IMG/VR virus record: IMGVR_UViG_3300006120_000015
Span: 1 to 64,000 of that record
Reading direction: 5' to 3' (one strand)
Length of the DNA stretch: 64,000 bases
Origin: a virus
Lineage: Duplodnaviria > Heunggongvirae > Uroviricota > Caudoviricetes
This document shows positions 1-64,000 of this stretch, piece by piece. The notes beneath the pieces were generated by a model, which saw only the letters and a program-made list of their open reading frames with translations, searched no databases and was not told the DNA's origin. How positions within the stretch are numbered: position 1 is the stretch's first letter; each line of letters begins with the position of its first letter. The position numbers and the translations under genes are program-made.

Positions 1-254
1 TGTTGTATACCAGAGTAGTACTTGTCTTCATTTTCATTAATAATGACGAATTGGCTGTAATTAATAGGCCAACCATCTGCGGCCAATTGTTTTGTGTTGG
101 CCTTCAGTACCTTTTCAGCAGTTTTTCGCTGATTGAAGTATACGCCTTTGGTTATGGCCTCTTCAAAAGTAGCAAAATATAAGTTTTTACCACTACACTT
201 AAAAAAGTCGGTACCCTTGATTCGAATAGCATAGAATTTGACGCCGTTGCTCAT
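1..254 (-). CDS. hypothetical protein (3'-truncated at window edge; start ATG at 252-254 preceded by AGGAGAA RBS)
   Basis: Manual translation of minus strand from 254 gives MSNGVKFYAIRIKGTDFFKCSGKNLYFATFEEAITKGVYFNQRKTAEKVLKANTKQLAADGWPINYSQFVIINENEDKYYSGIQ... with no stop to position 1; good RBS. Confidence 0.5.
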   Translation of the reverse strand, partial: MSNGVKFYAIRIKGTDFFKCSGKNLYFATFEEAITKGVYFNQRKTAEKVLKANTKQLAADGWPINYSQFVIINENEDKYYSGIQ

Positions 255-332
255 GTTGTTCTCCTGACTTGTTGGAGCAAGTATATCAAGAATGGCAGAG
301 AATGGCAACCATTACTATACCATTCTACTGGG

Positions 333-794
333 TTATTGTGCAAGGTCTTCTAGTATGGCCAACTGCTCAGAGAGCTCGGCTTGGCTCATAGTCTGAAGCT
401 CTTCGCAAAACTCTAAGAATTGATCCTCATGCTCAATACCATGGTTTTTCATAATCTCAATAATAAGTGATATTGTATCTTCACGTGTCATTTCTTGCCT
501 TTTCGAATCTATGAATAGAGTATAACACATCGGCCAAGAATGGCAAGCGTCATCATAGAATAACCCACTGGGAATACTGAGAACTTTTGTGTGACTTGAC
601 AAAATCTCTGGAGCCTGTATAATTGACCTATTCGAAAGCAAGACTGGGATGCACACAGCCCCTGCACAATACCAGAAAAAGAATACCTTTGTTTTCAGAT
701 TTCCTCTCGAATAAACGCATACTTTTTCTGTACCCGCTGCAGCCTTTCTGAAACAAACTGATGCACCTCCGATGGTTTCTGAGTACTTCGGCAT
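333..794 (-). CDS. hypothetical protein (true start possibly at a downstream Met)
   Basis: Longest ORF in region on minus strand; acidic C-terminus; N-terminal part low complexity so start uncertain. Confidence 0.35.
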   Translation of the reverse strand: MPKYSETIGGASVCFRKAAAGTEKVCVYSRGNLKTKVFFFWYCAGAVCIPVLLSNRSIIQAPEILSSHTKVLSIPSGLFYDDACHSWPMCYTLFIDSKRQEMTREDTISLIIEIMKNHGIEHEDQFLEFCEELQTMSQAELSEQLAILEDLAQ

Positions 795-940
795 TAATTC
801 CGGCGTTGTGCTGAGAGTCTAAGACCCACAGCGATACGCATACCTGCGACATACCGTGCGACATAAAATTACAACTTTTGTTTCTTAATGAAATATTCTT
901 TCAATACTGTACCGGAGGGCTTGAATACTAAACGGTACAC

Positions 941-969
941 TTGCCAAAATCTTAAAATCGCTTATAATA
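941..969 (+). promoter_or_regulatory. sigma70-type early promoter TTGCCA-17-TATAAT
   Basis: -35 TTGCCA 941-946, 17 nt spacer, -10 TATAAT 964-969, upstream of ORF 1004. Confidence 0.6.
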
Positions 970-1003
970 GACTACATGAAAAACGCAAGAAAGCGAGAAA
1001 AAC

Positions 1004-1192
1004 ATGGAAATTAGTACTTTACACTGCACCAAGGCAGAACTAATCATTTTGCGTACAGCATTGGACAATTTGTACAAAAAATGTAATAAATTGGAAACTG
1101 ATGACTTTGTGCTTAATATGGAGAATGAAGACTTAATTCTTAATTTGACCGCTCAAGTGATTGGCCAATTAGAACTTTTGAATAAGGAGTAA
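1004..1192 (+). CDS. small hypothetical early protein (62 aa)
   Basis: ORF directly downstream of promoter; 5' leader atgaaaaacgcaa duplicated at 1474. Confidence 0.45.
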   Translation: MEISTLHCTKAELIILRTALDNLYKKCNKLETDDFVLNMENEDLILNLTAQVIGQLELLNKE

Positions 1193-1196
1193 TACT

Positions 1197-1334
1197 ATGA
1201 TTGACTTGCTCAGAAAATATCGTGAACTTTTGTATACAGAAGGCTTGGGTAATACTGAAGTTATACGTATTGAAACTTTGTTAAAACTATGTGGTTATAA
1301 TGACGAAGTAACAGCTTTGCGATACGAATTTGAA
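1197..1334 (+). CDS. small hypothetical protein (45 aa)
   Basis: ATG at 1197 after AAGGAG RBS, overlapping upstream stop; manual translation MIDLLRKYRELLYTEGLGNTEVIRIETLLKLCGYNDEVTALPIRI*. Confidence 0.3.
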
Positions 1335-1395
1335 ACTTTTGTATTCAACGGAGAATTAGAGTACTTTTGATTAGGTTAATAGGCACTTACGAGTG

Positions 1396-1430
1396 CTTTA
1401 GTAATCTAGCTCGGCGTTGGATTACTAAAG
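1396..1430 (+). promoter_or_regulatory. stem-loop of PeSL-like cassette (ctttagtaatc / gattactaaag, 11-bp stem, 13-nt loop)
   Basis: Perfect inverted repeat immediately upstream of promoter at 1439; preceded by smaller hairpin gcact-tacg-agtgc. Confidence 0.55.
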
Positions 1431-1438
1431 TATTCAGG

Positions 1439-1466
1439 TTGACAAAATCTCAAAATCTGGTATAAT
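1439..1466 (+). promoter_or_regulatory. sigma70-type early promoter TTGACA-16-TGGTATAAT
   Basis: -35 TTGACA 1439-1444; extended -10 TGGTATAAT 1458-1466. Confidence 0.7.
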
Positions 1467-1473
1467 TGATAAC

Positions 1474-1707
1474 ATGAAAAACGCAAAATCTATGACAAAA
1501 AACGAATTTAATCTAAATGATTACATTTCCCCAGAATACGAACAATCGTATTACAAAGGAATTCCCGTAGAATTTCGTACTAAAGTGTCCGCAATTCTTA
1601 AGTCAAAAGGTTACAAATTTCGTTTCTTGTTTCGTGGTAGTAAAAAGCATTCAGATGCCTCGGTTCGACTGAGAAATGCTAAAACTTTTGCAGTATATCA
1701 ACGGTAA
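1474..1707 (+). CDS. small hypothetical basic protein (77 aa)
   Basis: ORF downstream of promoter. Confidence 0.45.
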   Translation: MKNAKSMTKNEFNLNDYISPEYEQSYYKGIPVEFRTKVSAILKSKGYKFRFLFRGSKKHSDASVRLRNAKTFAVYQR

Positions 1708-1710
1708 GTA

Positions 1711-1920
1711 TTGAAAAAAGGAATGAAAATGAAACAATACGCATTAATTTACGAAGGCTCTGCTATTGAGTATACGGGTTACTTCGAAACTGTAAAGAAA
1801 TGTATTACATACGTGAGAAAACGATATGGTACTAATACAGAAGTAGTAATCCGTGCTGTTTACCCAGTAGTCGAAAATGAGTACTATTCGGTTAAAACAG
1901 GTAAGCTCGTGAATATCTGA
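1711..1920 (+). CDS. small hypothetical protein (69 aa)
   Basis: ORF; 3' end lies in conserved block atatctgaccggtttact shared with ORF 2206-2427. Confidence 0.45.
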   Translation: MKKGMKMKQYALIYEGSAIEYTGYFETVKKCITYVRKRYGTNTEVVIRAVYPVVENEYYSVKTGKLVNI

Positions 1921-1949
1921 CCGGTTTACTAGATTACTTAAGTAGTCAG

Positions 1950-1978
1950 TTGCCATTCAGGTAAAATTGTGGTAGAAT
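1950..1978 (+). promoter_or_regulatory. sigma70-type early promoter TTGCCA-17-TGgTAGAAT
   Basis: -35 1950-1955, extended -10 1970-1978; preceded by palindrome tacttaagta 1935-1944. Confidence 0.55.
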
Positions 1979-2009
1979 TCTCTTATTATAAATTGAAAAG
2001 GACGCCAAA

Positions 2010-2180
2010 ATGTCAAGCTTAACTAAAAATGATTACATTGCTCTTATCATTGAGCATATTGTAAACCAAGGGTATTCAAGCTCGGATCGGTTTGTGAACT
2101 ATATCACTATGATTCTCCCGCAAATGAATACGGAAGAATTACAGGACGAACTGGACGCATTGGAACTGGCGGCGGTTTAA
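2010..2180 (+). CDS. small hypothetical acidic protein (56 aa)
   Basis: ATG 2010 after AAAAGGA RBS; manual translation MSSLTKNDYIALIIEHIVNQGYSSSDRFVNYITMILPQMNTEELQDELDALELAAV*. Confidence 0.4.
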   Translation: MSSLTKNDYIALIIEHIVNQGYSSSDRFVNYITMILPQMNTEELQDELDALELAAV

Positions 2181-2205
2181 ACTTTTGTACTAGAAAGGAT
2201 TAAAA

Positions 2206-2427
2206 ATGCAAACTAATTTCGTAACTGAGATGGTCGATGACATTTTCGATAGCGAAGGCGATGTTGAAATTGGCAACTTAAGTTTTAGCCGGTCTCAAAT
2301 TGTGAAAGAATTAGATCCAATTGCGTACCGTATGGCGGTAAACGAATACATTGATTTTATGATAGACGATTTGGACCCAGAGTCGGATACTGATGAAATT
2401 GAGCGATTGGAACAATGTTATATCTGA
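2206..2427 (+). CDS. small hypothetical acidic protein (73 aa)
   Basis: ORF with RBS AAAGGA; ends in conserved atatctgaccggtttact block. Confidence 0.45.
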   Translation: MQTNFVTEMVDDIFDSEGDVEIGNLSFSRSQIVKELDPIAYRMAVNEYIDFMIDDLDPESDTDEIERLEQCYI

Positions 2428-2438
2428 CCGGTTTACTG

Positions 2439-2454
2439 GAGTACTTTGGTACTC
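2439..2454 (+). promoter_or_regulatory. stem-loop gagtac-tttg-gtactc of PeSL-like cassette
   Basis: 6-bp perfect stem directly between conserved block and promoter. Confidence 0.45.
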
Positions 2455-2457
2455 AGG

Positions 2458-2486
2458 TTGACAATCAGGTAAAATTCTGGTATAAT
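2458..2486 (+). promoter_or_regulatory. sigma70-type early promoter TTGACA-17-TGGTATAAT
   Basis: -35 2458-2463; extended -10 2478-2486; same architecture as 1439. Confidence 0.7.
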
Positions 2487-2511
2487 TGGTGTTTTGATTG
2501 TGAGGTAAACA

Positions 2512-2724
2512 ATGGCTAAACGAAAGTACAAACGCTCGGAAATATTCGATGAGGTAAGAGATTTTCTCGAAGCTGTCAACAAAACCATGGGTAACCATCA
2601 GGTTGGCTTGGAGTACATCATTTCCCAGTATGTGCATTTGGTCGCTGAGTTGCCTAAAATCAAACAGCAAGAGCATATCAACGGTTTAAAAAATCAGGTA
2701 AAGGAGTTAGTTTATGAGCAATAA
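2512..2724 (+). CDS. small hypothetical protein (70 aa)
   Basis: ORF downstream of promoter, RBS GAGGTAAAC. Confidence 0.45.
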   Translation: MAKRKYKRSEIFDEVRDFLEAVNKTMGNHQVGLEYIISQYVHLVAELPKIKQQEHINGLKNQVKELVYEQ

Positions 2725-2914
2725 TTTTCAATGGGATTTGATGGTCGGTATTCTAGGTGGCGTCAAATTCAACCAGTTAGGTAGCGAAACCGTTGCTGGC
2801 ATGAGTTGTGGTGAGGTAAAAAGTTCTACCGTGTACGAAAAACTGACTGCTCGGTTGGCAACACCTGACCGCTTTCAAAAGCTCGATGCTTTGACTGGTC
2901 CAACTGTGTTGTAA
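2714..2914 (+). CDS. small hypothetical protein (66 aa)
   Basis: ORF overlapping upstream gene end. Confidence 0.35.
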   Translation: MSNNFQWDLMVGILGGVKFNQLGSETVAGMSCGEVKSSTVYEKLTARLATPDRFQKLDALTGPTVL

Positions 2915-2930
2915 TTGTGCAACAAACGAA

Positions 2931-2958
2931 TTGACAATCCTCGGATTACCTGTATAAT
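2931..2958 (+). promoter_or_regulatory. sigma70-type early promoter TTGACA-16-TGTATAAT
   Basis: -35 2931-2936; -10 2953-2958. Confidence 0.6.
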
Positions 2959-2978
2959 TGACGTTTTAACTGGAGAAT

Positions 2979-3524
2979 ATGATGGAATTTCGCACTGACA
3001 CCCCAACCGCATCGGCTTTGTACCTTGTTGATCGTGGCGCACAAGGCAAGTATTATCGATATTTTGATGCCGAAACTGGCACCTGGTCTCGCTGTGGTAT
3101 TAACTTTGCAGAAGCCATGGAAAATAAAGACAAACCAAGTCCTGTCGGCTTTTTCCCTTGGGTTGGTCCTTTGACTGGTCCCAACTTCATGGTCAACAAA
3201 GCACCTACACCAGAACCAGTTAAAGTTGCCAAGTTGACCAAGGCTGCCAAGGCTGCAGATAAACGAATCCTAAAAGCGGTCACTAAGCCTAAGGCCAAGT
3301 TAGTGGTCACTCAAGTAGGTAACACTAAGGTAGGCTCTATTGTCAAAACTTCAGGTAAAGTTGTCCACCCCGATGGCACCGTGTTCTATCGTGCTGACCG
3401 TCAAAAGTGGGTTGCTGTGTGGGCAGGTAAGCAAGAAGCCGCTCGACCAACTGCTGAAGCGTGCTTGGCTTTCTTGAAGAAAAAATACAACCATGATGGC
3501 GTTGTGTTGGTGAAAGGTGAATAA
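2979..3524 (+). CDS. hypothetical protein (181 aa), Lys/Ala-rich middle
   Basis: ORF with RBS GGAGAATATG. Confidence 0.5.
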   Translation: MMEFRTDTPTASALYLVDRGAQGKYYRYFDAETGTWSRCGINFAEAMENKDKPSPVGFFPWVGPLTGPNFMVNKAPTPEPVKVAKLTKAAKAADKRILKAVTKPKAKLVVTQVGNTKVGSIVKTSGKVVHPDGTVFYRADRQKWVAVWAGKQEAARPTAEACLAFLKKKYNHDGVVLVKGE

Positions 3525-3525
3525 A

Positions 3526-3711
3526 ATGCACCCATCATTACAATACATTCAAGATACATTGGTCGATGCTGCCAAAGCAGGTATCGAACGATTGCAAAAA
3601 GAAAATAAAGAATTGAAATTGGAAAATCAAGAATTGCAATTGGAAATTCGAGAGTTGATAGCCAAAAACAATAGACTGATTGACCGTATTCTCGAAAACA
3701 AAAAGGATTAA
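3526..3711 (+). CDS. small coiled-coil protein (61 aa)
   Basis: ATG 3526 just after upstream stop; heptad-like ENKELKLENQELQLEIRELIAKNNRL. Confidence 0.4.
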   Translation: MHPSLQYIQDTLVDAAKAGIERLQKENKELKLENQELQLEIRELIAKNNRLIDRILENKKD

Positions 3712-3795
3712 TATGAAAGATTTGCAGTGAAATTTGATGTTGGAACAGCTGAATAATTGACCACGTTGTAAATATACAACATTTTACAATAATGC

Positions 3796-3825
3796 TTGCC
3801 AAAACGGTAGGCATTATGATAAAAT
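3796..3825 (+). promoter_or_regulatory. sigma70-type promoter TTGCCA-18-TGaTAAAAT
   Basis: -35 3796-3801; extended -10 3817-3825. Confidence 0.5.
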
Positions 3826-3855
3826 ATTGTCTTAAATTGTTGAAAAGGTTGCATT

Positions 3856-4737
3856 ATGTCAAAAATTGATTTTGTGAACGGTAAGTATCAGGCAATGGTT
3901 AACGGCAAGTTGGTCAAACGCACCAAGTTGGCGCATATGGAATATGTGTTGCGTAAAGCTGGCCTGACCACTGGTGCCGTTGCTGCACCCGTTGCAGAGT
4001 CCAATTTTACGATCAATGAGCGCTTTGAATTCTTGTCCGATATGGTGACAATGCTTGCCAAAGGCGACCAATCCTCCGTGATTGTGACTGGTCCTGGTGG
4101 TCTTGGCAAGTCACACACCGTGACCAAGTCATTGGCCAATGCCGGTTTCAAAGATGTGTCCTTGCTTGATGACTTTGAAGTTGGTGCCAAAATGCCAAAA
4201 GATTCCTATTGTGTTGTGAAAGGTTACTCCACACCTAAAGGCCTTTACCGCACCTTGTATGAAAACCGTGAGTCTGTGATTGTGTTTGATGATTGTGATT
4301 CCGTGCTCAAAGACCCTGTATCGTTGAACCTGCTCAAAGGCGCTCTTGATTCTTATTCTCGCCGTATTATCTCATGGAAAGCAGATATGCGTGACGAAGA
4401 ATTGCCAAACGTGTTTGAATTCAAAGGTCGTGTTGTGTTCATTTCCAACATGAGCGGTTCATCCCTTGACCAAGCCATTATCTCCCGTTCCATGGCCGTT
4501 GACCTGTCAATGACTACCGAACAAAAGATTGAGCGTATGCGTCACCTGTTGACCGAAGCAGAATTCATGCCAGAGTTTAGCAAGACCATCAAGCAAGATG
4601 CCATGGGCTTGATTGAGAAGGTTGCCAATAAGGTCAAAGAGTTATCCTTGCGTACCTTGATTCAAGTTGTTAAGATTCGCAATTCTAATCCAAACGGCCG
4701 TTGGGCTAAGTTGGCAGAATATGCGATTTGCGGTTAA
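3856..4737 (+). CDS. P-loop AAA-type ATPase
   Basis: Walker A GPGGLGKSH, Walker B hhhhDDCD (VIVFDDCD); 293 aa. Confidence 0.55.
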   Translation: MSKIDFVNGKYQAMVNGKLVKRTKLAHMEYVLRKAGLTTGAVAAPVAESNFTINERFEFLSDMVTMLAKGDQSSVIVTGPGGLGKSHTVTKSLANAGFKDVSLLDDFEVGAKMPKDSYCVVKGYSTPKGLYRTLYENRESVIVFDDCDSVLKDPVSLNLLKGALDSYSRRIISWKADMRDEELPNVFEFKGRVVFISNMSGSSLDQAIISRSMAVDLSMTTEQKIERMRHLLTEAEFMPEFSKTIKQDAMGLIEKVANKVKELSLRTLIQVVKIRNSNPNGRWAKLAEYAICG

Positions 4738-4751
4738 TTAGGAGTTGAAGA

Positions 4752-4907
4752 ATGACAAAAGCAGAGTTGCTAGAGAAATTGAAATTGGCACAAAACCTAT
4801 TGGCCGATGTGTATGCGTATGCTGAAGAATTTGAACTGGATTTGTTAGAGCGTCAAATGTCGGTTGCCGATTCTTGCATTTGGGATGCTTTAGAGGAATT
4901 AGAATGA
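4752..4907 (+). CDS. small hypothetical acidic protein (51 aa), ends ...EELE* in GAAGAATGA junction
   Basis: ATG after GGAGTTGAAG; stop overlaps next start (ATGA). Confidence 0.35.
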   Translation: MTKAELLEKLKLAQNLLADVYAYAEEFELDLLERQMSVADSCIWDALEELE

Positions 4908-5083
4908 TTGAATACGCTTTGATAGCTGTGACCATTGTTCAAGGCGCACATTTGGGTAGTTATGACACACATTATGATGTGGTTCAAACCTATCCAAATG
5001 CCAAAGCCTGCCAAGTGGCAATGAAGAAGATTGCCAAAGATGATTTTGTCGTGTATACTTGCCTAAAGATTGACAAGGATTGA
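4904..5083 (+). CDS. small hypothetical protein
   Basis: ATG 4904 overlapping upstream stop; ORF track gives longer alternative-start version 4874. Confidence 0.4.
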   Translation: MIEYALIAVTIVQGAHLGSYDTHYDVVQTYPNAKACQVAMKKIAKDDFVVYTCLKIDKD

Positions 5084-5271
5084 TTATGAGAGAAGATATA
5101 TTTGCATTTATAATTGGTATATTTTTCGGTGTGTGGGCTGTGATTATCCTTTTGTTTTCGATTCCTAGCAGTTCTATCAACCGTCTTGACAAATTGATTA
5201 ATGAATGTGAAGCAACATTGCCTAGAAACCAACATTGTGTGTTGGTTGCATTACCAAAGGACACAAACTAA
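5080..5271 (+). CDS. small membrane protein (one TM helix)
   Basis: Hydrophobic stretch FAFIIGIFFGVWAVIILLF. Confidence 0.4.
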   Translation: MIMREDIFAFIIGIFFGVWAVIILLFSIPSSSINRLDKLINECEATLPRNQHCVLVALPKDTN

Positions 5272-5435
5272 TGAAGTGGTTATACCTTTTATTCCATGGC
5301 AACAAATGCCGTCACAAGTGGAAGATTATCAAAACAACCGATGTTTACCAATACGAAGAATCAAAGTTGCCACATTCAACCCGTTACACCTTACAATGTA
5401 CCAAGTGTGGTGACCTTAAAACGGTTAAAACCTAA
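5271..5435 (+). CDS. small Zn-ribbon-like protein
   Basis: C..C/H and CTKCG motifs; start TAATG overlap. Confidence 0.3.
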   Translation: MKWLYLLFHGNKCRHKWKIIKTTDVYQYEESKLPHSTRYTLQCTKCGDLKTVKT

Positions 5436-5444
5436 CAGGAGAAA

Positions 5445-5669
5445 ATGATGCACAAAACCATCACCAAAACAAAACTATTTGCCAATGGTCGTTTGAACTA
5501 CTCGGTGAAGTACCATCAATTCACCACAACCGTGACGGATGTGGATACTGGTCTTCAAACCAAAGAGCTGTTTCATGAAGAAACCGTAAAGTATTTCCAG
5601 TTGCCATTCGAATTTGGCACGCAAGTCCAATTTGGACCCTGTGACGACACCGGCCAATATTACCGTTGA
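5445..5669 (+). CDS. small hypothetical protein (74 aa)
   Basis: ORF with RBS AGGAGAAAATG. Confidence 0.4.
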   Translation: MMHKTITKTKLFANGRLNYSVKYHQFTTTVTDVDTGLQTKELFHEETVKYFQLPFEFGTQVQFGPCDDTGQYYR

Positions 5670-5707
5670 TAATACTTGACCAAAAGGCTTGAGTACTTTT
5701 TGGTTAA

Positions 5708-5736
5708 TTGCCAACCAGCTGTTTCCGTGATATAAT
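5708..5736 (+). promoter_or_regulatory. sigma70-type early promoter TTGCCA-17-TGaTATAAT
   Basis: -35 5708-5713; extended -10 5728-5736. Confidence 0.6.
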
Positions 5737-5768
5737 TATTGCATTGATTGATTGAAAAGGAGTTTGTT

Positions 5769-6200
5769 ATGGGTACTCGTAGTCGCATTGGTGTCATGCA
5801 CGGTGATGTGTGCAAGTCAGTTTATTGTCATTGGGATGGTTATTTGGAACACAATGGCCGTATCTTGTTGGATCATTATGATTCAGCAAAAGCCAACCGA
5901 TTGGTTAAATTTGGTGATATGTCCGTTTTAAAACCTGAAATTGTAATTCCTGAAGGTGTCGAGCATTGGTTTGATGCCCGAGCACAAGATATCACCGTGT
6001 TTTATGGTCGTGACCGTGGTGAAGATGGTATTGATTTTCAAGTTGACCATACCTTTAAAGATTTTATTGAGCGTTGCAAGGATTGCGATGCTGCGTATTT
6101 TTACCTGATGAAGGACGATGTATGGTATACAGGCACACCTGATTCTAATATATTGGTCCGTTTGGACGAAGCATTGGCTGCATTGCCTGTTGAGGAGTAA
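5769..6200 (+). CDS. hypothetical protein (~143 aa)
   Basis: ATG 5769 after AAAAGGAG RBS. Confidence 0.5.
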   Translation: MGTRSRIGVMHGDVCKSVYCHWDGYLEHNGRILLDHYDSAKANRLVKFGDMSVLKPEIVIPEGVEHWFDARAQDITVFYGRDRGEDGIDFQVDHTFKDFIERCKDCDAAYFYLMKDDVWYTGTPDSNILVRLDEALAALPVEE

Positions 6201-6202
6201 TT

Positions 6203-6595
6203 ATGGGTTTGGATATGTTTGCTTGGCGTGTTAATGCCGGTGATGTGATTGACGATTTCACGGTGCGTGAAAATGACGATGGTTCTGGTTCTCGTGTTGA
6301 AGAATTCTTTTATTGGCGCAAGCACCACGACCTGCATGGTTGGATGGAACAACTGTATCGTGCCAAAGGTGGCACCAAAGAATCCTTTAATTGTGTTAAG
6401 GTACGGTTGACCGATACCGATTTGGATAACCTGTTGCTTGCTGTGGCAAATAACAATTTACCACAAACCACTGGTTTCTTTTTTGGTGATAATCCACCAG
6501 ATTTGGAATCAATGTCCGAAGATATTAAGTTCATTGCACAAGCAAAAGAAGTAATCAAAGCCGGCGATGCCGTTTATTATGATTCATGGTGGTAA
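6203..6595 (+). CDS. hypothetical protein (130 aa)
   Basis: Tightly coupled ORF. Confidence 0.5.
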   Translation: MGLDMFAWRVNAGDVIDDFTVRENDDGSGSRVEEFFYWRKHHDLHGWMEQLYRAKGGTKESFNCVKVRLTDTDLDNLLLAVANNNLPQTTGFFFGDNPPDLESMSEDIKFIAQAKEVIKAGDAVYYDSWW

Positions 6596-6597
6596 TT

Positions 6598-6876
6598 ATG
6601 GAAAAAATTGATTTCTCCGTTGAAGGTTCAAAACAATCATTGATTGAGTCCTTGCATAAAGGTCCATTGAAGGTAACCTTCACCAAAAAAGATGGCACTG
6701 AGCGTGTAATGAATTGCACGTTGGTCGATACTTTCATTGAACCCAATCCAAGTGGGTTGAAAGCCGCCCCAGGTCGCAAGAAAAGTGAAGCAGCAATGCC
6801 TGTATGGGATATTGATGCCAAGGCTTGGCGTGCGTTCCGTTGGGATTCTATCATCAGCATTGAGGAAACAAAATGA
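6598..6876 (+). CDS. hypothetical protein (92 aa)
   Basis: ATG 6598 just after upstream TAA. Confidence 0.45.
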   Translation: MEKIDFSVEGSKQSLIESLHKGPLKVTFTKKDGTERVMNCTLVDTFIEPNPSGLKAAPGRKKSEAAMPVWDIDAKAWRAFRWDSIISIEETK

Positions 6877-6997
6877 GAATTTTTGACCATTACTTGTCAG
6901 CATATTGGTTTTGCAAGAGCCACAACCTTGCAGTTGACAGCATTAGCCGTAAGTCATTCAGAGAATGGCAAGTTAAAACATATATCAAGGTTTAATC

Positions 6998-7228
6998 ATG
7001 AGTTATAAAGTTGGCCGCACAGTTTATAAAGATATTGAAGTTGAATTTGATATCTCGGACTTTAGCGATGAAGAATTGATGGAAGAACTTACCGAACGTG
7101 GTAAATTGCCAACAATGGGTGACTCAAACGAATTGATCGACAAAATTTACCATGCTCGCCGGCAAGGTAAACCATATGAAGATTTGTTGGATCAATATCT
7201 TTACATGGTTACAGGTATGGCCATCTAA
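6998..7228 (+). CDS. small hypothetical acidic protein
   Basis: ORF. Confidence 0.4.
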   Translation: MSYKVGRTVYKDIEVEFDISDFSDEELMEELTERGKLPTMGDSNELIDKIYHARRQGKPYEDLLDQYLYMVTGMAI

Positions 7229-7271
7229 TGGCAGTCGCTATCATTCTCTTTTGTGAATTCGTATTGAAGAT

Positions 7272-7475
7272 ATGAAAACCTACGCAATTTGGTTACTAAT
7301 GACCTGGACTAATCAAAACGGATTGGTCCTACAACAACCTTACTTTCCTACCTTCCAAGAATGTGAAGGTGTCAGGAAAGTGGCTGAAGAATTCGCCCCT
7401 GCCTACGTGGTCAGAGGTAAATGTATCCGTGTTGATGTGCTGCAAACGGTAGAGCACATGAATACCACACGATAA
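7272..7475 (+). CDS. small hypothetical protein
   Basis: ORF. Confidence 0.35.
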   Translation: MKTYAIWLLMTWTNQNGLVLQQPYFPTFQECEGVRKVAEEFAPAYVVRGKCIRVDVLQTVEHMNTTR

Positions 7476-7492
7476 TTACCACATTTTGGGGC

Positions 7493-7521
7493 TTGACACA
7501 ATAATGGTATTGTGTTACAGT
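7493..7521 (+). promoter_or_regulatory. sigma70-type promoter TTGACA-17-TGtTACAGT
   Basis: -35 7493-7498; -10 7516-7521 with TG. Confidence 0.45.
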
Positions 7522-7551
7522 CTCGGTGTCCCCTTTTGATGAAAGTATTTT

Positions 7552-8046
7552 ATGGATGATGATTTCCAAATTAATATCCCCGCTTACTATAGCCTTGACT
7601 ATGAACAAATTTCTAAAGACACCAAACTATTGGCTGTCTCTCGTATGTTGGCTATGAAGCTGATGGAAAACCCATATGTAAATGTGGGTGAATTCATTAG
7701 TTCGTTGTCTAATGATGACCTACAAATTCTTATTGAGAAAATCGAAGTTGAAGACCGTGGAGACGGTGCTCAACTGGAAGATTTAATTGTTATCTCTGGT
7801 ATGTTGGCCATCTCTGAGGGTTTGGATACAACCTTTGATGTTGATGAGGTAATGCATCGAATCGATAAACTCGTTGGCTTTTTGGTGATTGAATCATTGA
7901 AGCGTAAAGGTTTTGTGAAGGTCTTTTACGAAAACATGTCATTCGGTGAAGACATGGGTGATAAAGTGGTTGTGGAAAAAATCGATGCAGCATTTGGTGG
8001 TTTTCCTGTTTCTAAAATGAAGTCTAATGAAAAGCCTAACGGCTAA
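7552..8046 (+). CDS. hypothetical acidic protein (164 aa)
   Basis: ORF. Confidence 0.5.
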   Translation: MDDDFQINIPAYYSLDYEQISKDTKLLAVSRMLAMKLMENPYVNVGEFISSLSNDDLQILIEKIEVEDRGDGAQLEDLIVISGMLAISEGLDTTFDVDEVMHRIDKLVGFLVIESLKRKGFVKVFYENMSFGEDMGDKVVVEKIDAAFGGFPVSKMKSNEKPNG

Positions 8047-8058
8047 GGAGTTTTTGAT

Positions 8059-8907
8059 ATGATGTTGATTTTTATTGCAATTCTCTTGTTGATTGCTATT
8101 ACGATTTTTGGTTGGGTCAACAACAAAGCATCCGCTGGTTTTGCGGTTGGTGTGTTTGTTTCGGTTTTTGTATTAGTGATTGATTGTATTACTGTGATTG
8201 GTGCTGGTGAGCGTGGTGTTCAAGTTACTTTTGGTGATGTGAATCCTGTGGCACTTGAATCTGGTGTGCATTTTGTAAACCCATTATCAAATATTCGTGA
8301 ATTGAATGTACAGCTACAGAGTGCTACATTGGAGAAGTCTAGTGCATCCACTAAAGACTTGCAGCAAGTGCATACAGATATTGTGACCAATTTCCGTTTG
8401 AGTGAATCAAAGGTCGCCAATATCTACAAAGAGTATGGCGTAAACGTGGTTGATAAAGTGTTGACACCATCGGTTAATGAATCATTCAAGGCGGTTACTG
8501 CCAAGTACACAAGTGAAGAATTGGTGACTAAACGTGATGAAGTATCTGGTGCTATTCTAGAGCATCTACGTGCAAAACTGGCACCGTATGATATCTCCGT
8601 TGATGGTGTGTCATTGGTCAACTTTGGATTCTCACCTGAATACCAACATGCTATTGAACAGAAGGTTATTGCAACACAGAGCAAATTGAAAGCTGAACAA
8701 GATTTGGCACGTATTCAAGTTGAAGCACAATCCCGTATTGCACAGGCTGATGGTGAAGCGAAAGCGATTGCTATTCAAGCACAAGCGATTCAATCAAGTG
8801 GTGGTGCTCAGTATGTTCAATTGGAATGGATCAAAAAGTGGAATGGTAAAATGCCTGACACTATGTTGGGTGATCCAAGTCGTTTGATGATTAACACTGG
8901 CAAGTAA
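8059..8907 (+). CDS. SPFH/band-7 (prohibitin, HflK/C-like) membrane protein
   Basis: Two N-terminal TM helices, SPFH-like core, C-terminal Ala/Gln/Glu coiled-coil AEQDLARIQVEAQSRIAQADGEAKAIAIQAQA typical of band-7 proteins. Confidence 0.65.
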   Translation: MMLIFIAILLLIAITIFGWVNNKASAGFAVGVFVSVFVLVIDCITVIGAGERGVQVTFGDVNPVALESGVHFVNPLSNIRELNVQLQSATLEKSSASTKDLQQVHTDIVTNFRLSESKVANIYKEYGVNVVDKVLTPSVNESFKAVTAKYTSEELVTKRDEVSGAILEHLRAKLAPYDISVDGVSLVNFGFSPEYQHAIEQKVIATQSKLKAEQDLARIQVEAQSRIAQADGEAKAIAIQAQAIQSSGGAQYVQLEWIKKWNGKMPDTMLGDPSRLMINTGK

Positions 8908-8911
8908 CACA

Positions 8912-8930
8912 AGAGGCTTCGGCCTCTTTT
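8912..8930 (+). terminator. rho-independent terminator agaggc-ttcg-gcctct + TTTT
   Basis: GC-rich hairpin followed by T-run immediately after SPFH gene. Confidence 0.7.
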
Positions 8931-8966
8931 GGAGTATATGATGAACGAACAACTATTGGTTAACAC

Positions 8967-9341
8967 ATGACAAAAATGATTGATGAATTTCCACCAAGTT
9001 GGTGGGAATTTCCACCAGAATGTAAAACAGAAGCGGAGAAAACCGCTTTTGCTTTTGGTTGGTGGAAGGCAATGGAAGCAATGCGAGAAAAAGACCAAGA
9101 TGAGCCTGTATTGTGGCTGCGTGACCCCAAACATTATCCTGAAGAAGATTCCATAGTTCCTCATGTTTCTTGGAAAAAAGAACGACTGAATACAATTCCT
9201 CTCACATATTGGCCACAACCTCGTCCATGGGTTGGGTTGACACCAGAACAAAAATTGTCACTTGAAATTCAAGGCAATAAATCTGATGTAATGTTGGCAG
9301 AGCTTGTCGAAAGTTGGTTAAAGGATATGAACACATGGTGA
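8967..9341 (+). CDS. hypothetical Trp-rich protein (124 aa)
   Basis: ORF. Confidence 0.45.
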   Translation: MTKMIDEFPPSWWEFPPECKTEAEKTAFAFGWWKAMEAMREKDQDEPVLWLRDPKHYPEEDSIVPHVSWKKERLNTIPLTYWPQPRPWVGLTPEQKLSLEIQGNKSDVMLAELVESWLKDMNTW

Positions 9342-9434
9342 AATTTGACAGCAAGACTGGTCGTTTTATCTTCTCACACGAAAAAGATAAAGTGTCTATG
9401 ATTTTGACTAAGGCTGCACCTAAGTATTTCAACT

Positions 9435-9656
9435 TTGACGCTTTCTAATATGTCACAAGAATCGGTTTTGGGTTATATCAACAAAGGCCGTGGCCAATGG
9501 GAACCAATTGAGGAAATCCCACGAGGTCATATTGCAACTCGTGCATTTGTTATGTGTTGTAATTGCTTGGCACCGATTCGTAGTGGTGGTGGCCCCATCT
9601 ATCGTGCATGGTGTCTAAAATGCTACGAGGAGAAAAAGAATGAATCAACGGATTAA
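9435..9656 (+). CDS. small Cys-rich (Zn-binding?) protein
   Basis: CCNC...C..C pattern. Confidence 0.35.
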   Translation: MTLSNMSQESVLGYINKGRGQWEPIEEIPRGHIATRAFVMCCNCLAPIRSGGGPIYRAWCLKCYEEKKNESTD

Positions 9657-9894
9657 GGAACTTGCTGAACAGGCTGGCATTTATAATTTGAATTTGGTGG
9701 ATGAAACTGAATATTGGATTTTGGAAAACTTCTCCAAGATGATTGTTAGGGAATGTGCTAGAATAAGCAAAGAAACTTGCAATGAGTTAAAGGCAGATGA
9801 AACCATCCAGATGCCTGCGCTCAAAACAAGTCTTAACCTTTACCATGCCACCTTACGCAATAAACTGGACGAACATTTCGGAGTTGAAGAATGA
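9640..9894 (+). CDS. MNQRIKELAE-family small protein, paralog 1 (84 aa)
   Basis: N-terminus MNQRIKELAEQAG and C-terminus HFGVEE* shared with paralogs at 9891 and 17299. Confidence 0.5.
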   Translation: MNQRIKELAEQAGIYNLNLVDETEYWILENFSKMIVRECARISKETCNELKADETIQMPALKTSLNLYHATLRNKLDEHFGVEE

Positions 9895-10046
9895 ATCAAC
9901 GGATTAAGGAACTTGCTGAAGAAGCCGGATTCATACCGGATGGTTTTTTAGAACTCTTTGCTGAGTTGATTATGAGAGATGTGTGCAATAAACTAGAACC
10001 GGTATTGGCCAAAGAGATTTTACAACTGTATGGAATTGAAGAATGA
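9891..10046 (+). CDS. MNQRIKELAE-family small protein, paralog 2 (51 aa)
   Basis: Manual translation MNQRIKELAEEAGFIPDGFLELFAELIMRDVCNKLEPVLAKEILQLYGIEE*; tandem duplicate. Confidence 0.45.
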   Translation: MNQRIKELAEEAGFIPDGFLELFAELIMRDVCNKLEPVLAKEILQLYGIEE

Positions 10047-10270
10047 AAACTGATGATGTGAACCGCATGATTGAAAGACTTACAAACCTATCGGTGATGC
10101 GTCAACGGTCAGAAGCCTTGGTGATTGCATTGGTTGGTAAAGATGCAGCTGAAAAGTGGTGGAACAGCCACAATAAAGCATTCGATAAAACACCACATGA
10201 GCAATGGTTCGATGACCCACACCAAGTGTACGAATACTTGATGAATCACGGTGCAGGAGAATATTTGTAA
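10043..10270 (+). CDS. hypothetical protein (75 aa)
   Basis: ATGA overlap coupling. Confidence 0.45.
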   Translation: MKTDDVNRMIERLTNLSVMRQRSEALVIALVGKDAAEKWWNSHNKAFDKTPHEQWFDDPHQVYEYLMNHGAGEYL

Positions 10271-10497
10271 TGGAAGAAAAAGATAAAAACAACCTGACTT
10301 ATATCATGTCGTTGAACGACCATGATTTTGACCTTTGGCTAGATACCATTGACTATGAGGACGTGGAATATGCCATGCGGTTGATTCGCCAGCATCGCCA
10401 GGAACTCGTGGAACAAGAAATTGAACTGGAGTTGCAACTGGACAACATGGACTTGTCCCAAGCGCAGGAAATACTTTCCAGAATAAGTAAAAAGTAG
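10270..10497 (+). CDS. hypothetical acidic protein (75 aa)
   Basis: ORF. Confidence 0.4.
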   Translation: MEEKDKNNLTYIMSLNDHDFDLWLDTIDYEDVEYAMRLIRQHRQELVEQEIELELQLDNMDLSQAQEILSRISKK

Positions 10498-10500
10498 TAC

Positions 10501-10529
10501 TTGCCAACCACCCTGTTTTGTGATACAAT
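10501..10529 (+). promoter_or_regulatory. sigma70-type early promoter TTGCCA-17-TGaTACAAT
   Basis: -35 10501-10506; extended -10 10521-10529. Confidence 0.6.
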
Positions 10530-10553
10530 TTGTTTTTTATTATGGAGTTGTGA

Positions 10554-11687
10554 ATGTTAAATCGTAACCAAGTTGTGTTTGTTGAAGCTGCTCAAGAAAT
10601 TTTTGGCGTTGGTGCCATTCTTACTCGTGACGGTATTCAGCATGTGTGTGAAGAAAAGAATGTGAGTTTTCCTTATTGGTTGACCACTAAATCAGAGTAC
10701 CGTTATGACCGTGGTCAATACAAATTGCCAGTTATCAGTGCAGCAGTTGCCGAAGAAGAGCCAATGACAGTTGATATGTCAGCTCAAGTCTTGCAGTTGA
10801 AACAACCTAAACTGGTTGATGATTCTGATGTTTCAATTCCCACAAAATATCCCGATTATGTACCCTTTGGATTTTATAAAGACCTCACCAATATTATTAA
10901 TTCTGGTCAATTTTATCCTGTATTCATTACTGGCCTATCTGGTAACGGTAAGACCCTCATGGTTGAACAAGTTTGTGCCACACTTGGCCGTGAATGTATC
11001 CGTGTTAATATCTCGATTGAAACTGATGAGAGCGATTTGCTCGGTGGTCCTACTCTTGTTAATGGTAACGTGGTTAACCGTGACGGTCCTGTTTTACAGG
11101 CAATGAAACGTGGCGCCGTGTTGTTGATTGACGAAGTTGACCGTGGTTCTAATAAGTTGATGTGTTTGCAAGGTATCTTAGAAGGCAAACCATACTACAA
11201 CAAAAAATCTGGTGAAATGGTTTATCCTACCAATGGTTTCACCGTGATTGCTACTGCTAACACCAAAGGTCGTGGTAGTGAAGAAGGCAAGTACCTGTCA
11301 CAAATTCTTGATGATGCGTTCCTTGAGCGTTTCCCAATTACTGTTGAACAGGAATATCCTGATGCCAAAACAGAGAAAAAGATTCTCACACCATTGATCG
11401 ATGATTCCGAATTCGTTGACCTGTTGGTTAAATGGGCTGACATTGTACGACAATCAGCCGACCAAGGCGCCATCGATGAGATTATTTCTACTCGCCGTTT
11501 GGTCCACATTGCCAAAGCATACAAGATTTTCAAGAATCGTATGAAAGCCATTGAGCTGTGTGTCAATCGTTTTGATGCTGATACAAAAACAGCGTTTCTT
11601 GACCTGTACGCTAAATGTGATGTGAAGGTTGAAGCTGCACCTGTTGCTACTCCTGTACCACCAACTAACGAAGAAGTTCCATTCTAA
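10554..11687 (+). CDS. cobS: CobS-like AAA+ ATPase (MoxR family)
   Basis: Walker A GLSGNGKT, Walker B LLIDEVDR, size 377 aa; CobS-like genes are common in marine T4-like phages. Confidence 0.55.
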   Translation: MLNRNQVVFVEAAQEIFGVGAILTRDGIQHVCEEKNVSFPYWLTTKSEYRYDRGQYKLPVISAAVAEEEPMTVDMSAQVLQLKQPKLVDDSDVSIPTKYPDYVPFGFYKDLTNIINSGQFYPVFITGLSGNGKTLMVEQVCATLGRECIRVNISIETDESDLLGGPTLVNGNVVNRDGPVLQAMKRGAVLLIDEVDRGSNKLMCLQGILEGKPYYNKKSGEMVYPTNGFTVIATANTKGRGSEEGKYLSQILDDAFLERFPITVEQEYPDAKTEKKILTPLIDDSEFVDLLVKWADIVRQSADQGAIDEIISTRRLVHIAKAYKIFKNRMKAIELCVNRFDADTKTAFLDLYAKCDVKVEAAPVATPVPPTNEEVPF

Positions 11688-11706
11688 TTGAATACCACAA
11701 ATTCGG

Positions 11707-11735
11707 TTGACAACTGGCTGAATTTGTGGTACAAT
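11707..11735 (+). promoter_or_regulatory. sigma70-type early promoter TTGACA-17-TGgTACAAT
   Basis: -35 11707-11712; extended -10 11727-11735. Confidence 0.6.
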
Positions 11736-11772
11736 GTGACAGTTGTATCTCTCTTTAATAAAGGAATATATT

Positions 11773-12096
11773 ATGACAGTCGTTCGCAAAGGTAAACAAA
11801 ATCGTCACGAGAAAATCACCCAAGTTTTGTTGAGTGGTAAACCCGTATCACCCGAAGAAATTCAAGCCGTGTTCAAAGGCACGGATCAAGCAGCGGTGTT
11901 ATATCGTTTGTCTACCAATATCTACAATATTCGCCTTGATGGTGGTATCGTGAAGGTTATCAAAGATGGCCGCAAAGTCAAAGCATATCAATTGGTGAAT
12001 TACACTGAGTTCAATGCTGAAGGTCGTTATGTTGGTCCACAAACAGCTGTTGCACAACCTGCAACCGTTGAAACAAAAGAAGTTGAAGTAGCATGA
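11773..12096 (+). CDS. hypothetical protein (~107 aa)
   Basis: ATG 11773 after AAAGGAA RBS. Confidence 0.45.
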   Translation: MTVVRKGKQNRHEKITQVLLSGKPVSPEEIQAVFKGTDQAAVLYRLSTNIYNIRLDGGIVKVIKDGRKVKAYQLVNYTEFNAEGRYVGPQTAVAQPATVETKEVEVA

Positions 12097-12299
12097 ATAA
12101 ACTGATGGTTTTTATTGGCCTTATTGGCTTTGTTGTCATTACTGGCCTATTCTTGTCTCTGCCAATTTACTTTCTATGGAATGCCTGTTTAGTTCCTGCT
12201 ATTGATGGTGTCCGTGAGATTAGTTGGTTGCAAGCATGGGGTTTGCTTGTATTGTTCCGTGGTTTTACTGAAGTAAAGGTAACAACAAAAAATGCATGA
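12093..12299 (+). CDS. small membrane protein (68 aa)
   Basis: Two hydrophobic helices. Confidence 0.4.
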   Translation: MNKLMVFIGLIGFVVITGLFLSLPIYFLWNACLVPAIDGVREISWLQAWGLLVLFRGFTEVKVTTKNA

Positions 12300-12531
12300 T
12301 AGTAATTTTGTTGATGATGAATTTGGTTCCGAATGGAAACCAGATTTGTATGAGTGTCCTAAATGCAAGACACAGTTGTGGTTCCAACTGAACGATGGTT
12401 GGGTTGAATCACCAGTTACACAACGGAATAATCCAATGTGTCCTAACTGTTGGGATGGTTTCTTGCAAGGTCTTGGTTTTGAAATGACAAAGGTGAAAGA
12501 CAATGGGCAAACTGAAAGCCAAAATAATTGA
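12292..12531 (+). CDS. small zinc-ribbon protein
   Basis: CPKCK...CPNCW pairs. Confidence 0.4.
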   Translation: MHDSNFVDDEFGSEWKPDLYECPKCKTQLWFQLNDGWVESPVTQRNNPMCPNCWDGFLQGLGFEMTKVKDNGQTESQNN

Positions 12532-12659
12532 TGTACAGGAATATTTCCTCAACGGTTACGATGTTGATGATATTCCGTATTTGACAGACCTCACATTGGC
12601 TGAGGTCGAACAAATTTTAAAAGATTTCGGTGTAGCCGAAGAAGATATGCGAGCACATA

Positions 12660-12893
12660 ATGAATCCATTTGATGAACGATTGACCGAGTTGGCGTACAA
12701 GGTCGATAAAATGATTGAAGAACTTTCTCGTGAGTATGATATCGATGTGCTGACACTTTCTAGTGTTGTTGCTGGTCGATTTGCTCGCATTAGCATTGAC
12801 TTGAATCAAGGCGAACATTATATTCGTTTGATGAAAGCCACAACCGAACACACACAAAATTATATCAATAAAACTCCTGTTGTAGCACACTAA
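12660..12893 (+). CDS. hypothetical protein (77 aa)
   Basis: ORF. Confidence 0.35.
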   Translation: MNPFDERLTELAYKVDKMIEELSREYDIDVLTLSSVVAGRFARISIDLNQGEHYIRLMKATTEHTQNYINKTPVVAH

Positions 12894-12894
12894 C

Positions 12895-13473
12895 ATGTCA
12901 CAATTCACCGAAGATGAACAACATAAAATTTTGTTGGTAAAAGAAATTATCAAAAATAGTTTGTCGTCATTCATTTTGACTATGGCAAAATTGGACACAG
13001 TCTCTGGAAACTATTCAACGTGTTATTTTGTTTCTGGTGGATGTACGGCTTCATTGCTTCAGAATGAAACACCAAAAGATTATGATGTTTACTTCTATTT
13101 ACCTGAACAGGCTAAACGTGTTATTCAACTGTACACCGAGGATGATTCGTACAAGAATGAGGTCGAAGTGTTTGATGAAAAATACCGTGACGTAGCTCAA
13201 CACCCAAATGGATTGATGATTACTGAAAATGCTATTACTCTCAAAAATAGAATTCAATTAATCACCAAACACTACGGTTCACCAGAAGACATTCGTAAAA
13301 CATTTGATTTTGTTCATTGTACGCCATACTATAATTCTCTTGATGATAAGTTTTATATCTCACGTGAACAGTATGATTGTTGTGTGAATAAGGTTTTGAA
13401 ACTCAACAGAGCGTCCAATCCGCAGGCATCACGTGAACAAAAATTTATAAATCGAGGTTACAAATGGCCGTAA
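12895..13473 (+). CDS. hypothetical protein, possible Pol-beta-type nucleotidyltransferase fold
   Basis: SGG...(13 aa)...DYDVY resembles hG[GS]...DhD NTase motif; weak. Confidence 0.35.
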   Translation: MSQFTEDEQHKILLVKEIIKNSLSSFILTMAKLDTVSGNYSTCYFVSGGCTASLLQNETPKDYDVYFYLPEQAKRVIQLYTEDDSYKNEVEVFDEKYRDVAQHPNGLMITENAITLKNRIQLITKHYGSPEDIRKTFDFVHCTPYYNSLDDKFYISREQYDCCVNKVLKLNRASNPQASREQKFINRGYKWP

Positions 13474-13805
13474 TAAACACATCTATTAATAGTGGTGTCA
13501 CTTCTCCTATGGGAGTATTTAATGCTATTTCTGTGCCCACTATGACGGTGCCACAAACTGCCGCAATTCAAGGTAAAATGGTGGCTATCACTCATATCAT
13601 AAATGATATGCAATGGGCTCAAAGACCTTTTGCACCTGAAGAAATTAAAATGAGGCTTACCCAATTAATGGTGGAGGAAATTTATAAAAACAACTACATC
13701 GAATTTACAAAGCAGGTAAATAGCATAAGTGGTGACCACATATTCCATGCAAGGTTGTTTGTTGTACCAGACACACAGGTTAGAATTATAAGGTTGAATA
13801 CATGA
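13464..13805 (+). CDS. hypothetical protein (113 aa)
   Basis: ORF overlapping upstream stop. Confidence 0.4.
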   Translation: MAVINTSINSGVTSPMGVFNAISVPTMTVPQTAAIQGKMVAITHIINDMQWAQRPFAPEEIKMRLTQLMVEEIYKNNYIEFTKQVNSISGDHIFHARLFVVPDTQVRIIRLNT

Positions 13806-13956
13806 AAGATACCATTGCCATCGCCTTGGTTTTGATGTATAATCTAACCATATTAGCAGGTACTGTCTACATGATTGAATGGCATAAGTGGGATCCTTGG
13901 TGGATGCTTATTGCTTTGGTCTGTATGATGTCCGTAAAGAAAACAAAGGACGAAGA

Positions 13957-14823
13957 ATGAAAATTGCTGTTTGTTCCGACTTACACCTAGAGTTCGGTAA
14001 AATCTCGTTAGAAAACAAAGACAATGCCGATGTGTTGGTGTTGTCTGGTGATATTTGTGTGGCTAAAGATGTTCGTGTGAAGGACGATTATGGGCTCATG
14101 GGTCAAAACGACAATAATAAAATTCATACATTTTTCCAAGAATGTTGTGAACGATTTGCAAACGTGGTTTATGTTATGGGAAACCATGAACATTATCACG
14201 GTGATTTTGCTAAGTCTGTTGGAAATCTCCGTACTCACCTTGGCTATCTACGCAATCTACACATCATGGATAAGGACACTGTTGACATTGGTGATGTGAC
14301 ATTCATTGGCGGTACATTGTGGACTGACATGAACAAAGAAGACCCAATGACATTGAATGCCATTCGTGGTTACATGAATGACTACCGTATCATCCGTAAC
14401 AGTTCACGCACCACATATCTACGTGATGGTGATGGTAACTCAATTGAAAAAGTGGGTAACCTGATTCCCGAAGATACTGTGGATGAACACAAAGCAATGC
14501 TGAAGTTCATTGATTATATTCTTGATGCTGATAAGGCTGTTGGTATTACTGACCGCAAGTATGTGGTTGTTGGCCATCATTCACCAAGTAAGCAATCAAC
14601 CAAACCACAGTATGAAAATGATGTGATGGTCAATGGTGCATACAGTTCAGATTTGACAGAGTTCATTCTGGACCGTCCACAAATCAAATTGTGGACTCAT
14701 GGCCATACTCATCATGTGTTTGATTACATGATTGGTTCTACCCGTATCTTCTGCAATCCTCGTGGTTATCATAATTACGAAGTCCGTGCGGATCAATTTG
14801 AATTGTTAACTGTTGAGGTGTAA
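13957..14823 (+). CDS. calcineurin-like metallophosphoesterase
   Basis: Motifs CSDLHLE, GDI, GNHE, VVVGHHSP, THGHTHH; ATG 13957 in GAAGAATGA context. Confidence 0.7.
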   Translation: MKIAVCSDLHLEFGKISLENKDNADVLVLSGDICVAKDVRVKDDYGLMGQNDNNKIHTFFQECCERFANVVYVMGNHEHYHGDFAKSVGNLRTHLGYLRNLHIMDKDTVDIGDVTFIGGTLWTDMNKEDPMTLNAIRGYMNDYRIIRNSSRTTYLRDGDGNSIEKVGNLIPEDTVDEHKAMLKFIDYILDADKAVGITDRKYVVVGHHSPSKQSTKPQYENDVMVNGAYSSDLTEFILDRPQIKLWTHGHTHHVFDYMIGSTRIFCNPRGYHNYEVRADQFELLTVEV

Positions 14824-14824
14824 T

Positions 14825-14977
14825 ATGGAATATTTCTTCTTAGTGAATTTGGTTTGTATGATTTTTTCACTTGCAATTTCAGCCAATCGTTTCAAAGATG
14901 GAAATAAACTTTGGGGATGGCTCAATCTTGTGGCATCAGCAATGAATGCTGCTTTGGTTTTTTTACATTTTGCGTGA
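14825..14977 (+). CDS. small membrane protein (50 aa)
   Basis: Manual translation MEYFFLVNLVCMIFSLAISANRFKDGNKLWGWLNLVASAMNAALVFLHFA*. Confidence 0.35.
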   Translation: MEYFFLVNLVCMIFSLAISANRFKDGNKLWGWLNLVASAMNAALVFLHFA

Positions 14978-14985
14978 GGTTTGAT

Positions 14986-15276
14986 ATGGAAAAGAAATTG
15001 TACATGGTTGAAGTTATGTCCACATTCCGTATGCGGTATGTGGTTGAGGCTCGTGAAGAAGAACATGCGCTTGACGAAGTTGTGATGAATGAACACCGAA
15101 CAGAGTTCAAAGAATTCTCACAAGAGCACGTTGGCACAAATATTTTCTCCTCACGGGAAATTTCTGCCACAGACTACATGGAATTATTTAACAAAGACAA
15201 CGAATATTTGAAAGTTTGGCCTATTGATAAAAAGATGAGTTTTATTAATAGTGTCGATTACAAGGACGAAGAATGA
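14986..15276 (+). CDS. hypothetical protein (96 aa)
   Basis: ATG 14986 after GAGG; ends in GAAGAATGA junction. Confidence 0.45.
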   Translation: MEKKLYMVEVMSTFRMRYVVEAREEEHALDEVVMNEHRTEFKEFSQEHVGTNIFSSREISATDYMELFNKDNEYLKVWPIDKKMSFINSVDYKDEE

Positions 15277-16124
15277 AAAAGATTCTAGTAACAGGTTCTA
15301 ATGGTTATATCGGCCAACACCTCGTAAAATCCTTGCAAACTCAAGGGTATTACGTGGTTGGTCTTGATCGTGTTGATCGTGGTGTGAACATCGGTGATGA
15401 ATTCATTCACCAAAACATTTTGGATGCCAAACAAATTAACGGTAAGTATGATGCTGTCGTGCATCTTGCTGCACTTGTCCAAGTTGGTGGTGGTGAAAAA
15501 GCGATGATGGATTATTATCGCACCAATGCGGTTGGCACTATGAACATGTTAGAACGTGTTGACTATGACAATTTTATTTTTGCATCTACTTGTCAAGCAA
15601 GCGAATTTGGAAATGTTTATGGCCAAAGCAAACACATTGCTGAAATGACTGTAAGACAGTATTGTGAATTGAACTATAAGAACTATACCATTTTTGAATT
15701 TGGTAATGTTGCTGGTCATTCTGGTTTTGCACCTACTAATCCTGATGGATTGATGTATAATTTAATTAAAGCAAGAGAGACTGGTGTATTCTATGTTTAC
15801 GGCGACAACTATGACACAATTGATGGTACTGCGGATCGTGATTACGTTCATGTATTGGAAATATGTCATTCCATTCAAAAGGCTATTGAGAAACCTAGTT
15901 GTGTTGTTGGTGCAGAAGAACAAACATACTATGAATATCTTGGCCATGCTAAGTTCTACACCGTTTTAGAATGTGTTGAAGCGTTCAAAAAAGCAAACAA
16001 TTGTGATTTTGAAGTCGTTATGCGTCCTCGCCGTATTGGCGATCCAAGTCAAATGTTGGGTTGTGAAGTGTCACCATATATGTCGTTGAATGTATTTACC
16101 CTTGAAGAAATGATGAAGGTATGA
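15273..16124 (+). CDS. NAD-dependent epimerase/dehydratase (SDR family)
   Basis: Rossmann VTGSNGYIG, catalytic YGQSK (YxxxK). Confidence 0.7.
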   Translation: MKKILVTGSNGYIGQHLVKSLQTQGYYVVGLDRVDRGVNIGDEFIHQNILDAKQINGKYDAVVHLAALVQVGGGEKAMMDYYRTNAVGTMNMLERVDYDNFIFASTCQASEFGNVYGQSKHIAEMTVRQYCELNYKNYTIFEFGNVAGHSGFAPTNPDGLMYNLIKARETGVFYVYGDNYDTIDGTADRDYVHVLEICHSIQKAIEKPSCVVGAEEQTYYEYLGHAKFYTVLECVEAFKKANNCDFEVVMRPRRIGDPSQMLGCEVSPYMSLNVFTLEEMMKV

Positions 16125-16810
16125 AAGTAAAACTACGTAAACCAATCAACTGGTTTGGGCCATATCAATTGGCTCAAGCACTTTGCTTTTGGGCAAAGAA
16201 AGAAAAAGACGAATTCGGTTTTGAACATGAACCAGATTGGGTTCATAACTTTGGTACATGGTTGGCCGGTGAAGAAAAAGATTCTTGGTTGATGAAGTTT
16301 TTCACATGGTATAATGGTGTTCGCCAGAAATATCCATGGAACAAAGATGTGGTCAAGATCGATTACTACGACACATGGTCAATGGATCACACATTGGCAA
16401 CTATCATTCTGCCTATGTTGAAGCAACTGAAAGCAACCAAACACGGTTATGGAATGATTGATGATGAAGATGCACCAAAACACCTACGCTCTATCTATGC
16501 ATTACCAAAACAACAATGGGAATGGGATGGTAATGCTGAAGCTCGTTATGAATGGGTTTTGGATGAAATGATTTTCGCATTTGAATGTTTGGTTGATGAT
16601 TCGTGGGAAGATCAATTCCGTTCAGGTGAAATTGACCACAAAATGGTGCCATGTGAATTTGATGCAGAAGGCAAACCAAAATTGTATAAAATGGAACATG
16701 GACCTAACCACACATACGTTTGTGACTATGATGGTATGAAAGAAGTGAATAAACGAATTCAAAATGGTTTGAGGCTTTTTGGAGTGTATTTTCGGAGCCT
16801 TTGGGATTGA
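16121..16810 (+). CDS. hypothetical Trp-rich protein (229 aa)
   Basis: ATGA coupling to epimerase gene. Confidence 0.5.
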   Translation: MKVKLRKPINWFGPYQLAQALCFWAKKEKDEFGFEHEPDWVHNFGTWLAGEEKDSWLMKFFTWYNGVRQKYPWNKDVVKIDYYDTWSMDHTLATIILPMLKQLKATKHGYGMIDDEDAPKHLRSIYALPKQQWEWDGNAEARYEWVLDEMIFAFECLVDDSWEDQFRSGEIDHKMVPCEFDAEGKPKLYKMEHGPNHTYVCDYDGMKEVNKRIQNGLRLFGVYFRSLWD

Positions 16811-16811
16811 T

Positions 16812-16997
16812 ATGACAGAACTTGATGAAGATGCGATTGCCATTTATGGTAAACCACTTACTGGTAAGTATAAACATTTTTGTACCGAGTTTGATTTTTT
16901 ACCAATAGATGAACATTGTTTTGAGTTCAAGTTTTGTTTGTGTTTTGAAGATAGTCCTGAAATACAAACATTCAAAGATAAGATAGAATTGCCATGA
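16812..16997 (+). CDS. small hypothetical protein
   Basis: ATG 16812 just after stop. Confidence 0.35.
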   Translation: MTELDEDAIAIYGKPLTGKYKHFCTEFDFLPIDEHCFEFKFCLCFEDSPEIQTFKDKIELP

Positions 16998-17302
16998 TGG
17001 ATTACCACGAAGCAATAAGGGAAATGCACAAAGGCAATGTGGTGAAATACATTGGTACGGTAAACGGCGAAGTATGGACAGACAATGGCGGTTCATTTTG
17101 TATGTGCCGTGGTTGTATTTTTCTCTTTGATGATGGAATCAAGTGGAACAAGTTGGGATACATGGTTTATGACCCAGACTTCCGTTATGAGTTGACTGGT
17201 CAAACAGTTGATACTAGAGCATGGAAACCAGAGAAGAATCAAGATAGAAAAAACATTCGGTCAAAGTTAGGCTACAACCGTATAGGAAGGAACAACGTAT
17301 GA
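16994..17302 (+). CDS. hypothetical protein (102 aa)
   Basis: ORF, ATGA overlap. Confidence 0.45.
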   Translation: MMDYHEAIREMHKGNVVKYIGTVNGEVWTDNGGSFCMCRGCIFLFDDGIKWNKLGYMVYDPDFRYELTGQTVDTRAWKPEKNQDRKNIRSKLGYNRIGRNNV

Positions 17303-17562
17303 ACGAACGAATTCAAAAAATTGCAAATGAATCTTTTCAATATGCTAGTGAACAATCTGGGTTATTTACTTCGAAGTTTATGGAGCATTATGACCAAAAA
17401 TTCGCAGAGTTGATTGTTGGGGAATGTATTGATGAGTTAAAAGCTCTGCGTAAAAATTATGATACACACCGAGATGTAGAACCGGAAGAAAACTCAGTGT
17501 ATATAGATGCCTTTTTGCAAGCAGAAGTAAGACTCAAAAATCATTTTGGAGTTGAAGAATGA
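17299..17562 (+). CDS. MNQRIKELAE-family small protein, paralog 3 (87 aa)
   Basis: MNERIQKIANES... and ...HFGVEE* termini match 9640 ORF. Confidence 0.5.
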   Translation: MNERIQKIANESFQYASEQSGLFTSKFMEHYDQKFAELIVGECIDELKALRKNYDTHRDVEPEENSVYIDAFLQAEVRLKNHFGVEE

Positions 17563-17577
17563 CAAAGGAGAATACAA

Positions 17578-18099
17578 TTGAGTAACCTATTATCTCACGC
17601 AATGGATGAATTAGACCGTATTGGAATGACGGAAGATTCTACTGATGAAATGAATCAGCTGATGCGTAAACACATTCTACATATGATGCAAGAGTTTGCC
17701 AATGAAGGCCATTCTGGTTTCTCCGCACAATATGCAATTGGTATTTTAACGAGATTGTTGGACTTCAAACCACTGTCACCATTGACGGGTGCAGATGATG
17801 AATGGACTAATGTGCGTGATTATGGTGGTGAACCACACTGGCAAAACAAACGCCGTTCATCCGTATTCAAAGATGCTAATGGTGATGTATATGACATTGA
17901 TGGTAAAGTCTTTTGGGAATGGTGTCGTGGTGCAGTAGGTGAAGATGATACACCATTCAAATCATACTACACTTGCCGTGATTCACGAGTACCTGTAACA
18001 TTCCCTTATGTTGTGCCAGATAAACCTATCTATGAGTATAGATATTCAGATGCTGAACCACAACAGCCTGCACAAAACGAAGCAGGTTTCCTAACTTAA
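17578..18099 (+). CDS. hypothetical protein (173 aa)
   Basis: ORF. Confidence 0.5.
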   Translation: MSNLLSHAMDELDRIGMTEDSTDEMNQLMRKHILHMMQEFANEGHSGFSAQYAIGILTRLLDFKPLSPLTGADDEWTNVRDYGGEPHWQNKRRSSVFKDANGDVYDIDGKVFWEWCRGAVGEDDTPFKSYYTCRDSRVPVTFPYVVPDKPIYEYRYSDAEPQQPAQNEAGFLT

Positions 18100-18121
18100 T
18101 TTTTTAACAAAAGGTAAAAGT

Positions 18122-18361
18122 ATGATACCATGGCTAGACAGGCGAGAAGCCTTAGAACGATTAGACAACATGAATAAAGCCATCGAAGAACTCGGTGGTG
18201 AAAATTCTGCACCTGCACAATTACTTGGTCAACGTGATATGATTGAGTATGAAGTAGAATGGCACGATGAACGTTGCCAAGATTGGAAGACCGGTGGCAT
18301 CGTTGCTGTCGTCATGGGAATTGTTTTTTACGTTTGGATTTTTGTAATGGATAAACAATGA
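18122..18361 (+). CDS. small membrane protein (C-terminal TM)
   Basis: GGIVAVVMGIVFYVWIFV helix. Confidence 0.4.
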   Translation: MIPWLDRREALERLDNMNKAIEELGGENSAPAQLLGQRDMIEYEVEWHDERCQDWKTGGIVAVVMGIVFYVWIFVMDKQ

Positions 18362-18612
18362 TTACACTACCTGATAACATCAAAAAAGTTGCATCAGTAT
18401 TGGCTACGATTGGTAAATTCGTAATTGCTATTGGATTTGTTTACTACTTGTTCTTCATGCAACCAGTGAAAACCAATCCAATTCTCAAAGACTATAAAGA
18501 TGGTATTCAAAACCACCTCACATGGGATATCAAAGGCCAATGTTTCTTTGTGCGCCCTAATGATGATGTGACTGTGTATTTGATTCGTGTGACAGACTGT
18601 GATAAGAAATAA
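18358..18612 (+). CDS. small membrane protein
   Basis: Hydrophobic segment VASVLATIGKFVIAIGFVYYLFF. Confidence 0.4.
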   Translation: MITLPDNIKKVASVLATIGKFVIAIGFVYYLFFMQPVKTNPILKDYKDGIQNHLTWDIKGQCFFVRPNDDVTVYLIRVTDCDKK

Positions 18613-18620
18613 GGAAAGAA

Positions 18621-18800
18621 ATGAAAACAGATAAGAACTTCAAATTCCCAAGCCAATACAAATTTATGTTGGCTCAGATTCGTGATCCGCACTTGAGGGG
18701 TCTATGGAGAAAGTCCTATATACAAGCAACGGTTGCTTCTAATGAACACCGTAAAGGTAAGTATATTGATATTTTTTCTAAGCACTCTAAAGGAGAATAA
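18621..18800 (+). CDS. small basic protein (59 aa)
   Basis: Manual translation MKTDKNFKFPSQYKFMLAQIRDPHLRG... Confidence 0.35.
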   Translation: MKTDKNFKFPSQYKFMLAQIRDPHLRGLWRKSYIQATVASNEHRKGKYIDIFSKHSKGE

Positions 18801-18802
18801 TA

Positions 18803-19153
18803 ATGAGTTTGTTCGTTGAAGTATTTGATGTGAAAAAAGGTTGCCAAGTTATCGTCAACCTAGAACACGTTGTAGAAATTACACCATTGCGTACAGGTGG
18901 TTGCGAAATGGCTTTTAATGATAGTGCATCCGTTAGTGGTAAGCGTGTCGTTAATGTAAAAGAAGAATTTACCGTATTCCAGCAATTGGTAATGCACATG
19001 GTAACACCAGAAGCAATGTCTCAACGCATTGCAAAAATCAAGGCAGATGCAGCACCAGCTGCACCGGTACATCACGTACCAGAAGCAAAAACTACAAAAA
19101 CCACAAAAAAGTCAGCCTCAGTTGACGAACCACTTCATATTCCTAAGTTGTGA
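18803..19153 (+). CDS. hypothetical protein (116 aa)
   Basis: ORF after AAAGGAGAATAATAATG. Confidence 0.5.
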   Translation: MSLFVEVFDVKKGCQVIVNLEHVVEITPLRTGGCEMAFNDSASVSGKRVVNVKEEFTVFQQLVMHMVTPEAMSQRIAKIKADAAPAAPVHHVPEAKTTKTTKKSASVDEPLHIPKL

Positions 19154-19161
19154 TAGAATGG

Positions 19162-19199
19162 GTGTTGAATAAATACCATAGGTAATTCAACACTTTTTT
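19162..19199 (+). terminator. rho-independent terminator gtgttgaat...attcaacac + TTTTTT
   Basis: 9-bp stem and T6 run. Confidence 0.65.
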
Positions 19200-19209
19200 A
19201 GGATATTAC

Positions 19210-20535
19210 ATGCTAATTCTAGTTATCGACACGGGTGCGCTCGCACTCGATTGGTGTCTACGTTGCATCAATGCAGGACACACAGTAAAATGGTACACTA
19301 AAGGCTCCCGTTGCGATCATATTGGCCAAGGTTTGGTTGATAAAATTGATAACTGGAGAGCTTATGCTAAGGTTGCAGACCTAATTTTTGTAACCGACAA
19401 CATGACTCTCATGGATGAAATGCAGGAACTACAAGACAAAGGTTATCCTGTATTTGGACCAGGAAAGAAGTCTGCAAAACTAGAGTTGAATCGTATGTAT
19501 GGTCAAGACGTTATCCAAGAATTTGGTGGCGCAATCATTCCATCATTCGAATTCAAGAACTACGACAAAGCCATTCAATTCGTTAAAGATAATCCAAAGC
19601 GTTACGTTTCTAAGCCTTGCGGTGAAGAAGAAGATAAATCGCTATCATATGTTGCTAAAGATGAAGCAGATATGATTGGTTTCTTGACCAAACGCAAAGA
19701 AGCCGGTGGCAAAGCACCTTACTTCATTCTACAAGAATTCAAACCAGGTATTGAAATTGCTGTAACAGGCATTTTTGGACCAGGTGGTTGGGTTGACTAT
19801 TGGTGTGAAGGTTTCGAATTCAAGAAACAAATGAATGATGATCTTGGTGTTAACACCGGTGAAATGGGTACAGTTACTCGTTACACAAAAGAATCTAAAT
19901 TGGCTGACATGTTGATGAAGCCAATGGAAAAAGTTTTGAAGAAAATTGGTTATGTTGGTATGCTCGACATGAACTGTATCGTTGACGAGAAAGACGGTAC
20001 ACCATGGCCAATGGAATGGACTGCAAGACCAGGTTGGCCAATGTGGAACATCATGCAACCACTCATGGAAAATGATGACCCAGCAGAATGGATGTTAGAC
20101 ATTCTTAAAGGCAATTCAAAGACATTCAAAGCAAAAGAAGGCACATGTGTTGGTGTCGTTATGGCTAACTCAGACTTCCCTTTCAATAAGAAAGAAGAAG
20201 AATCATATTTGGACTTCCCTGTGATGACCGATGATGTTGGACCAAACGAGATTGATAACCTACACCCATGCGAAATTAAATTGACCAAGGCAATCAAGAT
20301 GATTGACGGTAAATTGGTTGAGGACGTACCTGAATGGGGCACCGCAGGTTCCTATATCATCGTATGTACTGGCACTGGTAATTCAGTTACAGAGGCGAAG
20401 GATAAGGCCTATGAGTTGGTGAAGAAGGTTAAATTTGGTAATGATGTGCAATATCGTACCGACATTGGTAACCGTTGTGAAAAAGCCTTGAAGAAACTAC
20501 AGAAATTTGGATTCTGCAAGGGCTGGAAATTTTGA
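19210..20535 (+). CDS. purD: phosphoribosylamine--glycine ligase (PurD/GARS) homolog, ATP-grasp
   Basis: Colinear similarity to PurD: FGPGKKSAKLE vs FGPTAGAAQLE, GVNTGEMG vs GPNTGGMG, FILQEFKPGIE vs IVIEEFLDGEE, C-terminal TEAKDKAYELV...DIG vs AEAQKRAYALM...DIG; 441 aa. Confidence 0.7.
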   Translation: MLILVIDTGALALDWCLRCINAGHTVKWYTKGSRCDHIGQGLVDKIDNWRAYAKVADLIFVTDNMTLMDEMQELQDKGYPVFGPGKKSAKLELNRMYGQDVIQEFGGAIIPSFEFKNYDKAIQFVKDNPKRYVSKPCGEEEDKSLSYVAKDEADMIGFLTKRKEAGGKAPYFILQEFKPGIEIAVTGIFGPGGWVDYWCEGFEFKKQMNDDLGVNTGEMGTVTRYTKESKLADMLMKPMEKVLKKIGYVGMLDMNCIVDEKDGTPWPMEWTARPGWPMWNIMQPLMENDDPAEWMLDILKGNSKTFKAKEGTCVGVVMANSDFPFNKKEEESYLDFPVMTDDVGPNEIDNLHPCEIKLTKAIKMIDGKLVEDVPEWGTAGSYIIVCTGTGNSVTEAKDKAYELVKKVKFGNDVQYRTDIGNRCEKALKKLQKFGFCKGWKF

Positions 20536-20563
20536 TTGACACAGGAGAAATCCTGTGTTACAA
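20535..20563 (+). promoter_or_regulatory. sigma70-type promoter TTGACA-17-TGtTACAAT giving near-leaderless transcript for gene at 20571
   Basis: -35 20535-20540; extended -10 20555-20563; ATG at 20571 only ~7 nt downstream. Confidence 0.5.
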
Positions 20564-20570
20564 TTACATT

Positions 20571-21140
20571 ATGAACATCTTTTATCTTGACCCAAATCCC
20601 AAAATTTGTGCCGAAATGCATTGCGACAAGCATGTAGTAAAAATGATTATTGAGTATGCACAACTCATGTCAACGGCACACCGTATGCTTGACGGCGAAC
20701 AATACACCGACCTGACTGCTAATGGTCGGCGTATTCAACGCTGGCGCTTGGCAGATAGCCGTGAAGCTATTCTTTACAAAGCATCACATGTAAATCATCC
20801 TTCAGCCATCTGGTGTCGTGATAACATCGAAAACTATACTTGGCTGTATGATATGTGGTCGCACTTGCTTGACGAATACACACATCGTTATGGCAAAACC
20901 CACCTGTGTTCCAAACTTAAAGATGCACTAAGCACACCTCCTGGTGAAATTGCTAACGGTGATTTCTTTGCACCAACACCAGCTATGCCTATCGATTTGA
21001 AAATCGTGGCAAAAAATCCTTTACCTGGTCGTAATTATGATTCGCTTAAGTCGTATCATAATTACTATATAAAGGAGAAAATTCGTTTCGCAAAATGGAA
21101 AAATCGTAATATACCGGAGTGGTTTAATGCCGTCATATGA
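20571..21140 (+). CDS. conserved hypothetical phage protein (MNIFYLDPNP...HCDKH family)
   Basis: ATG 20571 (ORF-track start 20532 is a TTG); 189 aa. Confidence 0.5.
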   Translation: MNIFYLDPNPKICAEMHCDKHVVKMIIEYAQLMSTAHRMLDGEQYTDLTANGRRIQRWRLADSREAILYKASHVNHPSAIWCRDNIENYTWLYDMWSHLLDEYTHRYGKTHLCSKLKDALSTPPGEIANGDFFAPTPAMPIDLKIVAKNPLPGRNYDSLKSYHNYYIKEKIRFAKWKNRNIPEWFNAVI

Positions 21141-21405
21141 CTTCATGAATAAAAATACGGGTCAAATTGAAGAACACCGTATGTCTTACACAGTACTCGA
21201 CCAATTCAAGGCCGATAATCCTCATCTAGAACAATACCATTCAGCCGTTAACTTACCAGTTATGTCTGATGGTTCTCGTTTGTCAACACCTGGAACTGGC
21301 AAACCCGATTCTACTTTCGAAAAGTATGTTATTGGCCGTATGAAAGAAAGTATTCCAGGAAATAAATTAGCTGGCCATAAAACTAAATCTCCTCGTGAAT
21401 GGTAA
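21127..21405 (+). CDS. hypothetical protein (92 aa)
   Basis: ORF. Confidence 0.45.
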   Translation: MPSYDFMNKNTGQIEEHRMSYTVLDQFKADNPHLEQYHSAVNLPVMSDGSRLSTPGTGKPDSTFEKYVIGRMKESIPGNKLAGHKTKSPREW

Positions 21406-21548
21406 TATGAAACAAATTGCCTTTCTACTTCAACCAAAAAACAAGAGAGGTACTGATGATACAAAAACCTCGTTGAAAGTCCCCAATGCCAAAACACGCA
21501 TTAGAAAAACAAAACAAATTGCAGCACTATTCAGAAAAGGGGATACGA

Positions 21549-22316
21549 ATGGTAACAAAAAAAACGACAAACAGGGAAACGAGAGAAGAAGTTGAAACTG
21601 CTGATGCACAAAAACATAAGCATCAACCAGTAATTAACAATGCTCTGAAAATAAAACTGGATCACTTAAAGACCTTTGAGCCACTAACAGAAAATCAAAG
21701 ATTGTTTTTTGAGTTATACAAAGGCGGAGCATACTTCATGGGACTTTTTGGTAGTCCTGGTGTAGGTAAAACATTCTTGGCAATGTATAAAGCCATCGAA
21801 GAAGTACTAGACAAAACCAATTCATTCAAACAAGTTGTAGTCGTGCGTTCACTTGTTCAACTCCGTGAGGTTGGACACCTTCCTGGTTCATTGGAAGAAA
21901 AGCAGGAGATATACGAGTTACCTTATAAAGAAGTATGTGAGGTACTATTTGGTCGTTCTGATGCATGGGACAGACTAAAAGAACAAGGTCATGCAAGGTT
22001 TATTTCTACTACGGCTATTCGTGGTATCTCTATTGACGATGCAATTATCATCGTTGATGAAAACCAAAACATGAACTGGAGTGAAATAAATACTATTATT
22101 ACTCGTGTTGGACACCGTTCTAAAATCATTTTCTGTGGTGACTTTAAGCAAACAGACTTGATTAAAAACAACCGTGACCAAACAGCATTCCATCAATTCA
22201 GAGAAGTTGCAAGAAACATGACTTCTTTTCAGGAAATTTATTTCACACCTGACGATATTGTACGCAGTAGCTTAGTCAAAGACTGGATTATGGCATGTGA
22301 AACTTTAGGATATTAA
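21549..22316 (+). CDS. phoH: PhoH-like P-loop ATPase
   Basis: Walker A GSPGVGKTFLAM, Walker B IIVDENQN; start could also be 21486. Confidence 0.8.
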   Translation: MVTKKTTNRETREEVETADAQKHKHQPVINNALKIKLDHLKTFEPLTENQRLFFELYKGGAYFMGLFGSPGVGKTFLAMYKAIEEVLDKTNSFKQVVVVRSLVQLREVGHLPGSLEEKQEIYELPYKEVCEVLFGRSDAWDRLKEQGHARFISTTAIRGISIDDAIIIVDENQNMNWSEINTIITRVGHRSKIIFCGDFKQTDLIKNNRDQTAFHQFREVARNMTSFQEIYFTPDDIVRSSLVKDWIMACETLGY

Positions 22317-22979
22317 ATGTTTAATTATTGCCCGCCACTTGACTTACAAGACCTAAAATCAGAAACTTTCCCAGATGGTAAACGTTATTACACCACACCT
22401 GATGGTGTTCGTTTGCCGTCCGTTACTACGGTCATTGGTGCAAAGAAGAAGAAAGCCATCATGGAATGGCGTGATCGTGTAGGTGCAGAGGCGGCCAATA
22501 AAATATCCAAGAAAGCCACATCACGTGGCACAAATTTACATTCGATTTGTGAAGATTACTTGAACAACCGCATTGATTATCATAGCGGTGTGATGCCTGA
22601 TGCATTAGAAATGTTCAAGTCAATCAGACCATACCTCGACAAAATCAACAACATTCACTACCAAGAACAGGCTCTATGGTCTGTTGACATTGGTATGGCT
22701 GGTCGTGTTGATTGTATTGCAGAATATGACGGTGTTCTATCTGTTATTGACTTTAAAACATCACGCAAAGTAAAAAAGAAAGAAGATATTCAAGATTACT
22801 TTGCACAATGTGTGGCTTATGCATGTATGTACGAAGAACTGGTTGGCAAGGGTATTGACCAAATAGTCATTATCATGGCTGTGGAAGACTCCGAACCACT
22901 GGTTTTCATTGAAAAAACTGAGGATCACCTAAATACTCTATTAGAATTTATCAAATTTTATAGAGAAAATAGTAAATGA
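22317..22979 (+). CDS. PD-(D/E)XK nuclease, Cas4/RecB-exonuclease-like
   Basis: Motifs GRVDCIAEYDG...VIDFKTS (D...E/D-x-K) and QCVAYACMY (QxxxY). Confidence 0.6.
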   Translation: MFNYCPPLDLQDLKSETFPDGKRYYTTPDGVRLPSVTTVIGAKKKKAIMEWRDRVGAEAANKISKKATSRGTNLHSICEDYLNNRIDYHSGVMPDALEMFKSIRPYLDKINNIHYQEQALWSVDIGMAGRVDCIAEYDGVLSVIDFKTSRKVKKKEDIQDYFAQCVAYACMYEELVGKGIDQIVIIMAVEDSEPLVFIEKTEDHLNTLLEFIKFYRENSK

Positions 22980-23833
22980 CCTTACCAGTATCACCAAACC
23001 CGGTTTCGATGAGCCAAGTTGATGCAGAGTTGCTTTATGCGAACAAGACTCAAATCAACATGGGTAATACATCGTTGCGTCAATTGGCTGGAACAATTAA
23101 CGGTAGTGTTTCAGTTAGCAAATTGCAAGGCAAAACATGGGTTACAACACTTAACACAAGTGTTCAAGGTGGTCAAATCGATATTCGAGCACAAGCTCTT
23201 ACAAATAACTGGAACACATATGGACCAGTTGTGTGTAATATTACCGCAAACTCTTGGTCTGTGAGTACTGGTACACCAACAATTTTAATCAGTGGTAATT
23301 TTCCGAACGGTTTACAATTGAATATAGCCACAGGTGTTGCAGTATCTGGCGCTGGTGGCGGTGGTGGTGGCGGAGGTTATTCGACAGGCGGTGGTGGTGC
23401 CGGTTCTGCCGGTGGTCCAGCAATTACTGTCACTGGTTACACAGGCGGACCAATAGTATTTACAAACAACGGTATTATCGCAGGCGGTGGCGGTGGTGGT
23501 GGCGGTGGTTCTGGTGGATATTCACCACCCGCAGGCAAAAGCGGTGCATCATCTTATTATGGTGGCGCAGGCGGTGGCGGACCAGCTTTTGGTGCTGGTG
23601 GCTCATCTGGTTCAGGTAATGGCGCAGCGGCGACCTTCAATAGTGCAGGCGGCGGAAGTTCAGGTAACGGCGGCGGTGCCGGCGGCTCTGGCGGTACTTG
23701 GGGTACTGCTGGTGCTTCAGGTGGTGGCGCATATGGTGGAGGCACCGGTGGTGCCGCTGGTGCTGCAACACTAGGTACAACCGGTTTGGTTACATGGATA
23801 ACAGCAGGAACACGTTACGGTACAGTTAGTTAA
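22976..23833 (+). CDS. glycine-rich protein (long poly-Gly/Ser/Ala tracts)
   Basis: ORF in frame with flanking coupled genes; C-terminal 170 aa mostly Gly. Confidence 0.55.
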   Translation: MTLPVSPNPVSMSQVDAELLYANKTQINMGNTSLRQLAGTINGSVSVSKLQGKTWVTTLNTSVQGGQIDIRAQALTNNWNTYGPVVCNITANSWSVSTGTPTILISGNFPNGLQLNIATGVAVSGAGGGGGGGGYSTGGGGAGSAGGPAITVTGYTGGPIVFTNNGIIAGGGGGGGGGSGGYSPPAGKSGASSYYGGAGGGGPAFGAGGSSGSGNGAAATFNSAGGGSSGNGGGAGGSGGTWGTAGASGGGAYGGGTGGAAGAATLGTTGLVTWITAGTRYGTVS

Positions 23834-23844
23834 TGGAGTGAAAA

Positions 23845-24222
23845 ATGTCAATAACAACAGATTATAAAATAAGAAATTTTAATGAACAGACTGGTCAACT
23901 TATGGTTCAGTTCGAAGCAATAGAACATATGGTGCCTATTGATTTACATTTAGATGAAAATGGAAATTATCCTGAAGGTGAAGCACTAGACACATATATC
24001 CGTGCATTTTGTCCCATTGGTCATCTACAAAGAATTGAAAAGATTAATAACGGTGTTTCTAATGCACACAAGATTTCAGCTTTGGTTGAACCATTAATTC
24101 AAGAAGAGCCTGATAAAATAACAGAAGTTTCTGATGGATTAACTGAAAGTGAAAGACAAGAATTGGGATTAAGTATTAGAATTCAAAAGATTCTATCTGA
24201 ATATATTGGAGCAACTGTATGA
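23845..24222 (+). CDS. hypothetical protein (125 aa)
   Basis: ORF with RBS GGAGTGAAAAATG. Confidence 0.5.
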   Translation: MSITTDYKIRNFNEQTGQLMVQFEAIEHMVPIDLHLDENGNYPEGEALDTYIRAFCPIGHLQRIEKINNGVSNAHKISALVEPLIQEEPDKITEVSDGLTESERQELGLSIRIQKILSEYIGATV

Positions 24223-24746
24223 CAACGAAGTACAAACCATATGCAGCATTTGGTACAGCTATTATCAGATGTAATTCTGAAAAAGGTGATGTGAGAAAAG
24301 TTAATATTGGCAACAATGGTTTAGTCACATCTGGTTATTATTTCTATACACAAGGCCAATCACAACTGAGAATCCAAGAAACAGGTGAAATCATGGAAGA
24401 TAGAACACCTGGCTGGTTGAACTTGGAACATCCAGATTCATTTGCAAAAACTTTAGCCACACAAAATGCATCAGGTACACTTGAATTAACTTCTGTGACT
24501 GATACCGAATGGTTCTGCATTTCCCATGAAGCAAACAAAGATGGTTTACCAAACTTGAAATCTATCATTCTTAATGTTCTCGAATCAACCGAATTTAAAA
24601 ATGACTCAAACATCTTTTTGGCTAGAGGTACACTGCAAGTCAAAGATAAAGAGTTCAAAGGTCCTTGCCAGATTCGTGTTCGTTCTGGTGATGTAACTGC
24701 CACCAACAGAAGCACAGAAACAGCCTACGCATTATTGGTATCATGA
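24219..24746 (+). CDS. hypothetical protein (175 aa)
   Basis: ATGA coupling. Confidence 0.5.
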   Translation: MTTKYKPYAAFGTAIIRCNSEKGDVRKVNIGNNGLVTSGYYFYTQGQSQLRIQETGEIMEDRTPGWLNLEHPDSFAKTLATQNASGTLELTSVTDTEWFCISHEANKDGLPNLKSIILNVLESTEFKNDSNIFLARGTLQVKDKEFKGPCQIRVRSGDVTATNRSTETAYALLVS

Positions 24747-25459
24747 AAACTAAGGCATGGCACCGAAGTATAGGTGCTTGGTTATTTCTACCAACATTGT
24801 ATTTTGTTGGTATGTTTTTTAATAAAGAGTGGCTAACTTTGTCACTCTTTGTTTATTTGGCTGTTGCCATAACGATCACATCGGGTTACCATAGACTATT
24901 CAATCATATGTCGTATCAGTGCAATAAGATATGGCACTATGTTTTTGGTTTCATTGGTTGTGCATCGTTGAATTCTTCACCAGTTGAATGGTCTACGGTT
25001 CATACACAACATCACCGTTATTCGGACACAGAGAACGATCCATACGAAAGCAACTTCAAATACTATTTGAGATTCAAAGATCGAACAGGTATCAAAGCCA
25101 CAAAACGTGAAGTTAGAATGATGCAAGATAGTATGCATAGATTTTTTGTCAAACATTCACTTTCGATTGCACTTGTTACCATGTTAATTTGCAGTTTAAA
25201 TCCGATGTTGTTTCTTTATGGTTATGCTCTACCCGTTACTGCATATTTGGTGACTGCTGGTCTACAAACTATATTCTCACATGGCCCTAATAATGTACGC
25301 AATCTTTGGTTGCTTGAGTTTTTGATACCAATGGCAGGTGAATGGTTACATGGCGTGCATCACGACAATGCATCACTCAATAATTTTTCAACCAAGCCTT
25401 ACTACCTAGATATTGGTGGTTTGTTTATAAAGGTTATACGTAATGTTAAATCGAATTGA
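24743..25459 (+). CDS. membrane fatty-acid desaturase-like protein (acyl-CoA desaturase family)
   Basis: Three His boxes HRLFNH, HTQHHRYSDTENDPY, HGVHHDN in the order and context of delta-9 desaturases; TM helices; short (238 aa). Confidence 0.6.
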   Translation: MKTKAWHRSIGAWLFLPTLYFVGMFFNKEWLTLSLFVYLAVAITITSGYHRLFNHMSYQCNKIWHYVFGFIGCASLNSSPVEWSTVHTQHHRYSDTENDPYESNFKYYLRFKDRTGIKATKREVRMMQDSMHRFFVKHSLSIALVTMLICSLNPMLFLYGYALPVTAYLVTAGLQTIFSHGPNNVRNLWLLEFLIPMAGEWLHGVHHDNASLNNFSTKPYYLDIGGLFIKVIRNVKSN

Positions 25460-25600
25460 AGAACTTGAAGAACACGATATAAAGAATGGATTTGAAGCAG
25501 TTATACATGGTGTTAATGTCATAACAGACTTTGAGATTGAAATTGTTTGGCCGGAAATCAAACACAGTAAGGAAGAAATTCGGCAACTACTGAGTTAATC

Positions 25601-26536
25601 ATGCGAAAATTTTATTATCATGCTGGCAAAATGCCAATGTTGAAAAATCCATATCTCATATATGGTATCGTTGATAGAACGAAAAAAATCATAGACGTTC
25701 CAGAAATGGAAGTACTCACACCTATTGGCAACCTATGTGAAGCCAAGCCAATTGACCAACTATATTATGAAAACGTACAACATATACTCAATTCAACTGA
25801 CAAAAAAATATGTGTAACTTGGTCTGGCGGTATTGATTCTACAGCAACACTTGCAGAATTCCTAAAGTGGACACCAAAAGATAGAATCGTTGTTTTGTTA
25901 ACGGATAACTCAATCAAAGAGTATCCTATATTTTACAAAAACTATATTGAGAAACAGTTAGAGTGTAGGCAACTCAGTTACTATAACCACAACACACTTA
26001 GAGATTCTATCGAGGATGGTGTTATCATTACATCATCAATTATGGATCATTTGTTTGGTGAAGTCTATATTGATATGGATATAAATGCGGTTACAAAGTC
26101 AACTGATGAATTTCTAAGACCATTGAGCCAAGATTCAAAAGATTTCTATCAAAAAATTATTGATGCGTGTCCAAAAAAGATTGATAACGTCAAAGACCTT
26201 TTTTGGTATATGGACTATACACTAGACTATCAATACCATCAGTTGTATTGGTTATTTGATATTGAACAGTTGACTATCAATAAAAACATCTTTCACTTTG
26301 GTGATACACCAGGTTGGAATGACTGGTCAATGTCTACACCATCTGAAGTTAAATGGTCTGGTACAAATCATATTGACTATAAGATGTTACTGAAAAAACA
26401 TTTAGAAAAATTTACACACGATATATACTACACAGAAAACAAAATTAAAGTTTCTTCATGGAGAGCATACAGGAATATCCTGCAAAAATCTAAGAGAGCC
26501 TTTTTTATTGATACAGAATGGGTGAGAGGTTACTAA
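25601..26536 (+). CDS. PP-loop ATP pyrophosphatase family protein (SGGxDS)
   Basis: ICVTWSGGIDSTATLAEF P-loop typical of adenylating N-type ATP pyrophosphatases (AsnB C-domain/QueC/PAPS-reductase-like). Confidence 0.55.
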   Translation: MRKFYYHAGKMPMLKNPYLIYGIVDRTKKIIDVPEMEVLTPIGNLCEAKPIDQLYYENVQHILNSTDKKICVTWSGGIDSTATLAEFLKWTPKDRIVVLLTDNSIKEYPIFYKNYIEKQLECRQLSYYNHNTLRDSIEDGVIITSSIMDHLFGEVYIDMDINAVTKSTDEFLRPLSQDSKDFYQKIIDACPKKIDNVKDLFWYMDYTLDYQYHQLYWLFDIEQLTINKNIFHFGDTPGWNDWSMSTPSEVKWSGTNHIDYKMLLKKHLEKFTHDIYYTENKIKVSSWRAYRNILQKSKRAFFIDTEWVRGY

Positions 26537-27675
26537 TGATTGATAAGTATGGTTATTGGCAAGTTGATGAAAATATATTTACAAGTAAAGTTGAGGCTTT
26601 GTTGTATGCATCAAAAAATAACAAACAAATTAAGTTTGTGTACCATGATTCTGTTTGGAAAAATTTTAACACAAATCTTTTAGGTAAAGTTCCTTTGGAT
26701 TTGCTGTATCGTGATAGAGCAATACAACTGAGAGAAAAATACAAATATCTAAAATTGTATTACTCGGGTGGTTCGGATAGTCACAACATATTGATGACAT
26801 TTATTAACAACAATATAAAATTAGATGAGATTGTTGTTAGATGGTCAAAAGAGCTCATTGAAGGAAATTTCTATTTTCCAAATAAAAAAGATCGAAGTGC
26901 TTTTAACACTTTGAGTGAGTGGGATTTTGCTATCAAACCAACATTAGATTGGTTGAAGAACAAACACCCAGAAATAAAAATAACTATAAACGACTATGTA
27001 TCAAAAATTTCAGTAGAAAATATAGAAAATTCTATGTTTGACGTAAATCATACTAGAAGTGGTTTGATTCAGCATATGCCAATATATGTTCCATATGAAA
27101 AAGATACGACAGGCCATATATTTGGAACAGACAAACCTTTATTATATTTGATTGACAAAAAGATATATATGTATTTCAATGATTTGGCTTTAACAGCTCT
27201 TTATATAAATCACGAAGAAGAACATTTTGTCGAAAATAAAGAATGTTTTTATTGGGCACCAGATTTGCCTTTACTGGCTTATGAAATGGCATATCAGTTT
27301 GCTCAACACTTTGTTAGAAACCCAGAAGAAAGAAAACTGTTGCCTGGTTTTGGTACAGTTGATAAAAAAGAAATGTCAATGTCTGAAATGATACAATTAC
27401 AAAATAATATGGCCAGAGAAATTTGTTATACAACTTGGGACAATCGTTTTCAAGCAGATAAACCAAAAAGTGGTTTAGCTAGAGATAAATTTTTATGGTT
27501 TTTTATCGGAGAAAAATTTGAAAAACCAAAGCAAGCTTTTTTAAGCGGGGTTCGTTCAAAAACTGAAGGCATAAACAAAGAATTTTTAAAAGAAGAAAGA
27601 CTAAGAAATGGTGAAGTTTACCATAATTTACTTTTAATTGCTAGTGATTTTTATTATGTTTGCGAATTGGAATGA
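26536..27675 (+). CDS. PP-loop ATP pyrophosphatase family protein, paralog
   Basis: LKLYYSGGSDSHNILMTF motif; immediately downstream of first PP-loop gene. Confidence 0.5.
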   Translation: MIDKYGYWQVDENIFTSKVEALLYASKNNKQIKFVYHDSVWKNFNTNLLGKVPLDLLYRDRAIQLREKYKYLKLYYSGGSDSHNILMTFINNNIKLDEIVVRWSKELIEGNFYFPNKKDRSAFNTLSEWDFAIKPTLDWLKNKHPEIKITINDYVSKISVENIENSMFDVNHTRSGLIQHMPIYVPYEKDTTGHIFGTDKPLLYLIDKKIYMYFNDLALTALYINHEEEHFVENKECFYWAPDLPLLAYEMAYQFAQHFVRNPEERKLLPGFGTVDKKEMSMSEMIQLQNNMAREICYTTWDNRFQADKPKSGLARDKFLWFFIGEKFEKPKQAFLSGVRSKTEGINKEFLKEERLRNGEVYHNLLLIASDFYYVCELE

Positions 27676-27677
27676 TT

Positions 27678-28541
27678 ATGAAAAAAATATTAATATGTTT
27701 ATTGTTGATGCAAGTTTTAATTTCGAAAGCTGAGACCGTAAATGTGGTATTATCAACTACACCTGGAGGAACACTATATAGTAACTTTCAACAGTTACAA
27801 AATTTCTTAGAAAAGAAAAATGTGACAATTTTACCAAGATTTAAAGTGGGTGCAGAAAGTCTTATCGCAGCTGAAGATGCTAGCAAAAGTAAACCTGACG
27901 GTTCAACAATTTGGCTGACGACAGTTGGCGGTTTAAGTAATGCAAAAAATAATAACTTTGAATTTGAATATGTTACAATGATTGACCAACCTAATTTTGT
28001 TCTGGTTGCAAATCCCAAATTAAATATTCACAACTACAATGACTTTTTATCTAATTTAAAATCTGATAAATCTTATTCTTTTTCATACACTTCAAAAGGC
28101 CATTTATTTTCCATAAAGCAACTACTTAATAATGTTCATCCCAAAACAGAATCTCTAATGGTTCCATATAAAGGGGTACCAAATCTGCTCATAGATTTAA
28201 TTGGTGGTGTAACCGATTTTTCAATATTACCCTACAGTGTCGTAAAAGATTATATTAAAGATGAAAAATTGGTTTTGATATCTTCAACCACCACTTTGTC
28301 TGATTATCCAAATATTGTGGTTTTTGAAAAATTATACAAAAATTGGTTGGACTTAAATGGGTTTGCTGTTGTTTTACCAAAAGGGACACCAAAACAGATT
28401 GTTTTAAAATGGCAAAATTACATAAAAGAGTTTGAGGAAGATCAAGAAACTAAAAAATTCTTTATGGAAAATTATTTTACTGTTACCACTTTTGGTGATA
28501 AATATTTGAAAGACAGAGTTGAAAGAGTGTATGAAAAATGA
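27678..28541 (+). CDS. secreted periplasmic solute-binding-like protein (signal peptide)
   Basis: N-terminal MKKILICLLLMQVLISKA signal; ~290 aa, size like TctC/Bug-type receptors; weak assignment. Confidence 0.4.
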   Translation: MKKILICLLLMQVLISKAETVNVVLSTTPGGTLYSNFQQLQNFLEKKNVTILPRFKVGAESLIAAEDASKSKPDGSTIWLTTVGGLSNAKNNNFEFEYVTMIDQPNFVLVANPKLNIHNYNDFLSNLKSDKSYSFSYTSKGHLFSIKQLLNNVHPKTESLMVPYKGVPNLLIDLIGGVTDFSILPYSVVKDYIKDEKLVLISSTTTLSDYPNIVVFEKLYKNWLDLNGFAVVLPKGTPKQIVLKWQNYIKEFEEDQETKKFFMENYFTVTTFGDKYLKDRVERVYEK

Positions 28542-28993
28542 CTATGAAATTTACACACGAAAAGTTGAATGATGTTCTACCGGAAATGAAGGCCTTGTTG
28601 GACGATCATTATGAAGAACTCACACTAAACAAAGACAAAGTAAAACTAAATCCTATTTGGGACACATATCTTAAACTTGAAAACAACAATGAATTCTATT
28701 TGTTGACTGCTCGTGATGATGGTGTGTTGGTGGGTTATTCGGCTTTCTTTATGAAGCCACACATACACTATGCAGATGTAATTGTTGCATCCAATGATGT
28801 GTTGTACCTGAAAAAAGAATATCGTTTGGGTATGACTGGTGTTAAGTTACTGAAATTCTCCGAACAAAAGATGAAAGAGTTTGGTGCAACCAAAGTAACA
28901 TGGCACGTTAAAGAATCAAACGACTTCAGACCCATTCTACATAGAATGGGTTATATGGACGAAGATATCATTGTAGGTAAAATTTTATGTTAA
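28538..28993 (+). CDS. GNAT-like acetyltransferase (putative)
   Basis: 151 aa; GNAT-like core VGYSAFFMKP...; weak. Confidence 0.35.
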   Translation: MTMKFTHEKLNDVLPEMKALLDDHYEELTLNKDKVKLNPIWDTYLKLENNNEFYLLTARDDGVLVGYSAFFMKPHIHYADVIVASNDVLYLKKEYRLGMTGVKLLKFSEQKMKEFGATKVTWHVKESNDFRPILHRMGYMDEDIIVGKILC

Positions 28994-29646
28994 CAAAACA
29001 ACAGGTTGATTTTCTAAATCAAATGGAGTATACTCCACTTTGGCCTAATTGGTTTTATAGTTACATAGATATTCCTAATCTTGAACCACTACGTGAGGAA
29101 TTACGTGCATTTGTAAATAATCCGGATAAAAAATCTTTTGCTACCAATTCGTCATACATTAATGTTATGGCTGAGTATGTTTTTCCACAGTGTCCTTTAT
29201 TGAAAAAGTATCTGGTTAGTGTTGGGCTGGAGAAAAAATTCCATAGACTTTTGATTTCTAGAAAAATTGTATTGAGTGAAGTTGGTAATGTTCATGTTGA
29301 CACATACAGTCCTGAGTTTACACGACACTCAATAAATATTGGAATACAAGACTACGAAGACTCTTTTACTCGATGGTTTAAAACAGACCAAAGAAAACTA
29401 AACGATGTTGCAAACCGTGGATGGGATCCAATATCAAATTTTGCTTGGATACCATTAGAAGAAGCAACAGAAATAAAAAGACTTCAATGGTCTAATAGAC
29501 CAACATTAGTCAATACAACAATACTTCATCAAGGATATTCTGAAAAAGAGAGTAGAGTTATTGTCGGACTAAGATTTAAACCCGAATTGACCGAAAGTGA
29601 CATTAAAAGACTTGGTGTGAACCGTCCTCACGTACAAGAAGATTGA
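28987..29646 (+). CDS. cupin/2OG-Fe(II)-oxygenase-like protein, paralog 1
   Basis: HxD (NVHVDTY) and distal His (ILHQG). Confidence 0.45.
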   Translation: MLTKQQVDFLNQMEYTPLWPNWFYSYIDIPNLEPLREELRAFVNNPDKKSFATNSSYINVMAEYVFPQCPLLKKYLVSVGLEKKFHRLLISRKIVLSEVGNVHVDTYSPEFTRHSINIGIQDYEDSFTRWFKTDQRKLNDVANRGWDPISNFAWIPLEEATEIKRLQWSNRPTLVNTTILHQGYSEKESRVIVGLRFKPELTESDIKRLGVNRPHVQED

Positions 29647-29647
29647 T

Positions 29648-30277
29648 ATGGAAGCCAAAGACTTATTTGCAAAATGTTGTTTTAGTGAAAAACAACTCGA
29701 AACAATGAAACAAATTTACTATAAACATTTTGCACCTTTGATGCCTGATTTTTATCAAGGTAAAGCCATCATTGCAAACTGGCGCAAAGATGATGTTGAT
29801 TGGGAAATGAATAAAAATATGGACAAAAACCATTTTAATAAAGGTTTTGTCGCTGAAGATTGTTTAGAGGATCCACTTTGGAATGAATTTGCCGATTTAT
29901 TACCATACATGTCCAGATCAGCTTCAATAACAAAATTGCCGGCAGGTAAACATATGTTACCTCATGTCGATAGGAAGTGGCGTTCTCAAGCACTTTATTT
30001 TCCTATTGAAGGTTGTTCTGAGCTATGTATATCTGAATACTATAACTTACCAAAAATAAAAACAGAAAACAATATGGTGTTTGATATTTTTCCTGATGCA
30101 CAGCATACATATTCTGTTTATGGTAATGCGTATCTAACAAATGTACACGAATGGCATGGAGTAAGAAACACAAGTAGTGTAGAAAGAATTGCTGTTGGTT
30201 GGGATTTTAGAACACCTGAAATGTCTTATCAAGATTGTAAAGATGTACTTAAAAAGTTGGGGTACTTAGATGAGTAA
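29648..30277 (+). CDS. cupin/2OG-Fe(II)-oxygenase-like protein, paralog 2
   Basis: LPHVDRKW ... HEWHGV. Confidence 0.5.
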   Translation: MEAKDLFAKCCFSEKQLETMKQIYYKHFAPLMPDFYQGKAIIANWRKDDVDWEMNKNMDKNHFNKGFVAEDCLEDPLWNEFADLLPYMSRSASITKLPAGKHMLPHVDRKWRSQALYFPIEGCSELCISEYYNLPKIKTENNMVFDIFPDAQHTYSVYGNAYLTNVHEWHGVRNTSSVERIAVGWDFRTPEMSYQDCKDVLKKLGYLDE

Positions 30278-30854
30278 TTATTACCACGAACTAAAAATTG
30301 ATGTAACAAATGCATTAAGAAAAGACTGGGTATTTCCTAAACCCAATGGTCAAAAATATAAAAACGGAGTGTGGGAATTCCCTTTAGTTGATGTTATGGA
30401 TCCTGATTGGATCAAATATGTCGAAAGTCTTGGAATAAAACTGGCTGTTGACATAATGTTGTTCTACAAACCGGTATTTTTTAACATGTTGATCGATGTT
30501 GCTCATATTGATGTTATAAACGGTGATGAAAATGAATTTAGGCATTCTAGTTTAAACATCATAGTTGGTGGTGAAGATTCTGATATGCGTTGGTATGAAA
30601 TGCCAGAAAATTTAGGAGGCATGTCTTACACCCCAGCAAACACACCTTATCTGCAATGGCCAGTAAAAAAGATGGTTGAAGTTGAAAGAAAATATATAAA
30701 ACAAAATTGTGTAACGTTGGTGAGAACGGACATTCCACATTCAATAACAGTTCATACAAAAGACCGTTGGTGTTTTGCAATGACACCGTATAAAAATCCT
30801 GAATGGAACGAAGTAGTCAAGTTGATACAAGAAAAGAATTTACTGGTGGACTAA
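30270..30854 (+). CDS. cupin/2OG-Fe(II)-oxygenase-like protein, paralog 3
   Basis: AHIDVINGD ... DIPHSITVH. Confidence 0.45.
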   Translation: MSNYYHELKIDVTNALRKDWVFPKPNGQKYKNGVWEFPLVDVMDPDWIKYVESLGIKLAVDIMLFYKPVFFNMLIDVAHIDVINGDENEFRHSSLNIIVGGEDSDMRWYEMPENLGGMSYTPANTPYLQWPVKKMVEVERKYIKQNCVTLVRTDIPHSITVHTKDRWCFAMTPYKNPEWNEVVKLIQEKNLLVD

Positions 30855-31411
30855 TGTTTAAGTATTTTGCAAAGCTAAATGGTAATTTTGAATTCAATAG
30901 TGATATCGAAAAAATTCGTGACGTAACAACTTTTGGTGCAACAGATACCCACCAAAAATTTAAAGGTATAAATTATTCACGAGTTAAGTTACTTGAAATG
31001 GAAGATGTTTATAAAGTTATACCAAAAGGAAAAAAGAAATTTTTCTTTTTGAATTTGATGAGAATCAATTCAAAAGTACCAACGCATACCGATAGTACAA
31101 TTAAAACTTGTATTAACTTCTATATAAAAACTGAAAATTGTGTCACATATTTTCACGAACCTAAAGTAGAAAATCCAAGAAAGTTTCAAATATCAAATCA
31201 GACCGATGGATACATTTTTCATCCACTAGATTTACAGATAGTAAAAGAATTTAATGCAAAACCAACAGAAGCTTGGGTCTTAAACGTCAAAGAACCGCAT
31301 AGTGTTGTGCCTTTATCTGGTATAGAAGAACGAGTTGCACTCAGCCTACAAACAAAAGATTTTACGTTTGATGAAGTGTGTGAAATGCTTAAGGAAACCG
31401 GATACTTATAA
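30854..31411 (+). CDS. cupin/2OG-Fe(II)-oxygenase-like protein, paralog 4
   Basis: PTHTDS ... EPHSVV; ATG 30854 overlaps upstream stop. Confidence 0.45.
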   Translation: MFKYFAKLNGNFEFNSDIEKIRDVTTFGATDTHQKFKGINYSRVKLLEMEDVYKVIPKGKKKFFFLNLMRINSKVPTHTDSTIKTCINFYIKTENCVTYFHEPKVENPRKFQISNQTDGYIFHPLDLQIVKEFNAKPTEAWVLNVKEPHSVVPLSGIEERVALSLQTKDFTFDEVCEMLKETGYL

Positions 31412-31426
31412 ATACCATAATGTGGC

Positions 31427-31455
31427 TTGACTTTTTGTTAAACCTGATATATAAT
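31427..31455 (+). promoter_or_regulatory. sigma70-type promoter TTGACT-17-TATAAT driving tmRNA
   Basis: -35 31427-31432, -10 31450-31455. Confidence 0.6.
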
Positions 31456-31461
31456 ATGAGA

Positions 31462-31770
31462 TATGGTTGTATGAAGCAACTTGAAAAATGTTCTGGAAGC
31501 GGGTTCGACTCCCGCCAGGTCCACCATAAAACACATTAGCTCTACGGAGCCCCAGTTATCGTTCTAGACGTGGGATAACGGAATAGTGTGTTTTATAATG
31601 GGCCTGCCATGGTTTCGACAGGGCAAAGAGTATAGAAGTGGACAACTAGACACAGATAGTCTATAAAAGTAAACTAAGTAAATGTAAATGATTCAAAATT
31701 CGCATTGGCTGCCTAATTAACGGCACCTAGGGTTTCGGTTGGTTTCCTCGTAACAGAATAACCAACCACT
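31462..31770 (+). ncRNA. ssrA: permuted two-piece tmRNA (ssrA): acceptor piece then coding piece
   Basis: T-arm GCGGG-TTCGACT-CCCGC (31499-31515) + 3' acceptor strand CAGGTCC-A-CCA ending 31526; 5' strand GGGCCUG at 31600-31606 downstream pairs with G3:U70 wobble (AlaRS identity); GGTTTCGACAGGG tmRNA 5'-end signature; tag frame ...DSKFALAA-TAA ending 31716; 3' hairpin 31735-31767. Confidence 0.75.
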
Positions 31771-31782
31771 TTAAGGATAAAA

Positions 31783-32340
31783 ATGCAGTACTGGAAAATT
31801 GTTGAAGCTGGCGACTATAAAGTTTATGGCCAAAAAATCTTAGAGCTGCACAGAAAGAAACCGGAGTTCTTTCGACACATAAATCTTTTCTGGAATCCAG
31901 TAAAGACAGACAGACTAAAAGAAGTTTTGGATAACATACCAGAATTTCAAGGTGTGATAGAAAAATTTGGGCCAATAAAACAGATGGCGGTCTTGACATT
32001 AGGTACTGATAGTAGTACACTACATATAGACCACACAGATGATTTAAATAACGGTGTTCAGGCAAGGTTAAATATACCATTGTTGAACTGTGAAGGTTCT
32101 TCAACCGCATTTTTTGAAATGGACGAAAAAACATTTCAGATGCATGAATCAACACCATCCGGCGCAAAATATTGGCCTACGAGTCTTAGGAACAGTTTGG
32201 AACCAATCACAGAGATTGAACTGATACAACCAACAATTCTAAGAACATCAAGTCCACATACAATTTTTTGTAGGACTTGCCAATACCCTAGAATATCGCT
32301 TACAATATCGTTTGTAAATGATGTTGTAAACTTTTTATGA
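31783..32340 (+). CDS. cupin/2OG-Fe(II)-oxygenase-like protein, paralog 5
   Basis: LHIDHTDD ... SSPHTIF. Confidence 0.45.
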   Translation: MQYWKIVEAGDYKVYGQKILELHRKKPEFFRHINLFWNPVKTDRLKEVLDNIPEFQGVIEKFGPIKQMAVLTLGTDSSTLHIDHTDDLNNGVQARLNIPLLNCEGSSTAFFEMDEKTFQMHESTPSGAKYWPTSLRNSLEPITEIELIQPTILRTSSPHTIFCRTCQYPRISLTISFVNDVVNFL

Positions 32341-32407
32341 ATTAGGTTTTGTTTGATTTCCTACCCAAGAATAATCAATCACTTTATTTAAATAAAAGGA
32401 GTTTTTT

Positions 32408-32836
32408 ATGAAGAAAATTTTAGTAGCTGCTGCAGCAGTATTGTCTTTGTCAGCATTCGCTGCTGATGTATCTGTTGACCAAGTTCGTGACTATTCAGTT
32501 GCGAAAGACGGTGTTCGTGTTGGTACACAAGTGTTTGGCATTAACGTTGCCGCAACACATATCGGCAACGAATACAACCGTGTGTCAGTTGGTAAAGATT
32601 TTGAATTGACCAGAGTTGGTCCTGTTGCTTTGTCAGCAGGCGGTGCAGCTGTCTATCAAAAGACAGAAGTTGCAGGTGTTGATAATGGTTATGGTTTGAC
32701 TGTTGGTGCGAAAGCAACTTATGCAATTACAAAATCTGTTGACGCCGTTATCGGTACAGAGCGTTTCTATGGCCAAAATCGCATCAGCGGTTTCAATGGC
32801 AACACTGGTATGATCGGTGTTAACGTTAAGTTCTGA
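32408..32836 (+). CDS. secreted outer-membrane-like small beta-rich protein (signal peptide, C-terminal Phe)
   Basis: MKKILVAAAAVLSLSAFA signal; alternating amphipathic strands; ends NVKF like OMP C-terminal signal. Confidence 0.5.
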   Translation: MKKILVAAAAVLSLSAFAADVSVDQVRDYSVAKDGVRVGTQVFGINVAATHIGNEYNRVSVGKDFELTRVGPVALSAGGAAVYQKTEVAGVDNGYGLTVGAKATYAITKSVDAVIGTERFYGQNRISGFNGNTGMIGVNVKF

Positions 32837-32865
32837 TAGTTTTCTAAGTTTCTAAAAACTTATCA

Positions 32866-32889
32866 AAAACGGACTTCGGTCCGTTTTAT
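32866..32889 (+). terminator. rho-independent terminator aaaacggac-ttcg-gtccgtttt
   Basis: Perfect hairpin with T-run. Confidence 0.75.
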
Positions 32890-32907
32890 CATTTTTAAGG
32901 AGAAGTA

Positions 32908-33381
32908 ATGAAGAAGTTCATTCTAATTACATTATTCGCCCTGATGCCGGTTATGTCGCATAACGAACAATTATCTGAGGTTCAGAAGGTATCAGCAGAG
33001 ATAGCACGCCAAATTCAATGCATGGCACAAAATTTATACTACGAAGCCGCAAGAGAACCATATGAAGGTAAGCTGGCCGTAGCACAAGTGACAATGAATC
33101 GGACAAGAGACCCCGAATTTCCAAAAACTGTGTGTGATGTGGTCTATCAGAAGACCAATACCACTTATCAATTCAGTTGGGTCGGAGAAAAACACACTCA
33201 AGCAATCAATAAATATGAATGGGAAGAATCCATGATGGTTGCTAAGAGAGCCTTGACGGAACAATACGTACACGATAAACTCTATCATGTACGAGCAATG
33301 TACTATCACGCCGACTATGTGCATCCAGGTTGGAGAAAACAGCAAGTTGCACAAATTGGAAGGCACATATTTTACAAATGA
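32908..33381 (+). CDS. SleB-type cell wall hydrolase (Hydrolase_2 family) with signal peptide
   Basis: LYYEAAREP...GKLAVAQVTMNRTRDPEFPKTVCDVVYQ...QFSW... motif set characteristic of SleB/CwlJ-like domain. Confidence 0.65.
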   Translation: MKKFILITLFALMPVMSHNEQLSEVQKVSAEIARQIQCMAQNLYYEAAREPYEGKLAVAQVTMNRTRDPEFPKTVCDVVYQKTNTTYQFSWVGEKHTQAINKYEWEESMMVAKRALTEQYVHDKLYHVRAMYYHADYVHPGWRKQQVAQIGRHIFYK

Positions 33382-33528
33382 CCGAATACACAATATCCGA
33401 AAAATGTGGCATGATATTTTTAACTCGTGAAGAAAGAATACCATCAGGTGACTTGACACTCAACCTTTCTAAGAGTATAATCTTAGAAAAGGATGAATTA
33501 TCTACATTATTGAAAGTGATAAGCGATT

Positions 33529-33750
33529 ATGCCAACAAAACAGGAAGTGAAAGAGTTTAGTGACCTTATAGAGAAACTAAACGGAGAGCTTAGGACCGGT
33601 TATATGGATGCAATTACGCACCATTGTGAAGAAACTGGTCTTGAGATTGAAGTTGCAGCCACTCTAATCACACCGTCACTCAAATCTAAGATTAGAGAAG
33701 AAGCACAAGAAATCAATTTGCTGAAGAAAACATCCAAATTGCCGCTATGA
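33529..33750 (+). CDS. small hypothetical protein
   Basis: ORF. Confidence 0.35.
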   Translation: MPTKQEVKEFSDLIEKLNGELRTGYMDAITHHCEETGLEIEVAATLITPSLKSKIREEAQEINLLKKTSKLPL

Positions 33751-34355
33751 CAGACACTACAGGTTTTGATGCATACTCCTTGTACAATGCACTGAAACTA
33801 CATTTTACCGGCTCTTACGACTTCATCAAGTACAACGGTAAAACCAGTGTATCTCGTACAAATTTCTCTACACGCCGAGACAAATACCACTTCTACAAGT
33901 TGTCTCGCAAATATGACATTGACGAATTAAAAAATTTCTATATTGCCAACTTTATTGTTGATGATGGTTCGTGGGCGGGTGATTTACTCACACCACAGGC
34001 TGAAGAACGATACAAAAACTGGCAAAAAAGAAACCAGAGCTTGACATACCAGTTCGAACAGGATATAATCTATCTATTCAACAAGTATGATCTGAATGAC
34101 ATTCTTTCTGTGGTAGATGACCATTACCCAAGGTTACTACACGAATTGATGCAATCAGAGATTATGATTGAAACTGTTATTGTAATGGATGACTTGATGA
34201 ATTTCTTACCAATGTGGCAACGTAAAATCAAAGATGATATTATTTGGCCACGATGGGAAATGAAAATCGCCAAGTATAGACCGTTTGTACATTACGACAA
34301 ACAAAAACTGAAAAGTATTCTAAAGGAAATGGTAAAAGAACATGCAGAAGCCTAA
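33747..34355 (+). CDS. gp59: gp59-like helicase loader
   Basis: Clear colinear match to T4 gp59: YSLYNALKLHFTGSYDFIKYNG...TRRDKYHFYKLSRKYDIDELKNFYIANFIVDDGSWAGD vs YKLYLMIKQHMNGKYDVIKYNW...KRRDKYFFQKLSEKYKLKELALIFISNLVANQDAWIGD. Confidence 0.8.
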   Translation: MTDTTGFDAYSLYNALKLHFTGSYDFIKYNGKTSVSRTNFSTRRDKYHFYKLSRKYDIDELKNFYIANFIVDDGSWAGDLLTPQAEERYKNWQKRNQSLTYQFEQDIIYLFNKYDLNDILSVVDDHYPRLLHELMQSEIMIETVIVMDDLMNFLPMWQRKIKDDIIWPRWEMKIAKYRPFVHYDKQKLKSILKEMVKEHAEA

Positions 34356-34833
34356 AATCAAATGTATCTACTTGGATATGGATGGCGTTATTGCTGATTT
34401 TGAAAAACGTTACATGGAACTGTATAACATTCATCCACGTGAAGCGGAGAAGAAATCTCAGTTCAATCATTTCTTTGATAATTTTATTAATACTAATCAG
34501 TTTGCAACACTCGACAAGATGCGTGGTGCTGATGAAGGTCTTGATTACTTACGCAAGGCTTCAGCACCAACACAGATTCTCTCCTCAACTGCCAATGAGG
34601 AAAGATACGATGCCATTTCCAAACAGAAAATGATTTGGTTACAGACCCATGGCATCACCTTTAATCCCATTTTTGTTCCTGGTAAAAAACACAAATGGAA
34701 GTATGCGACTCCCGATTCAATCATTATCGATGATACCAAAAGTGTTATTGACGATTGGCGTGAGGCAGGTGGTATTGGCATTTGGCACAAAGACTGGCCA
34801 ACCACTTTGGCAATCTTGCATATGTATGTGTAA
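34342..34833 (+). CDS. HAD-family 5'(3')-deoxyribonucleotidase-like
   Basis: Motif I YLDMDGVIADFE; conserved IIIDDT later. Confidence 0.6.
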   Translation: MQKPKIKCIYLDMDGVIADFEKRYMELYNIHPREAEKKSQFNHFFDNFINTNQFATLDKMRGADEGLDYLRKASAPTQILSSTANEERYDAISKQKMIWLQTHGITFNPIFVPGKKHKWKYATPDSIIIDDTKSVIDDWREAGGIGIWHKDWPTTLAILHMYV

Positions 34834-34915
34834 GAAACGCCTAAATACTATTATATAATGAAAACTGTGACATACAAAACATATACCGTAACACTCCGTT
34901 TATAAAGGAAAAATC

Positions 34916-35803
34916 ATGAGTTCATTTGCAAATCTCAAAAAACAAGCCGGTCATTTAGACAAAATGAAAAAGGCTGTTGAAAGTATGAGCCAAAACGCTG
35001 GCTCTGACAAGCCTGATAACTTTTGGAAACCAGAAGTTGACAAAGCAGGCAACGGCATGGCAACCATCCGTTTTCTACCATCCTCTCCAGGTGACGGTGA
35101 AGATTCTCTACCATGGGTAAAGATTTTCTCTCACGGCTTTCAAGGTCCTGGTGGTTGGTTAATCGATAACTGTCTCACCACTAAGAACGAACAATGTCCT
35201 GTTTGTGAACACAACAGCCGCTTGTGGAATTCTGGTGACAAAGAAGATAAAGCACTCGTAAGCAAACAAAAACGTAAACTCAACTACGTTTCTAACGTCT
35301 ACATCGTTAGCGATCCAAAACATCCAGAAAATGAAGGCAAAGTATTCTTGTTCCGTTATGGCAAGAAAATCTTTGACAAATTGACTGAAGCGATGAATCC
35401 CGCTTTTGAAGATGAAACACCAATCAATCCATTTGATTTGTGGAAAGGTGCTAACTTCAAGTTGAAGATTCGTAAAGTTGATGGCTATCAAAACTATGAT
35501 AAGTCCGAATTCGAATCACCATCTGCTTTGTTGGATGATGACAGTGAATTGGAAAAGATTTGGAAGTCTGAATACACCTTGAAAGACTTGTTGCAAGACA
35601 AAGAGTTCAAGACATACGACCAATTGAAAGATCGCTTGGAAAAAGTTCTTGGTGAATCTACAGCACCTGCTCGTGCAACTGTTGCAGAAGAACCAAAAGC
35701 AGAAGTTAAGGTTGCAAAACCAAAAGCAGAAGCTAAAGAACCAGCTCCATGGGATGATGATGATTCAGCTTATTTCGATAAGTTGGCTCAGATGGATGAC
35801 TAA
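34916..35803 (+). CDS. gp32: gp32 single-stranded DNA-binding protein
   Basis: Colinear match to T4 gp32: FWKP.VDKAGNGMATIRFLPS, HGF...C...CPVCEH zinc site, GKVFLFRYGKKIFDKL vs GKVFKYRFGKKIWDKI, acidic C-terminus. Confidence 0.9.
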   Translation: MSSFANLKKQAGHLDKMKKAVESMSQNAGSDKPDNFWKPEVDKAGNGMATIRFLPSSPGDGEDSLPWVKIFSHGFQGPGGWLIDNCLTTKNEQCPVCEHNSRLWNSGDKEDKALVSKQKRKLNYVSNVYIVSDPKHPENEGKVFLFRYGKKIFDKLTEAMNPAFEDETPINPFDLWKGANFKLKIRKVDGYQNYDKSEFESPSALLDDDSELEKIWKSEYTLKDLLQDKEFKTYDQLKDRLEKVLGESTAPARATVAEEPKAEVKVAKPKAEAKEPAPWDDDDSAYFDKLAQMDD

Positions 35804-35841
35804 AACCTAAAACGCTCCTTTCTCTCGCCAATATGGTTTTG

Positions 35842-35863
35842 CCCCGCCTAGTGCGGGGTTTTT
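35842..35863. terminator. bidirectional rho-independent terminator ccccgc-ctagt-gcgggg + TTTTT
   Basis: GC hairpin with T-run between convergent gp32 and minus-strand structural gene. Confidence 0.7.
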
Positions 35864-35866
35864 CAT

Positions 35867-37609
35867 TTATACAGCTACGCTTACTCTATTCAATGCAAGC
35901 ATAACAGTATCATTTTGCATACGAGCAGGTATTGGTCTTGTATCATTAATTGATTGTTTACCGCCAATCACCTTGTTATCATTTTGGTTGATTATGGTTG
36001 TTCCCTGTTCTTCTGTGTCATCTTCTTCCATTTTTTCTAGATTGATATGGAAATTCTTAATAGATTTTTCAACATCTGTAACAGCACTAGATATTTCATT
36101 TTTCAAAGTATTTACCGTAGAATCTTTTGAAGCACCTTCTTTTGCTTTATCTAATTCTTTACCTATGAATGTTTTTATGTTGGCGCTTATTTCTTTTTCT
36201 TCTTTGGCGGCTTCACGACCAGCCAAGGTTGAAAGTGCCAATAAATTATATTGCAATACATTCAGTTCTTCACCATTAGAATCGGTTATTCTAGGTATTT
36301 TTAAACCATTTCCAGCTTTGAAACCTGGTGCATAATCATATGGTTTATCTGAAACATGATATCCTTTTGACTCCAATATTGGTCTGATATATTCGTCAAA
36401 ATATATGTTTTGTTTTCCTTGAATATCACCCATTTTTTCGAGATATTCATTTTGAATTTTTTGCATGTTTTCACGGTACTCATCGTTTTCACCAACAAGT
36501 CTTCTTTTTGGTAAATATTCTTTTTCATAATCAGATATCTTTTTATCTCTTTCTTTAGCTGCAGCAATTGCTTGGTCTCTTGGACCGCCAGGTCGATCTG
36601 AAGTAAATGCAGCTGATTGTAATTCGTCAGTGCCTTCTTCGATTGCTTTGTAACTGACTACTCCGCCTACTACTGCCGCACCTATGCCCAAACCGGCAAG
36701 AACTCTAGCTCCTAACAATCTAGAAGCTCCTTGTAATCCTTTTTTTAGAACATCATATGTCAATTCACCAATAAATCCAACAACTTTTAAAATAGCATCA
36801 GCTACTTTAGACAAAATAGTTTTTGCCGTTCCTTTTAGTAGAAAAGAAACGATTGGTTCTACCAAATTAAATAAAGAACCCATTATACCCTCAATGATTC
36901 TTGTGGCCATAGTTTCTAATGGACTAATTACTTTCTTGAACATTCCAATCAAGAAACCAATAGCTGGAATAACAGTCAAAGCAAGGCCTTTTATTGTACC
37001 AATAATTTTCTTGAATGTTTTGCCGACTGTTTCTAAGAAGTTTTCTTGTTTCTTTTCTTCTTTTGGTTTATCTTCAACTTTACCACCTTTTAGTTTTTCG
37101 ATTTCTTCAACTAATTTTTTGTGGCGTCTTTCGTTTTCTTCTTGTTGTTCTTTCTGGAAGTTTTCATCTAGTTCACGTTGTAGTTTTTGGCGTTCATAGT
37201 CTTTCAACATGAAGTTGTATATCTTGGCCAGAATGTCGGCCGATGAATCACCCACTTCTAGATTTCTTACTTGACCTGGACCAATTTTGGTGCGTTTGGA
37301 TTTGTCTTTTCTTCCGTAACCACCATAGTATTCAATGTTTTCATCACTTGCACCAAATGCACGAGCCACACGAGTAAAGATACCTCTGTTACCTTGTTTT
37401 TTGGAACCTGGTGTCAAAGCACTAACCAAACGCAAAGGATTAAAAAATCTACCAATGCGGGTTACTTTTGATTGTAATTTTTCTGATATGGAACGACCAA
37501 TAGATTTGAAGATGCCTTCACCTTCTTCCAAATTTTTTTCATTGATGAGGTCTATTAGACTTTTTCTTTTTATCTGGTCTGCTTTTCTATAATCCATTTT
37601 CGTCCTCAA
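35867..37609 (-). CDS. tape-measure-like/internal tail protein (charged coiled-coil plus TM segment)
   Basis: 580 aa, KE-rich coiled coil, hydrophobic LALTVIPAIGFLIGMF; shares DSxADIL(A/G)K segment with neighbor. Confidence 0.4.
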   Translation of the reverse strand: MRTKMDYRKADQIKRKSLIDLINEKNLEEGEGIFKSIGRSISEKLQSKVTRIGRFFNPLRLVSALTPGSKKQGNRGIFTRVARAFGASDENIEYYGGYGRKDKSKRTKIGPGQVRNLEVGDSSADILAKIYNFMLKDYERQKLQRELDENFQKEQQEENERRHKKLVEEIEKLKGGKVEDKPKEEKKQENFLETVGKTFKKIIGTIKGLALTVIPAIGFLIGMFKKVISPLETMATRIIEGIMGSLFNLVEPIVSFLLKGTAKTILSKVADAILKVVGFIGELTYDVLKKGLQGASRLLGARVLAGLGIGAAVVGGVVSYKAIEEGTDELQSAAFTSDRPGGPRDQAIAAAKERDKKISDYEKEYLPKRRLVGENDEYRENMQKIQNEYLEKMGDIQGKQNIYFDEYIRPILESKGYHVSDKPYDYAPGFKAGNGLKIPRITDSNGEELNVLQYNLLALSTLAGREAAKEEKEISANIKTFIGKELDKAKEGASKDSTVNTLKNEISSAVTDVEKSIKNFHINLEKMEEDDTEEQGTTIINQNDNKVIGGKQSINDTRPIPARMQNDTVMLALNRVSVAV

Positions 37610-39132
37610 CGAGTCTGATTAAATTGTTTTTCGAATAGTGCCGGTTGGTCATCAACCAAACTATGGCCTATCAAAGTGTTGTTGTCGCCTTGTTTGACAA
37701 TACTTGTATTATTATTTACAATTACGTTTGATGATCTTCTTGGCTTATATTTCTTCATCAACTCAGGTAATTCTTTATTCATCGTAACTGCTTCCATAGC
37801 AACATCATTGTCATATACGGTGGTGCCAAATTGTGTTCCACCATAAATCTTACCTGTTTTGGCTAACTTATCTCTGTAAGCAATATTATGACCTGGTTTT
37901 TTATATGCATTAGGATCAGCCGCAGAAAAATCTGTTTGATCTTTTCTAACATGTGGTAACAAATTAATTGCACCACCCAACATTGATTGTCTTTCTTTTT
38001 CAGAAGGACCTTTCAAATATTTGGGAGAAGGACCAGTTGATTTTTTGGTTATTGGATCATATGTACCTGTGACAGCTTCAAACTGTTGTGGTGCTTCCAA
38101 AACTTTTTTTATTGAGCCGGTACCGCCGCCAGCTTTTCGAGCACGGTTAAGAATCGAACCCATAACAGCAGCTTGTTCTTTTTGATTTGTTGTTGATTCT
38201 GCTGCTGTTGCACGAAGTAGTTGGTCCCATTCTTGGTCACTGATTTTACCACCAAAATATTCTTCAGCACTTTCTTTTGCGGACAATTCATCTTCTGAGA
38301 ATATTTGTTTATCGAATGTATAATCACCACGAGAAGTATCAATGATTCCGGTAATATTTTTGATTATGTCTTTTACATCACTGGAAAAAGTTTGCAACGT
38401 ACCTTTCATCTCGGATGCAAAAGCTTTTTCAACAGTAGACAAACCCACACCTGCAGCAAGACCAAGTAGAGCATACTTCAATAGGTTTGATTTCTTTTTC
38501 TTAGTTTGAGGTTTTTCTTTAGCTTTTTTACCTTTACCTTCAAAAGCATCAATTAAATCTTGTAGTTCGCCGTCACGTTCTTTATCAATATCTTTTCTTT
38601 TCTTGTTATATTCACGATATTTTTTTTGGTCTTCATCATGTTGTTGTTTTTGCAAATTCAACATCTTACCGAGAATATCAGCTTCAGAATCACCCTTTCT
38701 CAAATCTAGTACTGTATTGGGTGTTACAGTAGAAATTTCTGGGTCTTTATCCTTCTTCTTGGATTTTTTTGTTGATTTCTTTTGTTGTTCTGCCTTTGCT
38801 GGTTGCTGTGGTTTTGGTGTACCAGTTGAATTGGCAAGAATTTTAGAAATAATAGGCATCGTAACAAATGCCTGATAACCAGGTGAATTGGCCAACTCCA
38901 TGGCCATCTTTTCTAGTTTTTCTTTAGATTGTTCTTTAGCGACTTCTTTTACTCGCTTCATTTGACTTCTGGTCAAGTCTACACCACCCTCGGACAATAT
39001 TGTGGCGAGGTCTCCGTCTTTGAGTAGTACCTCAAAGATTTCTTTAGGAAGCATTTGTTGGGGCTCATGTTTGATCCCCAATTTTTTGGCTAATTCTTCT
39101 GCCGCCGGTGTAAGTTGATATTTTGTTGCCAT
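37606..39132 (-). CDS. tape-measure-like protein with C-terminal SleB-like peptidoglycan hydrolase domain
   Basis: 508 aa; Lys-rich low-complexity; QAAVMGSILNRARKAGGGTGSIKKVLEAPQQFEAV resembles Hydrolase_2 motif of 32908 gene. Confidence 0.4.
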   Translation of the reverse strand: MATKYQLTPAAEELAKKLGIKHEPQQMLPKEIFEVLLKDGDLATILSEGGVDLTRSQMKRVKEVAKEQSKEKLEKMAMELANSPGYQAFVTMPIISKILANSTGTPKPQQPAKAEQQKKSTKKSKKKDKDPEISTVTPNTVLDLRKGDSEADILGKMLNLQKQQHDEDQKKYREYNKKRKDIDKERDGELQDLIDAFEGKGKKAKEKPQTKKKKSNLLKYALLGLAAGVGLSTVEKAFASEMKGTLQTFSSDVKDIIKNITGIIDTSRGDYTFDKQIFSEDELSAKESAEEYFGGKISDQEWDQLLRATAAESTTNQKEQAAVMGSILNRARKAGGGTGSIKKVLEAPQQFEAVTGTYDPITKKSTGPSPKYLKGPSEKERQSMLGGAINLLPHVRKDQTDFSAADPNAYKKPGHNIAYRDKLAKTGKIYGGTQFGTTVYDNDVAMEAVTMNKELPELMKKYKPRRSSNVIVNNNTSIVKQGDNNTLIGHSLVDDQPALFEKQFNQTR

Positions 39133-39328
39133 TATCGTTTCTTATTCATTGAAGCTTGTTTTTGTTTTATCTTCTCATTTTCTTCTTCAATGTATTGTGC
39201 CAACATGGTAACGTAGATATCACGTTCCCAAGGCAACATATTTTCAAGTTCAGTAAGACTATACTTATGGTGTTGTATCAATGCAAAGTTAGTCTTATAA
39301 TAATTTTTTAAGTTATCATAACGAAATA

Positions 39329-40054
39329 TTACCCGAAAAAACTTTCAAGTCCCTCCATGTTGATTACATGTTCAAAGCCACATTTTGGACATTTTGTTTC
39401 AAGTTTCTTAGTCAATCTAGGAAGGTCATCAAAGAATTCTTCCAGTTTTCTGAATTGTTCTTGATTCAAAGATTCCAAAAATTGTGTCAGTTCTTCTTTA
39501 GCTGTTTCGTTTGCATAGTAATACTGTTGGCCATCAAAGATGTATTCAATACTATCGGTCATAATCTCAAATGCAATATCAACCGAATTGTCTTTGTCTT
39601 TCAACTTTTGAACAACTGAAAACTCAGGATACTTCATCTTCATACTGATAGTTGGTGTCAGTTGAACTAAGTTTTTCTTACCAATTTCACCTTCAACTTT
39701 AATATCCAACAAATTAAAAGATGTTTCTAACGTGCCATTACATTGAGTGCCATTCACTTCGTTGGTGCAAGTGTATTTGTTTTCAACAATTTCACCTACG
39801 GAACGAGCTCTCAACTGCAAGAAATAATATTCAACGTCAATTACAGGCAAAGATTCAATGTCAACATCTGGTGTCAAAGTACAATTAACCAAAACTTGTT
39901 TGATGTTTCGTTCAATCGTTTCAGAATCATTCGCTTCAATCGCCATCATCAAGTTCTTTTGTTCTTTCACCAAGAACGGTCTATAAGTCACTTTCTTTTG
40001 TGACAGAGGTAAAATCACATCATAGGTTGGCGTATCAATTTTTGGCAAAGCCAT
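39329..40054 (-). CDS. putative tail assembly chaperone / Zn-ribbon protein
   Basis: 241 aa between tube and tape-measure-like genes; C-terminal CPKCGFEH; positional inference. Confidence 0.3.
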   Translation of the reverse strand: MALPKIDTPTYDVILPLSQKKVTYRPFLVKEQKNLMMAIEANDSETIERNIKQVLVNCTLTPDVDIESLPVIDVEYYFLQLRARSVGEIVENKYTCTNEVNGTQCNGTLETSFNLLDIKVEGEIGKKNLVQLTPTISMKMKYPEFSVVQKLKDKDNSVDIAFEIMTDSIEYIFDGQQYYYANETAKEELTQFLESLNQEQFRKLEEFFDDLPRLTKKLETKCPKCGFEHVINMEGLESFFG

Positions 40055-40071
40055 AGTATATCTCCTTCAAT

Positions 40072-40650
40072 TCATTGAGTAACAGAGTTAATAATTTGTG
40101 TTTTAAGGTTGTTAATAGTGGTAGCAACAGAGTTCGATTGCCAGTTAGTGTATGCAAATACCACAACCAACTTGTGTGGGTTTTCGTTTGACCAGTCCAA
40201 ATCCAGTTGGTTTACAGATATCGGAAACGCATCATTCAACGTTACAGAGTATGAAATTTGATTTGAAACGTCATACTGGTTGACCACAATCGTTGATATG
40301 TAATTAGCTGGGTAGTTGAAGTTATATGTGGTAGATGGGTTTATTGCTTCAAGCCAAGATTCAAAGAATGTCTTTTCTGACATGTCATCAGACACAATAA
40401 AAGACATTGTTGATTCGTTATACGTTGTTTGATAAGGAATCTTTCTAGATGGTGCAGAACCAAATCTTCTTTCGGTTGTAGCCAGTGTTCTACCAGGAAT
40501 ATCGGCAGTCTCGCATCTATAGTTAATCTGGCGGCTAGTTTTTACAAACGGCAAAAGGACTAGAGGTACATTAATCTGTACATCAAATCTAGATGCTCTT
40601 GCAACATCGGTATTAAAACTACCTAAAAAATCGTTAATCGTCCCCGCCAT
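40072..40650 (-). CDS. gp19: gp19-like tail tube protein
   Basis: N-terminal DVARASRFDVQI vs T4 DVTRAFESGDFARPNLFQVEI; C-terminal LDWSNENPHK vs LDWDSNNEIQ. Confidence 0.65.
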   Translation of the reverse strand: MAGTINDFLGSFNTDVARASRFDVQINVPLVLLPFVKTSRQINYRCETADIPGRTLATTERRFGSAPSRKIPYQTTYNESTMSFIVSDDMSEKTFFESWLEAINPSTTYNFNYPANYISTIVVNQYDVSNQISYSVTLNDAFPISVNQLDLDWSNENPHKLVVVFAYTNWQSNSVATTINNLKTQIINSVTQ

Positions 40651-41248
40651 TATTCATTCCTTTTATTTGGTCTAATGACTCTTGCCAAACTTGTTGTGGT
40701 TTTGCACCTTTAAACTGGTACATTGGTAAAAATACTGCCGTTTCCCATTCATTTGGCTGTACGGTAAGTATCTTTGAGTTCAAATGACTATACAAATACT
40801 TCTTAACACAGGGTTTGAACTCACGGAAACGTCTGGTTGCAGCCAGGATATCATAAGTCACACGCATCTTCAGAATGTTGTCATCTTTCATGATCGCAAA
40901 GTCCATGAGTTTATCCATCAATACCACTCTATGTCGAATTGGTAAGTAATGTAGATTCAAACCCAAGAAACCATCAGGGTACTTTTCTAGTACCAAAACA
41001 AGTGGAAACTTGTCATAGTACGGTAAAGTATCTTTATGTTTCGGATCATAATAAAAGCAATACAGACCACCATTCGTAAAGTGATTTACTTGACGTTGTT
41101 TTTCTGCCTTCACTCCACGTGCAATTTGGCTTGGATTGCGAATTTCCGCAATCTTTTGTAAGAACCATTTGTATGATTCAGCCGATCTTGCCTGTATCTG
41201 TGAACCAGAGAACTGACTTGCTAATTGTGTTAATTTTGATGCCATCAA
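40634..41248 (-). CDS. hypothetical tail-module protein (204 aa)
   Basis: ORF upstream of tube gene. Confidence 0.4.
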   Translation of the reverse strand: MMASKLTQLASQFSGSQIQARSAESYKWFLQKIAEIRNPSQIARGVKAEKQRQVNHFTNGGLYCFYYDPKHKDTLPYYDKFPLVLVLEKYPDGFLGLNLHYLPIRHRVVLMDKLMDFAIMKDDNILKMRVTYDILAATRRFREFKPCVKKYLYSHLNSKILTVQPNEWETAVFLPMYQFKGAKPQQVWQESLDQIKGMNNGGDD

Positions 41249-41255
41249 CTATTTA

Positions 41256-41720
41256 TCACAAGCCTAGGTGCTCTTCTGTGATGATTTGAAAGTCCCAGCC
41301 ACGATCTAAACAGTATTCTTGTGCTGACTTCCATTTGGATTGATTGACGCCCCATGTCATAACTTCTTGAATGAATCTACGAGTTTTTCTTGTTGGTTGA
41401 GCTGGCGGTACTGTCTGATACTTGGGTTTAACTTCAATCATCACCGTCTTCATGCCCTTATTTGTTCTCATCTTTACGAGAAAGTCTGGAAAGTATCGGT
41501 GCCATTTACCATCAACTGGAGACTTATACGGCACAATTAATTCTTCAGATGCCCATGAAATTATGTCAGGATTACGGTCGAACCAATCCATACACCGAGC
41601 TTCCCAGCTTGAGCGATAGATGATGTTTGTAGGGTCTCCAACGTATTTCGTTGGATTTTTAGGGGTAAATCTTCCAGAATATGCCATAAATACTATGTAT
41701 GTCACTTTTTCAAATTCCAA
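41256..41720 (-). CDS. standalone PD-(D/E)XK (TnsA/restriction-endonuclease-like) nuclease
   Basis: FPDFLV ... MIEVKPKYQ = D...E-x-K core; 154 aa. Confidence 0.5.
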   Translation of the reverse strand: MEFEKVTYIVFMAYSGRFTPKNPTKYVGDPTNIIYRSSWEARCMDWFDRNPDIISWASEELIVPYKSPVDGKWHRYFPDFLVKMRTNKGMKTVMIEVKPKYQTVPPAQPTRKTRRFIQEVMTWGVNQSKWKSAQEYCLDRGWDFQIITEEHLGL

Positions 41721-42950
41721 ATGGCAGCAGTTAACATTTCTCCGTTAAATATTAACGGTATATCTCCTCAAAACCTATTAACAGACTTATTTTCACCGCT
41801 TCAAGGTCAAGATAAGAACTATATTTACCCATTGGATTTGGCCGCAAATCCAACTTTTTCGCACGCCGTTCAATTTACTATATTTGACTATACGACAAAT
41901 TTAGCAGAAAGTGTTGGTACAGCTGGTTCTACAGCACAAACTCTGCTTCAACAAGGCGCAGCGGCTATTCAAAAATTAGCTACTCCTGGTGGCGCATCTG
42001 CAGCTGTTGATAACGTATTCTCTGCGGCCAAAAACATAACACCTTCACAGTTAGCAGGTTTGACTGGAAAAGTAATTCAAGATGTTGCACAGTTAGATAC
42101 GGCTTCAAACTATCAAATACAAAAAGGTGCATCTCAAGCGACAGTATCTTTGTATATGCCAGATAGTTTACAAACAAGTTTCGATTCAAACTATACTGCT
42201 GTCAGTATGACAGAAACATTTGGTTTGGCTGGTTATTTGTCTAGTGCATATGCGGACAAAAATTTTATGAACAAATTAGCTTCAGGTGATATCGCTAACT
42301 TGTTTAATACTCCTGAAGCAAGATTCGCAGCTGCAAAAGCTTTGGGTATTGCATCTGGTAAAGTTGGTGGCAATGCAGATGCTGCACAAGCAATAGCACA
42401 ACAAGCGTTGAAAGTAGTTCCAAACCCACAAATGCAATTGATTTATCAGGGTATCGGTCTAAGAGAATTTCAATTAGACTTTATCTTCACACCAATTTCA
42501 ACGCAAGAAGCTCAAGCAGTACAGAACATCATCGACACTTTCAGTTATTATTCTTTACCCGATTATGATCCGAATACAAAACAATATTTGGTGCCTCCAC
42601 AAATTTTTAACATCAAGTTTGCGTTTACTGGTAATCCAGGTATCTTGAGTTCAATCTCAAACGTGTTTACTAATACACTTTCCACATACCTTGGTTCTAC
42701 CGCAGCTTCTGCGTTAGTGAACGGATCAGGTACAAACGCAATCAATGATGCCGTTGGTGCAAACGGAAATGCAAAAATATACAAGGTTGGTGACTGTGTG
42801 TTGAAGAATGTTGCAATTGATTATGCACCGAACGGTTGGGCAACTTACAACGATGGATTCCCAATTCAAACTAGAATGACCCTTCAGTTCCAAGAAATGG
42901 ATATTGTCACAAAATCAAGATATTCTGAATGGACAGGATTCAAATCATGA
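41721..42950 (+). CDS. virion/baseplate-module protein (409 aa)
   Basis: First gene of plus-strand baseplate module; position analogous to Mu gp42-like. Confidence 0.35.
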   Translation: MAAVNISPLNINGISPQNLLTDLFSPLQGQDKNYIYPLDLAANPTFSHAVQFTIFDYTTNLAESVGTAGSTAQTLLQQGAAAIQKLATPGGASAAVDNVFSAAKNITPSQLAGLTGKVIQDVAQLDTASNYQIQKGASQATVSLYMPDSLQTSFDSNYTAVSMTETFGLAGYLSSAYADKNFMNKLASGDIANLFNTPEARFAAAKALGIASGKVGGNADAAQAIAQQALKVVPNPQMQLIYQGIGLREFQLDFIFTPISTQEAQAVQNIIDTFSYYSLPDYDPNTKQYLVPPQIFNIKFAFTGNPGILSSISNVFTNTLSTYLGSTAASALVNGSGTNAINDAVGANGNAKIYKVGDCVLKNVAIDYAPNGWATYNDGFPIQTRMTLQFQEMDIVTKSRYSEWTGFKS

Positions 42951-43594
42951 GATATTTTAGTACATTACCACAAGTAACTATAGCTGATCCAAAAGGCAAT
43001 CTAACTGTTGCAACAAATTTGATCGCAAGAAATTACCTACTTTCTTCTTTGCAAAATAACATTAACTTGATGTACAAGTACGATGTAAAAGATGGTGATA
43101 CACCAGAAAATATTGCACACCGTTATTATGATAGTGTTGACAGATTTTGGATTGTGTTGTTTGCAAACAATATTTTTGATCCACAATGGCAATGGCCATT
43201 GACAAATAAACAGTTTCAAGATTATGTTTTGAACAAATATTCTGCTGCGGCTAACTCAACAACACCTTCTGTTGTCTTGGCTTACATGCAAAGCACACCA
43301 CATCACTGGGAACAAGATACAATCACGTTCAATTCGCAAGACCAACAAAAACAGACAATTACAAATCAAATTACACAGAATACATATTTGAATTCTACAA
43401 ATCAAAATGTAACTTTGCAACTTCCAAGTGGCGTTTCTGTAACCAAACAAACAAATTACAGACAAGTTAGCATTTACGATTATGAAGTTGCTCAGAATGA
43501 ATCTAACCGAAGAATCAATATTATTAATAGTTTGTATATTAACCAAATTGAATCACAATTTCAGGATTTGATGCTAAAAAATGTCAAACATTAA
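42929..43594 (+). CDS. LysM-like baseplate protein (gp53/P2 gpX-like)
   Basis: YDVKDGDTPENIAHRYYDSVDRFWIVLFANNI resembles LysM. Confidence 0.4.
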   Translation: MDRIQIMRYFSTLPQVTIADPKGNLTVATNLIARNYLLSSLQNNINLMYKYDVKDGDTPENIAHRYYDSVDRFWIVLFANNIFDPQWQWPLTNKQFQDYVLNKYSAAANSTTPSVVLAYMQSTPHHWEQDTITFNSQDQQKQTITNQITQNTYLNSTNQNVTLQLPSGVSVTKQTNYRQVSIYDYEVAQNESNRRINIINSLYINQIESQFQDLMLKNVKH

Positions 43595-44996
43595 GTTTTC
43601 AACCGACTATAACTTAGTAGATGTAGTTCTATACAGTGCAACAGGTAAAATATCCTTAAAACCACAACTGGTTGAATTGAACCTGTTTGAAGATTTGTTT
43701 GCCGGAACATTAACTGGCCAGTTGGTTATGTCTGATGGTGTTGGTATTATCAACGGTGCTTCTTTAAATGGTACAGAATATATAAAAATTACCTTAGACA
43801 AGCCTTCAACAGAAGGTGTTGAATTCTCAAGAACATTTAGAATATTTTCTATAACAAACCGTTCTTTCAGTAAGAACAATACGTTTGAAAATTACACAAT
43901 CAACTTTTGTTCTGATGAGTTTCTTTTATCTGAACAATATAGAATCTGTAAGTCATACAAACAACAAAAAATTTCAGATATCGTAACAGATATATTGACA
44001 AATTTCTTGGGTGTTGGTAACTCAGATACCAAAGTGATTAGTGTAGAAGATACGACCTTTACTTACGATTTTATATTACCAAACAAAAAAATATTTGAGA
44101 CTATCAATTGGCTTTCAACTTATGCAACGCCAAGCCAAAGTGGTTATAGTGGTACCGGAAATAATATGAACGGTGCTGATATGATTTTCTTTGAGAACAA
44201 TGATGGCATATTCTTTGCATCATTAGGCACACTTTTCAAACAAACTCCTGTATTCAAATACACTTTTGCACCAAAAAACGTAGTTCCTGGTGATATCAAC
44301 CAAGAATACTATAATATACTTAACTTTGAAGTATTGGAAAGCTTTGACACATTGAAAGCTTTGATGAACGGTACTTTTGCAAACCGTCTAATAACTATTG
44401 ATCCTGTGTTAAGAAAGAAATATGTTACAGATTTTAGTTATGATGTGTTGGCTCAACAATACGATACGATGAATCCAGCACCTGTTACTAACAACTATAA
44501 GAACAGGTTTGGTCAAGCAATGTACGAATCGCCTGAATTAAATTTAAACGGAACAGAAGCTGGTGTATTGAGAATGGCACCATCAAATTACAATCAAATT
44601 AATCAGTCAAGTTATTTGAAACAGTTACCCGATACAGTTGCACCTGATATCAACGCAGAGAATTACATACCCAATCGTGTTGGTCAGTTGGCTTTATCAC
44701 AATACCAGAGAGTTAGAATAACAGTTCCTGGTAATCCAGAAATATTTGTTGGTATGACGATTGATCTTGATGTTGCCGGTGTCGGTATCACAACAAAAGA
44801 TAAACAAAGAACGTCAGATAATCAGTTGTCTGGTACATATCTTGTGAGTGCAGTCCGTCATGTGTTGAACAACACCACATATATATCAGTAGTAGAATTA
44901 TGTAAGGGTAGTAACGCACAACCTCTTGCGGGTGTTAATGATTATGATCCAACATGGGTCGAGCTTGTTACAGGCAGTCAAACAGTAAGTAGTTAA
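43581..44996 (+). CDS. gp27-like baseplate hub protein
   Basis: 471 aa, immediately upstream of spike OB-domain gene; N-terminal pattern resembles T4 gp27. Confidence 0.45.
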   Translation: MSNIKFSTDYNLVDVVLYSATGKISLKPQLVELNLFEDLFAGTLTGQLVMSDGVGIINGASLNGTEYIKITLDKPSTEGVEFSRTFRIFSITNRSFSKNNTFENYTINFCSDEFLLSEQYRICKSYKQQKISDIVTDILTNFLGVGNSDTKVISVEDTTFTYDFILPNKKIFETINWLSTYATPSQSGYSGTGNNMNGADMIFFENNDGIFFASLGTLFKQTPVFKYTFAPKNVVPGDINQEYYNILNFEVLESFDTLKALMNGTFANRLITIDPVLRKKYVTDFSYDVLAQQYDTMNPAPVTNNYKNRFGQAMYESPELNLNGTEAGVLRMAPSNYNQINQSSYLKQLPDTVAPDINAENYIPNRVGQLALSQYQRVRITVPGNPEIFVGMTIDLDVAGVGITTKDKQRTSDNQLSGTYLVSAVRHVLNNTTYISVVELCKGSNAQPLAGVNDYDPTWVELVTGSQTVSS

Positions 44997-44997
44997 T

Positions 44998-45315
44998 ATG
45001 GAAATCAATAATTTTTTCGGCAACAAAAACATGGTTTTTTGGGTTGGCACGATTGTCAACCGAGCTGATCCTTTGGCTATTGGTAGATGCCAAGTGAGAA
45101 TCTTTGGTTATCATACAGACAATAAAATGCTTTTGCCTGATGAAGATTTGCCTTGGGCACTTGCGATGTATCCAGTTAATGCATCAAATACTTTTTCTAA
45201 ACCTAGAATTGGTGAATGGGTAATGGGCTTCTTTATGGACGGTGAATCAGCACAGATGCCTATTATGATGGGTATTATCTCTGGTCTAGCAGAAGATCAA
45301 ACTTTGCAAGGATAA
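44998..45315 (+). CDS. gp5-like central spike N-terminal OB-fold protein
   Basis: VGTIVNRADPLAIGRCQVRIFGYH = gp5 N-terminal OB motif. Confidence 0.6.
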   Translation: MEINNFFGNKNMVFWVGTIVNRADPLAIGRCQVRIFGYHTDNKMLLPDEDLPWALAMYPVNASNTFSKPRIGEWVMGFFMDGESAQMPIMMGIISGLAEDQTLQG

Positions 45316-45318
45316 GAT

Positions 45319-46173
45319 ATGACAGATACCGTAGAAGTTGTATTTCCAACACCACCACAATTAGAAATAATAAAACAAGCTATATTAAGCGCAATTACTT
45401 CTAATACAACAACACCTCCAGTTGTATCTTCTAAACCAGTAGAACCGGTTCATACGGAAGACAAACCACAACCAAAAGGTCCGTCAAGTGTTCCTGTTTT
45501 GGCTAGAGGTCTTGCGGCAAACTCAGATACTGCAATACATGCATCAAATAAAACCATAAGACATGCGTGTGATAGTAGTACATATGTTGGCATGGCAGTA
45601 TTTCAAGCAGGTGCATTTGCAGGTCAAGTGGTTAACGCCATACGCACAGCAGTAAGAGCAATACTTAAAGCTCTTGGTTTATCTCCAAGTTCTACAGGTC
45701 TTGCAAACTATTTGGAAAAAATAGCACATGAAGTTGCAGACATTGCAAAACTTATTTCAAAAATTGCAAAAACCATACAACAAGTTATTGCATACATAAA
45801 TGCATTGAAGTCTCTTTTGGCTTTGATTTTGAATTTACCCGCAGAACTTCTTGCATATTTTAAAGACTGTATCAATACAATAAAAAAACAACTCGTATCT
45901 GGTTATAAGAGTGCATTTGTATCTGACGGCACAACACCTTCTGATGCAGAAGTTGATAATCTTGGTAAAGCAATTTCTGATGTACAAACAAGTTTAACAC
46001 AATTTAACACAGCTGTTAAATCTGCGGCAACAGCAAGTGCGGGATTAGCTTTTTCTTTAATAACACCAACACAAATAAATTCAGGTAATACACAAGCTCA
46101 AGCCGCAGCAACTCAAGCGGTCTTTGCCGCTGCAGGTTATTCTACATCATCAAACAGTTTTTCGAAACCTTAA
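45319..46173 (+). CDS. Ala/Ser/Thr-rich structural protein (between spike fragments)
   Basis: 284 aa; coiled-coil-like. Confidence 0.4.
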   Translation: MTDTVEVVFPTPPQLEIIKQAILSAITSNTTTPPVVSSKPVEPVHTEDKPQPKGPSSVPVLARGLAANSDTAIHASNKTIRHACDSSTYVGMAVFQAGAFAGQVVNAIRTAVRAILKALGLSPSSTGLANYLEKIAHEVADIAKLISKIAKTIQQVIAYINALKSLLALILNLPAELLAYFKDCINTIKKQLVSGYKSAFVSDGTTPSDAEVDNLGKAISDVQTSLTQFNTAVKSAATASAGLAFSLITPTQINSGNTQAQAAATQAVFAAAGYSTSSNSFSKP

Positions 46174-46174
46174 C

Positions 46175-46978
46175 ATGGCACAAATACAAGAACCACCATC
46201 AGCCTATGCGGCACAGTATCCACATAATAATGTAACGCAAACAGAATCAGGCCACTTCCAAGAGTTTGACGATACTCCTGGTGCTGAACGTATACGTACA
46301 CAACACCGTGCGGGAACTTTTGTTGAATGGCAACCTGATGGTACCGAAGTACATCGTATTGAGGGAAGTGGTTATAGAATTGTAGCCAAAGACGATAACG
46401 TTATCATTGAGGGTAAATGCAATATCAATATTGTTGGTAATGCAGAAGTAACCATTCAAGGTGATGCAATAACAAACATTCAAGGCAATCAAAGAACGGT
46501 AATTGAAAAAGACTGTGATGTAGTTGTTAAGGGAGACTACACACTTACAACATCTGGTGATATGTACTTTCAACCAGCAAGTGCATCATCTGCTATGTTT
46601 GTTCAGGCTGGTGACAGACTTGTTTTGAACACCGATTTAACTGTACACGGTAAATTTCTTGCCGATGATATTTCTTCTACTGGTGCAGTAACAGCAGGCA
46701 CAGGTATTCACGCAGGTGTTCCTGGTTCTGTAAACCCTGTTGCAGGTATCTCAACACTAGGTGGTGTTAACGTTGGTATTCCTGGTCCAACAATTCCTGG
46801 AACAGTTACTGCCACAGTCTTAGTAACTGCACCGGCAATCATTGGTTCTACTGTTGTATTTGGTGGTGTTCTAATGGATCCGGAAGGTGGTGCACCATTG
46901 ATTCGTTCTATTTACGATGCACACATTCACCCAACACCAAAAGGTCCAAGTGGTCCTCCAACAATTTTGATGCCCTAA
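46175..46978 (+). CDS. spike beta-helix protein (gp5 C-terminal / P2 gpV-like)
   Basis: Repeats VIIEGKCNINIVGNAEVTIQGDAITNIQGNQRTVIEKDCDVVVKGD typical of spike beta-helix. Confidence 0.5.
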   Translation: MAQIQEPPSAYAAQYPHNNVTQTESGHFQEFDDTPGAERIRTQHRAGTFVEWQPDGTEVHRIEGSGYRIVAKDDNVIIEGKCNINIVGNAEVTIQGDAITNIQGNQRTVIEKDCDVVVKGDYTLTTSGDMYFQPASASSAMFVQAGDRLVLNTDLTVHGKFLADDISSTGAVTAGTGIHAGVPGSVNPVAGISTLGGVNVGIPGPTIPGTVTATVLVTAPAIIGSTVVFGGVLMDPEGGAPLIRSIYDAHIHPTPKGPSGPPTILMP

Positions 46979-46988
46979 GGAATAGATT

Positions 46989-48470
46989 ATGTCACTAACA
47001 AGTAGATTAGGTTTAAACTTTGACACCACACGATTTGGTAACGCAAAGAACCTATCTTCAACTGCCGCAAATACACTCAACCTAATATCAAACAGTTCAG
47101 GTGGTGCAATACCTGGTTGGCAACAAAATGACTTGGCTCAAGGAAGTCCAGTCAGAAGCAATTACTTTCAAAATCCAACAACAAACTATTTGAATCAAAT
47201 CTCAACCGCAGCCAACACACTAATGATGGTTGCAAATACGATTGGTGATTCAAATACATCAAGTGCAGTTGCAAACTTACTTATTGAAATTGCAAGCTTT
47301 CAATCACACACAGATAATATCTCTGGTGTTGCAACCGTAACAGACCAAACATATCCATCATTCCAATCTGCTCAGAACATGGGTCAGTTGAACATGATGA
47401 CGTTATCAAAGTCTGATGGTGTAAACGATACGACGCCAATTCTTGGTTCTTACACCAGTTTGTTCATAAACGATCTATTAAGTTCAAACGCAAACACTAT
47501 TTTATATTTTGCAAACGAATATGCAAATTCAATTACATCCGTAGCTAACAATATAAGCGGTGGTTACGATTACTCAACAAATATTGCAAACACAGAAGTT
47601 GCAAACATAGATAGTTATCTTGCAAATACAACAATTTTGTTGATGACCAGAAGAACTGGCGACTGGTCATACTATCAAAATTCTGTACAATTAGCCAAAG
47701 ACGTTGGATTCTTATCACAGTTCAATAACTTGGGTGGTACTGCAACATATCTTGTTACCAATCTTGTTGGTACACAAAGATTGACTTCAAATATCGCAAG
47801 TACAATAGGAACGACTGTTGGAGCTACTGGAATCATGACACCAGGCACAAACAGTTCTGGTGGTACTGTTACAACTACTGGTCCAATTACTGTATTAGGA
47901 ACAATCACAACAGGTACATGGCAAGGCAGTACAGTTGCAACGGGTTACGGTGGTACAGGCCTAACTTCATTTACTTTAAATGGTGCTGTGTATGCCACAT
48001 CAGCAAACACACTAACAACAGGAACACTACCTGTTGCTTCAGGTGGTACGGGTACAAGATTGTCAACAGGTTCTGGTTCAGTTGTTTTGAACACAGCTCC
48101 GTTATTGACAAACGTAACGATGAACGGAAATACTGTTGTTATTAATATTTTTTCAACAATCATAACATCACAGTATTTGACTGCAAGTAATATTGTAGCA
48201 AGTAATATAACGGCATCTAACCTTGTTATTTTGAATGTAACTTCTGGCACTATAGTACCATCAAACACCTCAACTTACAACTTAGGTTCTGCATCAAATC
48301 GTTGGGCTAACATTTACACCAGTGACTTGCAATTAAGTAACGAAGCCAAAGGTCCAAATGATGTTGATGGAACAACAGGCAACTGGACTATACAAGAAGG
48401 TGAAAACGATTTGTTCATCATCAATAACAAGACAGGTAAGAAGTATAAGTTCTCGTTGGAGGAACTGTAA
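46989..48470 (+). CDS. tail fiber protein
   Basis: 493 aa, Ser/Thr/Asn/Gly-rich; C-terminal NLGSASNRWANIYT fiber motif. Confidence 0.55.
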   Translation: MSLTSRLGLNFDTTRFGNAKNLSSTAANTLNLISNSSGGAIPGWQQNDLAQGSPVRSNYFQNPTTNYLNQISTAANTLMMVANTIGDSNTSSAVANLLIEIASFQSHTDNISGVATVTDQTYPSFQSAQNMGQLNMMTLSKSDGVNDTTPILGSYTSLFINDLLSSNANTILYFANEYANSITSVANNISGGYDYSTNIANTEVANIDSYLANTTILLMTRRTGDWSYYQNSVQLAKDVGFLSQFNNLGGTATYLVTNLVGTQRLTSNIASTIGTTVGATGIMTPGTNSSGGTVTTTGPITVLGTITTGTWQGSTVATGYGGTGLTSFTLNGAVYATSANTLTTGTLPVASGGTGTRLSTGSGSVVLNTAPLLTNVTMNGNTVVINIFSTIITSQYLTASNIVASNITASNLVILNVTSGTIVPSNTSTYNLGSASNRWANIYTSDLQLSNEAKGPNDVDGTTGNWTIQEGENDLFIINNKTGKKYKFSLEEL

Positions 48471-49027
48471 TGTCTGTTATTGTTGGCAATGGAACCATAG
48501 ATGCTGGAAGTAGTTATTTCAGAATTACAGATAACTCGGCCAACGTTATTTTTGAACAAGGCGTTTCAAGTAATAATATTGGTTATGCACTACAAAAGGG
48601 TATACCAGGTTTTGTAGCTGCGCCAGCAACTGATCCAGGCTCATGGGTCGGTTACAACGGTTGGACAAAAGTATCTTCTTATTTCAACAATACCGCATAT
48701 AATAACGGAAATTGTTATGATACAACGGCCACTAGATTTAACGTGCCTATAAGTGGTCCTTATCTTTTTATCTATACCGCTTACGTTTATAGCAGTAGTT
48801 ATTCGCATTTTTGTTTTGCGGTAAATGGCGACACAGGTGCAAGAAGGGGTGGAAACACTTTTTACAGAATCAGAGGTTATGGTATGTTGTCAAATTATGA
48901 ACAAGATGCACAAATTGAAGAAGTGATTAATTGTGTGGCAGGAGATTACGTTGAACCCTATGGTTACGGCTCAGGAAGTAATTATTATCCGTGGGAAAGC
49001 GCTTTCATGGGCGTATATGTGGGGTAA
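48470..49027 (+). CDS. C1q/TNF-like domain protein, paralog 1
   Basis: CYDTTATRFNVPISGPYLFIYTAYVY ... AGDYVEP...SAFMGVYVG = C1q core and C-terminal FSGFLL-like motif. Confidence 0.6.
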   Translation: MSVIVGNGTIDAGSSYFRITDNSANVIFEQGVSSNNIGYALQKGIPGFVAAPATDPGSWVGYNGWTKVSSYFNNTAYNNGNCYDTTATRFNVPISGPYLFIYTAYVYSSSYSHFCFAVNGDTGARRGGNTFYRIRGYGMLSNYEQDAQIEEVINCVAGDYVEPYGYGSGSNYYPWESAFMGVYVG

Positions 49028-49029
49028 CT

Positions 49030-49623
49030 ATGCCAATTGACGTAAACGGAACAAGTATATCTGGTGGAACATCAGTTACTGCAACAGACAGTAACGGAAA
49101 CATCATATTCAATCAAAATTCAAACGGTCAAGTAACAAAGCCACAAAATAGTTCTGGTTCAACACTTATTCCTTTGTTTTCCGCCGGAATGAGTGGTTCT
49201 ACTTGGAGCCAATATGTTAGTTCAGGTAGTTGGGGTAAAATACCATATAACTATGGTGGTGGATCAGGTTACTTGAATGTAAACGGTTGTTACGATTTAA
49301 CCAATTCAAGATTTACTGCACCATGGACTGGATTCTATCTTTTCAAGTCACATTGTTACATTTACGGAAATGATGGTGGTGGTAGTTGGTATTGCCATCC
49401 AATGTATTGGGTAAACGGTTCGTCAAATTTAAGAAGAGCTGGTGGAACACTTTACAGAATTAGACAATATGGTTTGTATGCAAGTTATGGCCAAGATACG
49501 GATATTTCTGAGTTGATTTATTTGACTGCTGGTGATTATGTTGAAGTTTACTGGTATTCAAATGGAAATATGCAATCTTATGATCCTTACTGTTATTTTA
49601 GTGGTTGTTACATGGGGTACTAA
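49030..49623 (+). CDS. C1q/TNF-like domain protein, paralog 2
   Basis: CYDLTNSRFTAPWTGFYLF ... AGDYVEVYWY...YFSGCYMGY; starts MPIDVNG like paralog 3. Confidence 0.6.
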   Translation: MPIDVNGTSISGGTSVTATDSNGNIIFNQNSNGQVTKPQNSSGSTLIPLFSAGMSGSTWSQYVSSGSWGKIPYNYGGGSGYLNVNGCYDLTNSRFTAPWTGFYLFKSHCYIYGNDGGGSWYCHPMYWVNGSSNLRRAGGTLYRIRQYGLYASYGQDTDISELIYLTAGDYVEVYWYSNGNMQSYDPYCYFSGCYMGY

Positions 49624-50184
49624 ATGCCAATAGATATCAACGGATCAGTAATACAAACCAGCAATGCTGCAATACAAATTATCACAAACTCAGTTTTGGG
49701 TTTGGATACGTCTTCGTTGGGTTTTATGATTCAACCAACAAGACCTTTCTTTGTTGCAATTGATAACTATGCAGGATGGCACGCTTATCCATCTAACGAT
49801 TGGGTAACAATGATTTTTAACCAAAATCTATACGACAACACTAACAGTTACAACAACGTAAACGGTCGATTTACTGCACCTGTGACAGGAAGTTATCATT
49901 TTCAAGCTTCTACATATAGTTACAAAGGCTCGAGCGATCAATCCAGTTACGTACATCCAATCTTTAGGGTGAATGACAGTTATACGTTAAAACAAGCTAG
50001 TCAAACAACACCATACAGACTAAGATTGAGAACTTGGTATGCAGGTGGATATACCGGAGACACTCAAATTAACGAGATATTATATTTGAAAGCCGGTGAT
50101 TATGTAAATCTACATCATTACTCTAGCCAACAAAACTATTGGTACGGAACACAATCTTTTTTTAGTGGTTTTTTTATAGGATAA
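49624..50184 (+). CDS. C1q/TNF-like domain protein, paralog 3
   Basis: YNNVNGRFTAPVTGSYHFQAS ... KAGDYVNLHHY...FFSGFFIG. Confidence 0.65.
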   Translation: MPIDINGSVIQTSNAAIQIITNSVLGLDTSSLGFMIQPTRPFFVAIDNYAGWHAYPSNDWVTMIFNQNLYDNTNSYNNVNGRFTAPVTGSYHFQASTYSYKGSSDQSSYVHPIFRVNDSYTLKQASQTTPYRLRLRTWYAGGYTGDTQINEILYLKAGDYVNLHHYSSQQNYWYGTQSFFSGFFIG

Positions 50185-50190
50185 AGAAAA

Positions 50191-50466
50191 ATGGCAAATA
50201 CAACAATTACAATGGAATTTACAGAATTAGATTGGAAATGCTTGCGTTACTTTGCAGCGAATCCTGACGAATGGGCAAAAAACTTTGTCCGAGCAAGAAT
50301 TTATGCTGCAAAACAAGAAATCTATCAATCCGAAGTTAAACGAATGACTGCGGATCCTAGTATTAAAACAATTCCAGCAGATGTCGATACGGTTGTTGAA
50401 CAAGCGCAGATTAGGTTTGCAGACGAACAACCTCAGTTACCTGATATGAGACCACCTGGAGGATAA
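50191..50466 (+). CDS. hypothetical protein (91 aa)
   Basis: ORF. Confidence 0.4.
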   Translation: MANTTITMEFTELDWKCLRYFAANPDEWAKNFVRARIYAAKQEIYQSEVKRMTADPSIKTIPADVDTVVEQAQIRFADEQPQLPDMRPPGG

Positions 50467-50564
50467 TTTCAAAATTCGAAATTTTTCGTCCGGGGCTCCA
50501 AAAATGCCGGACGCAATCCAAGAGTTCCGGTAGCGAATTTAATTCCGAGCATGATAAATACTAG

Positions 50565-50957
50565 ATGGCAAACATTCAACACAACTATTCCGACCTAGAC
50601 CTAAGATTCACACCCAATCCCGTGACCGGAGATGTATCTTTCAGTTACGATGACCAAGCTGTGATTAGGTCTATCAGAAATCTCATATCAACTAAGAGAT
50701 ATGAGAGACTATGGCAGCCACTAATTGATTGTGGAGTCGATTCATTATTGTTTGAACCTTTGACAACACTTACTGCATCACTTTTACAAGATGAAATTAC
50801 TCGCGTCATAACCAACTTTGAACCTCGTGCAAAAGTTGCACAGGTAAATGTAACTGTAATTCCTGAGAGAAATGCATATTCTGTCAATATGGTTTTTTAT
50901 ATCAACAATAGTCTAACACCAACTGCCATAAACGTAATACTACAAAGGGCTAGATAA
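50565..50957 (+). CDS. gp25: gp25-like baseplate wedge protein (GPW/gp25 family)
   Basis: MANIQHNYSDLD...EPRAKV vs T4 MANINKLYSDID...EPRIDK; 130 aa. Confidence 0.75.
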   Translation: MANIQHNYSDLDLRFTPNPVTGDVSFSYDDQAVIRSIRNLISTKRYERLWQPLIDCGVDSLLFEPLTTLTASLLQDEITRVITNFEPRAKVAQVNVTVIPERNAYSVNMVFYINNSLTPTAINVILQRAR

Positions 50958-53026
50958 TGGCATCTAATACGAACACTCAGCTTACCAGTCTCGATTTTGG
51001 TACAATAAAACAGAATTTTATCAATTACTTGCAAAGTCAAAGTCAATTTTCTGACTATAATTTTTCTGGTTCTGGTCTTTCTGTTCTTTTGGACGTACTT
51101 GCATACAACACACAATATAATGCGTTCTACTTGAACATGGTGGCCAATGAAATGTTCATGGACACTGCTTTGCAACGTTCATCTGTGGTTTCTCATGCAA
51201 AATTGTTGGGTTACACTCCAAAATCAGCAGTTGCACCAACAGCTTATGTGAATATTGTCACAAACACATCAAGTTCTTCAGTAACATTACCGGCTTTTAC
51301 AAATTTCATGTCTGAGTCTGTGAATGGTGCAAACTATAACTTTGTAAGTATTAATCCAGTTACTGTTGCTGCAAATAATGGTCAAGCTGTATTCAATAGT
51401 GTTGAGTTGAAACAAGGTATTCCTGTAAATTACTCATTTAACGTAGACTCTACAACAAATCCAACATATACATTCCAGTTGCCAGATAATGATATTGATA
51501 CCTCTACTTTGTTGGTACAAGTTCAACAATCAAGTTCAAATTCTTCTTATACAACTTACACCGGTTCAACAAACTATTTGACACTAGACGGCACATCGAC
51601 TGTTTATTTCTTGCAAGAAAGTTTGAACGGAAACTATGAAATTTCTTTTGGTGACGGTGTTCTAGGTAAAAAATTGGCTGATGGTAATATTGTCAATGTG
51701 TTTTACTTGATTACACAAGGCACTTCTGGTGCAGGTGCAAACAATTTTGTTCTAACAGATTCTGTTTCTGGATTTGGAACAACAGTCATCTATGGTTCTG
51801 TGGCAGCAACAACTGGCGGTGAAAAAGAATCTATCAGTTCTATCAAATACACAGCACCTAAAGCCTATGCTGCACAGAATCGTGCGGTTACAAACGATGA
51901 CTACATCACTTTGATTCAACAAAACAATGCAGGTTTTTCATTCGATGCAGTTAACGTTTGGGGTGGCCAAGAAAATGATCCGCCAGTTTATGGCCAAGTT
52001 TTTGTTTGTTTAAAACCTACCGGCACATACAAATTAACAGAAGTACAAAAACAATCCATCATTAAGAACGTTATTCAACCAATTTCAATGATGACTGTTA
52101 GCCCAAATATTGTTGATCCTGATTACAACTATATTCAGGTCAACTCAAACGTTCTATATGATCCAAAGAAAACAAACTATACTGCAAGTCAAATTTCACA
52201 AATCGTATCTGCTTCAATTCAACAATTTGCAACAAGAACATTGAATACTTTTAATAGTACATTTACTGCGGCTGATTTGATTTCTTCTATTCAAAATGCA
52301 GATGCTTCTATTGTTACTAACGATACAAAAATTAGAATTCAGAAAAAATTCTATCCTATATTCAATACACCAACAACATACTCATTCTCATTCAACACAC
52401 CACTACAAAGAGGTATTTTGTTGAGTGGTGTTGGTAGTTCTCCTGCTATACAAATTCAAGACCCACAAGATGCAACACAAACTTTGGATGGTGTTTACGT
52501 TGAAGAAACACCAAGTAGTACCGCAGGTGTGTCTTCAATTCAGTTGTTGAATCCTGGTTATTCTTATACGCAGACACCAACAGTAACAATTCTTGGTGAT
52601 GGCACAGGCGCTACAGCCGAAGCAACACTTGTTGCTGGAGTTATAACAGGAATTACAGTTACAAATCCTGGTGTAGGTTACACACAAGCTACTGTTGTTA
52701 TCACAAACGCAACAGGCGACAATTTAGGTTATGGTGGTTCTGCTGTTGCGGTTCTAGAAGGACAGTATGGTACACTAAGAACATACTACTATAACTCAAA
52801 CAATGTAAAAACAATATTAAATACCAATGCAGGTACAATCGACTATAACAACGGTATTGTTACACTAAAAAACTTTACACCCGTAAATGTTGATAGTGCT
52901 TTAGGTGAATTGACAATCTCTGCTGTACCAGCTTCAACAATTATCAATTCTTCATTGAATAAAATTTTGACTATCGATCCATTTGATTCAAATGCAATTC
53001 TAGTTAACGTAACAGCCAAGACATGA
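50957..53026 (+). CDS. gp6/P2-gpJ-like baseplate wedge protein
   Basis: 689 aa immediately after gp25; N-terminal LSVLLDVLAYNTQYNAFYLNMVANE baseplate-J-like. Confidence 0.5.
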   Translation: MASNTNTQLTSLDFGTIKQNFINYLQSQSQFSDYNFSGSGLSVLLDVLAYNTQYNAFYLNMVANEMFMDTALQRSSVVSHAKLLGYTPKSAVAPTAYVNIVTNTSSSSVTLPAFTNFMSESVNGANYNFVSINPVTVAANNGQAVFNSVELKQGIPVNYSFNVDSTTNPTYTFQLPDNDIDTSTLLVQVQQSSSNSSYTTYTGSTNYLTLDGTSTVYFLQESLNGNYEISFGDGVLGKKLADGNIVNVFYLITQGTSGAGANNFVLTDSVSGFGTTVIYGSVAATTGGEKESISSIKYTAPKAYAAQNRAVTNDDYITLIQQNNAGFSFDAVNVWGGQENDPPVYGQVFVCLKPTGTYKLTEVQKQSIIKNVIQPISMMTVSPNIVDPDYNYIQVNSNVLYDPKKTNYTASQISQIVSASIQQFATRTLNTFNSTFTAADLISSIQNADASIVTNDTKIRIQKKFYPIFNTPTTYSFSFNTPLQRGILLSGVGSSPAIQIQDPQDATQTLDGVYVEETPSSTAGVSSIQLLNPGYSYTQTPTVTILGDGTGATAEATLVAGVITGITVTNPGVGYTQATVVITNATGDNLGYGGSAVAVLEGQYGTLRTYYYNSNNVKTILNTNAGTIDYNNGIVTLKNFTPVNVDSALGELTISAVPASTIINSSLNKILTIDPFDSNAILVNVTAKT

Positions 53027-56000
53027 TACCAAATAACAAAACGTCAATTTTAATTCCGTCACAGTTACCTGAATTCATTTCTGAAGATGTTAACTATGGT
53101 AATTTTGTTGCCTTTCTTAAGGCATATTACGAATGGATGGAAAATTCAGGAACCATCACCAATATTAATATTGTAAATGGTGGTCTAGGTTACTCAAATG
53201 TGTCGGTAAATATTGTTGGTGATGGTTCTGGTGCAACCGCACAGGCTTCACTATCAAGTAAAGGCATAATCAACGAAATTATCATAACTTCTTATGGTAG
53301 TGGTTACACTTATGCAAACGTTGTCATAAATGGTACATCTATTATTCCAGCAACAGCTACTGCGGTCATCAAAAATGGCCCAATCAATGATAGTAAACAA
53401 CTTTTAAATTACATGGATGTGGATCAAACCACAAACCAGTTTTTAGATTATTTTATCAACGATTTCTTACCATACTTTCCTTCAGACGCTCTTTCAAGCA
53501 AACAAAAAGCTTTGAAGATTGCAAAACAGTTGTACAAATCTAAAGGTACTCCTGCTTCATATGAATTTTTGTTTAGAGTACTATACAATTCAAGTTTTGA
53601 TTATTACAATACTGGTGACTTGGCACTTAAAGCTTCTGCGGGTAACTGGTATGTTCCAAAAAGCTTGGCTATTTTATCAACCGATGTAAGATTTTTACAG
53701 ACAAAAAACTATCAAGTATTTGGTGAAACATCAAAGTCTTTTGCTACAATTGAAAATGCTGTATTAGGCACAGACAAAATAGAATTATTCATCTCAAATA
53801 TTGAACGTCTGTTTCAATCTGGTGAATATGTTCGAATTGTTGATTCTAATGGTACAGATGTTATAATTGACGGATCAAATCTAAGATCGAGAATTATCGG
53901 TCAGATTAGTAGTATCAATGTCAATTCAAAGTATAAAGGATTGAATTATAAGAGTGGTAATCCAGTAATTATCTATGGTGGTTTAAGTAATCAAGTTGCA
54001 AATCCGGTTGGTGCAAGTGCTGTTGTTGGCGACACCACAGCGGGTGGTCTTTCACATATTTCACTATTAAGTGGTGGCCAAGGTTATAATTTAACTAGAA
54101 CATCAGAACCTTCAACGCAACTTATTTTCATACCAAACGGTCCTACTGCTGGAGTTATTCAACCCACAGCTCAAGTGGTTGCAGTAGATACTGGTAATGG
54201 TTTTACAGTTAATAATATTCCGACAGATACGATTGGTTATAAACTACAAAAAACACTAAACGCAAATAATTTTTATTTTGCAAATGGTACAGTTATAACA
54301 ATTGACTCAGCAAACTCTTTTGCTGTTGGTGAAACTGTATATCAAGGTAATATTTCTAACCCTACATTCTTCGGAACAGTAAACTACTATACCGCAAATA
54401 CTAATATTATTAAAGTTAGTTCTGTTGGACCTTTCGTTAATTCTTCTATCAATGTTGGTGGATTACTAACAGGTGAAACTTCTGGTGCATCAGCAAACGC
54501 TTTGTCAATCTACACAGCAAATTTAAATTCAAGAATGGAAGATGTATTCAATACAACTTCATTCACTGGTTATCCAATATCGAGTGTATTCTTATCTTCT
54601 TCAGGAAGTAACATTACAGTTCTACCAACACTACAAGCACAATCACAATATGCAACGGATAATCCTGCAACATATGGTGTAATAAGTAACTTAGGTATTT
54701 TAGGTCCTGTTATCATTGCTAATGGCGGAACAGGTTACAGAGTTAACGATACTGTTGTTTTTAGTGGCGGTTCTGGTTATGGTGCAAATGCAACCGTTAC
54801 ACAAGTTGGAAGTAACGGTGCAATTACATCTATAACATATAACTCTGTTAATGGTTTACCAACCGGCGGTGTTGGTTATAATAACTCTCTGCCAGCTTTA
54901 ACAGTTGTTTCTGCAAATAACTTGGCATCAAATGCGAGTCTGTATGTAAACGGAACTATGGGTACAGGTGCAACGTTTAATGAAATATCAAGTCAAATTG
55001 GTCAAATTCTGAATATCAATCTTTTAAATTACGGTGCAGACTATGTTACTGCGCCAAGTGTTTCTTTGAAAGTGCAAGATATTGCAGTTACCGGTATAAC
55101 TTCTTCAACAATACCAAAACCATTTGATACTGTTTATCAAGGTGCATCACAAAATGCTTCCTCTTATGTAGCTACAGTATATCAAGTTACACAATTAGGA
55201 CCAACAAACTCCAATCCATTAAACACAATCTATAGAGTGAGAGTGTTTAATTATTCTAATGATCCTAATCCTTCATTACCATTAGTAAGTTCAACAACAG
55301 GTTATAACTATACACCTATTGGTTATGCATACGATTCGACATGGAATAACCAAGGTTTCATAGACTACGGTGATGGCACTGCACAGGCAACCGCACAGTT
55401 CTTAAACGGTCTTGTGTTTGGTGCAGGACAATATCTGTCAAGTTCCGGTCAGTTAAGTTCATATGATGTGTTGCAAAGCCAAGATTACAACTCATACACT
55501 TATAAGATTACGACTGAAAAAGAAATTTCAAAATACCGTTCAATTCTTTTGAATTTGTTGCATCCATCCGGCACACAATTGCTAGGTAGATACAGCACAA
55601 CAAAACTAAGTTTAGATAATTTTGTACAACAAAACGCATTGAAGAAAGCATATAACTTGTATCACTATACAGGTGCCGCAGCCTCAAACGTTTCTATGAC
55701 AACATCTTTGTCACAAACTTGGTCTAATACTGTTGTGTTCAATAACTTACCAACAGGAACAAATATTGCAGGCTTTATCTTTGCAAATTCAAGTACGATT
55801 GCAATTCAAACTTCAAACGGACCAAACGTTGTTTCTCTGGTAACTTCAGTTGACTATGCAAACAATAAAGTATCAATACAAGACAAGACTTTCTTGACTT
55901 ATGCAAATACATTCTATGTAAACTATACCGCAAATTCAAACACGGTTACAGTATTGTCTCCAACTGGTCTTTATAACTATGATGACCAGTACGGTTACAA

Positions 56001-56346
56001 TTATTCTCCAGAAAGAAATGATTGGGCTGCACCTAGTTCAACCGTTATGCCATTAAACACGTTGTTGTTTGCTGGAGATACTGTTTACCTGGATCAAAAC
56101 CACGCTGTGACCGTATCAACCATAGATTACACAAATGGAATAATCTATCTAAATACAACAGCAAACGTAAATATTTCAAACTCACCTATTACCATCGTAA
56201 GAAACTTTGTGGCTGGTGGTTCCGTTTCTAATGCAAACCAAGTTAAGATTTACGGACCTTCTGGACTACAATACTTCCCACAACTAACTGATGAGGCTGG
56301 TGACAACTTTATAACCGAAGACGGACAATTCATTCTACTAGGATAA
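53023..56346 (+). CDS. large baseplate wedge protein (gp7-like by position)
   Basis: 1107 aa after gp6-like; shares GGxGY/GDGxGA module. Confidence 0.4.
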   Translation: MIPNNKTSILIPSQLPEFISEDVNYGNFVAFLKAYYEWMENSGTITNINIVNGGLGYSNVSVNIVGDGSGATAQASLSSKGIINEIIITSYGSGYTYANVVINGTSIIPATATAVIKNGPINDSKQLLNYMDVDQTTNQFLDYFINDFLPYFPSDALSSKQKALKIAKQLYKSKGTPASYEFLFRVLYNSSFDYYNTGDLALKASAGNWYVPKSLAILSTDVRFLQTKNYQVFGETSKSFATIENAVLGTDKIELFISNIERLFQSGEYVRIVDSNGTDVIIDGSNLRSRIIGQISSINVNSKYKGLNYKSGNPVIIYGGLSNQVANPVGASAVVGDTTAGGLSHISLLSGGQGYNLTRTSEPSTQLIFIPNGPTAGVIQPTAQVVAVDTGNGFTVNNIPTDTIGYKLQKTLNANNFYFANGTVITIDSANSFAVGETVYQGNISNPTFFGTVNYYTANTNIIKVSSVGPFVNSSINVGGLLTGETSGASANALSIYTANLNSRMEDVFNTTSFTGYPISSVFLSSSGSNITVLPTLQAQSQYATDNPATYGVISNLGILGPVIIANGGTGYRVNDTVVFSGGSGYGANATVTQVGSNGAITSITYNSVNGLPTGGVGYNNSLPALTVVSANNLASNASLYVNGTMGTGATFNEISSQIGQILNINLLNYGADYVTAPSVSLKVQDIAVTGITSSTIPKPFDTVYQGASQNASSYVATVYQVTQLGPTNSNPLNTIYRVRVFNYSNDPNPSLPLVSSTTGYNYTPIGYAYDSTWNNQGFIDYGDGTAQATAQFLNGLVFGAGQYLSSSGQLSSYDVLQSQDYNSYTYKITTEKEISKYRSILLNLLHPSGTQLLGRYSTTKLSLDNFVQQNALKKAYNLYHYTGAAASNVSMTTSLSQTWSNTVVFNNLPTGTNIAGFIFANSSTIAIQTSNGPNVVSLVTSVDYANNKVSIQDKTFLTYANTFYVNYTANSNTVTVLSPTGLYNYDDQYGYNYSPERNDWAAPSSTVMPLNTLLFAGDTVYLDQNHAVTVSTIDYTNGIIYLNTTANVNISNSPITIVRNFVAGGSVSNANQVKIYGPSGLQYFPQLTDEAGDNFITEDGQFILLG

Positions 56347-56350
56347 AAAA

Positions 56351-58900
56351 ATGAGTTCAATTAAGATTTCACAACTGCCACAATTACCATCGATTGCGGC
56401 AAACACATCAAACACTTTATTCCTGGGTGTAGATATTCCATCTGGGGTGACAGGTAAGTTTACTGCAACTACATTGGCTCAACAACTGTACTCAAACAAT
56501 TCATTGACCGTTGGTAACAATCAGATTTTGTTCTCCAATACTGTATCTCAGTTCTCAGGATATGATCCAACATTCTTGCAAATTAACATGCAGAACTTCA
56601 ATTCAAATGGTTCTGGTGATTTTATTGTGACGGGTGACAAAGGTACAAACTCAAATAACTACATTGACATGGGTTTGAATGGCTCTAACTTCCAAACAAA
56701 CTATACAGTAGGATCAGCATTTTTACCTAACGATGGTTATCTTTACGTCAATGGACCAGGACAAAACTACGTTGGTAACTTGATTCTTGGTACAACAACA
56801 TCAGGTACAAGAATCAATTTTGTTGTTGGTGGTGCAAACACAACCAATATTGTTGCATACATGGACGCAACAGGTATTCATTCACCAAGTATTGATGCAG
56901 AGATTGCTGCAAACACCACATACGTTCTTGCAACAGCTAACGCAGAAATTGGTGTAGTTAATTCTAACGTGGCTAACGTTTATGTTTATTCTCAATCTGC
57001 ATATGGATTGGCAAACACATTAAACGGTACAGTTACAAACTTAACGGGTAACGTTAGTGTTCTACAAACAGCAGTTGCTGCAAATGCAAACTCACTTTCT
57101 TCTTTGACAGTATATACACAATCTGCATACGCATCACTTAATACTCTGTCTCTTGCATCTAATACCGCAAACTTAACTGGATTTATACAAGCAGCTTACA
57201 ACACCGCTAACGGTGCATTAGCAAATACCTCAGGTACAATTTTTGGTGGTGACTTACAAATCACTGGTAACATTACACCTACAACAACAAACACATCTTA
57301 TCTTGGTACACCATCTAACAGATTCCGTAGACTATACTTAACCGCTAACGCATTCCACATCTTAGATTATACAACTCAACTTGATACATCACTTACTGTT
57401 TCTGGTGGCACATTACAAGTTAACGGTGCATCTGCGTTTGCTTTGAGTAACGGTCTACAAATTAGTGCAAACGGACAGATTCTTGCTAACAACATCAACA
57501 TTACAGGTAACTTGTCCGTAAATAACGTATTCTCCGTAAGTGTTCCAACACAAACACTATCAATGAACGGCAGCATCAGTATGTCCGGTTCGTTGTATAT
57601 GAACAACAATACTTTCTTGGCAAATACTGCGGCTGTTAAGATTATTGGTTCAACAAACTTTGCATCTGAAACACCATCGAATGATGGTTATATGTTGCAA
57701 ATTACAGGTAAAGATAACGTACCCGCCAGAGTTGTTATCGATTCTGCTTCTGTGACAGGTAATGCTTATAGTTTGCTTGCTGGTAGAGCTTCTAGGGGTT
57801 CTGCAAATACACCATCAGCTTCACAATCAGGTGATGTGTTGATGCGTATTTCTGGTAACGGTTATGGTACCACAAATTATGCACAATATGGTGTTGCAAG
57901 AATTGATTTTGTTGCAGCTGAAAACTTCTCAGACACCAACAAAGGTACAATCATCAATATTGGTCTAACACCTGTAGGTACAAATACAGTTGTTACCATG
58001 GCATCAATCACAAGTAACAACTTTACTGTAAATGCCAACTTAATTCCAACTTCAACCAACACAGTCAACCTAGGTTCTGCAACAAACCGTTGGGGTGATT
58101 TATGGCTTGCTGGTAATTCAATCAACATGTTGGATACTGTAACAGGCAATAACATTTTGATTACGATTGCAAACGGCCAGTTGTTGTTTGGTAACACACA
58201 AGCGTTCATTCAAGGCAACACAACAATCTATGCAAACGGTTCAATCGTTGCACCTAATGTAATTGTTACAGGTTCATTTACTGCAAACAGCGGTACAACA
58301 TACTTTTCAAACACTTATCATACAGCCAACTCAACACTGACTTTCTTAAGTCTACCTTCAAACAACGGTATCTTGGCCATTGGTTCTGCAAACGTACTGT
58401 ACGAAACTGCAAACATTACAGTCAACGATTCTACAGGAACGGTTACCGCAAAAGCAATTACACTTTCTGGTAACAACGTACCATATCAGTATTCTGGTAC
58501 ATGGTCACCATCCGTATTCTTTGCGGGTGGTTCTGGTACATACACAACCCAAGGCGGTTCATTCATTAAAATCGGTAACATGGTCACCGCAACATTTAAC
58601 ATCGTTGCAATTTCTGTGGGTACGGGTGCGGCCGCATTGAGTTTGTCTGGATTGCCTCCAGTAGCCAACGTTGCAAACACAGTATCAGGTTCAGTATTAG
58701 TTTCTGGTGTTGGTGGTTCTGTAAGTTCATCAGTGATTTCTCCACAAGGTTCAATTCAACCTGGTGCCACCTCTGTACCTATCTACACATCATACACAGT
58801 TTCTGGTTTCGGTGGTAGTGTAACGTATCGTCAAGTTACAGGCGCAGACTTAGGTGGTTCTTTCCAAATTTCTGGAACAATAACTTATATCTCAGCGTAA
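56351..58900 (+). CDS. tail fiber/baseplate fibrous protein
   Basis: 849 aa Thr/Asn/Ser/Gly-rich; two copies of LG(T/S)xxNR(F/W) motif. Confidence 0.45.
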   Translation: MSSIKISQLPQLPSIAANTSNTLFLGVDIPSGVTGKFTATTLAQQLYSNNSLTVGNNQILFSNTVSQFSGYDPTFLQINMQNFNSNGSGDFIVTGDKGTNSNNYIDMGLNGSNFQTNYTVGSAFLPNDGYLYVNGPGQNYVGNLILGTTTSGTRINFVVGGANTTNIVAYMDATGIHSPSIDAEIAANTTYVLATANAEIGVVNSNVANVYVYSQSAYGLANTLNGTVTNLTGNVSVLQTAVAANANSLSSLTVYTQSAYASLNTLSLASNTANLTGFIQAAYNTANGALANTSGTIFGGDLQITGNITPTTTNTSYLGTPSNRFRRLYLTANAFHILDYTTQLDTSLTVSGGTLQVNGASAFALSNGLQISANGQILANNINITGNLSVNNVFSVSVPTQTLSMNGSISMSGSLYMNNNTFLANTAAVKIIGSTNFASETPSNDGYMLQITGKDNVPARVVIDSASVTGNAYSLLAGRASRGSANTPSASQSGDVLMRISGNGYGTTNYAQYGVARIDFVAAENFSDTNKGTIINIGLTPVGTNTVVTMASITSNNFTVNANLIPTSTNTVNLGSATNRWGDLWLAGNSINMLDTVTGNNILITIANGQLLFGNTQAFIQGNTTIYANGSIVAPNVIVTGSFTANSGTTYFSNTYHTANSTLTFLSLPSNNGILAIGSANVLYETANITVNDSTGTVTAKAITLSGNNVPYQYSGTWSPSVFFAGGSGTYTTQGGSFIKIGNMVTATFNIVAISVGTGAAALSLSGLPPVANVANTVSGSVLVSGVGGSVSSSVISPQGSIQPGATSVPIYTSYTVSGFGGSVTYRQVTGADLGGSFQISGTITYISA

Positions 58901-58910
58901 TAAATAAATC

Positions 58911-60308
58911 ATGTCAAACCAAACTTTACTTACCACATACGCAAAGTTGAATTCTGTTTTACAGACATACTACTCTTTGACAGCAACAATTCCTGCTTTG
59001 CAAACTCCAACCGTACCTGTTACAACTGTGTATGCGTTTTTGAGTCAGGCTTCTTCTTGGGCAAATACTACTCCTGTACCAACACAGGACATTTATTCAA
59101 TCAAACAAGCTCAAAAGAATATGTTTGTTGCAAAGAAGATAAATTCTTCTGACGTTTCACTTGTTGCTCAACGTATTGATTGGGTTTCTGGTACAACATA
59201 TGCACAGTATTCAGATACAGTAGATATGTTTGCAACTGATGTTGCTGGAAACTTGTTGAATAATTTTTATGTTAAGAACAGTTACGACCAAGTGTTCAAA
59301 TGTCTATCTAATGCAGGTAATTCACCGTCAACAGTAGAACCTTTCTTCCAACCAGGTCAGTACAACACATTCAATATCTTTGAAGGAGCTGACGGATACA
59401 AATGGAAATTTATCTACACTATCGATATTGGTAGTAAGATTAAATTTATGGACTCAAACTGGATTCCAGTACCCATCGGATTTAATGTACCGAATTCATT
59501 ACAAACGTCAGAAGGTTCTGGTGGTATTGAAGTTATTCAAATCACAAACGGTGGTTCCCAATTCTCAAACAGTAACGTAATCTCCGTTATAATTACAGGT
59601 GACGGTTCAGGTGCAGCTGCACAAGTAGTTTCTATAAACCCTTCAGGTAGTATTGTGGACATTCAGGTGACCAATCCTGGTTCAAATTACACGACAGCCA
59701 ATGTATCTTTTTCTTCCGCATCAGGAACTGGTGCGACTGCTTTAGCACCTACCAGTCCAGCTGGTGGCCACGGATTCGATCCTGTTTCTGAATTGGGATG
59801 CCATAACGTTATGATTAGTTGCGAGTTTGACCAGAATGAACAACTGAATAACATCAATTATGTACCAACAAGTATCAACTACTACCAGATGGGACTAATT
59901 GTATCTCCAACTGACGCAAGTAACTATCCGACAAGTTCGAACGGAACAATTTTCAAAACTACAACAGACATATTAGTTTCTCAAGGTGCAGGAGCTTACC
60001 AGTTTGGTGAATATGTTTATCAATCAACTGACGGAACATTTGCAACAGCCTTAACTTCTGGTTGGTATGGCACAGTTTTAAACTTTGATAATGTAAATAA
60101 CATAATTAACGTCATAAATACAACAGGATCATATACAGTCGGTTCACAAATTTACGGCCAAAGTTCCACCACCACAAGAACACTACTAACTGTGACAAAA
60201 CCAAATTTCGATCAGTTCTCGGGTTATGTTATGTACATACAAAACCTAGACGGTGTAACCAGAAGTGCAGACGGAATAGAACAATTCAAAATTGTATTAG
60301 GCCATTAA
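58911..60308 (+). CDS. virion structural protein with GGxGY/GDGxGA module
   Basis: 465 aa. Confidence 0.4.
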   Translation: MSNQTLLTTYAKLNSVLQTYYSLTATIPALQTPTVPVTTVYAFLSQASSWANTTPVPTQDIYSIKQAQKNMFVAKKINSSDVSLVAQRIDWVSGTTYAQYSDTVDMFATDVAGNLLNNFYVKNSYDQVFKCLSNAGNSPSTVEPFFQPGQYNTFNIFEGADGYKWKFIYTIDIGSKIKFMDSNWIPVPIGFNVPNSLQTSEGSGGIEVIQITNGGSQFSNSNVISVIITGDGSGAAAQVVSINPSGSIVDIQVTNPGSNYTTANVSFSSASGTGATALAPTSPAGGHGFDPVSELGCHNVMISCEFDQNEQLNNINYVPTSINYYQMGLIVSPTDASNYPTSSNGTIFKTTTDILVSQGAGAYQFGEYVYQSTDGTFATALTSGWYGTVLNFDNVNNIINVINTTGSYTVGSQIYGQSSTTTRTLLTVTKPNFDQFSGYVMYIQNLDGVTRSADGIEQFKIVLGH

Positions 60309-60317
60309 AGGAATAAA

Positions 60318-63300
60318 ATGTCAGAAAATTTTAACGCAAAACCATACTATGATGACTTTGACCCATCAAAGAATTTTCATCGTGTTCTTTTCAAACCAGG
60401 TTATGCCGTTCAAGCTCGTGAATTAACACAAGCACAAACCATTTTGCAAAATCAAATTTCAAATTTTGCAGATAACATTTTCACACAAAACACTCCTGTT
60501 TCTGGTGGTAAAGTCACAACAAACTTGACATGTTATTACCTTAAACTAATTAGTACTTACGGTACAGGTAAAGTTACAGCTGCAAGTTTTTTAAATGCTG
60601 ACGGCACAGGTCGTTATATCACAGATGCTGCAACAGGTACAATCGTTGCAAAAGTTATTGCAGCCATTGAAGCCACTACAGGTGATCCTCCTACACTGAT
60701 CGTTCAATACCTTTCTGGTATTCATTTCACAGATAACATCACAATCAAAACAAACGACACTGGAACAACAGAGTTTGCTACAACAGTTGGTGTGGCTGGC
60801 GGTACAACATGTACTGGTCTTTCTGCAACTGCTTCCATCTCTAGTGGTGTGTTCTACGTTGTCAACGGTTATTCTAAGACTGCTGTTGGTACAAACTATT
60901 CAATTGGTAACTTTGTTCAAGTTAACCCACAGACAATTGTTATAAGCAAATATTCAAATAATCCTTCACTTAGAATTGGCCTAACAATTGACGAAGAAAT
61001 TATTGATTACACTTCAGATAGTTCTCTTTTGGATCCTGCAATTGGTGCTTCAAACTATCAAGCTCCAGGTGCAGACCGTTATCAAATTAATTTGAACTTA
61101 ACATATCTTCCATTAACAATTGGTAACGATTCTAACTTTATTGAGTTGGTTCGTGTTATTAATGGCCAAGTTGTATCGCAAGTTGACGGTACAGTATATT
61201 CTACCATCGATGATTACTTCGCAAAACGTGATTATGAAACGAACGGCGACTATATTGTTGCACCTTTCACATTCACACCATCGGCCAACAGTATTAATTC
61301 AAACCAATACAATTTAAGTATTAGTCAAGGTACCGCATACGTACACGGTTACAGAATTGAAAATCAATCTCCCTTGACTTTGGTTAGTGATCGTGCAAGA
61401 ACAACACAAACAGTAAACAATAATGATGTTGTTATGAATTACGGTTCTTATTACTATGTGGACGGCATGAAGAACTTCTTCAACGTGTCTAATATGCCAC
61501 AGGTTAATTTACACTGCGTTCAAGCCAACAACATTGTAACAGGTTCAAGTAACGGTTACAACTCATCAGTTATTGGTACAGCTTTCATTCGTGATTTGAT
61601 TTACGTAAGTGATAGTGGCGCACCAAACACCTTCGTGTATAAAGCATATGTTTCTGATATTAACTTAAACGCTTTTTCATCAAACGTTGCATTTGCTGTT
61701 GGTAATATCACAGTTACATTGTATGATCCATTGAACAAATTGTCTCTAATTGCAAACGCATATTACGGAATGACAATGACAATTACATCAGGTACAAGTG
61801 CTGGTGACGTTAGAAATATTATCTACTACAACGCAACATCATTTGAAGTTGATAAACCATTTACACAAACTCCAGATTCAACATCTGTAGTAACAATTAC
61901 ACCTTCAGTATCTTCAGTTGAATCTATTGTACTTCCTGGTGCAAACTATACTGTGGCCGCAAGTGTTAACATTAATCAACAGTACGGTAAATACGGACAG
62001 ATTTTCTTAGGTAATGCTATTCTAGAAAATCCAGGTACACCAGAAATGATTTTCCAAATTGGTAATGCTTATGTTGCGAATACATCTGGTGCAACATATC
62101 AATCAGTAAAAACATTTAGTCCAGGTTCAACTGGTACTTCAGGTACATTTAACATCTTGGCAGGTTCTTCTTTGGCGTTTGTTGGTACAGCCAACCAAGC
62201 GCAAGCAGCATCTATCATCAAACAATACTACACAGTCATCGATGCTGGTACAGGAAACATCTTAGACTATACTGTTTCCGGTGCGTCTGTATCTCTAGAC
62301 TCAACAAAACAAACACTAACATTTACTAATGCTGCATATGCAAACAAAACAGTTTATGTTATTGCAGCTGTAACAGTCACAAACGGTGACATTACACCTA
62401 TTTTGAAATACAAAAACTTGGTGATTGGTTCAAACACAACTGTTACAACTTCACCAACAACAGTAAATGCAAACGCAGCTGTTGACTTGCAGATGGGACA
62501 AACAATTATTCAAAACGTAGCAACAGGCACAGGTAAAATTTCTCTGTATGTTGCTGACGTTAAGAACGTTGTGAAAATTTATGACACTGGTTCTCCTTCT
62601 ATTCAACCAGTTACAGCCGGTCTATCTACATACACAGATGTGACCAGCCAATACATCTTTAACAACGGTCAAAAAGATAACTACTACGATCACGCAAGTA
62701 TCCAAGTTCTTCCAGGTGGTAACCCTGCAGCAGGTAACTTGTTAGTCATCTACAACTACTACTCACACATTAACGGTACTACAAACTTGGGTACTGGTAC
62801 TGCATCTGACGGTTACTTTGCAGTTGGTTCATATTTGAATTCATCTAACCCAGATCAATTACAAAATATTCCTACTTACTTGGCTTCAGATGGTATTACA
62901 TACAAGTTGGCTGACTGTATCGACTTTAGACCATCTAGAGTTAACGCAAACGCAACACTAAGTTTTGAATTTGCGGGTTCTGGTGCATTGATGCCAACAG
63001 ACTTGTCAACATTCATCAGCAATTATTCATACTACTTGGGTCGTAAAGACTTGTTGGTTCTAAGTAAAGACAAATCATTTCAAATTGTTGAAGGTACACC
63101 TTCACTTAATCCAATTTACCCAACACAACCAACAGGTTCATTGTTATTAACTAACTTGACACTCGATCCATATACATCATATGTTCCTGGTGAAGCACCA
63201 ATTGGTAAACGTTCAAACTTGTCTGTAAATCCAGTATCACATAATCGCTGGGCTAAATCTGACATTTCAGACCTACAGACTCGTGTTAACAACTTAGAGT

Positions 63301-64000
63301 ACTATGCTTCTTTGAGTGTTCTAGAACAAAATGCACAGTCATTACAAATTCCTGATGCAAACGGATTGAACCGTTTCAAAAACGGTATCTTGGTTGACGA
63401 CTTCAGTTCATACGGAACAGCAGACACTTTCAATCCAGACTTTACTGCAAACTTGAACATAAGAAAAAAATCTTTGAGTCCAGTTACAGTTGTTGATAAC
63501 TTCCAATTACAAAACCCAATCGTACATGCTTCGTTGGGTACACTATCAAACACAAACACATTTGCCGTTTCTAGTCTTGGTGGTACAGGTACAAACATTT
63601 TTACTCTACCATATACAACCGCAAACGTTGCAGTTCAACCTCTTGCAAGTAACACAGTAAGTTTGAACCCATTTGGTGTTTCTGTATATCAAGGTTCTGC
63701 AAGCTTGTTCCCACCAATGGACAATTGGGTTGATAACGCACAAGCACCTGCATTGTTGATTACCGATCCAAATATGCAAGTGTTCCAACAAGCCGCTGGT
63801 GTTAACTTAACAAACAACGGCGATTTTGCAACTATTCCCGGTACACAATACTCAACCACATCTTCAGTATCTGTATCTAACCACGGCGATCCTAACGTTA
63901 ACAGTCCTTTTGGTTCTGTTGTAGGTTACACAGCAACAACTACAGCTACTTACGGTAGTCAATTACAGAATGTAAATACAACTGTTGGTATGAAGGCTGT
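60318..64000 (+). CDS. large virion structural protein (5' portion; runs off window)
   Basis: ATG 60318 after AAAGGAATAAAATG; frame open to window end. Confidence 0.45.
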   Translation, partial: MSENFNAKPYYDDFDPSKNFHRVLFKPGYAVQARELTQAQTILQNQISNFADNIFTQNTPVSGGKVTTNLTCYYLKLISTYGTGKVTAASFLNADGTGRYITDAATGTIVAKVIAAIEATTGDPPTLIVQYLSGIHFTDNITIKTNDTGTTEFATTVGVAGGTTCTGLSATASISSGVFYVVNGYSKTAVGTNYSIGNFVQVNPQTIVISKYSNNPSLRIGLTIDEEIIDYTSDSSLLDPAIGASNYQAPGADRYQINLNLTYLPLTIGNDSNFIELVRVINGQVVSQVDGTVYSTIDDYFAKRDYETNGDYIVAPFTFTPSANSINSNQYNLSISQGTAYVHGYRIENQSPLTLVSDRARTTQTVNNNDVVMNYGSYYYVDGMKNFFNVSNMPQVNLHCVQANNIVTGSSNGYNSSVIGTAFIRDLIYVSDSGAPNTFVYKAYVSDINLNAFSSNVAFAVGNITVTLYDPLNKLSLIANAYYGMTMTITSGTSAGDVRNIIYYNATSFEVDKPFTQTPDSTSVVTITPSVSSVESIVLPGANYTVAASVNINQQYGKYGQIFLGNAILENPGTPEMIFQIGNAYVANTSGATYQSVKTFSPGSTGTSGTFNILAGSSLAFVGTANQAQAASIIKQYYTVIDAGTGNILDYTVSGASVSLDSTKQTLTFTNAAYANKTVYVIAAVTVTNGDITPILKYKNLVIGSNTTVTTSPTTVNANAAVDLQMGQTIIQNVATGTGKISLYVADVKNVVKIYDTGSPSIQPVTAGLSTYTDVTSQYIFNNGQKDNYYDHASIQVLPGGNPAAGNLLVIYNYYSHINGTTNLGTGTASDGYFAVGSYLNSSNPDQLQNIPTYLASDGITYKLADCIDFRPSRVNANATLSFEFAGSGALMPTDLSTFISNYSYYLGRKDLLVLSKDKSFQIVEGTPSLNPIYPTQPTGSLLLTNLTLDPYTSYVPGEAPIGKRSNLSVNPVSHNRWAKSDISDLQTRVNNLEYYASLSVLEQNAQSLQIPDANGLNRFKNGILVDDFSSYGTADTFNPDFTANLNIRKKSLSPVTVVDNFQLQNPIVHASLGTLSNTNTFAVSSLGGTGTNIFTLPYTTANVAVQPLASNTVSLNPFGVSVYQGSASLFPPMDNWVDNAQAPALLITDPNMQVFQQAAGVNLTNNGDFATIPGTQYSTTSSVSVSNHGDPNVNSPFGSVVGYTATTTATYGSQLQNVNTTVGMKA

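Follow-up and report, generated by a model that had tools for sequence, protein, structure and literature searches.

In the 64,000-nt stretch of viral DNA analysed here (the window), the linkers between small ORFans are most likely composite regulatory units of the promoter early stem-loop (PeSL) type, situated in an early, hyperplastic part of the genome of an uncultured T4-type myovirus from freshwater; we put the probability of this reading at about 0.8. Each linker spans the interval between one ORFan's stop codon and the start codon of the ORFan that follows, and comprises a short block that is conserved, a small stem-loop, a predicted sigma-70 promoter and a 5'UTR with a Shine-Dalgarno sequence (SD). 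The predicted promoter is close to the host sigma-70 consensus, often with an extended -10, and each linker stands at the head of a module of some 0.5 kb, in most cases with two ORFs. Because 48-68 nt are shared at about 83-86% identity (some sub-segments at 100%), the linkers represent patches of homology among otherwise unrelated genes, between which recombination-dependent phage replication would cross over, either inside a single genome or with a relative infecting the same cell. Whole ORFan modules would in this way be deleted, inserted or replaced while keeping their proper expression, and the linkers themselves would undergo gene conversion. Homologous recombination presumably is the mechanism of this shuffling, and the linkers, to judge from their sequence, would act as promoters with early timing.

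A published PeSL unit starts at the stop codon of the preceding gene, contains a stem-loop and an early promoter of sigma-70-like type, and ends with an SD and ATG; it is further characterised by intragenomic repetition, by its concentration in hyperplastic regions of T4-type phages and by its coincidence with breakpoints of indels and replacements between close relatives (PMC2839356, PMC4122927). The earlier note had suggested a PeSL-type architecture for this region, and all parts of the published definition accessible to sequence comparison are found here: a T4-type genome, a hyperplastic location, a sigma-70-like promoter sequence, an adjacent stem-loop, repetition with the same UTR/SD in front of unrelated ORFs, and ends of indels or replacements within the cassettes. 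The precedents named at that time, T4-like cyanophages and pelagiphages, do not hold; PeSLs were described instead in RB49/phi1, T4/PST and KVP40/nt-1, and a cyanophage study judged the involvement of PeSLs unlikely in its case (PMC4503421).

The window encodes several T4-type proteins (gp6/gp7/gp8-like wedge, baseplate hub, tube and tube cap) as well as a gp2-like end protector and a gp32-like SSB, and its top tblastn matches are T4-like phages, the best isolates showing 25-48% amino acid identity. Judged by these predicted proteins, it is a divergent T4-type myovirus of an uncultured freshwater lineage. Since megablast of positions 1-6000 against the INPHARED phages returned no match, a close relative in culture does not seem to exist. 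With 22 relatives of 50-75% amino acid identity, only the homologues of 3856-4737, 10554-11687 and 11773-12096 are held in common (three of the 32 early-region genes tested are widely shared), and the small ORFs differ. PHROG gave no match for seven of ten small ORFs, the remaining three being assigned to families of unknown function. The cassette region is, as these comparisons suggest, a hyperplastic block of mutually unrelated ORFans, which probably serve host takeover or anti-defence. A descent of the modules of about 0.5 kb from a tandemly duplicated ancestor, as diverged paralogues, was rejected, all-against-all blastp of 17 small proteins having given nothing credible.

Two of the linkers on the plus strand, c1950 (1913-2009, between ORF63 and ORF56, with the ATG at 2010) and c2458 (2420-2511, between ORF73 and ORF70, with the ATG at 2512), begin with the same 18-nt block, ATATCTGACCGGTTTACT (1913-1930 and 2420-2437), of which two copies are observed against a mean of 0.06 in shuffled sequences. 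The block is absent elsewhere in the window at up to three mismatches, and each copy takes in the final two codons of its ORF, a sense codon and the TGA stop (1918-1920 and 2425-2427), which bears out the earlier description of an identical block of about 20 nt at the end of both ORFs, now as an 18-nt pair unique in the window. Exact scans of IMG/VR with the block and with a degenerate promoter core gave no match. The similarity extends further than had been seen at first reading, the block being the start of an imperfect repeat of 68 nt (1913-1979 versus 2420-2487, about 85% identity, one indel). In c1950 the block is followed by a 6-bp hairpin (1932-1947), a predicted promoter at 1950-1978 (TTGCCA-17-TAGAAT with TG extension) and the 5'UTR/SD; in c2458 by a hairpin (2439-2454), a predicted promoter at 2458-2486 (TTGACA-17-TATAAT with TG extension) and the 5'UTR/SD 'GTGAGGTAAACA', which in the alignment of cassettes fronts three unrelated ORFs in three genomes. 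Both promoters claimed by the earlier note are thus present, but the -10 of c1950 reads TGGTAGAAT and not TGGTATAAT; similarly, the ORF given as 1711-1920 does have its stop in the block, but its likeliest start is the ATG at 1729 (63 aa), as called in many assemblies.

Further cassettes of the plus strand lie on both sides of this pair. Cassette c1439 (1371-1473, between ORF57 and ORF77) carries a hairpin (1391-1435) and the predicted promoter TTGACA-16-TATAAT (1439-1466); it had been regarded as a variant with the same promoter as the pair, of which hairpin and promoter are confirmed, but the spacer is 16 and not 17 nt and the promoter falls into a separate 'TTGMCAAAATCT' sub-family, together with those at 941-971 and 596-626 (c596, TTGACA-16-TATAAT, the third member). 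The promoter at 941-971 belongs to cassette c941 (900-1003; hairpin 909-938; promoter TTGCCA-16-TATAAT at 941-968). Cassettes c941 and c1439 share a 48-nt repeat of 83% identity, whose right copy (1439-1486) extends into the first 13 nt of ORF77 and whose left copy (941-988) ends with ATGAAAAACGCAA (976-988), duplicating the ORF77 start. Cassette c2931 (2907-2981) lies between ORF66 and a 181-aa ORF and shows a TGTTG-loop-CAACA hairpin (2907-2924) and the promoter TTGACA-16-TATAAT (2931-2958). Upstream of a 293-aa ATPase-like gene, c3796 (3765-3855) combines a stem-loop at 3765-3780 (GTTGTA-AATA-TACAAC) with a promoter at 3796-3825 (TTGCCA-18-TAAAAT). In c5708 (5677-5768), a TTGACC...CTTGAGTAC block akin to those of c1950 and c2458 accompanies a stem-loop at 5677-5706 and a promoter at 5708-5736 (TTGCCA-17-TATAAT); this cassette belongs to D11, one of the repeat families detected in the window (D3, D5, D7, D10, D11 and D14), where it is paired with 10498-10530. 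On the minus strand, two promoters of an 'TTGCCATTCT' sub-family (308-280 and 546-519) flank a 52-aa ORF.

Between neighbouring cassettes, the plus strand holds ORF pairs: ORF62 (1004-1192) and ORF57 (1197-1370) at 1004-1370, from c941 to c1439; ORF77 (1474-1707) and ORF63 (1729-1920) at 1474-1920, from c1439 to c1950, both modules being without PHROG match; ORF56 (2010-2180) and ORF73 (2206-2427) at 2010-2427, from c1950 to c2458; and ORF70 (2512-2724) and ORF66 (2714-2914) at 2512-2914, from c2458 to c2931. The modules are regularly spaced, at 473-511 nt. Look-ups of ORF70 and of ORF62 for other genomic contexts returned the arrangement of the window only, for the module ORF70+ORF66 as for ORF62.

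An extended-promoter pattern matches eight times, against 0.23 expected. In the first 21 kb, 14 plus-strand promoter sites fit at least five of six positions in each hexamer and are mostly intergenic, in keeping with the earlier count of at least 11 similar promoters in the first 25 kb; within the first 12 kb, seven sites of the plus strand agree in 11-12 of the 12 hexamer positions, several of them with TG extension. The motif ACTTTTG is not enriched across the window (27 versus 22.7 expected), though it clusters locally.

The stem-loops are of very different quality. The hairpin of c1439, noted previously as an 11-bp stem, proves longer, with some 20 bp in an imperfect stem at 1391-1435 (-27.5 kcal/mol, z = -6.75), and those of c5708 (z = -3.70) and c941 (z = -2.65) also are significant. 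The hairpins reported after each block do occur in both members of the pair, GATTAC-TTAA-GTAGTC at 1932-1947 (-4.8 kcal/mol, z about -1.2) and GAGTAC-TTTG-GTACTC at 2439-2454 (-8.5 kcal/mol, z about -1.4), but they are weak, and neither can individually be distinguished from shuffled sequence. Over eight cassette copies, pairing is retained in 91.5% of cells, with marginal covariation. A simple 4-bp GTTG...CAAC pattern (41 occurrences versus 21 expected) is too loose to be informative, only two of them adjoining promoters, and Rfam yielded no match over 540-2560 even at E <= 1. Like intrinsic (Rho-independent) terminators, the hairpins directly follow a stop codon; unlike these, the cassette stems are not GC-rich and no T-tract lies downstream, and a scan for terminator-like sites found none at any cassette. 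A terminator role of the paired c1950 and c2458 stem-loops is therefore not supported by their predicted features; in general, block and hairpin may function in termination, RNA stabilisation or in an UP-like manner.

Unusually clear evidence is provided by natural variants of the phage, about 91-94% identical to the window and obtained from independent lake-metagenome assemblies, in which gene pairs between neighbouring cassettes are missing or replaced. Gene-order polymorphism at the cassettes in related genomes, for which the earlier note had proposed to search, is hence present as indels and replacements, and no two neighbouring cassettes from c941 to c2931 are without a matching variant. 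L036 is without about 989-1486, which corresponds to the DNA between the 48-nt repeats, and therewith without ORF62 and ORF57; the same deletion is implied for L042 by a chimeric promoter, whose upstream part and -35 derive from c941 and whose spacer and -10 derive from c1439. In these two variants the c941 promoter or the c941/c1439 chimera directly precedes ORF77. Three variants (L034, L035, L039) lack 1373-1917, and with it c1439, ORF77 and ORF63, the deletion placing the stop codon directly against the 'TGACC...' block. L042 is devoid of about 1980-2487, the DNA between the two copies of the 68-nt repeat, such that c1950, the left copy, is fused with c2458 and ORF56 and ORF73 are gone; where ORF56 is retained, it is 100% identical across all variants. 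Positions 2512-2981, comprising ORF70, ORF66 and c2931, are missing together from four variants (L034, L035, L036, L039), and L042 has at this place an unrelated ORF of 65 aa, followed by a degraded promoter remnant, 'AATCAGGTAAAATTAAGGTAAAAAAT'. Finally, L034 lacks 309-536 between the two minus-strand promoters, with the crossover in the common GAATGGCAA.

As repeats could in principle confuse assemblers, it has to be asked whether these variants are artefacts, produced by collapse or mis-joining across short repeats. The end of L035 does bear a suspicious inverted copy of window 1196-1640, and many short contigs stop near cassettes. However, a divergence of 6-9% from the window runs along the whole of the variant contigs, which therefore represent a different lineage rather than mis-joined reads of the window; exact matches within the repeats do not exceed 18 nt, and the assembler k-mers for such data are typically longer than that. 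Moreover, the same junctions recur in independent assemblies made with different pipelines (JGI 3300021142, ENA ERZ27271897, TBL_comb48), and the L042 contig was found in two samples. We consider an artefactual origin extremely unlikely. The metagenome scan yielded two informative contigs plus L038, a GC-richer, bacterial-looking contig of 212 kb, which was discarded as a relative because only a 30-nt promoter is in common, judged to be a chance sigma-70 match.

Altogether, seven indel events are bounded by cassettes at both ends and two are not. In one of the exceptions, the 293-aa gene, together with its promoter, stands in place of the body of another ORF, inside which the left break lies; c3796 and this gene are jointly present or jointly absent in L039, L042 and L046. 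In the other, a gene with a T5orf172 domain or an 80-aa ORF was inserted at the promoterless junction of ORF181 and ORF61. Of the 18 breakpoint ends, 14 fall at cassette-bearing junctions, an enrichment that is strong against a base-level null (8e-8) and marginal against a null of any gene junction (P = 0.06). The latter value, together with the two events ending outside cassettes, would also suit an alternative explanation, in which ordinary early promoters resemble each other by descent and constraint, indels are random or illegitimate, and selection keeps those that leave transcription units intact; what is conserved in the hexamers and the TG extension is, after all, a functional part of a promoter. 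Yet the similarity is far from limited to the hexamers; it takes in spacer, upstream block and UTR and even reaches 13 nt into a coding sequence. Furthermore, L036 and L042 carry two independent chimeric promoters with different crossover points within one 48-nt repeat, that of L042 being located, on account of its composition, about 25-30 nt away from that of L036, which would not be expected from illegitimate events plus selection.

Neither would such events be expected to make segments more similar within a genome than between equivalent positions of different genomes. The block is 100% identical between the two cassettes of the window, versus 61-83% to the equivalent-position cassettes of the variants; for the hairpin, the two cassettes of L034 agree at 100%, versus 68-80% to the window equivalents; and for the c1950 promoter of the window, the 100% match in L034 is the cassette at the other position. 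That cassette segments sometimes are closer within than between genomes indicates that gene conversion has probably taken place among the cassettes. Between window and L034, only one of 349 nt differs from the -10 (1976) to 2324, as opposed to 12 differences in 1923-1975, and this contrast is best read as a putative exchange boundary inside the c1950 promoter. Taken together, we regard the account by ordinary promoters and selection as unlikely.

Recombining cassettes could, on the other hand, be the work of a site- or structure-specific system of integron- or homing-like type, which reads block and hairpin and excises or inserts the modules, perhaps in the form of mini-circles about 0.5 kb in size. 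The PeSL authors themselves raised a targeted recombinase as a possibility (PMC2839356), and here the conservation of block and hairpin beside stop codons, the regular spacing of the modules, the direct join of stop codon and block in the 1373-1917 deletion and a T5orf172/MUG113-domain gene nearby in some variants would all be compatible with it. The cassettes also share with integron cassettes (attC) imperfect inverted repeats at the stop codons of small ORFs, modular gain and loss of genes and a proposed circular intermediate. They differ from these in that each unit has its own promoter and in that the crossovers are not confined to a single fixed site, and they are not members of that class. 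Crossovers occur in at least five cassette sub-regions (-35, spacer, -10/UTR, first codons and stop-proximal block), and this scatter argues for homology-driven exchange; in addition, the hairpin sequences vary between cassette families, and nothing integrase-like was noticed in the part of the ORFs whose proteins were scanned. A site-specific system is accordingly very unlikely in our view. Its most far-reaching form, in which block and hairpin are the recognition element of a phage-encoded excision/insertion system circulating mini-circles of about 0.5 kb among co-infecting phages, appears highly doubtful; if true, a lytic T4-type phage would possess a gene-cassette system of integron-like type, with the 473-511 nt spacing and the stop-to-block join as its footprints.

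Homology-driven exchange between PeSL-type linkers, the reading we prefer, has its closest parallel in the T4-type coliphages RB49/phi1, where terminator activity, promoter strength and mini-circles were shown experimentally (Arbiol et al. 2010, PMC2839356). As to mini-circles, the contigs retrieved for the present lineage include none with a permuted module order. In RB49/phi1, too, stop-to-ATG units with a stem-loop and a near-perfect TTGACA-N17-TATAAT promoter are repeated among hyperplastic ORFans (PMC2839356) and lie at indels between close relatives, with crossovers between the -10 and SD/ATG or within the promoter. The stem-loops of RB49/phi1 are, however, of the G(n)-loop-C(n) form, whereas those described here are short, AT-rich GAGTAC/GATTAC or TGTTG-loop-CAACA structures 5' of the -35; and the evidence in RB49/phi1 stems from a pair of isolates, here from co-occurring natural metagenome variants. 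A stem-loop just 5' of the promoter is also found in the PST PeSL (Comeau et al. 2014, PMC4122927). As in PST/T4 and nt-1/KVP40, stem-loop consensus and promoter variant are particular to the lineage, and the promoter remnant in L042 recalls the degraded 'half' PeSLs located near indels in those phages (PMC4122927); the difference lies in the host clade, here an uncultured freshwater lineage.

The PeSL mechanism itself is known; what is new is its architecture in a distant, uncultured freshwater T4-type lineage, and that wild co-occurring variants capture the predicted recombinants, including chimeric promoters and apparent gene conversion between cassettes. To our knowledge, three pairs of cultured phages are the only documented cases of PeSL-mediated shuffling, which is rarely cited. 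The present data support the idea of promoter linkers as a general route of ORFan turnover in T4-type phages, and reads of the apparent source, a lake metagenome series that probably stems from Trout Bog Lake to judge by the name of one contig, could provide rates of shuffling, positions of crossovers and any circular intermediates. More distant relatives hold genome-specific repeated promoter cassettes of their own, all on the plus strand (about ten in L014, five in L016), and the TGTTG-loop-CAACA hairpin of the c2931 type likewise occurs 5' of promoters in distant relatives.

The stretch belongs to a divergent T4-type myovirus: it carries gp6/gp7/gp8-like wedge, baseplate hub, tube cap and tube proteins, a gp2-like DNA end protector and a gp32-like SSB, but no close cultured phage was found by megablast and the top protein matches are only 25-48% identical. 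The early region comprises the first ~35 kb on the plus strand and includes auxiliary genes for PhoH, CobS/MoxR-like ATPase, epimerase, GARS-like, TctC-family and Band_7 proteins. Twenty-two IMG/VR relatives (50-75% amino acid identity) have only homologues of 3856-4737, 10554-11687 and 11773-12096 in common, and the small ORFs around these three genes are almost wholly different; the early region is thus a hyperplastic region. A glycine-rich GGTGGYGG repeat array (23353-23762, plus strand) lies inside a 285-aa ORF (22976-23833).

Promoter cassettes, named here by the start of the -35 (c941, c1439 and so on), punctuate the first part of this region, and an earlier note had described two of them as a block shared by two ORF ends, followed by a hairpin and a promoter. 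The strings it quoted are present in the sequence. The block, ATATCTGACCGGTTTACT, occurs at 1913-1930 and 2420-2437, each copy spanning the last sense codon of an ORF and its TGA stop; there is no third copy in the 64 kb with up to three mismatches allowed, and shuffled sequence yields 0.06 matches on average. Its extent had been understated, as the similarity covers 68 nt (1913-1979 versus 2420-2487, ~85% identity, one indel), with block, hairpin and promoter in the same order in both copies. The hairpins (1932-1947 and 2439-2454) each have 6 bp and a tetraloop, and both plus-strand promoters show the TG of an extended -10: TTGCCA-17-TAGAAT at 1950-1978, where the -10 is actually TGGTAGAAT and not the hexamer proposed before, and TTGACA-17-TATAAT at 2458-2486. 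The supposed variant at 1375-1466 does contain a hairpin and a promoter; the cassette (1371-1473) folds into an imperfect ~20-bp stem at 1391-1435, and its promoter (TTGACA-16-TATAAT, 1439-1466), whose spacer is 16 nt and not the 17 given before, belongs together with 596-626 and 941-971 to a sub-family distinct from the c1950 and c2458 promoters. The repeat 941-988/1439-1486 (83% identical) continues beyond the promoter and takes in ATGAAAAACGCAA, the 13 nt with which ORF77 begins (ORFs being named by their length in amino acids). Alignment of the cassettes of the window and its variants delimits the unit, a constant linker, from stop codon to ATG, and the same UTR/SD, 'GATGAGGTAAA-ATG', stands upstream of ORF70 in the window, of the ORF181 homologue in the variant contig L034 and of a novel ORF65 in the variant L042. 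Since the small ORFs at 1004-3711, which are ORFans, are without relationship to one another, leftovers of tandem gene duplication could be ruled out as the origin of the repeats.

The promoters at 941, 1439, 1950, 2458 and 2931 follow each other at 498, 511, 508 and 473 nt, and each module between them consists of two ORFs of 56-77 aa. The heptamer ACTTTTG has 8 of its 27 window sites in 583-2187, all on the plus strand, whereas chance would put ~0.3 on one strand of a 1.6-kb stretch; four (1174, 1363, 1684, 2181) lie at ORF ends or promoter-less ORF junctions within modules. These sites look like the 5' arm and loop of the hairpin, 'GAGTACTTTG', and could represent either what is left of decayed cassettes or a regulatory motif. 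The promoter c596, strong by sequence, is followed by ~280 nt without a convincing ORF before the next cassette (596-900, plus strand); this stretch, which had no match in an Rfam search, may function as a leader or small RNA, and 537-669 is 97% conserved in L034, beyond which the sequences diverge.

The extended promoter pattern was matched 8 times against 0.23 expected, and within the first 12 kb seven sites on the plus strand fit 11-12 of the 12 hexamer positions; we infer activity and timing of these promoters from the consensus alone. Folding is pronounced at c1439 (-27.5 kcal/mol, z = -6.75), c5708 (-11.4 kcal/mol, z = -3.70) and c941 (-10.5 kcal/mol, z = -2.65). For c1950 (-4.8 kcal/mol, z = -1.2) and c2458 (-8.5 kcal/mol, z = -1.4), the pair of the earlier note, the hairpins are not individually significant. 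Across eight cassette copies, 91.5% of cells in the short hairpin remain paired; one pair appears as G-C, G-U or U-G, a marginal covariation reached in 31 of 500 shuffles. No T-tract follows any of the cassette hairpins, and a scan for terminator-like structures was empty at all cassettes.

Variant contigs were collected by exact-protein look-ups, followed by nucleotide mapping and base-by-base inspection. Many of the contigs match the window at 100% identity (among them the 110-kb ERZ27272006 k141_287363), and a second lineage is ~91-94% identical; a metagenome scan added one further contig, TBL_comb48_EPIDRAFT, probably from Trout Bog Lake, judged by its name. L034 lacks 309-536, with the crossover in GAATGGCAA, the -35 common to two minus-strand promoters. 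L036 lacks ~989-1486 (ORF62 and ORF57), so that ORF77 stands behind a pure c941-type promoter, the crossover lying in the final 15 nt of the 48-nt repeat. L042 has the same deletion with a chimeric promoter, in which the c941 hairpin and TTGCCA are joined to the c1439 spacer, -10 and UTR, placing the crossover ~25-30 nt further upstream. In L034, L035 and L039, which lack 1373-1917 (c1439, ORF77 and ORF63), a cassette of the c1950/c2458 family directly follows the ORF57 stop. L042 is devoid of ~1980-2487 (ORF56 and ORF73), the very DNA between the two copies first noticed, and retains one mosaic cassette. The segment 2512-2981 (ORF70, ORF66 and c2931) is missing from ATG to ATG in L034, L035, L036 and L039, and in L042 it is replaced by an unrelated 65-aa ORF followed by a degraded promoter remnant. 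Thus, from c941 through c2931, each pair of neighbouring cassettes has a natural recombinant that matches it, and the gene-order polymorphism that the earlier note had suggested looking for in related genomes does exist. Three or four independent assemblies contain the junctions of the 1373-1917 and 2512-2981 deletions, and two samples yielded the L042 contig.

Two further events are of another kind. L039, L042 and L046 have a different ORF in place of c3796 and the 293-aa gene; the left break lies outside any shared cassette, because the window retains a 5' remnant of the alternative ORF at 3713. Extra genes (T5orf172-domain or 80-aa ORF) in L035, L039 and L042 sit at the promoter-less junction between ORF181 and ORF61. 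Altogether, 14 of 18 indel ends fall at cassette-bearing junctions, an enrichment that is strong against bases (P about 8e-8) but marginal when any gene junction is taken as the null (P = 0.06). Look-ups did not find the modules ORF70+ORF66 and ORF62 in other genomic contexts; a 'mobile' module is thus one that is gained, lost or replaced in a fixed slot, and transposition is not implied.

The remnant at 3713-3747 reads ATGAAAGATTTGCAG and then shifts frame; its counterpart in L042 is intact (59 aa, MKDLQWNLM...), with an N-terminus like that of window ORF66 (...FQWDLM...), and in the window c3796 and the 293-aa ATPase-like gene have displaced it. The insertion hotspot at 3525, between the ORF181 homologue and ORF61, holds different genes: a T5orf172/MUG113-domain protein, possibly homing-endonuclease-like, in L035 (1881-2252), ~680 nt of unannotated DNA in L039 (~1722-2405) and an 80-aa membrane-like ORF in L042 (1300-1542). 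At 1-445, L035 (ENA ERZ27271897 k141_19132) also carries window 1196-1640 in inverted orientation (97% identical), head-to-head with a second ORF57 copy (93%); this is either a real inversion or duplication at a cassette or an assembly chimera of the two lineages.

Chimeric promoters and discordant segment identities are stronger arguments than breakpoint enrichment. The block is 100% identical between the two window cassettes and 61-83% identical to variant cassettes at equivalent positions; the hairpin is 100% identical between the two L034 cassettes and 68-80% identical to the equivalent window cassettes; and the c1950 promoter equals that of the L034 cassette at the other position (100%), as against 93% for the cassette at the equivalent position. 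Discordance of this kind is the mark of ectopic exchange, or gene conversion, among the cassettes. The mismatches between window and L034 point the same way: 12 in 1923-1975, a single one in the 349 nt from the -10 (1976) to 2324, and 38 in the next 177 nt, which puts an exchange boundary inside the promoter.

By definition, a PeSL is a composite unit of promoter and stem-loop that spans the gap between a stop codon and the following ATG; such units are present in several copies, accumulate in hyperplastic regions and lie at indels between close relatives, with crossovers mapped between -10 and SD/ATG (PMC2839356; PMC4122927). All features of PeSLs that can be tested on sequence are present in the window cassettes; the initial observation is confirmed and its interpretation as PeSLs supported. 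A cyanophage study deemed PeSL involvement unlikely in its own case (PMC4503421). As a phenomenon this is not new; the evidence from natural populations is unusually clean, and beyond the two founding papers and passing mentions the searchable literature holds no report of PeSLs from uncultured freshwater phages or population data. The natural variants make homologous versus site-specific exchange a question answerable from reads.

Repeated promoter cassettes also occur in distant relatives, which have their own versions, always on the plus strand: ~10 near-identical copies in L014 (4108-9845), in which the spacer is conserved and the UTR reads 'GTATCCATA.TGATTAATTGATAGGAGATTATATG', five in L016 (5997-8272), whose palindromic spacer forms a CAAATA/TATTTG stem overlapping the -35, and in many others, 10-15 nt ahead of the -35, a TGTTG-loop-CAACA hairpin of the type seen in c2931 and c3796. 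It follows that cassette families are specific to lineages, as likewise reported for PeSLs (PMC4122927), and the dense cassettes of L014 and L016 lend themselves well to a survey of PeSLs across the clade.

Other repeats concern translation-initiation regions. 'GGAGTTGAAGAATGA' occurs at 4738-4759, 9877-9898 and 17545-17566, and two adjacent paralogous gene starts (9629-9677 and 9880-9928) share 49 nt at 88% identity; L039 has only those 25-36-nt stretches in common with this part of the window, which suggests that RBS-type repeats may also be recombination linkers. An 87-nt repeat (251-337 versus L023 7623-7709, 89.7% identical), comprising a minus-strand promoter, RBS and gene start, heads a pair of 114-aa paralogues that lie upstream of the window. 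This divergently transcribed block, next to a GP88-domain gene, uses a cassette family of its own, and differences occur there in the variants L026, L027 and L034.

The phage also encodes a permuted (two-piece) tmRNA at 31413-31807 (plus strand; Rfam beta_tmRNA 117.6 bits, tmRNA_permuted 111.8 bits), with the ARAGORN tag prediction VNDSKFALAA and a promoter-like site, TTGACT-17-TATAAT, at 31427-31455. Two-piece tmRNAs are known in aquatic T4-like phages, for example Melnitz and pelagimyophages (PMC9004378). The beta-type match, together with a TctC/Bug-family gene at 27660-28541, hints at a betaproteobacterial host.

Follow-up and report, generated by a model that had tools for sequence, protein, structure and literature searches.

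The question raised by this locus is whether positions 31427-31770 of a viral DNA encode a complete tmRNA, with its parts in circularly permuted order, and what such an RNA might do for a phage. Note that "the window" refers to the whole stretch of DNA analysed, which is 64,000 nucleotides (64 kb) long. The initial annotation proposed a two-piece tmRNA with its own promoter, and suggested ARAGORN in permuted mode and tmRNA covariance models as checks. We conclude that the region is a complete circularly permuted two-piece tmRNA gene, carried by a phage and equipped with its own sigma-70-type promoter. Applied to the whole window, ARAGORN called a single permuted tmRNA (31434-31807, tag VNDSKFALAA) and no tRNA genes. 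The initial annotation had likewise noted nothing tRNA-like upstream of the acceptor sequences. Rfam was run at curated gathering thresholds and gave two tmRNA matches, each spanning the full-length model. These were beta_tmRNA (RF01850; 117.6 bits against a cut-off of 84, E = 3.7e-35, model positions 1-331) and tmRNA_permuted (RF04321; 111.8 bits against a cut-off of 47, E = 5.5e-21, model positions 1-213 of 213). The beta_tmRNA alignment, from 1 to 331, is without the last 20 model positions, where the terminal hairpin is deleted. No other Rfam family scored above threshold in the window. Given these E-values, and full-length model coverage, the identity of the gene is far beyond chance.

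Folding, ARAGORN and Rfam all place the acceptor 3' strand, T-arm and CCA upstream, and the acceptor 5' strand downstream, with the two strands forming a stem of 7 bp. The features are listed in Table 1. On reading the sequence, the T-arm and the CAGGUCC-A-CCA end fall exactly where the initial annotation had them. So do the complementary strand, the G3:U70 pair and the motif that follows; the distance between the strands, put at about 75 nt, is a spacer of 73 nt. The pairing of GGGCCUG with CAGGUCC is part of a consistent structure, being recovered by minimum-energy folding, ARAGORN and Rfam alike. Folding of a 314-nt precursor gives the T-arm, the acceptor stem and a spacer hairpin as the minimum-energy structure (z = -3.2). 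A one-piece tmRNA is ruled out, as had been argued: the ARAGORN call is permuted, no T-arm is found 3' of the tag, and the next gene starts at 31783. The alanine identity elements are all present, namely G3:U70 (G31602 with U31520), A73 and CCA, and charging with alanine is predicted.

Table 1. Features of the permuted tmRNA gene, with coordinates counted from the first nucleotide of the window.
Feature	Position	Strand	Details or basis
Sigma-70-type (T4-like early) promoter	31427-31455	+	-35 TTGACT 31427-31432, 17-nt gap, -10 TATAAT 31450-31455
Acceptor piece, ~65 nt	31462-31526	+	Rfam structure lines, minimum-energy fold, covariation
P2 distal 5' strand, GGUUGU	31465-31470	+	
P2 proximal 5' strand, UGUUCUG	31489-31495	+	
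T-arm	31499-31515	+	GCGGG 31499-31503, loop UUCGACU 31504-31510, CCCGC 31511-31515
Acceptor 3' strand, CAGGUCC	31516-31522	+	pairs with GGGCCUG 31600-31606
Discriminator A (A73); encoded CCA	31523; 31524-31526	+	
Intervening segment (spacer), 73 nt	31527-31599	+	long hairpin closed by UAAAACACAUU / AGUGUGUUUUA, then UAUAAU leader before G1
Coding piece, ~170 nt	31600-31770	+	full-length beta_tmRNA alignment, covariation
Acceptor 5' strand, GGGCCUG	31600-31606	+	G3 pairs with U70
D-loop analogue, CCAUGGUUUCGA	31607-31618	+	
GGUUUCGACAGGG motif	31611-31623	+	
P2 proximal 3' strand, CAGGGCA	31619-31625	+	
P2 distal 3' strand, ACAACU	31642-31647	+	
Small hairpin	31648-31662	+	
Tag frame	31684-31716	+	resume codon GUA 31684-31686, VNDSKFALAA, stop UAA 31714-31716
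3' domain	31729-31767	+	hairpin GGUUGGUU 31737-31744 / AACCAACC 31760-31767, conserved 15-nt loop UCCUCGUAACAGAAU

Relatives of the gene were collected from IMG/VR by two exact-match scans, with the 25-nt T-arm/acceptor strand and with the 24-nt 5' strand as queries; at least 118 loci were found with either one. Among the matches listed, at least 103 loci have the two strands in the permuted order, separated by spacers of 53-273 nt; ARAGORN called a permuted tmRNA in 94 of these 103. A helix joining the two pieces, which the initial annotation suggested should be sought by folding them together, is indeed found. This helix, P2, covaries across 64 distinct viral sequences. Its proximal part is 100% canonical in all of them, with 17 pair types over 7 pairs and 4-5 pair types at its two variable positions. 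In control comparisons, slid partners were 32-57% canonical, and none of 1000 column shuffles reached the observed value. The distal part of P2 is 91% canonical, which is above all shuffles. G3:U70 is invariant in the 64 sequences. The stem of the 3' hairpin differs in sequence, yet remains complementary, in at least six relatives, and the loop is kept. Covariation in P2 and the 3' stem marks this, on the evidence of these alignments, as a functional RNA that has long been under selection.

The coding piece contains a complete tag-reading frame. From the conserved pre-resume element it reads UAAAU|GUA AAU GAU UCA AAA UUC GCA UUG GCU GCC UAA, giving VNDSKFALAA, and corresponds to 251-283 of the gene in the ARAGORN numbering. 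The initial annotation had the stop codon right, with the frame ending at 31716, but not the start. It began at the first in-frame GUA, and so read the tag as VNVNDSKFALAA, which is one hexamer too early. In the ARAGORN call and in both Rfam alignments, translation instead resumes at the second GUA, at 31684, after the conserved UAAAU. The upstream GUAAAU is a conserved non-coding element, and relatives have GUAAAU|GCA at this point. The tag itself aligns to the Rfam consensus UAAAU|GCC...GCCGCCUAA. Among the matches listed, the GUA (Val) resume codon is the sole non-GCN start in 95 family members. A single C-to-U change, compared with relatives, turns the GCA (Ala) resume codon into GUA. This valine codon could slightly impair function or be neutral. 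In the fold, UGCC (31710-31713) and GGCA (31722-31725) close a small hairpin whose loop contains the UAA stop. Further downstream, AGGG (31729-31732) probably forms a pseudoknot with UCCU (31745-31748). RNAalifold pairs these segments, and compensatory changes are present. Note that the pseudoknot stem was all that RNAalifold recovered in the 3' domain, into which just 12 distinct sequences from the extracted regions extend.

The initial annotation also held that the gene has a promoter of its own, and the elements in Table 1 match the consensus at 11 of 12 positions. Exact TTGAC-N17-19-TATAAT sites occur seven times in the window, all on the + strand, where 0.19 would be expected. Such a pattern is expected of T4-type early promoters. 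Transcription would start close to 31462, which is 2-3 nt 5' of helix P2. The -10 box is 9 nt from P2, and three relatives have a comparable promoter at the same distance. In other relatives, which lack such a promoter, the tmRNA follows directly on the upstream gene. The Rfam beta_tmRNA model itself includes conserved UUGA and UAuAAU positions, and these promoter positions align with the window. At the other end of the gene, a search for terminator-like sites on the + strand gave none. The gene also lacks the final hairpin of the beta model, which in bacteria is probably a terminator, and so no terminator marks the 3' end of the coding piece. The next gene begins directly after the 3' hairpin, with a ribosome binding site (RBS; AAGGA, 31773-31777) and an ATG at 31783. 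In the window and relatives alike, the RBS and ATG of this gene are 6-16 nt past the last hairpin.

Permuted tmRNAs fall into Rfam subtypes, and the initial annotation assigned the gene to the alphaproteobacterial type. While the covariance models did find a tmRNA above threshold, this assignment does not hold. Within clan CL00001, beta_tmRNA is the retained best match at the locus and outcompetes alpha_tmRNA (RF01849). Similarly, the tag fits the beta ANDxxFALAA pattern with one substitution, and blastn detects no similarity to the alpha-like tmRNAs of Melnitz and the pelagimyophages. For most relatives tested, beta_tmRNA is also the best family of the clan. The only relative tested that is assigned to alpha_tmRNA (55.8 bits) is L089, which has a spacer of 207 nt and, among the matches listed, is the closest to the window's tmRNA. 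Note that the gene is beta-like in terms of Rfam subtype and is not a betaproteobacterial gene.

The permuted order had further been taken to hint at the host lineage. ARAGORN called a permuted tmRNA in all four isolate-phage records examined. Three of these, Stenotrophomonas phage Marzo, Alcaligenes phage QDWS595 and Synechococcus elongatus phage BUCT-ZZ01, match beta_tmRNA above threshold. The fourth, Xanthomonas phage X1, is permuted, matches tmRNA_permuted only (76.6 bits), and is below the beta_tmRNA threshold. Some of the hosts concerned (Stenotrophomonas, Alcaligenes, Synechococcus and Xanthomonas) probably have one-piece tmRNAs. Since the beta-like type is spread over phages of different hosts, the subtype is no indicator of the host, and the suggested hint falls away.

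The surroundings of the gene identify the window as a T4-like myovirus. Downstream are gp59 (PF08993/PF08994; 33747-34355) and gp32 (34916-35803). Further T4-like markers are a gp25-like baseplate wedge protein, a gp19-like tail tube protein and a baseplate tube cap. The gp32 protein is 54-60% identical to its best isolate matches, which are cyanomyoviruses. A megablast search of 50,697 phage records, with the 12 kb surrounding the gene as query, gave no close relative among isolates. Given this, and the modest identity of gp32, the window belongs to an uncultured phage lineage. Among the matches listed, about 19 IMG/VR contigs keep the tmRNA together with a SleB-like hydrolase, a small ORF, gp59, a deoxynucleotidase and gp32. 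The conserved tmRNA-SleB-gp59-gp32 order indicates that the gene has been inherited within a phage clade. No neighbourhood common to the window and BUCT-ZZ01 was seen; in the BUCT-ZZ01 record nearly all proteins are hypothetical, and the tmRNA has no annotation. Among the approximately 40 ORFs scanned in the 64-kb window, none was identified as SmpB. Hence, function depends on compatibility with the SmpB and AlaRS of the host.

Beyond this clade, the tRNA-like core is shared far more widely among viruses. In IMG/VR, more than 100 viral contigs of 4-383 kb have 25-nt and 24-nt strands that are byte-identical to those of the window. Locus GC content ranges from 34 to 65%, flanking sequences are mostly unrelated, and the contigs extend to jumbo phages of 383 kb. 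Within the family, P2, tag and spacer vary freely while the core strands stay identical. Among the matches listed, the tags of 94 viral relatives nearly all end in AA, commonly as ALAA, and ARAGORN assigns 23-32 residues to many family tags. Also among the matches listed, 35 loci have a cold-shock-protein gene that ends within the 120 nt before the T-arm motif.

The same core was sought in bacteria. An exact-match scan of 185,579 bacterial species representatives found the 25-mer 22 times, in one-piece tmRNAs or tRNA-sized sequences from MAGs of scattered phyla. In exact matches, none of the 22 has the 24-mer downstream, none is betaproteobacterial and none is permuted. The core therefore indicates no host lineage, since bacterial matches are scattered across phyla. 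The window gene may belong to a beta-like permuted tmRNA lineage that is kept and exchanged among phages, rather than recaptured from hosts, and of which the window would be an empty-slot form. We offer this tentatively, as somewhat more apt to be wrong than right, and note that a phage-only lineage is read from a bacterial scan of exact matches only.

The empty slot refers to the spacer. In the window, the spacer hairpin has a folding energy of -23.5 kcal/mol (z = -4.1), and none of 200 shuffles was as stable. There is no ORF in the 73 nt, and the spacer is presumably removed from the precursor. Its closing-stem frame recurs among 78 distinct spacers of relatives in the matches listed, the short ones being hairpins with a common closing stem. 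The interior is unrelated even in L089. Among the matches listed, 18 distinct spacers measure 120 nt or more, and 16 of them contain an ORF of 25-84 codons, as do four spacers of 93 nt. In most of these ORF-bearing spacers, an RBS (typically AAGGAAG) comes directly after the CCA, and the stop codon is inside a UAUGAU leader before G1. The RBS doubles as one strand of the closing stem, and the stop codon sits in the putative RNase P leader. The ORFs are unrelated to one another. One encodes a true thioredoxin (PF00085, 75.4 bits against 23.5), and the whole of this ORF is enclosed by a full-length tmRNA_permuted match of 136 bits. The available pairs of nested ORFs differ at too few sites for a coding-type substitution pattern to show, and the thioredoxin alone is independently supported. 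As inserts within intervening sequences, the 2025 tmRNA database paper names just two, a tRNA gene and a repeat element (PMC11915505). Protein genes nested in the intervening segments of tmRNAs may be unreported.

How might such a gene act during infection? The transcript can fold with the upstream acceptor 3' strand (31516-31522) paired to the downstream 5' strand (31600-31606), around the spacer hairpin, and P2 holds the two pieces together. By analogy with the Caulobacter two-piece paradigm, and with general tmRNA biology, we infer the following. Transcription from around 31462 would occur early, alongside the replication genes gp59 and gp32 just downstream. Host RNase P would cleave 5' of G31600, the trailer would be trimmed back to the CCA at 31526, and the spacer would be released. 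The expected products are an acceptor piece of about 65 nt base-paired with a coding piece of about 170 nt. Charging with alanine would fall to host AlaRS, and delivery to ribosomes stalled on broken mRNAs to host SmpB together with EF-Tu. Translation would resume at GUA, append (A)VNDSKFALAA and terminate at UAA. Ending in LAA, the tag would send the protein to host ClpXP-type proteases. For the phage, the likely benefit is extra capacity for ribosome rescue while T4-like infection breaks down host mRNA and leaves many non-stop messages, and ribosomes would be kept free for phage translation. Our preferred reading is that this is a functional permuted beta-like ssrA gene, of an uncultured T4-like myovirus, that adds early ribosome-rescue capacity. 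We assign this a probability of roughly 0.85.

Logically, the RNA could instead act as a decoy or inhibitor, soaking up host SmpB, AlaRS or EF-Tu and so shutting down host trans-translation. This has been proposed for mycobacteriophage DS6A, for which a form with only the tRNA-like domain, and its inhibition of tmRNA, are described (PMC4131195, PMC11915505). The atypical valine resume codon, and the lack of a phage SmpB among the roughly 40 window ORFs, would fit such a role. However, the full mRNA-like part is present and conserved here, from the pre-resume UAAAU, through an open frame of 10 codons that closes with ALAA and a stop codon in a hairpin loop, to the 3' pseudoknot hairpin. Moreover, the 94 relatives among the matches listed keep intact tags that are very different from one another and nearly all AA-ended. 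Tags so diverse, yet intact, point to selection on tag translation, which would be needless for a pure decoy. We consider the decoy quite unlikely. Another conceivable origin is a host ssrA fragment, recently captured (for instance through an integration site) or decaying, and without any role for the phage; prophages often integrate into ssrA and carry parts of it (PMC9004378). Here, however, both pieces are complete, with full-length scores. The phage is T4-like, a replication-gene module surrounds the gene, and the gene is syntenic in about 19 related contigs among the matches listed. The covarying helices imply long-term purifying selection, and no permuted gene with the same tRNA-like core was found in 185,579 bacterial species representatives by exact matching. 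On these grounds, recent capture or decay is extremely unlikely.

It is also conceivable that the tmRNA works, and mainly re-routes tagging, by marking particular host or phage proteins or by altering the fate of tagged proteins through a phage-specific tag, rather than adding rescue capacity. Selective breakdown of host proteins is one option that Buchholz et al. bring up (PMC9004378). Tags in the viral family are strikingly diverse, and those of 23-32 residues would be unexpected for simple proteolysis signals, which speaks for this possibility. The window's own tag, however, is a short and ordinary degron of the ANDxxFALAA type, with one substitution. Recruitment of tmRNA is not known to select targets other than stalled ribosomes. 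Re-routing is, in our view, very unlikely. Taken together, these alternatives are less likely than a functional tmRNA. Against them, the RNA conserves its whole mRNA-like domain and has covarying helices, members of the family keep their tags open, and the gene is found in synteny.

For annotation, the gene merits the label ssrA (permuted) in a phage. Neither the permuted form nor the Rfam subtype is fit for guessing the phage host. With the functional tmRNA as our reading, the window joins the T4-like phages that encode a ribosome-rescue RNA of their own, here under early control, in line with the idea that such phages secure translation capacity while host mRNA is destroyed. The wider viral family is a more interesting lead than the window gene. 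It could provide a natural system in which the parts of a tmRNA evolve independently, and in which a processed-out RNA segment doubles as an mRNA.

How does the gene compare with known tmRNAs? The closest description is the RF01850 model, with which it shares the succession of promoter, P2 5' strand, T-arm, acceptor 3' strand with CCA, and spacer, and then the acceptor 5' strand. The likeness continues in the 3' part, with the GGUUUCGACAGGG motif, P2 3' strand, hairpin, tag and 3' pseudoknot hairpin. Differences are found in the acceptor stem (GGGCCUG versus a consensus of GGGGGUG), the spacer (73 nt versus about 30 nt) and the resume codon (GUA versus GCC). In addition, the terminal model hairpin is missing, while the penultimate hairpin (31737-31767) and its conserved loop are kept, and the window gene is in a phage rather than a bacterium. 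A two-piece tmRNA of a betaproteobacterial clade was reportedly described by Sharkady and Williams in 2004. In Caulobacter crescentus, according to what Keiler, Shapiro and Williams are said to have found in 2000, a precursor is processed into acceptor and coding pieces that are base-paired and functional in tagging. The Caulobacter gene differs in being of the alpha subtype and located on a bacterial chromosome, and processing of the phage RNA is a prediction.

Similar genes occur in isolate phages. Those of Stenotrophomonas Menderavirus (Marzo, Moby, Mendera), QDWS595, BUCT-ZZ01 and X1 share 75-88% identity with the window in parts of their length, and BUCT-ZZ01 is likewise T4-like (Kyanoviridae). 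These phages have their own tRNA-like core sequences and tags (VAANDDSYTVRIAA, ANDNVYAAAA and ANDETFSMALAA), several of their tmRNAs are inside tRNA clusters rather than behind a promoter of their own, and their genomic neighbourhoods are unlike that of the window. One-piece tmRNAs occur in mycobacteriophages of the Bxz1-like group (cluster C1) and in Bacillus phage G (Hudson, Lau and Williams 2014, PMC4131195). They resemble the window gene in being phage-encoded, without a demonstrated phage-specific mechanism, and differ in having the standard, non-permuted gene order.

The initial annotation regarded a promoter-driven permuted tmRNA in a T4-like phage as unusual, and the literature speaks against this. 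Of 18,146 phage genomes, Buchholz et al. (2022) report 402 with a tmRNA; the unique forms number 133, and 53 of these are two-piece, many of them from T4-like phages (PMC9004378). Their Table S1 lists T4-like myophages with a two-piece tmRNA: S-CAM1/3, S-CRM01, S-SSM7, S-SSM6a, HTVC008M, Mosig and Melnitz. The 2025 tmRNA database holds 79 phage sequences (PMC11915505). Like Melnitz, the Pelagibacter phages HTVC008M and Mosig, and the cyanomyophages S-CAM1/3, S-SSM7 and S-CRM01, the window is a T4-like myovirus with a complete permuted ssrA. In Melnitz, a Methylophilales phage, an early promoter immediately precedes the tmRNA, which shares an operon with the gene after it (PMC9004378). The tmRNAs of Melnitz and the pelagimyophages are reported to be alpha-like and to have a glutamine riboswitch in the 3' domain (PMC9004378). 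The window gene differs in being beta-like, in giving no Rfam match to such a riboswitch in its 3' domain, and in its lack of blastn similarity to those genes. We conclude that two-piece tmRNAs are already documented in phages, T4-like ones included, and that the window gene is a further example, detectable with standard annotation tools.

One family of viral permuted tmRNA genes has its tRNA-like core in common. Among the exact matches listed from IMG/VR, both strands of the tRNA-like domain, the 25-nt T-arm/acceptor 3' strand and the 24-nt 5' strand, are byte-identical in more than 100 viral contigs. Among these matches, the contigs range from 4 kb to 383 kb, GC content at the locus varies from 34 to 65%, and the flanks are mostly unrelated. 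Permuted tmRNA genes are also present in deposited phage genomes. Both ARAGORN and Rfam detect a permuted tmRNA in the Synechococcus, Xanthomonas and Alcaligenes phages listed in the table, and the annotation is missing from all three GenBank records.

The segment separating the two tmRNA pieces can itself be coding. Among the loci listed, long spacers in relatives of the window's gene contain a small ORF of 25-84 codons. No small ORF of this kind occurs in the window's own spacer (31527-31599). Most spacer ORFs have a ribosome binding site, typically AAGGAAG, immediately 3' of the CCA, and a stop codon within the leader right before G1, the first nucleotide of the coding piece. In many, the C-terminus reads VSL; these residues come from the strand base-pairing with the ribosome binding site. 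The ORFs show no relatedness between one locus and another. At L056, an IMG/VR locus, the spacer ORF is a true thioredoxin, nested within a full-length tmRNA_permuted match.

Among the loci listed, unusually long tags of 23-32 residues are encoded by many of the family's viral permuted tmRNAs. These fall into several recurring types, for example ANADTFDFSAMSFTGNTVSGKSKVALAA in related IMG/VR loci, and are found alongside the ordinary 10-residue ANDxxFALAA type. The window's resume codon (31684-31686) is GUA (Val), and this is the only one of the 95 family members listed to start without a GCN alanine codon. Compared with the GCA of its neighbours, GUA differs by a single C-to-U change, which results in the apparent GUAAAU-GUAAAU repeat.

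In at least 35 viral loci, a cold-shock-protein (CspA-like) gene ends no more than 120 nt upstream of the tmRNA T-arm motif, on the same strand. This suggests a recurrent csp-tmRNA operon. In the window, the tmRNA is flanked by five consecutive ORFs of 185-219 aa, with no match in Pfam or PHROG. Their weak pairwise similarity (blastp E-values of about 1e-4 to 4e-3) and shared HxD...H-like motifs suggest an array of diverged paralogues, perhaps 2OG-Fe(II)-oxygenase-like.

Exact TTGAC-N17-19-TATAAT sites number seven in the window, against 0.19 expected by chance, and all are on the + strand. In several of them, an extended TG precedes the -10 box. The seven are probably phage early promoters. 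Elsewhere, the phage encodes a protein that strongly matches the Tad3 anti-defence inhibitor and carries host-like envelope genes (TctC/Bug-type, YfaZ-like and SleB-type). A TnsA-like gene is placed among tail and baseplate genes and could encode an endonuclease of mobile or homing type. Two ORFs with C1q-domain matches adjoin tail-fibre genes and probably encode receptor-binding tips.

Features of the window, related IMG/VR loci (L-numbers) and deposited phage records
Feature	Source	Position	Strand	Support
TTGAC-N17-19-TATAAT sites	Window	596-623, 1439-1466, 2458-2486, 2931-2958, 31427-31455, 33453-33481, 34041-34069	+	
Match to Tad3, type I Thoeris anti-defence inhibitor	Window	17578-18099	+	Strong match, PF25185, 137.6 bits
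TctC/Bug-type periplasmic solute-binding protein	Window	27660-28541	+	57 bits
Consecutive tmRNA-flanking ORFs	Window	28987-29646, 29648-30277, 30270-30854, 30803-31411, 31783-32340	+	
YfaZ-like outer-membrane protein with signal peptide	Window	32408-32836	+	26 bits
SleB-type cell-wall hydrolase	Window	32908-33381	+	91 bits
TnsA-like endonuclease domain protein	Window	41256-41720	-	PF08722, 86.9 bits
Two adjacent C1q-domain ORFs	Window	48470-50184	+	25.5 and 32.5 bits
CspA-like gene (example)	L056	619-822	-	
Spacer ORF, thioredoxin	L056	210-464	-	PF00085, 75 bits
Other spacer ORFs	L089, L096, L014, L079, L058, L108, L073, L040, L005/L148, L072/L153, L036, L098, L057, L012/L018, L038/L155			
Permuted tmRNA, Synechococcus phage BUCT-ZZ01	ON615601.1	about 116.9-117.3 kb		ARAGORN, Rfam
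Permuted tmRNA, Xanthomonas phage X1	OQ427096.1	about 121.0-121.4 kb		ARAGORN, Rfam
Permuted tmRNA, Alcaligenes phage QDWS595	OK149171.2	about 55.0-55.3 kb		ARAGORN, Rfam

The viral core can be compared with bacterial sequences. An exact-match scan of 185,579 bacterial species representatives detected no permuted gene with the 25-mer; its only bacterial occurrences, 22 in number, are one-piece tmRNAs or tRNA-sized matches.

What the first reader, a model, noticed from the sequence alone, without database searches (positions are those of the whole stretch)
48470..50184. Three tandem C1q/TNF-like domain paralogs directly after the tail fiber gene
- **Paralog set:** three consecutive genes of 185, 210 and 186 aa.
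- **C1q signature:** each contains the globular-C1q pattern: an (Y/C)(N/Y)D..(N/T)(G/S)(R/K)F(T/N)(A/V)P(V/I/W)(T/S)G.Y.F core strand, then AGDYV and a C-terminal FSGF-like end (FFSGFFIG, YFSGCYMGY, SAFMGVYVG).
- **Divergent tips:** paralogs 2 and 3 both start MPID(V/I)NG, but the mid regions differ.
- **Interpretation:** C1q/TNF trimeric jelly-roll domains as separately encoded receptor-binding tips would form a swappable or phase-variable adhesin set. This is rarely described for phages.
Basis: partly seen in the sequence, partly recalled or inferred. Interest (0 to 1): 0.75.

Follow-up and report, generated by a model that had tools for sequence, protein, structure and literature searches.

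The report
Three-gene C1q tail-fibre tip cassette
An uncultured T4-like freshwater phage carries, right after a tail-fibre gene, three ancient paralogous genes with the same globular fold as complement C1q plus a small unannotated helper gene; they most likely build one fibre-tip receptor-binding head, possibly from three different chains, not a switchable set of adhesins.

Summary

The "swappable or phase-variable" reading is not supported:
- There are no inverted repeats, recombinase, reverse transcriptase or template repeat.
- The genes abut or overlap.
- Each paralog has its own ortholog class in every relative, in the same order.
- They diverge no faster than neighbouring baseplate genes.
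- Six contigs from other samples are 99.9–100% identical.

The three genes are the middle of a five-gene cassette. First comes a fibre ending in a domain shared with cyanophage fibres, then c1-c2-c3, then a ~91-aa helical protein ("p91").

p91 homologs sit directly downstream of C1q-headed genes in 48 of 49 loci, so p91 is probably a dedicated assembly chaperone. Complete p91-delimited units hold one C1q gene (30) or three (24), never two or four. Triplication arose at least twice.

Best reading: a C1q fibre tip, most likely a 1:1:1 heterotrimer like complement C1q. That step is inferred, not shown.

C1q receptor-binding proteins in phages are already known. The triplet and p91 are new variants.

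The parts
46989..48470 (+). Tail-fibre protein (493 aa), first gene of the cassette. Its stop overlaps the c1 start codon (TAATG).
   Evidence: PHROG tail-fibre hits. C-terminus matches cyanophage P-SCSP1u fibre gp28 at E=2e-21. A protein ending in this domain precedes every short-form triplet whose upstream sequence is present.
48057..48464 (+). 'fibC' domain: the conserved C-terminal ~135 aa of the fibre (residues 357-492). Inferred docking platform for the C1q proteins.
   Evidence: Searches give nucleotide and protein similarity to cyanophage fibre C-termini. Host proteins of 101-902 aa always end in this domain immediately upstream of c1. The same 1-nt overlap with the next gene is seen in P-GSP1 and S-CAM4.
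48470..49027 (+). c1: C1q-domain protein, 185 aa (N-terminal ~45-55 aa segment plus gC1q head).
   Evidence: PF00386 at 25.5 bits, above the 23.7 cut-off. The class profile hits only gC1q PDB chains. Ortholog clade bootstrap 83.
49030..49623 (+). c2: C1q-domain protein, 197 aa from the ATG at 49030 (not 210 aa from the GTG at 48991).
   Evidence: PF00386 at 19.2 bits, below the cut-off, but many orthologs carry a precomputed PF00386 hit. The class profile hits only gC1q chains. Ortholog clade bootstrap 96.
49624..50184 (+). c3: C1q-domain protein, 186 aa; head at residues ~58-185 (nt 49795-50178).
   Evidence: PF00386 at 32.5 bits over the full domain. AF2 model has pLDDT 82.9, above 90 in most of the head. 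Foldseek top hits are human C1q A, C1QL2/3, caprin-2 and collagen X NC1, with probability 1.00. Ortholog clade bootstrap 63.
50191..50466 (+). p91: 91-aa helical-hairpin protein with a Pro-rich tail, last gene of the cassette. Probable C1q-head-specific assembly chaperone.
   Evidence: No Pfam hit and no source annotation; the only PHROG hit is weak (E=0.006, terminase large subunit). AF2 gives helices at 12-23, 25-54 and 65-70, pLDDT 82.7. In 48 of 49 p91-anchored loci the gene directly upstream ends in a C1q head. 181 representative clusters in 1.84 billion proteins.

Best explanation
The three genes are the core of a five-gene, translationally coupled tail-fibre tip cassette: fibre ending in the fibC domain, then c1, c2, c3, then p91.

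Each C1q protein has a short beta-rich N-terminal segment and a gC1q jelly-roll head. I propose that one copy each of c1, c2 and c3 assemble into a single heterotrimeric globular head, as the A, B and C chains of complement C1q do.

In this model the three N-terminal segments form a short stalk that docks on the trimeric C-terminal domain of the 493-aa fibre. p91 acts as the dedicated folding and assembly factor for the C1q head. The apical loops of the head bind a host envelope ligand during adsorption.

Shown:
- the gene anatomy
- C1q homology for all three proteins; the jelly-roll fold by model for c3 only
- ancient 1:1:1 orthology with fixed gene order
- cassette conservation and mobility
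- obligate linkage of p91 to C1q-headed genes
- lack of any switching machinery

Inferred:
- trimer composition (heterotrimer)
- docking on fibC
- the chaperone role of p91
- receptor binding

The confidence of 0.5 refers to the whole statement, including the heterotrimer. The narrower claim of a conserved C1q fibre-tip module with a dedicated p91 partner, not a switchable set, I would put at about 0.8.
For: C1q family membership.

The cassette behaves as a unit:
- Every short-form triplet is preceded by a fibC-ending protein, wherever upstream sequence is present, and followed by a p91 homolog. Gaps between the C1q genes run from -4 to +8 nt (one ORF-call artefact aside).
- The cassette sits between gp5 and gp25 here and in L001.
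- It sits beside NUDIX/gp15/gp13 in L003 and L004, and on a 608-kb contig in L108.

The paralogs are ancient and non-redundant:
- Orthologs are 46-75% identical, against 30-42% between paralogs.
- The class clades have bootstrap 83, 96 and 63, each with exactly one gene per locus in 12 loci.

'Three' recurs:
- The long-form (~315 aa) triplets form their own clade (bootstrap 99) with three internal classes. Triplication therefore arose at least twice.
- Within a long-form triplet, chain lengths are matched (316/308/314 and similar).

Unit logic:
- After dereplication, complete p91-delimited units contain one C1q gene (30 units) or three (23, plus L036, shown to be a triplet cut by the contig edge). 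None contains two or four.
- Independent C1q fibres in tandem each have their own p91 (L134-137, L062, L096).
- This holds even in L096, where the solitary head is 38-41% identical to c1-c3, about as close as those are to each other (39-46%).

Chaperone analogy: in cyanophage P-GSP1 the fibC fibre is followed by a 171-aa protein and then a Phage_tail_APC chaperone scoring 53.6 bits.

Precedents:
- Complement C1q is an A/B/C heterotrimer encoded by three tandem genes (established knowledge; the single-chain A-C-B construct 5hkj is the top PDB sequence hit).
- Three consecutive tail-tip genes of virophage DSLV2 form a biochemically shown 1:1:1 heterotrimer (PMC12724248).
Against: - No multimer prediction or experiment was possible, so heterotrimer versus three homotrimers is unresolved.
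- The 24 triplet units belong to few lineages (short form, long form, L035, L023/L108). The number of independent events is small (2-4).
- Doublets of C1q genes exist in more distant families (L038, L069, L072), without an adjacent p91. L039/L040 have a p91-like gene 175 nt away.
- No natural fusion of several heads in one chain was found.
- Very few positions are invariant within each class yet different between classes.
- Gene conversion or long-branch effects could mimic independent triplication in a neighbour-joining tree of 134 columns.
- fibC also occurs in cyanophages followed by non-C1q proteins, so it is not a C1q-specific dock.
- p91 matches no known chaperone family and no solved fold.
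- Virion association and receptor binding are untested.
Confidence: 0.5

Rival explanations
1. Three separate homotrimeric tips. Each of c1, c2 and c3 forms its own homotrimer (as adiponectin, C1QL or collagen X do). All three use the same conserved N-terminal segment to dock on the same fibre site, so virions carry a fixed mixture of three receptor specificities. One p91 serves all three.
For: - Most C1q-family members and most phage fibres are homotrimers (established knowledge).
- The paralogs share the N-terminal motif, and in the long form the whole stalk, more strongly than the heads. This fits a common anchor with different specificities.
- Multi-RBP phages with tandem paralogs are common.
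- C1q doublets exist elsewhere.
- Few class-specific invariant positions were found.
Against: - Copy number is fixed at exactly three, with one member of each class in every relative and no loss, gain or single-gene replacement.
- The genes evolve no faster than baseplate genes.
- There is one fibre gene and one p91 per triplet, whereas independent C1q fibres each carry their own p91.
- p91 units hold 1 or 3 genes, never 2 or 4.
- A trimeric fibre end offers one three-fold docking site, so three homotrimers would compete for it.
Confidence: 0.3
2. The three genes are alternative, swappable or phase-variable tips, of which a given virion or lineage uses one. Switching would occur by inversion, recombination or targeted hypermutation.
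For: Tandem paralogs with divergent mid-regions sit next to a fibre gene. C1q-domain genes are under-recruiting 'metaviromic islands' in some marine and cryoconite phages (PMC3909814, PMC7468147).
Against: - No inverted repeats or crossover sites.
- No template repeat in the window.
- No invertase or reverse transcriptase among the ORFs tested.
- All genes are co-oriented and translationally coupled.
- Stable 1:1:1 orthology and fixed order across relatives.
- 99.9-100% identity across six other assemblies, and no excess divergence relative to the flanks.
Confidence: 0.03
3. Structural, non-receptor role. The C1q heads are a cap, knob or decoration. For example, they could form part of the central spike, as in the knob of Staphylococcus phage phi812, given the position just after the gp5 genes. 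In that case they would stabilise or terminate a fibre or spike rather than determine host recognition.
For: - The Foldseek rank-2 hit is the phi812 central-spike knob (9eul, E=1.3e-8).
- The cassette lies immediately after the gp5 OB-fold and beta-helix genes.
- The conservation level is that of structural core genes, not of fast-evolving receptor-binding proteins.
Against: - In L003/L004 and other relatives the cassette is not next to gp5.
- fibC is the distal end of a lateral fibre in a T7-like cyanophage.
- C1q heads are the C-terminal tips of long fibre proteins in many other phages (848-1377 aa).
- C1q heads are ligand-recognition modules throughout the family (established knowledge).
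Confidence: 0.1

Closest known systems
Vertebrate complement C1q (A, B, C chains; gC1q heterotrimer)
   Same: - Same domain family and fold (PF00386). Top PDB sequence hit is the single-chain A-C-B head 5hkj at E=1.8e-20; top Foldseek hit is the C1q A chain.
- Three distinct paralogous chains are encoded by three adjacent genes.
- The head is a pattern-recognition module.
   Different: - No collagen-like Gly-X-Y stalk. A ~55-aa beta-rich N-terminal segment takes its place.
- Heterotrimer formation is inferred here, not shown.
- The paralogs arose by independent triplication inside phages.
- A dedicated small partner gene (p91) accompanies them.
Phage C1q-domain putative receptor-binding proteins (pelagiphage and other metagenomic phages; Mizuno et al. 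2014, PMC3909814; Bellas et al. 2020, PMC7468147)
   Same: A C1q-like domain protein is encoded next to or just downstream of the tail fibre and is interpreted as a receptor-binding protein.
   Different: - Those are single genes described as hypervariable, under-recruiting islands.
- Here there is a fixed, slowly evolving triplet with 1:1:1 orthology, a conserved fibC partner upstream and p91 downstream.
- None of the papers found in the searched library mentions triplets or heterotrimers in connection with phage C1q proteins; the search that combined C1q, phage and heterotrimer returned nothing.
Tripartite tail proteins of virophage DSLV2 (PMC12724248)
   Same: - Three consecutive, co-oriented, similar-sized (196-247 aa) paralogous tail-tip genes, conserved across a lineage.
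- They are related to Synechococcus phage fibres.
- Co-purification, native PAGE and EM show a 1:1:1 heterotrimeric receptor-binding complex.
- This is the same organising principle as proposed here.
   Different: - Different fold and family: phage tail collar PF07484, a gp37-like needle ~16 nm long, against the globular C1q head (no PF07484 hit).
- Different virus type.
- No p91-like partner is described.
Separately encoded fibre-tip adhesin plus assembly chaperone systems (T2 gp37/gp38, lambda Stf/Tfa, Mu/P2 Tfa; Pfam Phage_tail_APC PF16778)
   Same: The gene order is fibre, then distal protein(s), then a small assembly protein. P-GSP1 shows exactly this after a fibC-ending fibre, with a true PF16778 chaperone.
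   Different: - p91 has no detectable similarity to PF16778, to Tfa or to any solved fold.
- The tip is a C1q head in three chains.
- The chaperone function of p91 rests on position and co-occurrence only.
C1q/TNF-like knobs fused to fibres: eCIS fibres (PMC12923769), S. aureus phage phi812 central-spike knob (9eul), Limnohabitans phage DC33 848-aa protein, BclA
   Same: A C1q-like jelly-roll forms the distal globular end of a trimeric fibre. DC33 and many metagenomic fused fibres are also followed by a p91 homolog.
   Different: In those cases the head is the C-terminal domain of one long chain, hence a homotrimer. Here the heads are split off as three separate short genes.

Membership tests
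C1q domain family (Pfam PF00386, gC1q) | Sequence profile match at or above the curated threshold | tested here: met
   c1 scores 25.5 and c3 32.5 bits against a cut-off of 23.7. c2 alone scores 19.2, below the cut-off. However, c2 is 35-38% identical to c1 and c3, many c2 orthologs carry PF00386, and its class profile hits only gC1q PDB chains.
C1q domain family (Pfam PF00386, gC1q) | Ten-strand jelly-roll fold of the globular head | tested here: met
   Tested for c3 only. The AF2 model has pLDDT above 90 in most of the head. Foldseek against the PDB gives C1q A/B/C, C1QL1-3, caprin-2, collagen VIII/X NC1, cerebellin and CTRP5, with probability 1.00 and target-normalised TM up to 0.81. c1 and c2 were not modelled.
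C1q domain family (Pfam PF00386, gC1q) | Assembly into a trimer through the head | not testable with these tools
   No multimer prediction is available.
Complement-type C1q proteins (C1q, CTRPs, collagens VIII/X) | N-terminal collagen-like Gly-X-Y stalk | tested here: not met
   No run of 4 or more Gly-X-Y triplets in c1, c2, c3 or the fibre. These proteins are therefore members of the domain family, not of the collagen-stalked C1q protein class.
Complement-type heterotrimeric C1q (A/B/C) | Three distinct chains from adjacent genes, each conserved as its own ortholog class | tested here: met
   Class clades have bootstrap 83, 96 and 63, with one gene per locus and fixed order.
Complement-type heterotrimeric C1q (A/B/C) | 1:1:1 co-assembly of the three chains in one head | not testable with these tools
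   Only indirect support: p91 units hold 1 or 3 genes, there is one p91 per unit, and the genes are translationally coupled.
Phage tail-fibre distal tip / receptor-binding protein | Encoded with, and conserved together with, a tail-fibre gene | tested here: met
   A fibC-ending fibre lies directly upstream in all short-form cassettes whose upstream sequence is present. The fibre identity rests.
Phage tail-fibre distal tip / receptor-binding protein | Present in virions and binds a host surface receptor | not testable with these tools
   The phage is uncultured and no proteomics or host is available. The genome-collection scan found only one unrelated locus.
Tail-fibre assembly chaperones (Phage_tail_APC PF16778 / Tfa-type) | Profile match of p91 to a known chaperone family | tested here: not met
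   No Pfam hit at E<=1. The only PHROG hit is weak (E=0.006) and implausible. No fold match. p91 is therefore not filed as a member; only the position and co-occurrence resemble a chaperone.
Phase-variable / invertible or DGR-diversified adhesin sets | Inverted repeats or crossover sites with a site-specific recombinase, or a template repeat with a reverse transcriptase | tested here: not met
   Searches find no such repeats. Searches find no recombinase or RT among the 20 flanking or large ORFs scanned. Not every small ORF of the window was scanned.

The most novel reading that the evidence does not exclude
Phages have independently, and at least twice, evolved a heterotrimeric gC1q head from three tandem paralogous genes. 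This is the same solution as vertebrate complement C1q. The head is assembled with a previously unrecognised, C1q-head-specific small chaperone family (p91). It is carried as a mobile cassette that plugs onto fibres ending in the fibC domain, in genomes ranging from T4-like phages to a 608-kb contig.
Probability: 0.45. Interest if true: 0.7.

Novelty: new variant of a known kind. Interest (0 to 1): 0.5.

Why it matters
- **Heterotrimeric tip.** If the triplet is a heterotrimer, it would be the first phage receptor-binding tip built from three different C1q chains. It would also be a striking convergence with complement C1q. An asymmetric head offers three different binding surfaces instead of one repeated three times.
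- **New helper family.** Independently of that, p91 is a widespread, wholly unannotated family (181 clusters at 50% identity). Its strict placement after C1q-headed genes gives a practical annotation rule for receptor-binding modules of uncultured aquatic phages. It is also a candidate helper needed to express such tips for host-range or binding studies.
- **Correction of the switching idea.** The work shows that these tandem paralogs are not a variable switching system.

Tried and rejected
- **Single-chain c2-c3 model.** c2 and c3 are in frame and adjacent, so I tried them as one AlphaFold chain. With plain letters, MAFFT aligned the c3 homologs onto the c2 half. I dropped the idea; it could not have separated homo- from hetero-assembly anyway.
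- **Fold search with the p91 model.** No meaningful match.
- **Genome scan for host or prophage clues.** The scan of 185,579 bacterial and archaeal genomes returned only one distant Cytobacillus locus.
- **Rosetta-stone fusions.** No natural fusion of several C1q heads was found. L087 looks like a fusion or frameshift of the two adjacent genes seen separately in L039.
- **Promoter, terminator and T4 late-promoter scans.** All at chance level.
- **Class-specific invariant positions and head isoelectric points.** Uninformative.
- **First bootstrap run.** It was invalid because saturated distances produced NaNs. I redid it with capped distances.
- **Isolate phage collection.** Nucleotide and tblastn searches gave no close relative. 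They found only the fibC stretch in cyanophages and one fused C1q fibre in Limnohabitans phage DC33.
- **Virophage homology.** I considered whether c1-c3 belong to the same family as the DSLV2 heterotrimer proteins. That is rejected: those carry PF07484, which is absent here.


Full report

Yes. Three consecutive + strand ORFs occupy 48470-49027 (185 aa, c1), 49030-49623 (c2) and 49624-50184 (186 aa, c3). All orthologs (192-201 aa) and the public gene calls begin at the ATG at 49030 with MPIDVNG, giving 197 aa.

The three are clear paralogs. BLASTP gives 31-38% identity with E-values from 5e-21 to 4e-28.

Pfam C1q (PF00386) is matched above its gathering score by c1 (25.5 bits) and c3 (32.5 bits, whole domain). 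c2 scores 19.2 bits, below the cut-off.

- A profile of the c3 class hits the single-chain human C1q head 5hkj at E=1.8e-20, and then only C1q-family chains.
- Separate profiles of the c1 and c2 classes also hit only gC1q chains.
- An AlphaFold2 model of c3 has mean pLDDT 82.9, above 90 in most of the head.
- Foldseek matches that model to C1q A/B/C, C1QL1-3, caprin-2 and collagen VIII/X NC1. It also matches the knob of the Staphylococcus phage phi812 central spike.

The quoted motifs are present. The C-terminal ends were listed in reverse gene order, and c1 shares the N-terminal motif too. There is no collagen-like stalk.

**2. Context**

The window is part of an uncultured T4-like myovirus. 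The identical protein occurs on a 166,639-bp contig, and no close cultured relative exists.

The genes around the finding form a baseplate cluster:

| Position | Genes |
|---|---|
| Upstream | tube cap, wedge, gp27-like, gp5 split into an OB-fold piece and a beta-helix piece |
| Finding | 493-aa fibre, c1-c3, a 91-aa gene |
| Downstream | gp25, gp6-like, gp7-like |

The 493-aa protein is fibre-like. Its last ~135 residues (fibC) match the C-terminus of fibre gp28 of cyanophage P-SCSP1u at E=2e-21. That distal part was not resolved in the cryo-EM study (PMC10575957).

**3. The unit is a five-gene cassette**

In a 66%-identical relative (L001) the order is the same: fibre, c1, c2, c3, 91-aa gene, then gp25 and gp6. 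In a 46%-identical relative (L003/L004) a 204-aa fibC protein, the three C1q genes and a 90-aa gene sit in a different neighbourhood, beside NUDIX, gp15 and gp13.

Every short-form triplet found in IMG/VR is preceded by a protein ending in fibC, wherever upstream sequence is present. The total length of that protein ranges from 101 to 902 aa. Every triplet is followed by a p91 homolog, and gaps between the C1q genes run from -4 to +8 nt (one ORF-call artefact aside). One copy lies on a 607,744-bp contig (L108).

In the window the junctions are TAATG (1-nt overlap), then 2 nt, 0 nt and 6 nt. Promoter and terminator scans inside the cassette are at chance level.

**4. Ancient, fixed paralogs rather than a variable set**

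Orthologs are 46-75% identical, and paralogs only 30-42%. In a neighbour-joining tree of 79 heads, c1, c2 and c3 each form a clade with exactly one gene per locus. Bootstrap support is 83, 96 and 63.

Between the window and L001 the C1q proteins are 66-75% identical. That is no more divergent than gp25 (52%), gp6 (68%) or the fibre (64%). Six contigs from other samples are 99.9-100% identical across the region.

There is no sign of switching machinery:

- no inverted repeats or crossover sites
- no template-like repeat anywhere in the window
- no recombinase or reverse transcriptase among the 20 flanking or large ORFs scanned

The phase-variable or swappable reading is therefore not supported.

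**5. p91**

The 91-aa gene at 50191-50466 has no Pfam hit or source annotation and only a weak, implausible PHROG hit. It is predicted to be a helical hairpin with a proline-rich tail and has no solved structural match. An exhaustive profile search finds 181 representative clusters, mostly 70-130 aa.

Anchoring a census on p91 rather than on C1q gives a clear result. In 48 of 49 viral loci the gene directly upstream ends in a C1q head, whether that gene is 155 or 1360 aa long. The single exception has p91 at the contig edge.

The one cultured example, Limnohabitans phage DC33, has an 848-aa protein with a C-terminal C1q head followed by a p91 homolog.

In cyanophage P-GSP1 the fibC-ending fibre is followed, with the same 1-nt overlap, by a 171-aa protein and then a true Phage_tail_APC chaperone. 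By position and strict co-occurrence, p91 is most likely a C1q-head-specific assembly factor. It is not a member of any known chaperone family.

**6. One head from three chains, or three heads?**

This could not be tested directly, because no multimer prediction was available. The indirect evidence favours a heterotrimer.

(a) After dereplication, complete p91-delimited units contain one C1q gene (30 units) or three (23 units). The only apparent doublet, L036, is a triplet cut by the contig end: its first 178 nt encode a class-1 head C-terminus. None has four.

(b) A second family of ~315-aa proteins also occurs as triplets. These proteins share an N-terminal anchor and a stalk of matched length. 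Their heads form a separate clade (bootstrap 99) with three internal classes (86, 98, 84). Triplication therefore arose at least twice.

(c) Independent C1q fibres lying in tandem each have their own p91 (L134-137, L062). In L096 a solitary 255-aa C1q fibre has its own p91, although its head is 38-41% identical to c1-c3. That is about as close as c1-c3 are to one another (39-46%).

(d) There is one fibre gene per triplet, and the genes are tightly coupled.

(e) Precedent exists. Complement C1q is an A/B/C heterotrimer from three adjacent genes. Three consecutive tail-tip genes of virophage DSLV2 were shown by co-purification, native PAGE and EM to form a 1:1:1 heterotrimer (PMC12724248). Those proteins have a different fold (tail collar, PF07484).

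Evidence on the other side:

- The triplets come from only a few lineages.
- C1q doublets occur in more distant families, mostly without an adjacent p91.
- No natural multi-head fusion exists.
- Class-specific invariant positions are few.
- The tree is a simple distance tree.

I put the heterotrimer at about one half, three homotrimers at about one third, and other roles in the remainder.

**7. Comparison with what is known, and novelty**

C1q-domain proteins beside phage tail fibres have been proposed as receptor-binding proteins since 2014 (PMC3909814; also PMC7468147). C1q heads also occur on eCIS fibres (PMC12923769).

I found no description of the following:

- the fixed three-gene arrangement with its own ortholog classes
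- the recurrence of that arrangement in a second family
- the fibC/C1q/p91 cassette
- the p91 family itself

Literature searches combining C1q, phage and heterotrimer returned nothing. I rate this a new variant of a known kind, of moderate interest. It would become considerably more interesting if the heterotrimer is confirmed.

Noticed in passing
window 50191-50466: A 91-aa helical protein (p91) with no annotation anywhere. Its homologs lie directly downstream of C1q-headed genes in 48 of 49 viral loci. It is a probable new family of fibre-tip assembly factor (181 clusters at 50% identity).
   Followed up: yes
window 48057-48470; L091 3697; L092 3698: The fibre's C-terminal domain (fibC) is shared with cyanophage fibres (P-SCSP1u gp28, P-GSP1, S-CAM4). 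In each case the next gene starts with a 1-nt overlap on the fibre's stop codon, but the downstream proteins differ. This suggests a general plug-in site for separately encoded distal proteins.
   Followed up: partly
L092 6320-6811 (Synechococcus phage S-CAM4): A 163-aa hypothetical protein is C1q-like (PF00386 at 23.6 bits, just under the cut-off; BclA_C at 21.6 bits). It lies downstream of a fibC-ending structural protein and two ~430-aa paralogs. It is not annotated as C1q-like in the record.
   Followed up: partly
window 44998-46978: The gp5-like central spike is split into separate ORFs: a 105-aa OB-fold piece, a 284-aa protein of unclear function, and a beta-helix protein. No lysozyme domain was detected. 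The listed TTG start at 46124 is probably wrong; the ortholog in L001 starts at MAQIQEPP, which corresponds to the ATG at 46175.
   Followed up: no
window 50487-50513: A hairpin (CGTCCGG ... CCGGACG, 7-bp stem, 13-nt loop) lies in the 98-nt gap between p91 and gp25. No T-run follows it. Its function is unknown.
   Followed up: no
L108 (IMGVR_UViG_3300046665_000548, 607,744 bp): The same fibC / three C1q / p91 cassette occurs on a 608-kb viral contig (a very large phage, or a mis-binned contig). Here fibC is a stand-alone ~101-aa protein.
   Followed up: no
P0186 (1602 aa), P0298 (1514 aa); P0240, P0243 and others (~190-215 aa): Some proteins contain 2 to 9 repeated p91-like stretches. These include two giant proteins and a set of double-length ones. 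The long-form triplets are followed by two p91-like genes (80-87 aa and 109-113 aa).
   Followed up: no
L003 2054-4176: In the relative where the cassette has moved, it lies next to a Trp-halogenase-like gene and a 2OG-Fe(II) oxygenase gene. Fe(II)-dependent oxygenases are also listed among host-recognition island genes in PMC3909814.
   Followed up: no
window 19210-20535, 10554-11687, 34916-35803: Three other gene identifications: a GARS (purD-like) gene that may be an auxiliary metabolic gene, a CbbQ/AAA_5 ATPase, and gp32 single-strand binding protein. A block of minus-strand genes at ~35.9-41.7 kb coincides with a skew shift.
   Followed up: no
L011 (PQ492659.1, Limnohabitans phage DC33): The record's taxonomy line says Inoviridae. 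However, the 39-kb genome encodes a 3126-aa protein, an 848-aa C1q-tipped fibre-like protein and an endolysin, so the classification looks wrong.
   Followed up: no
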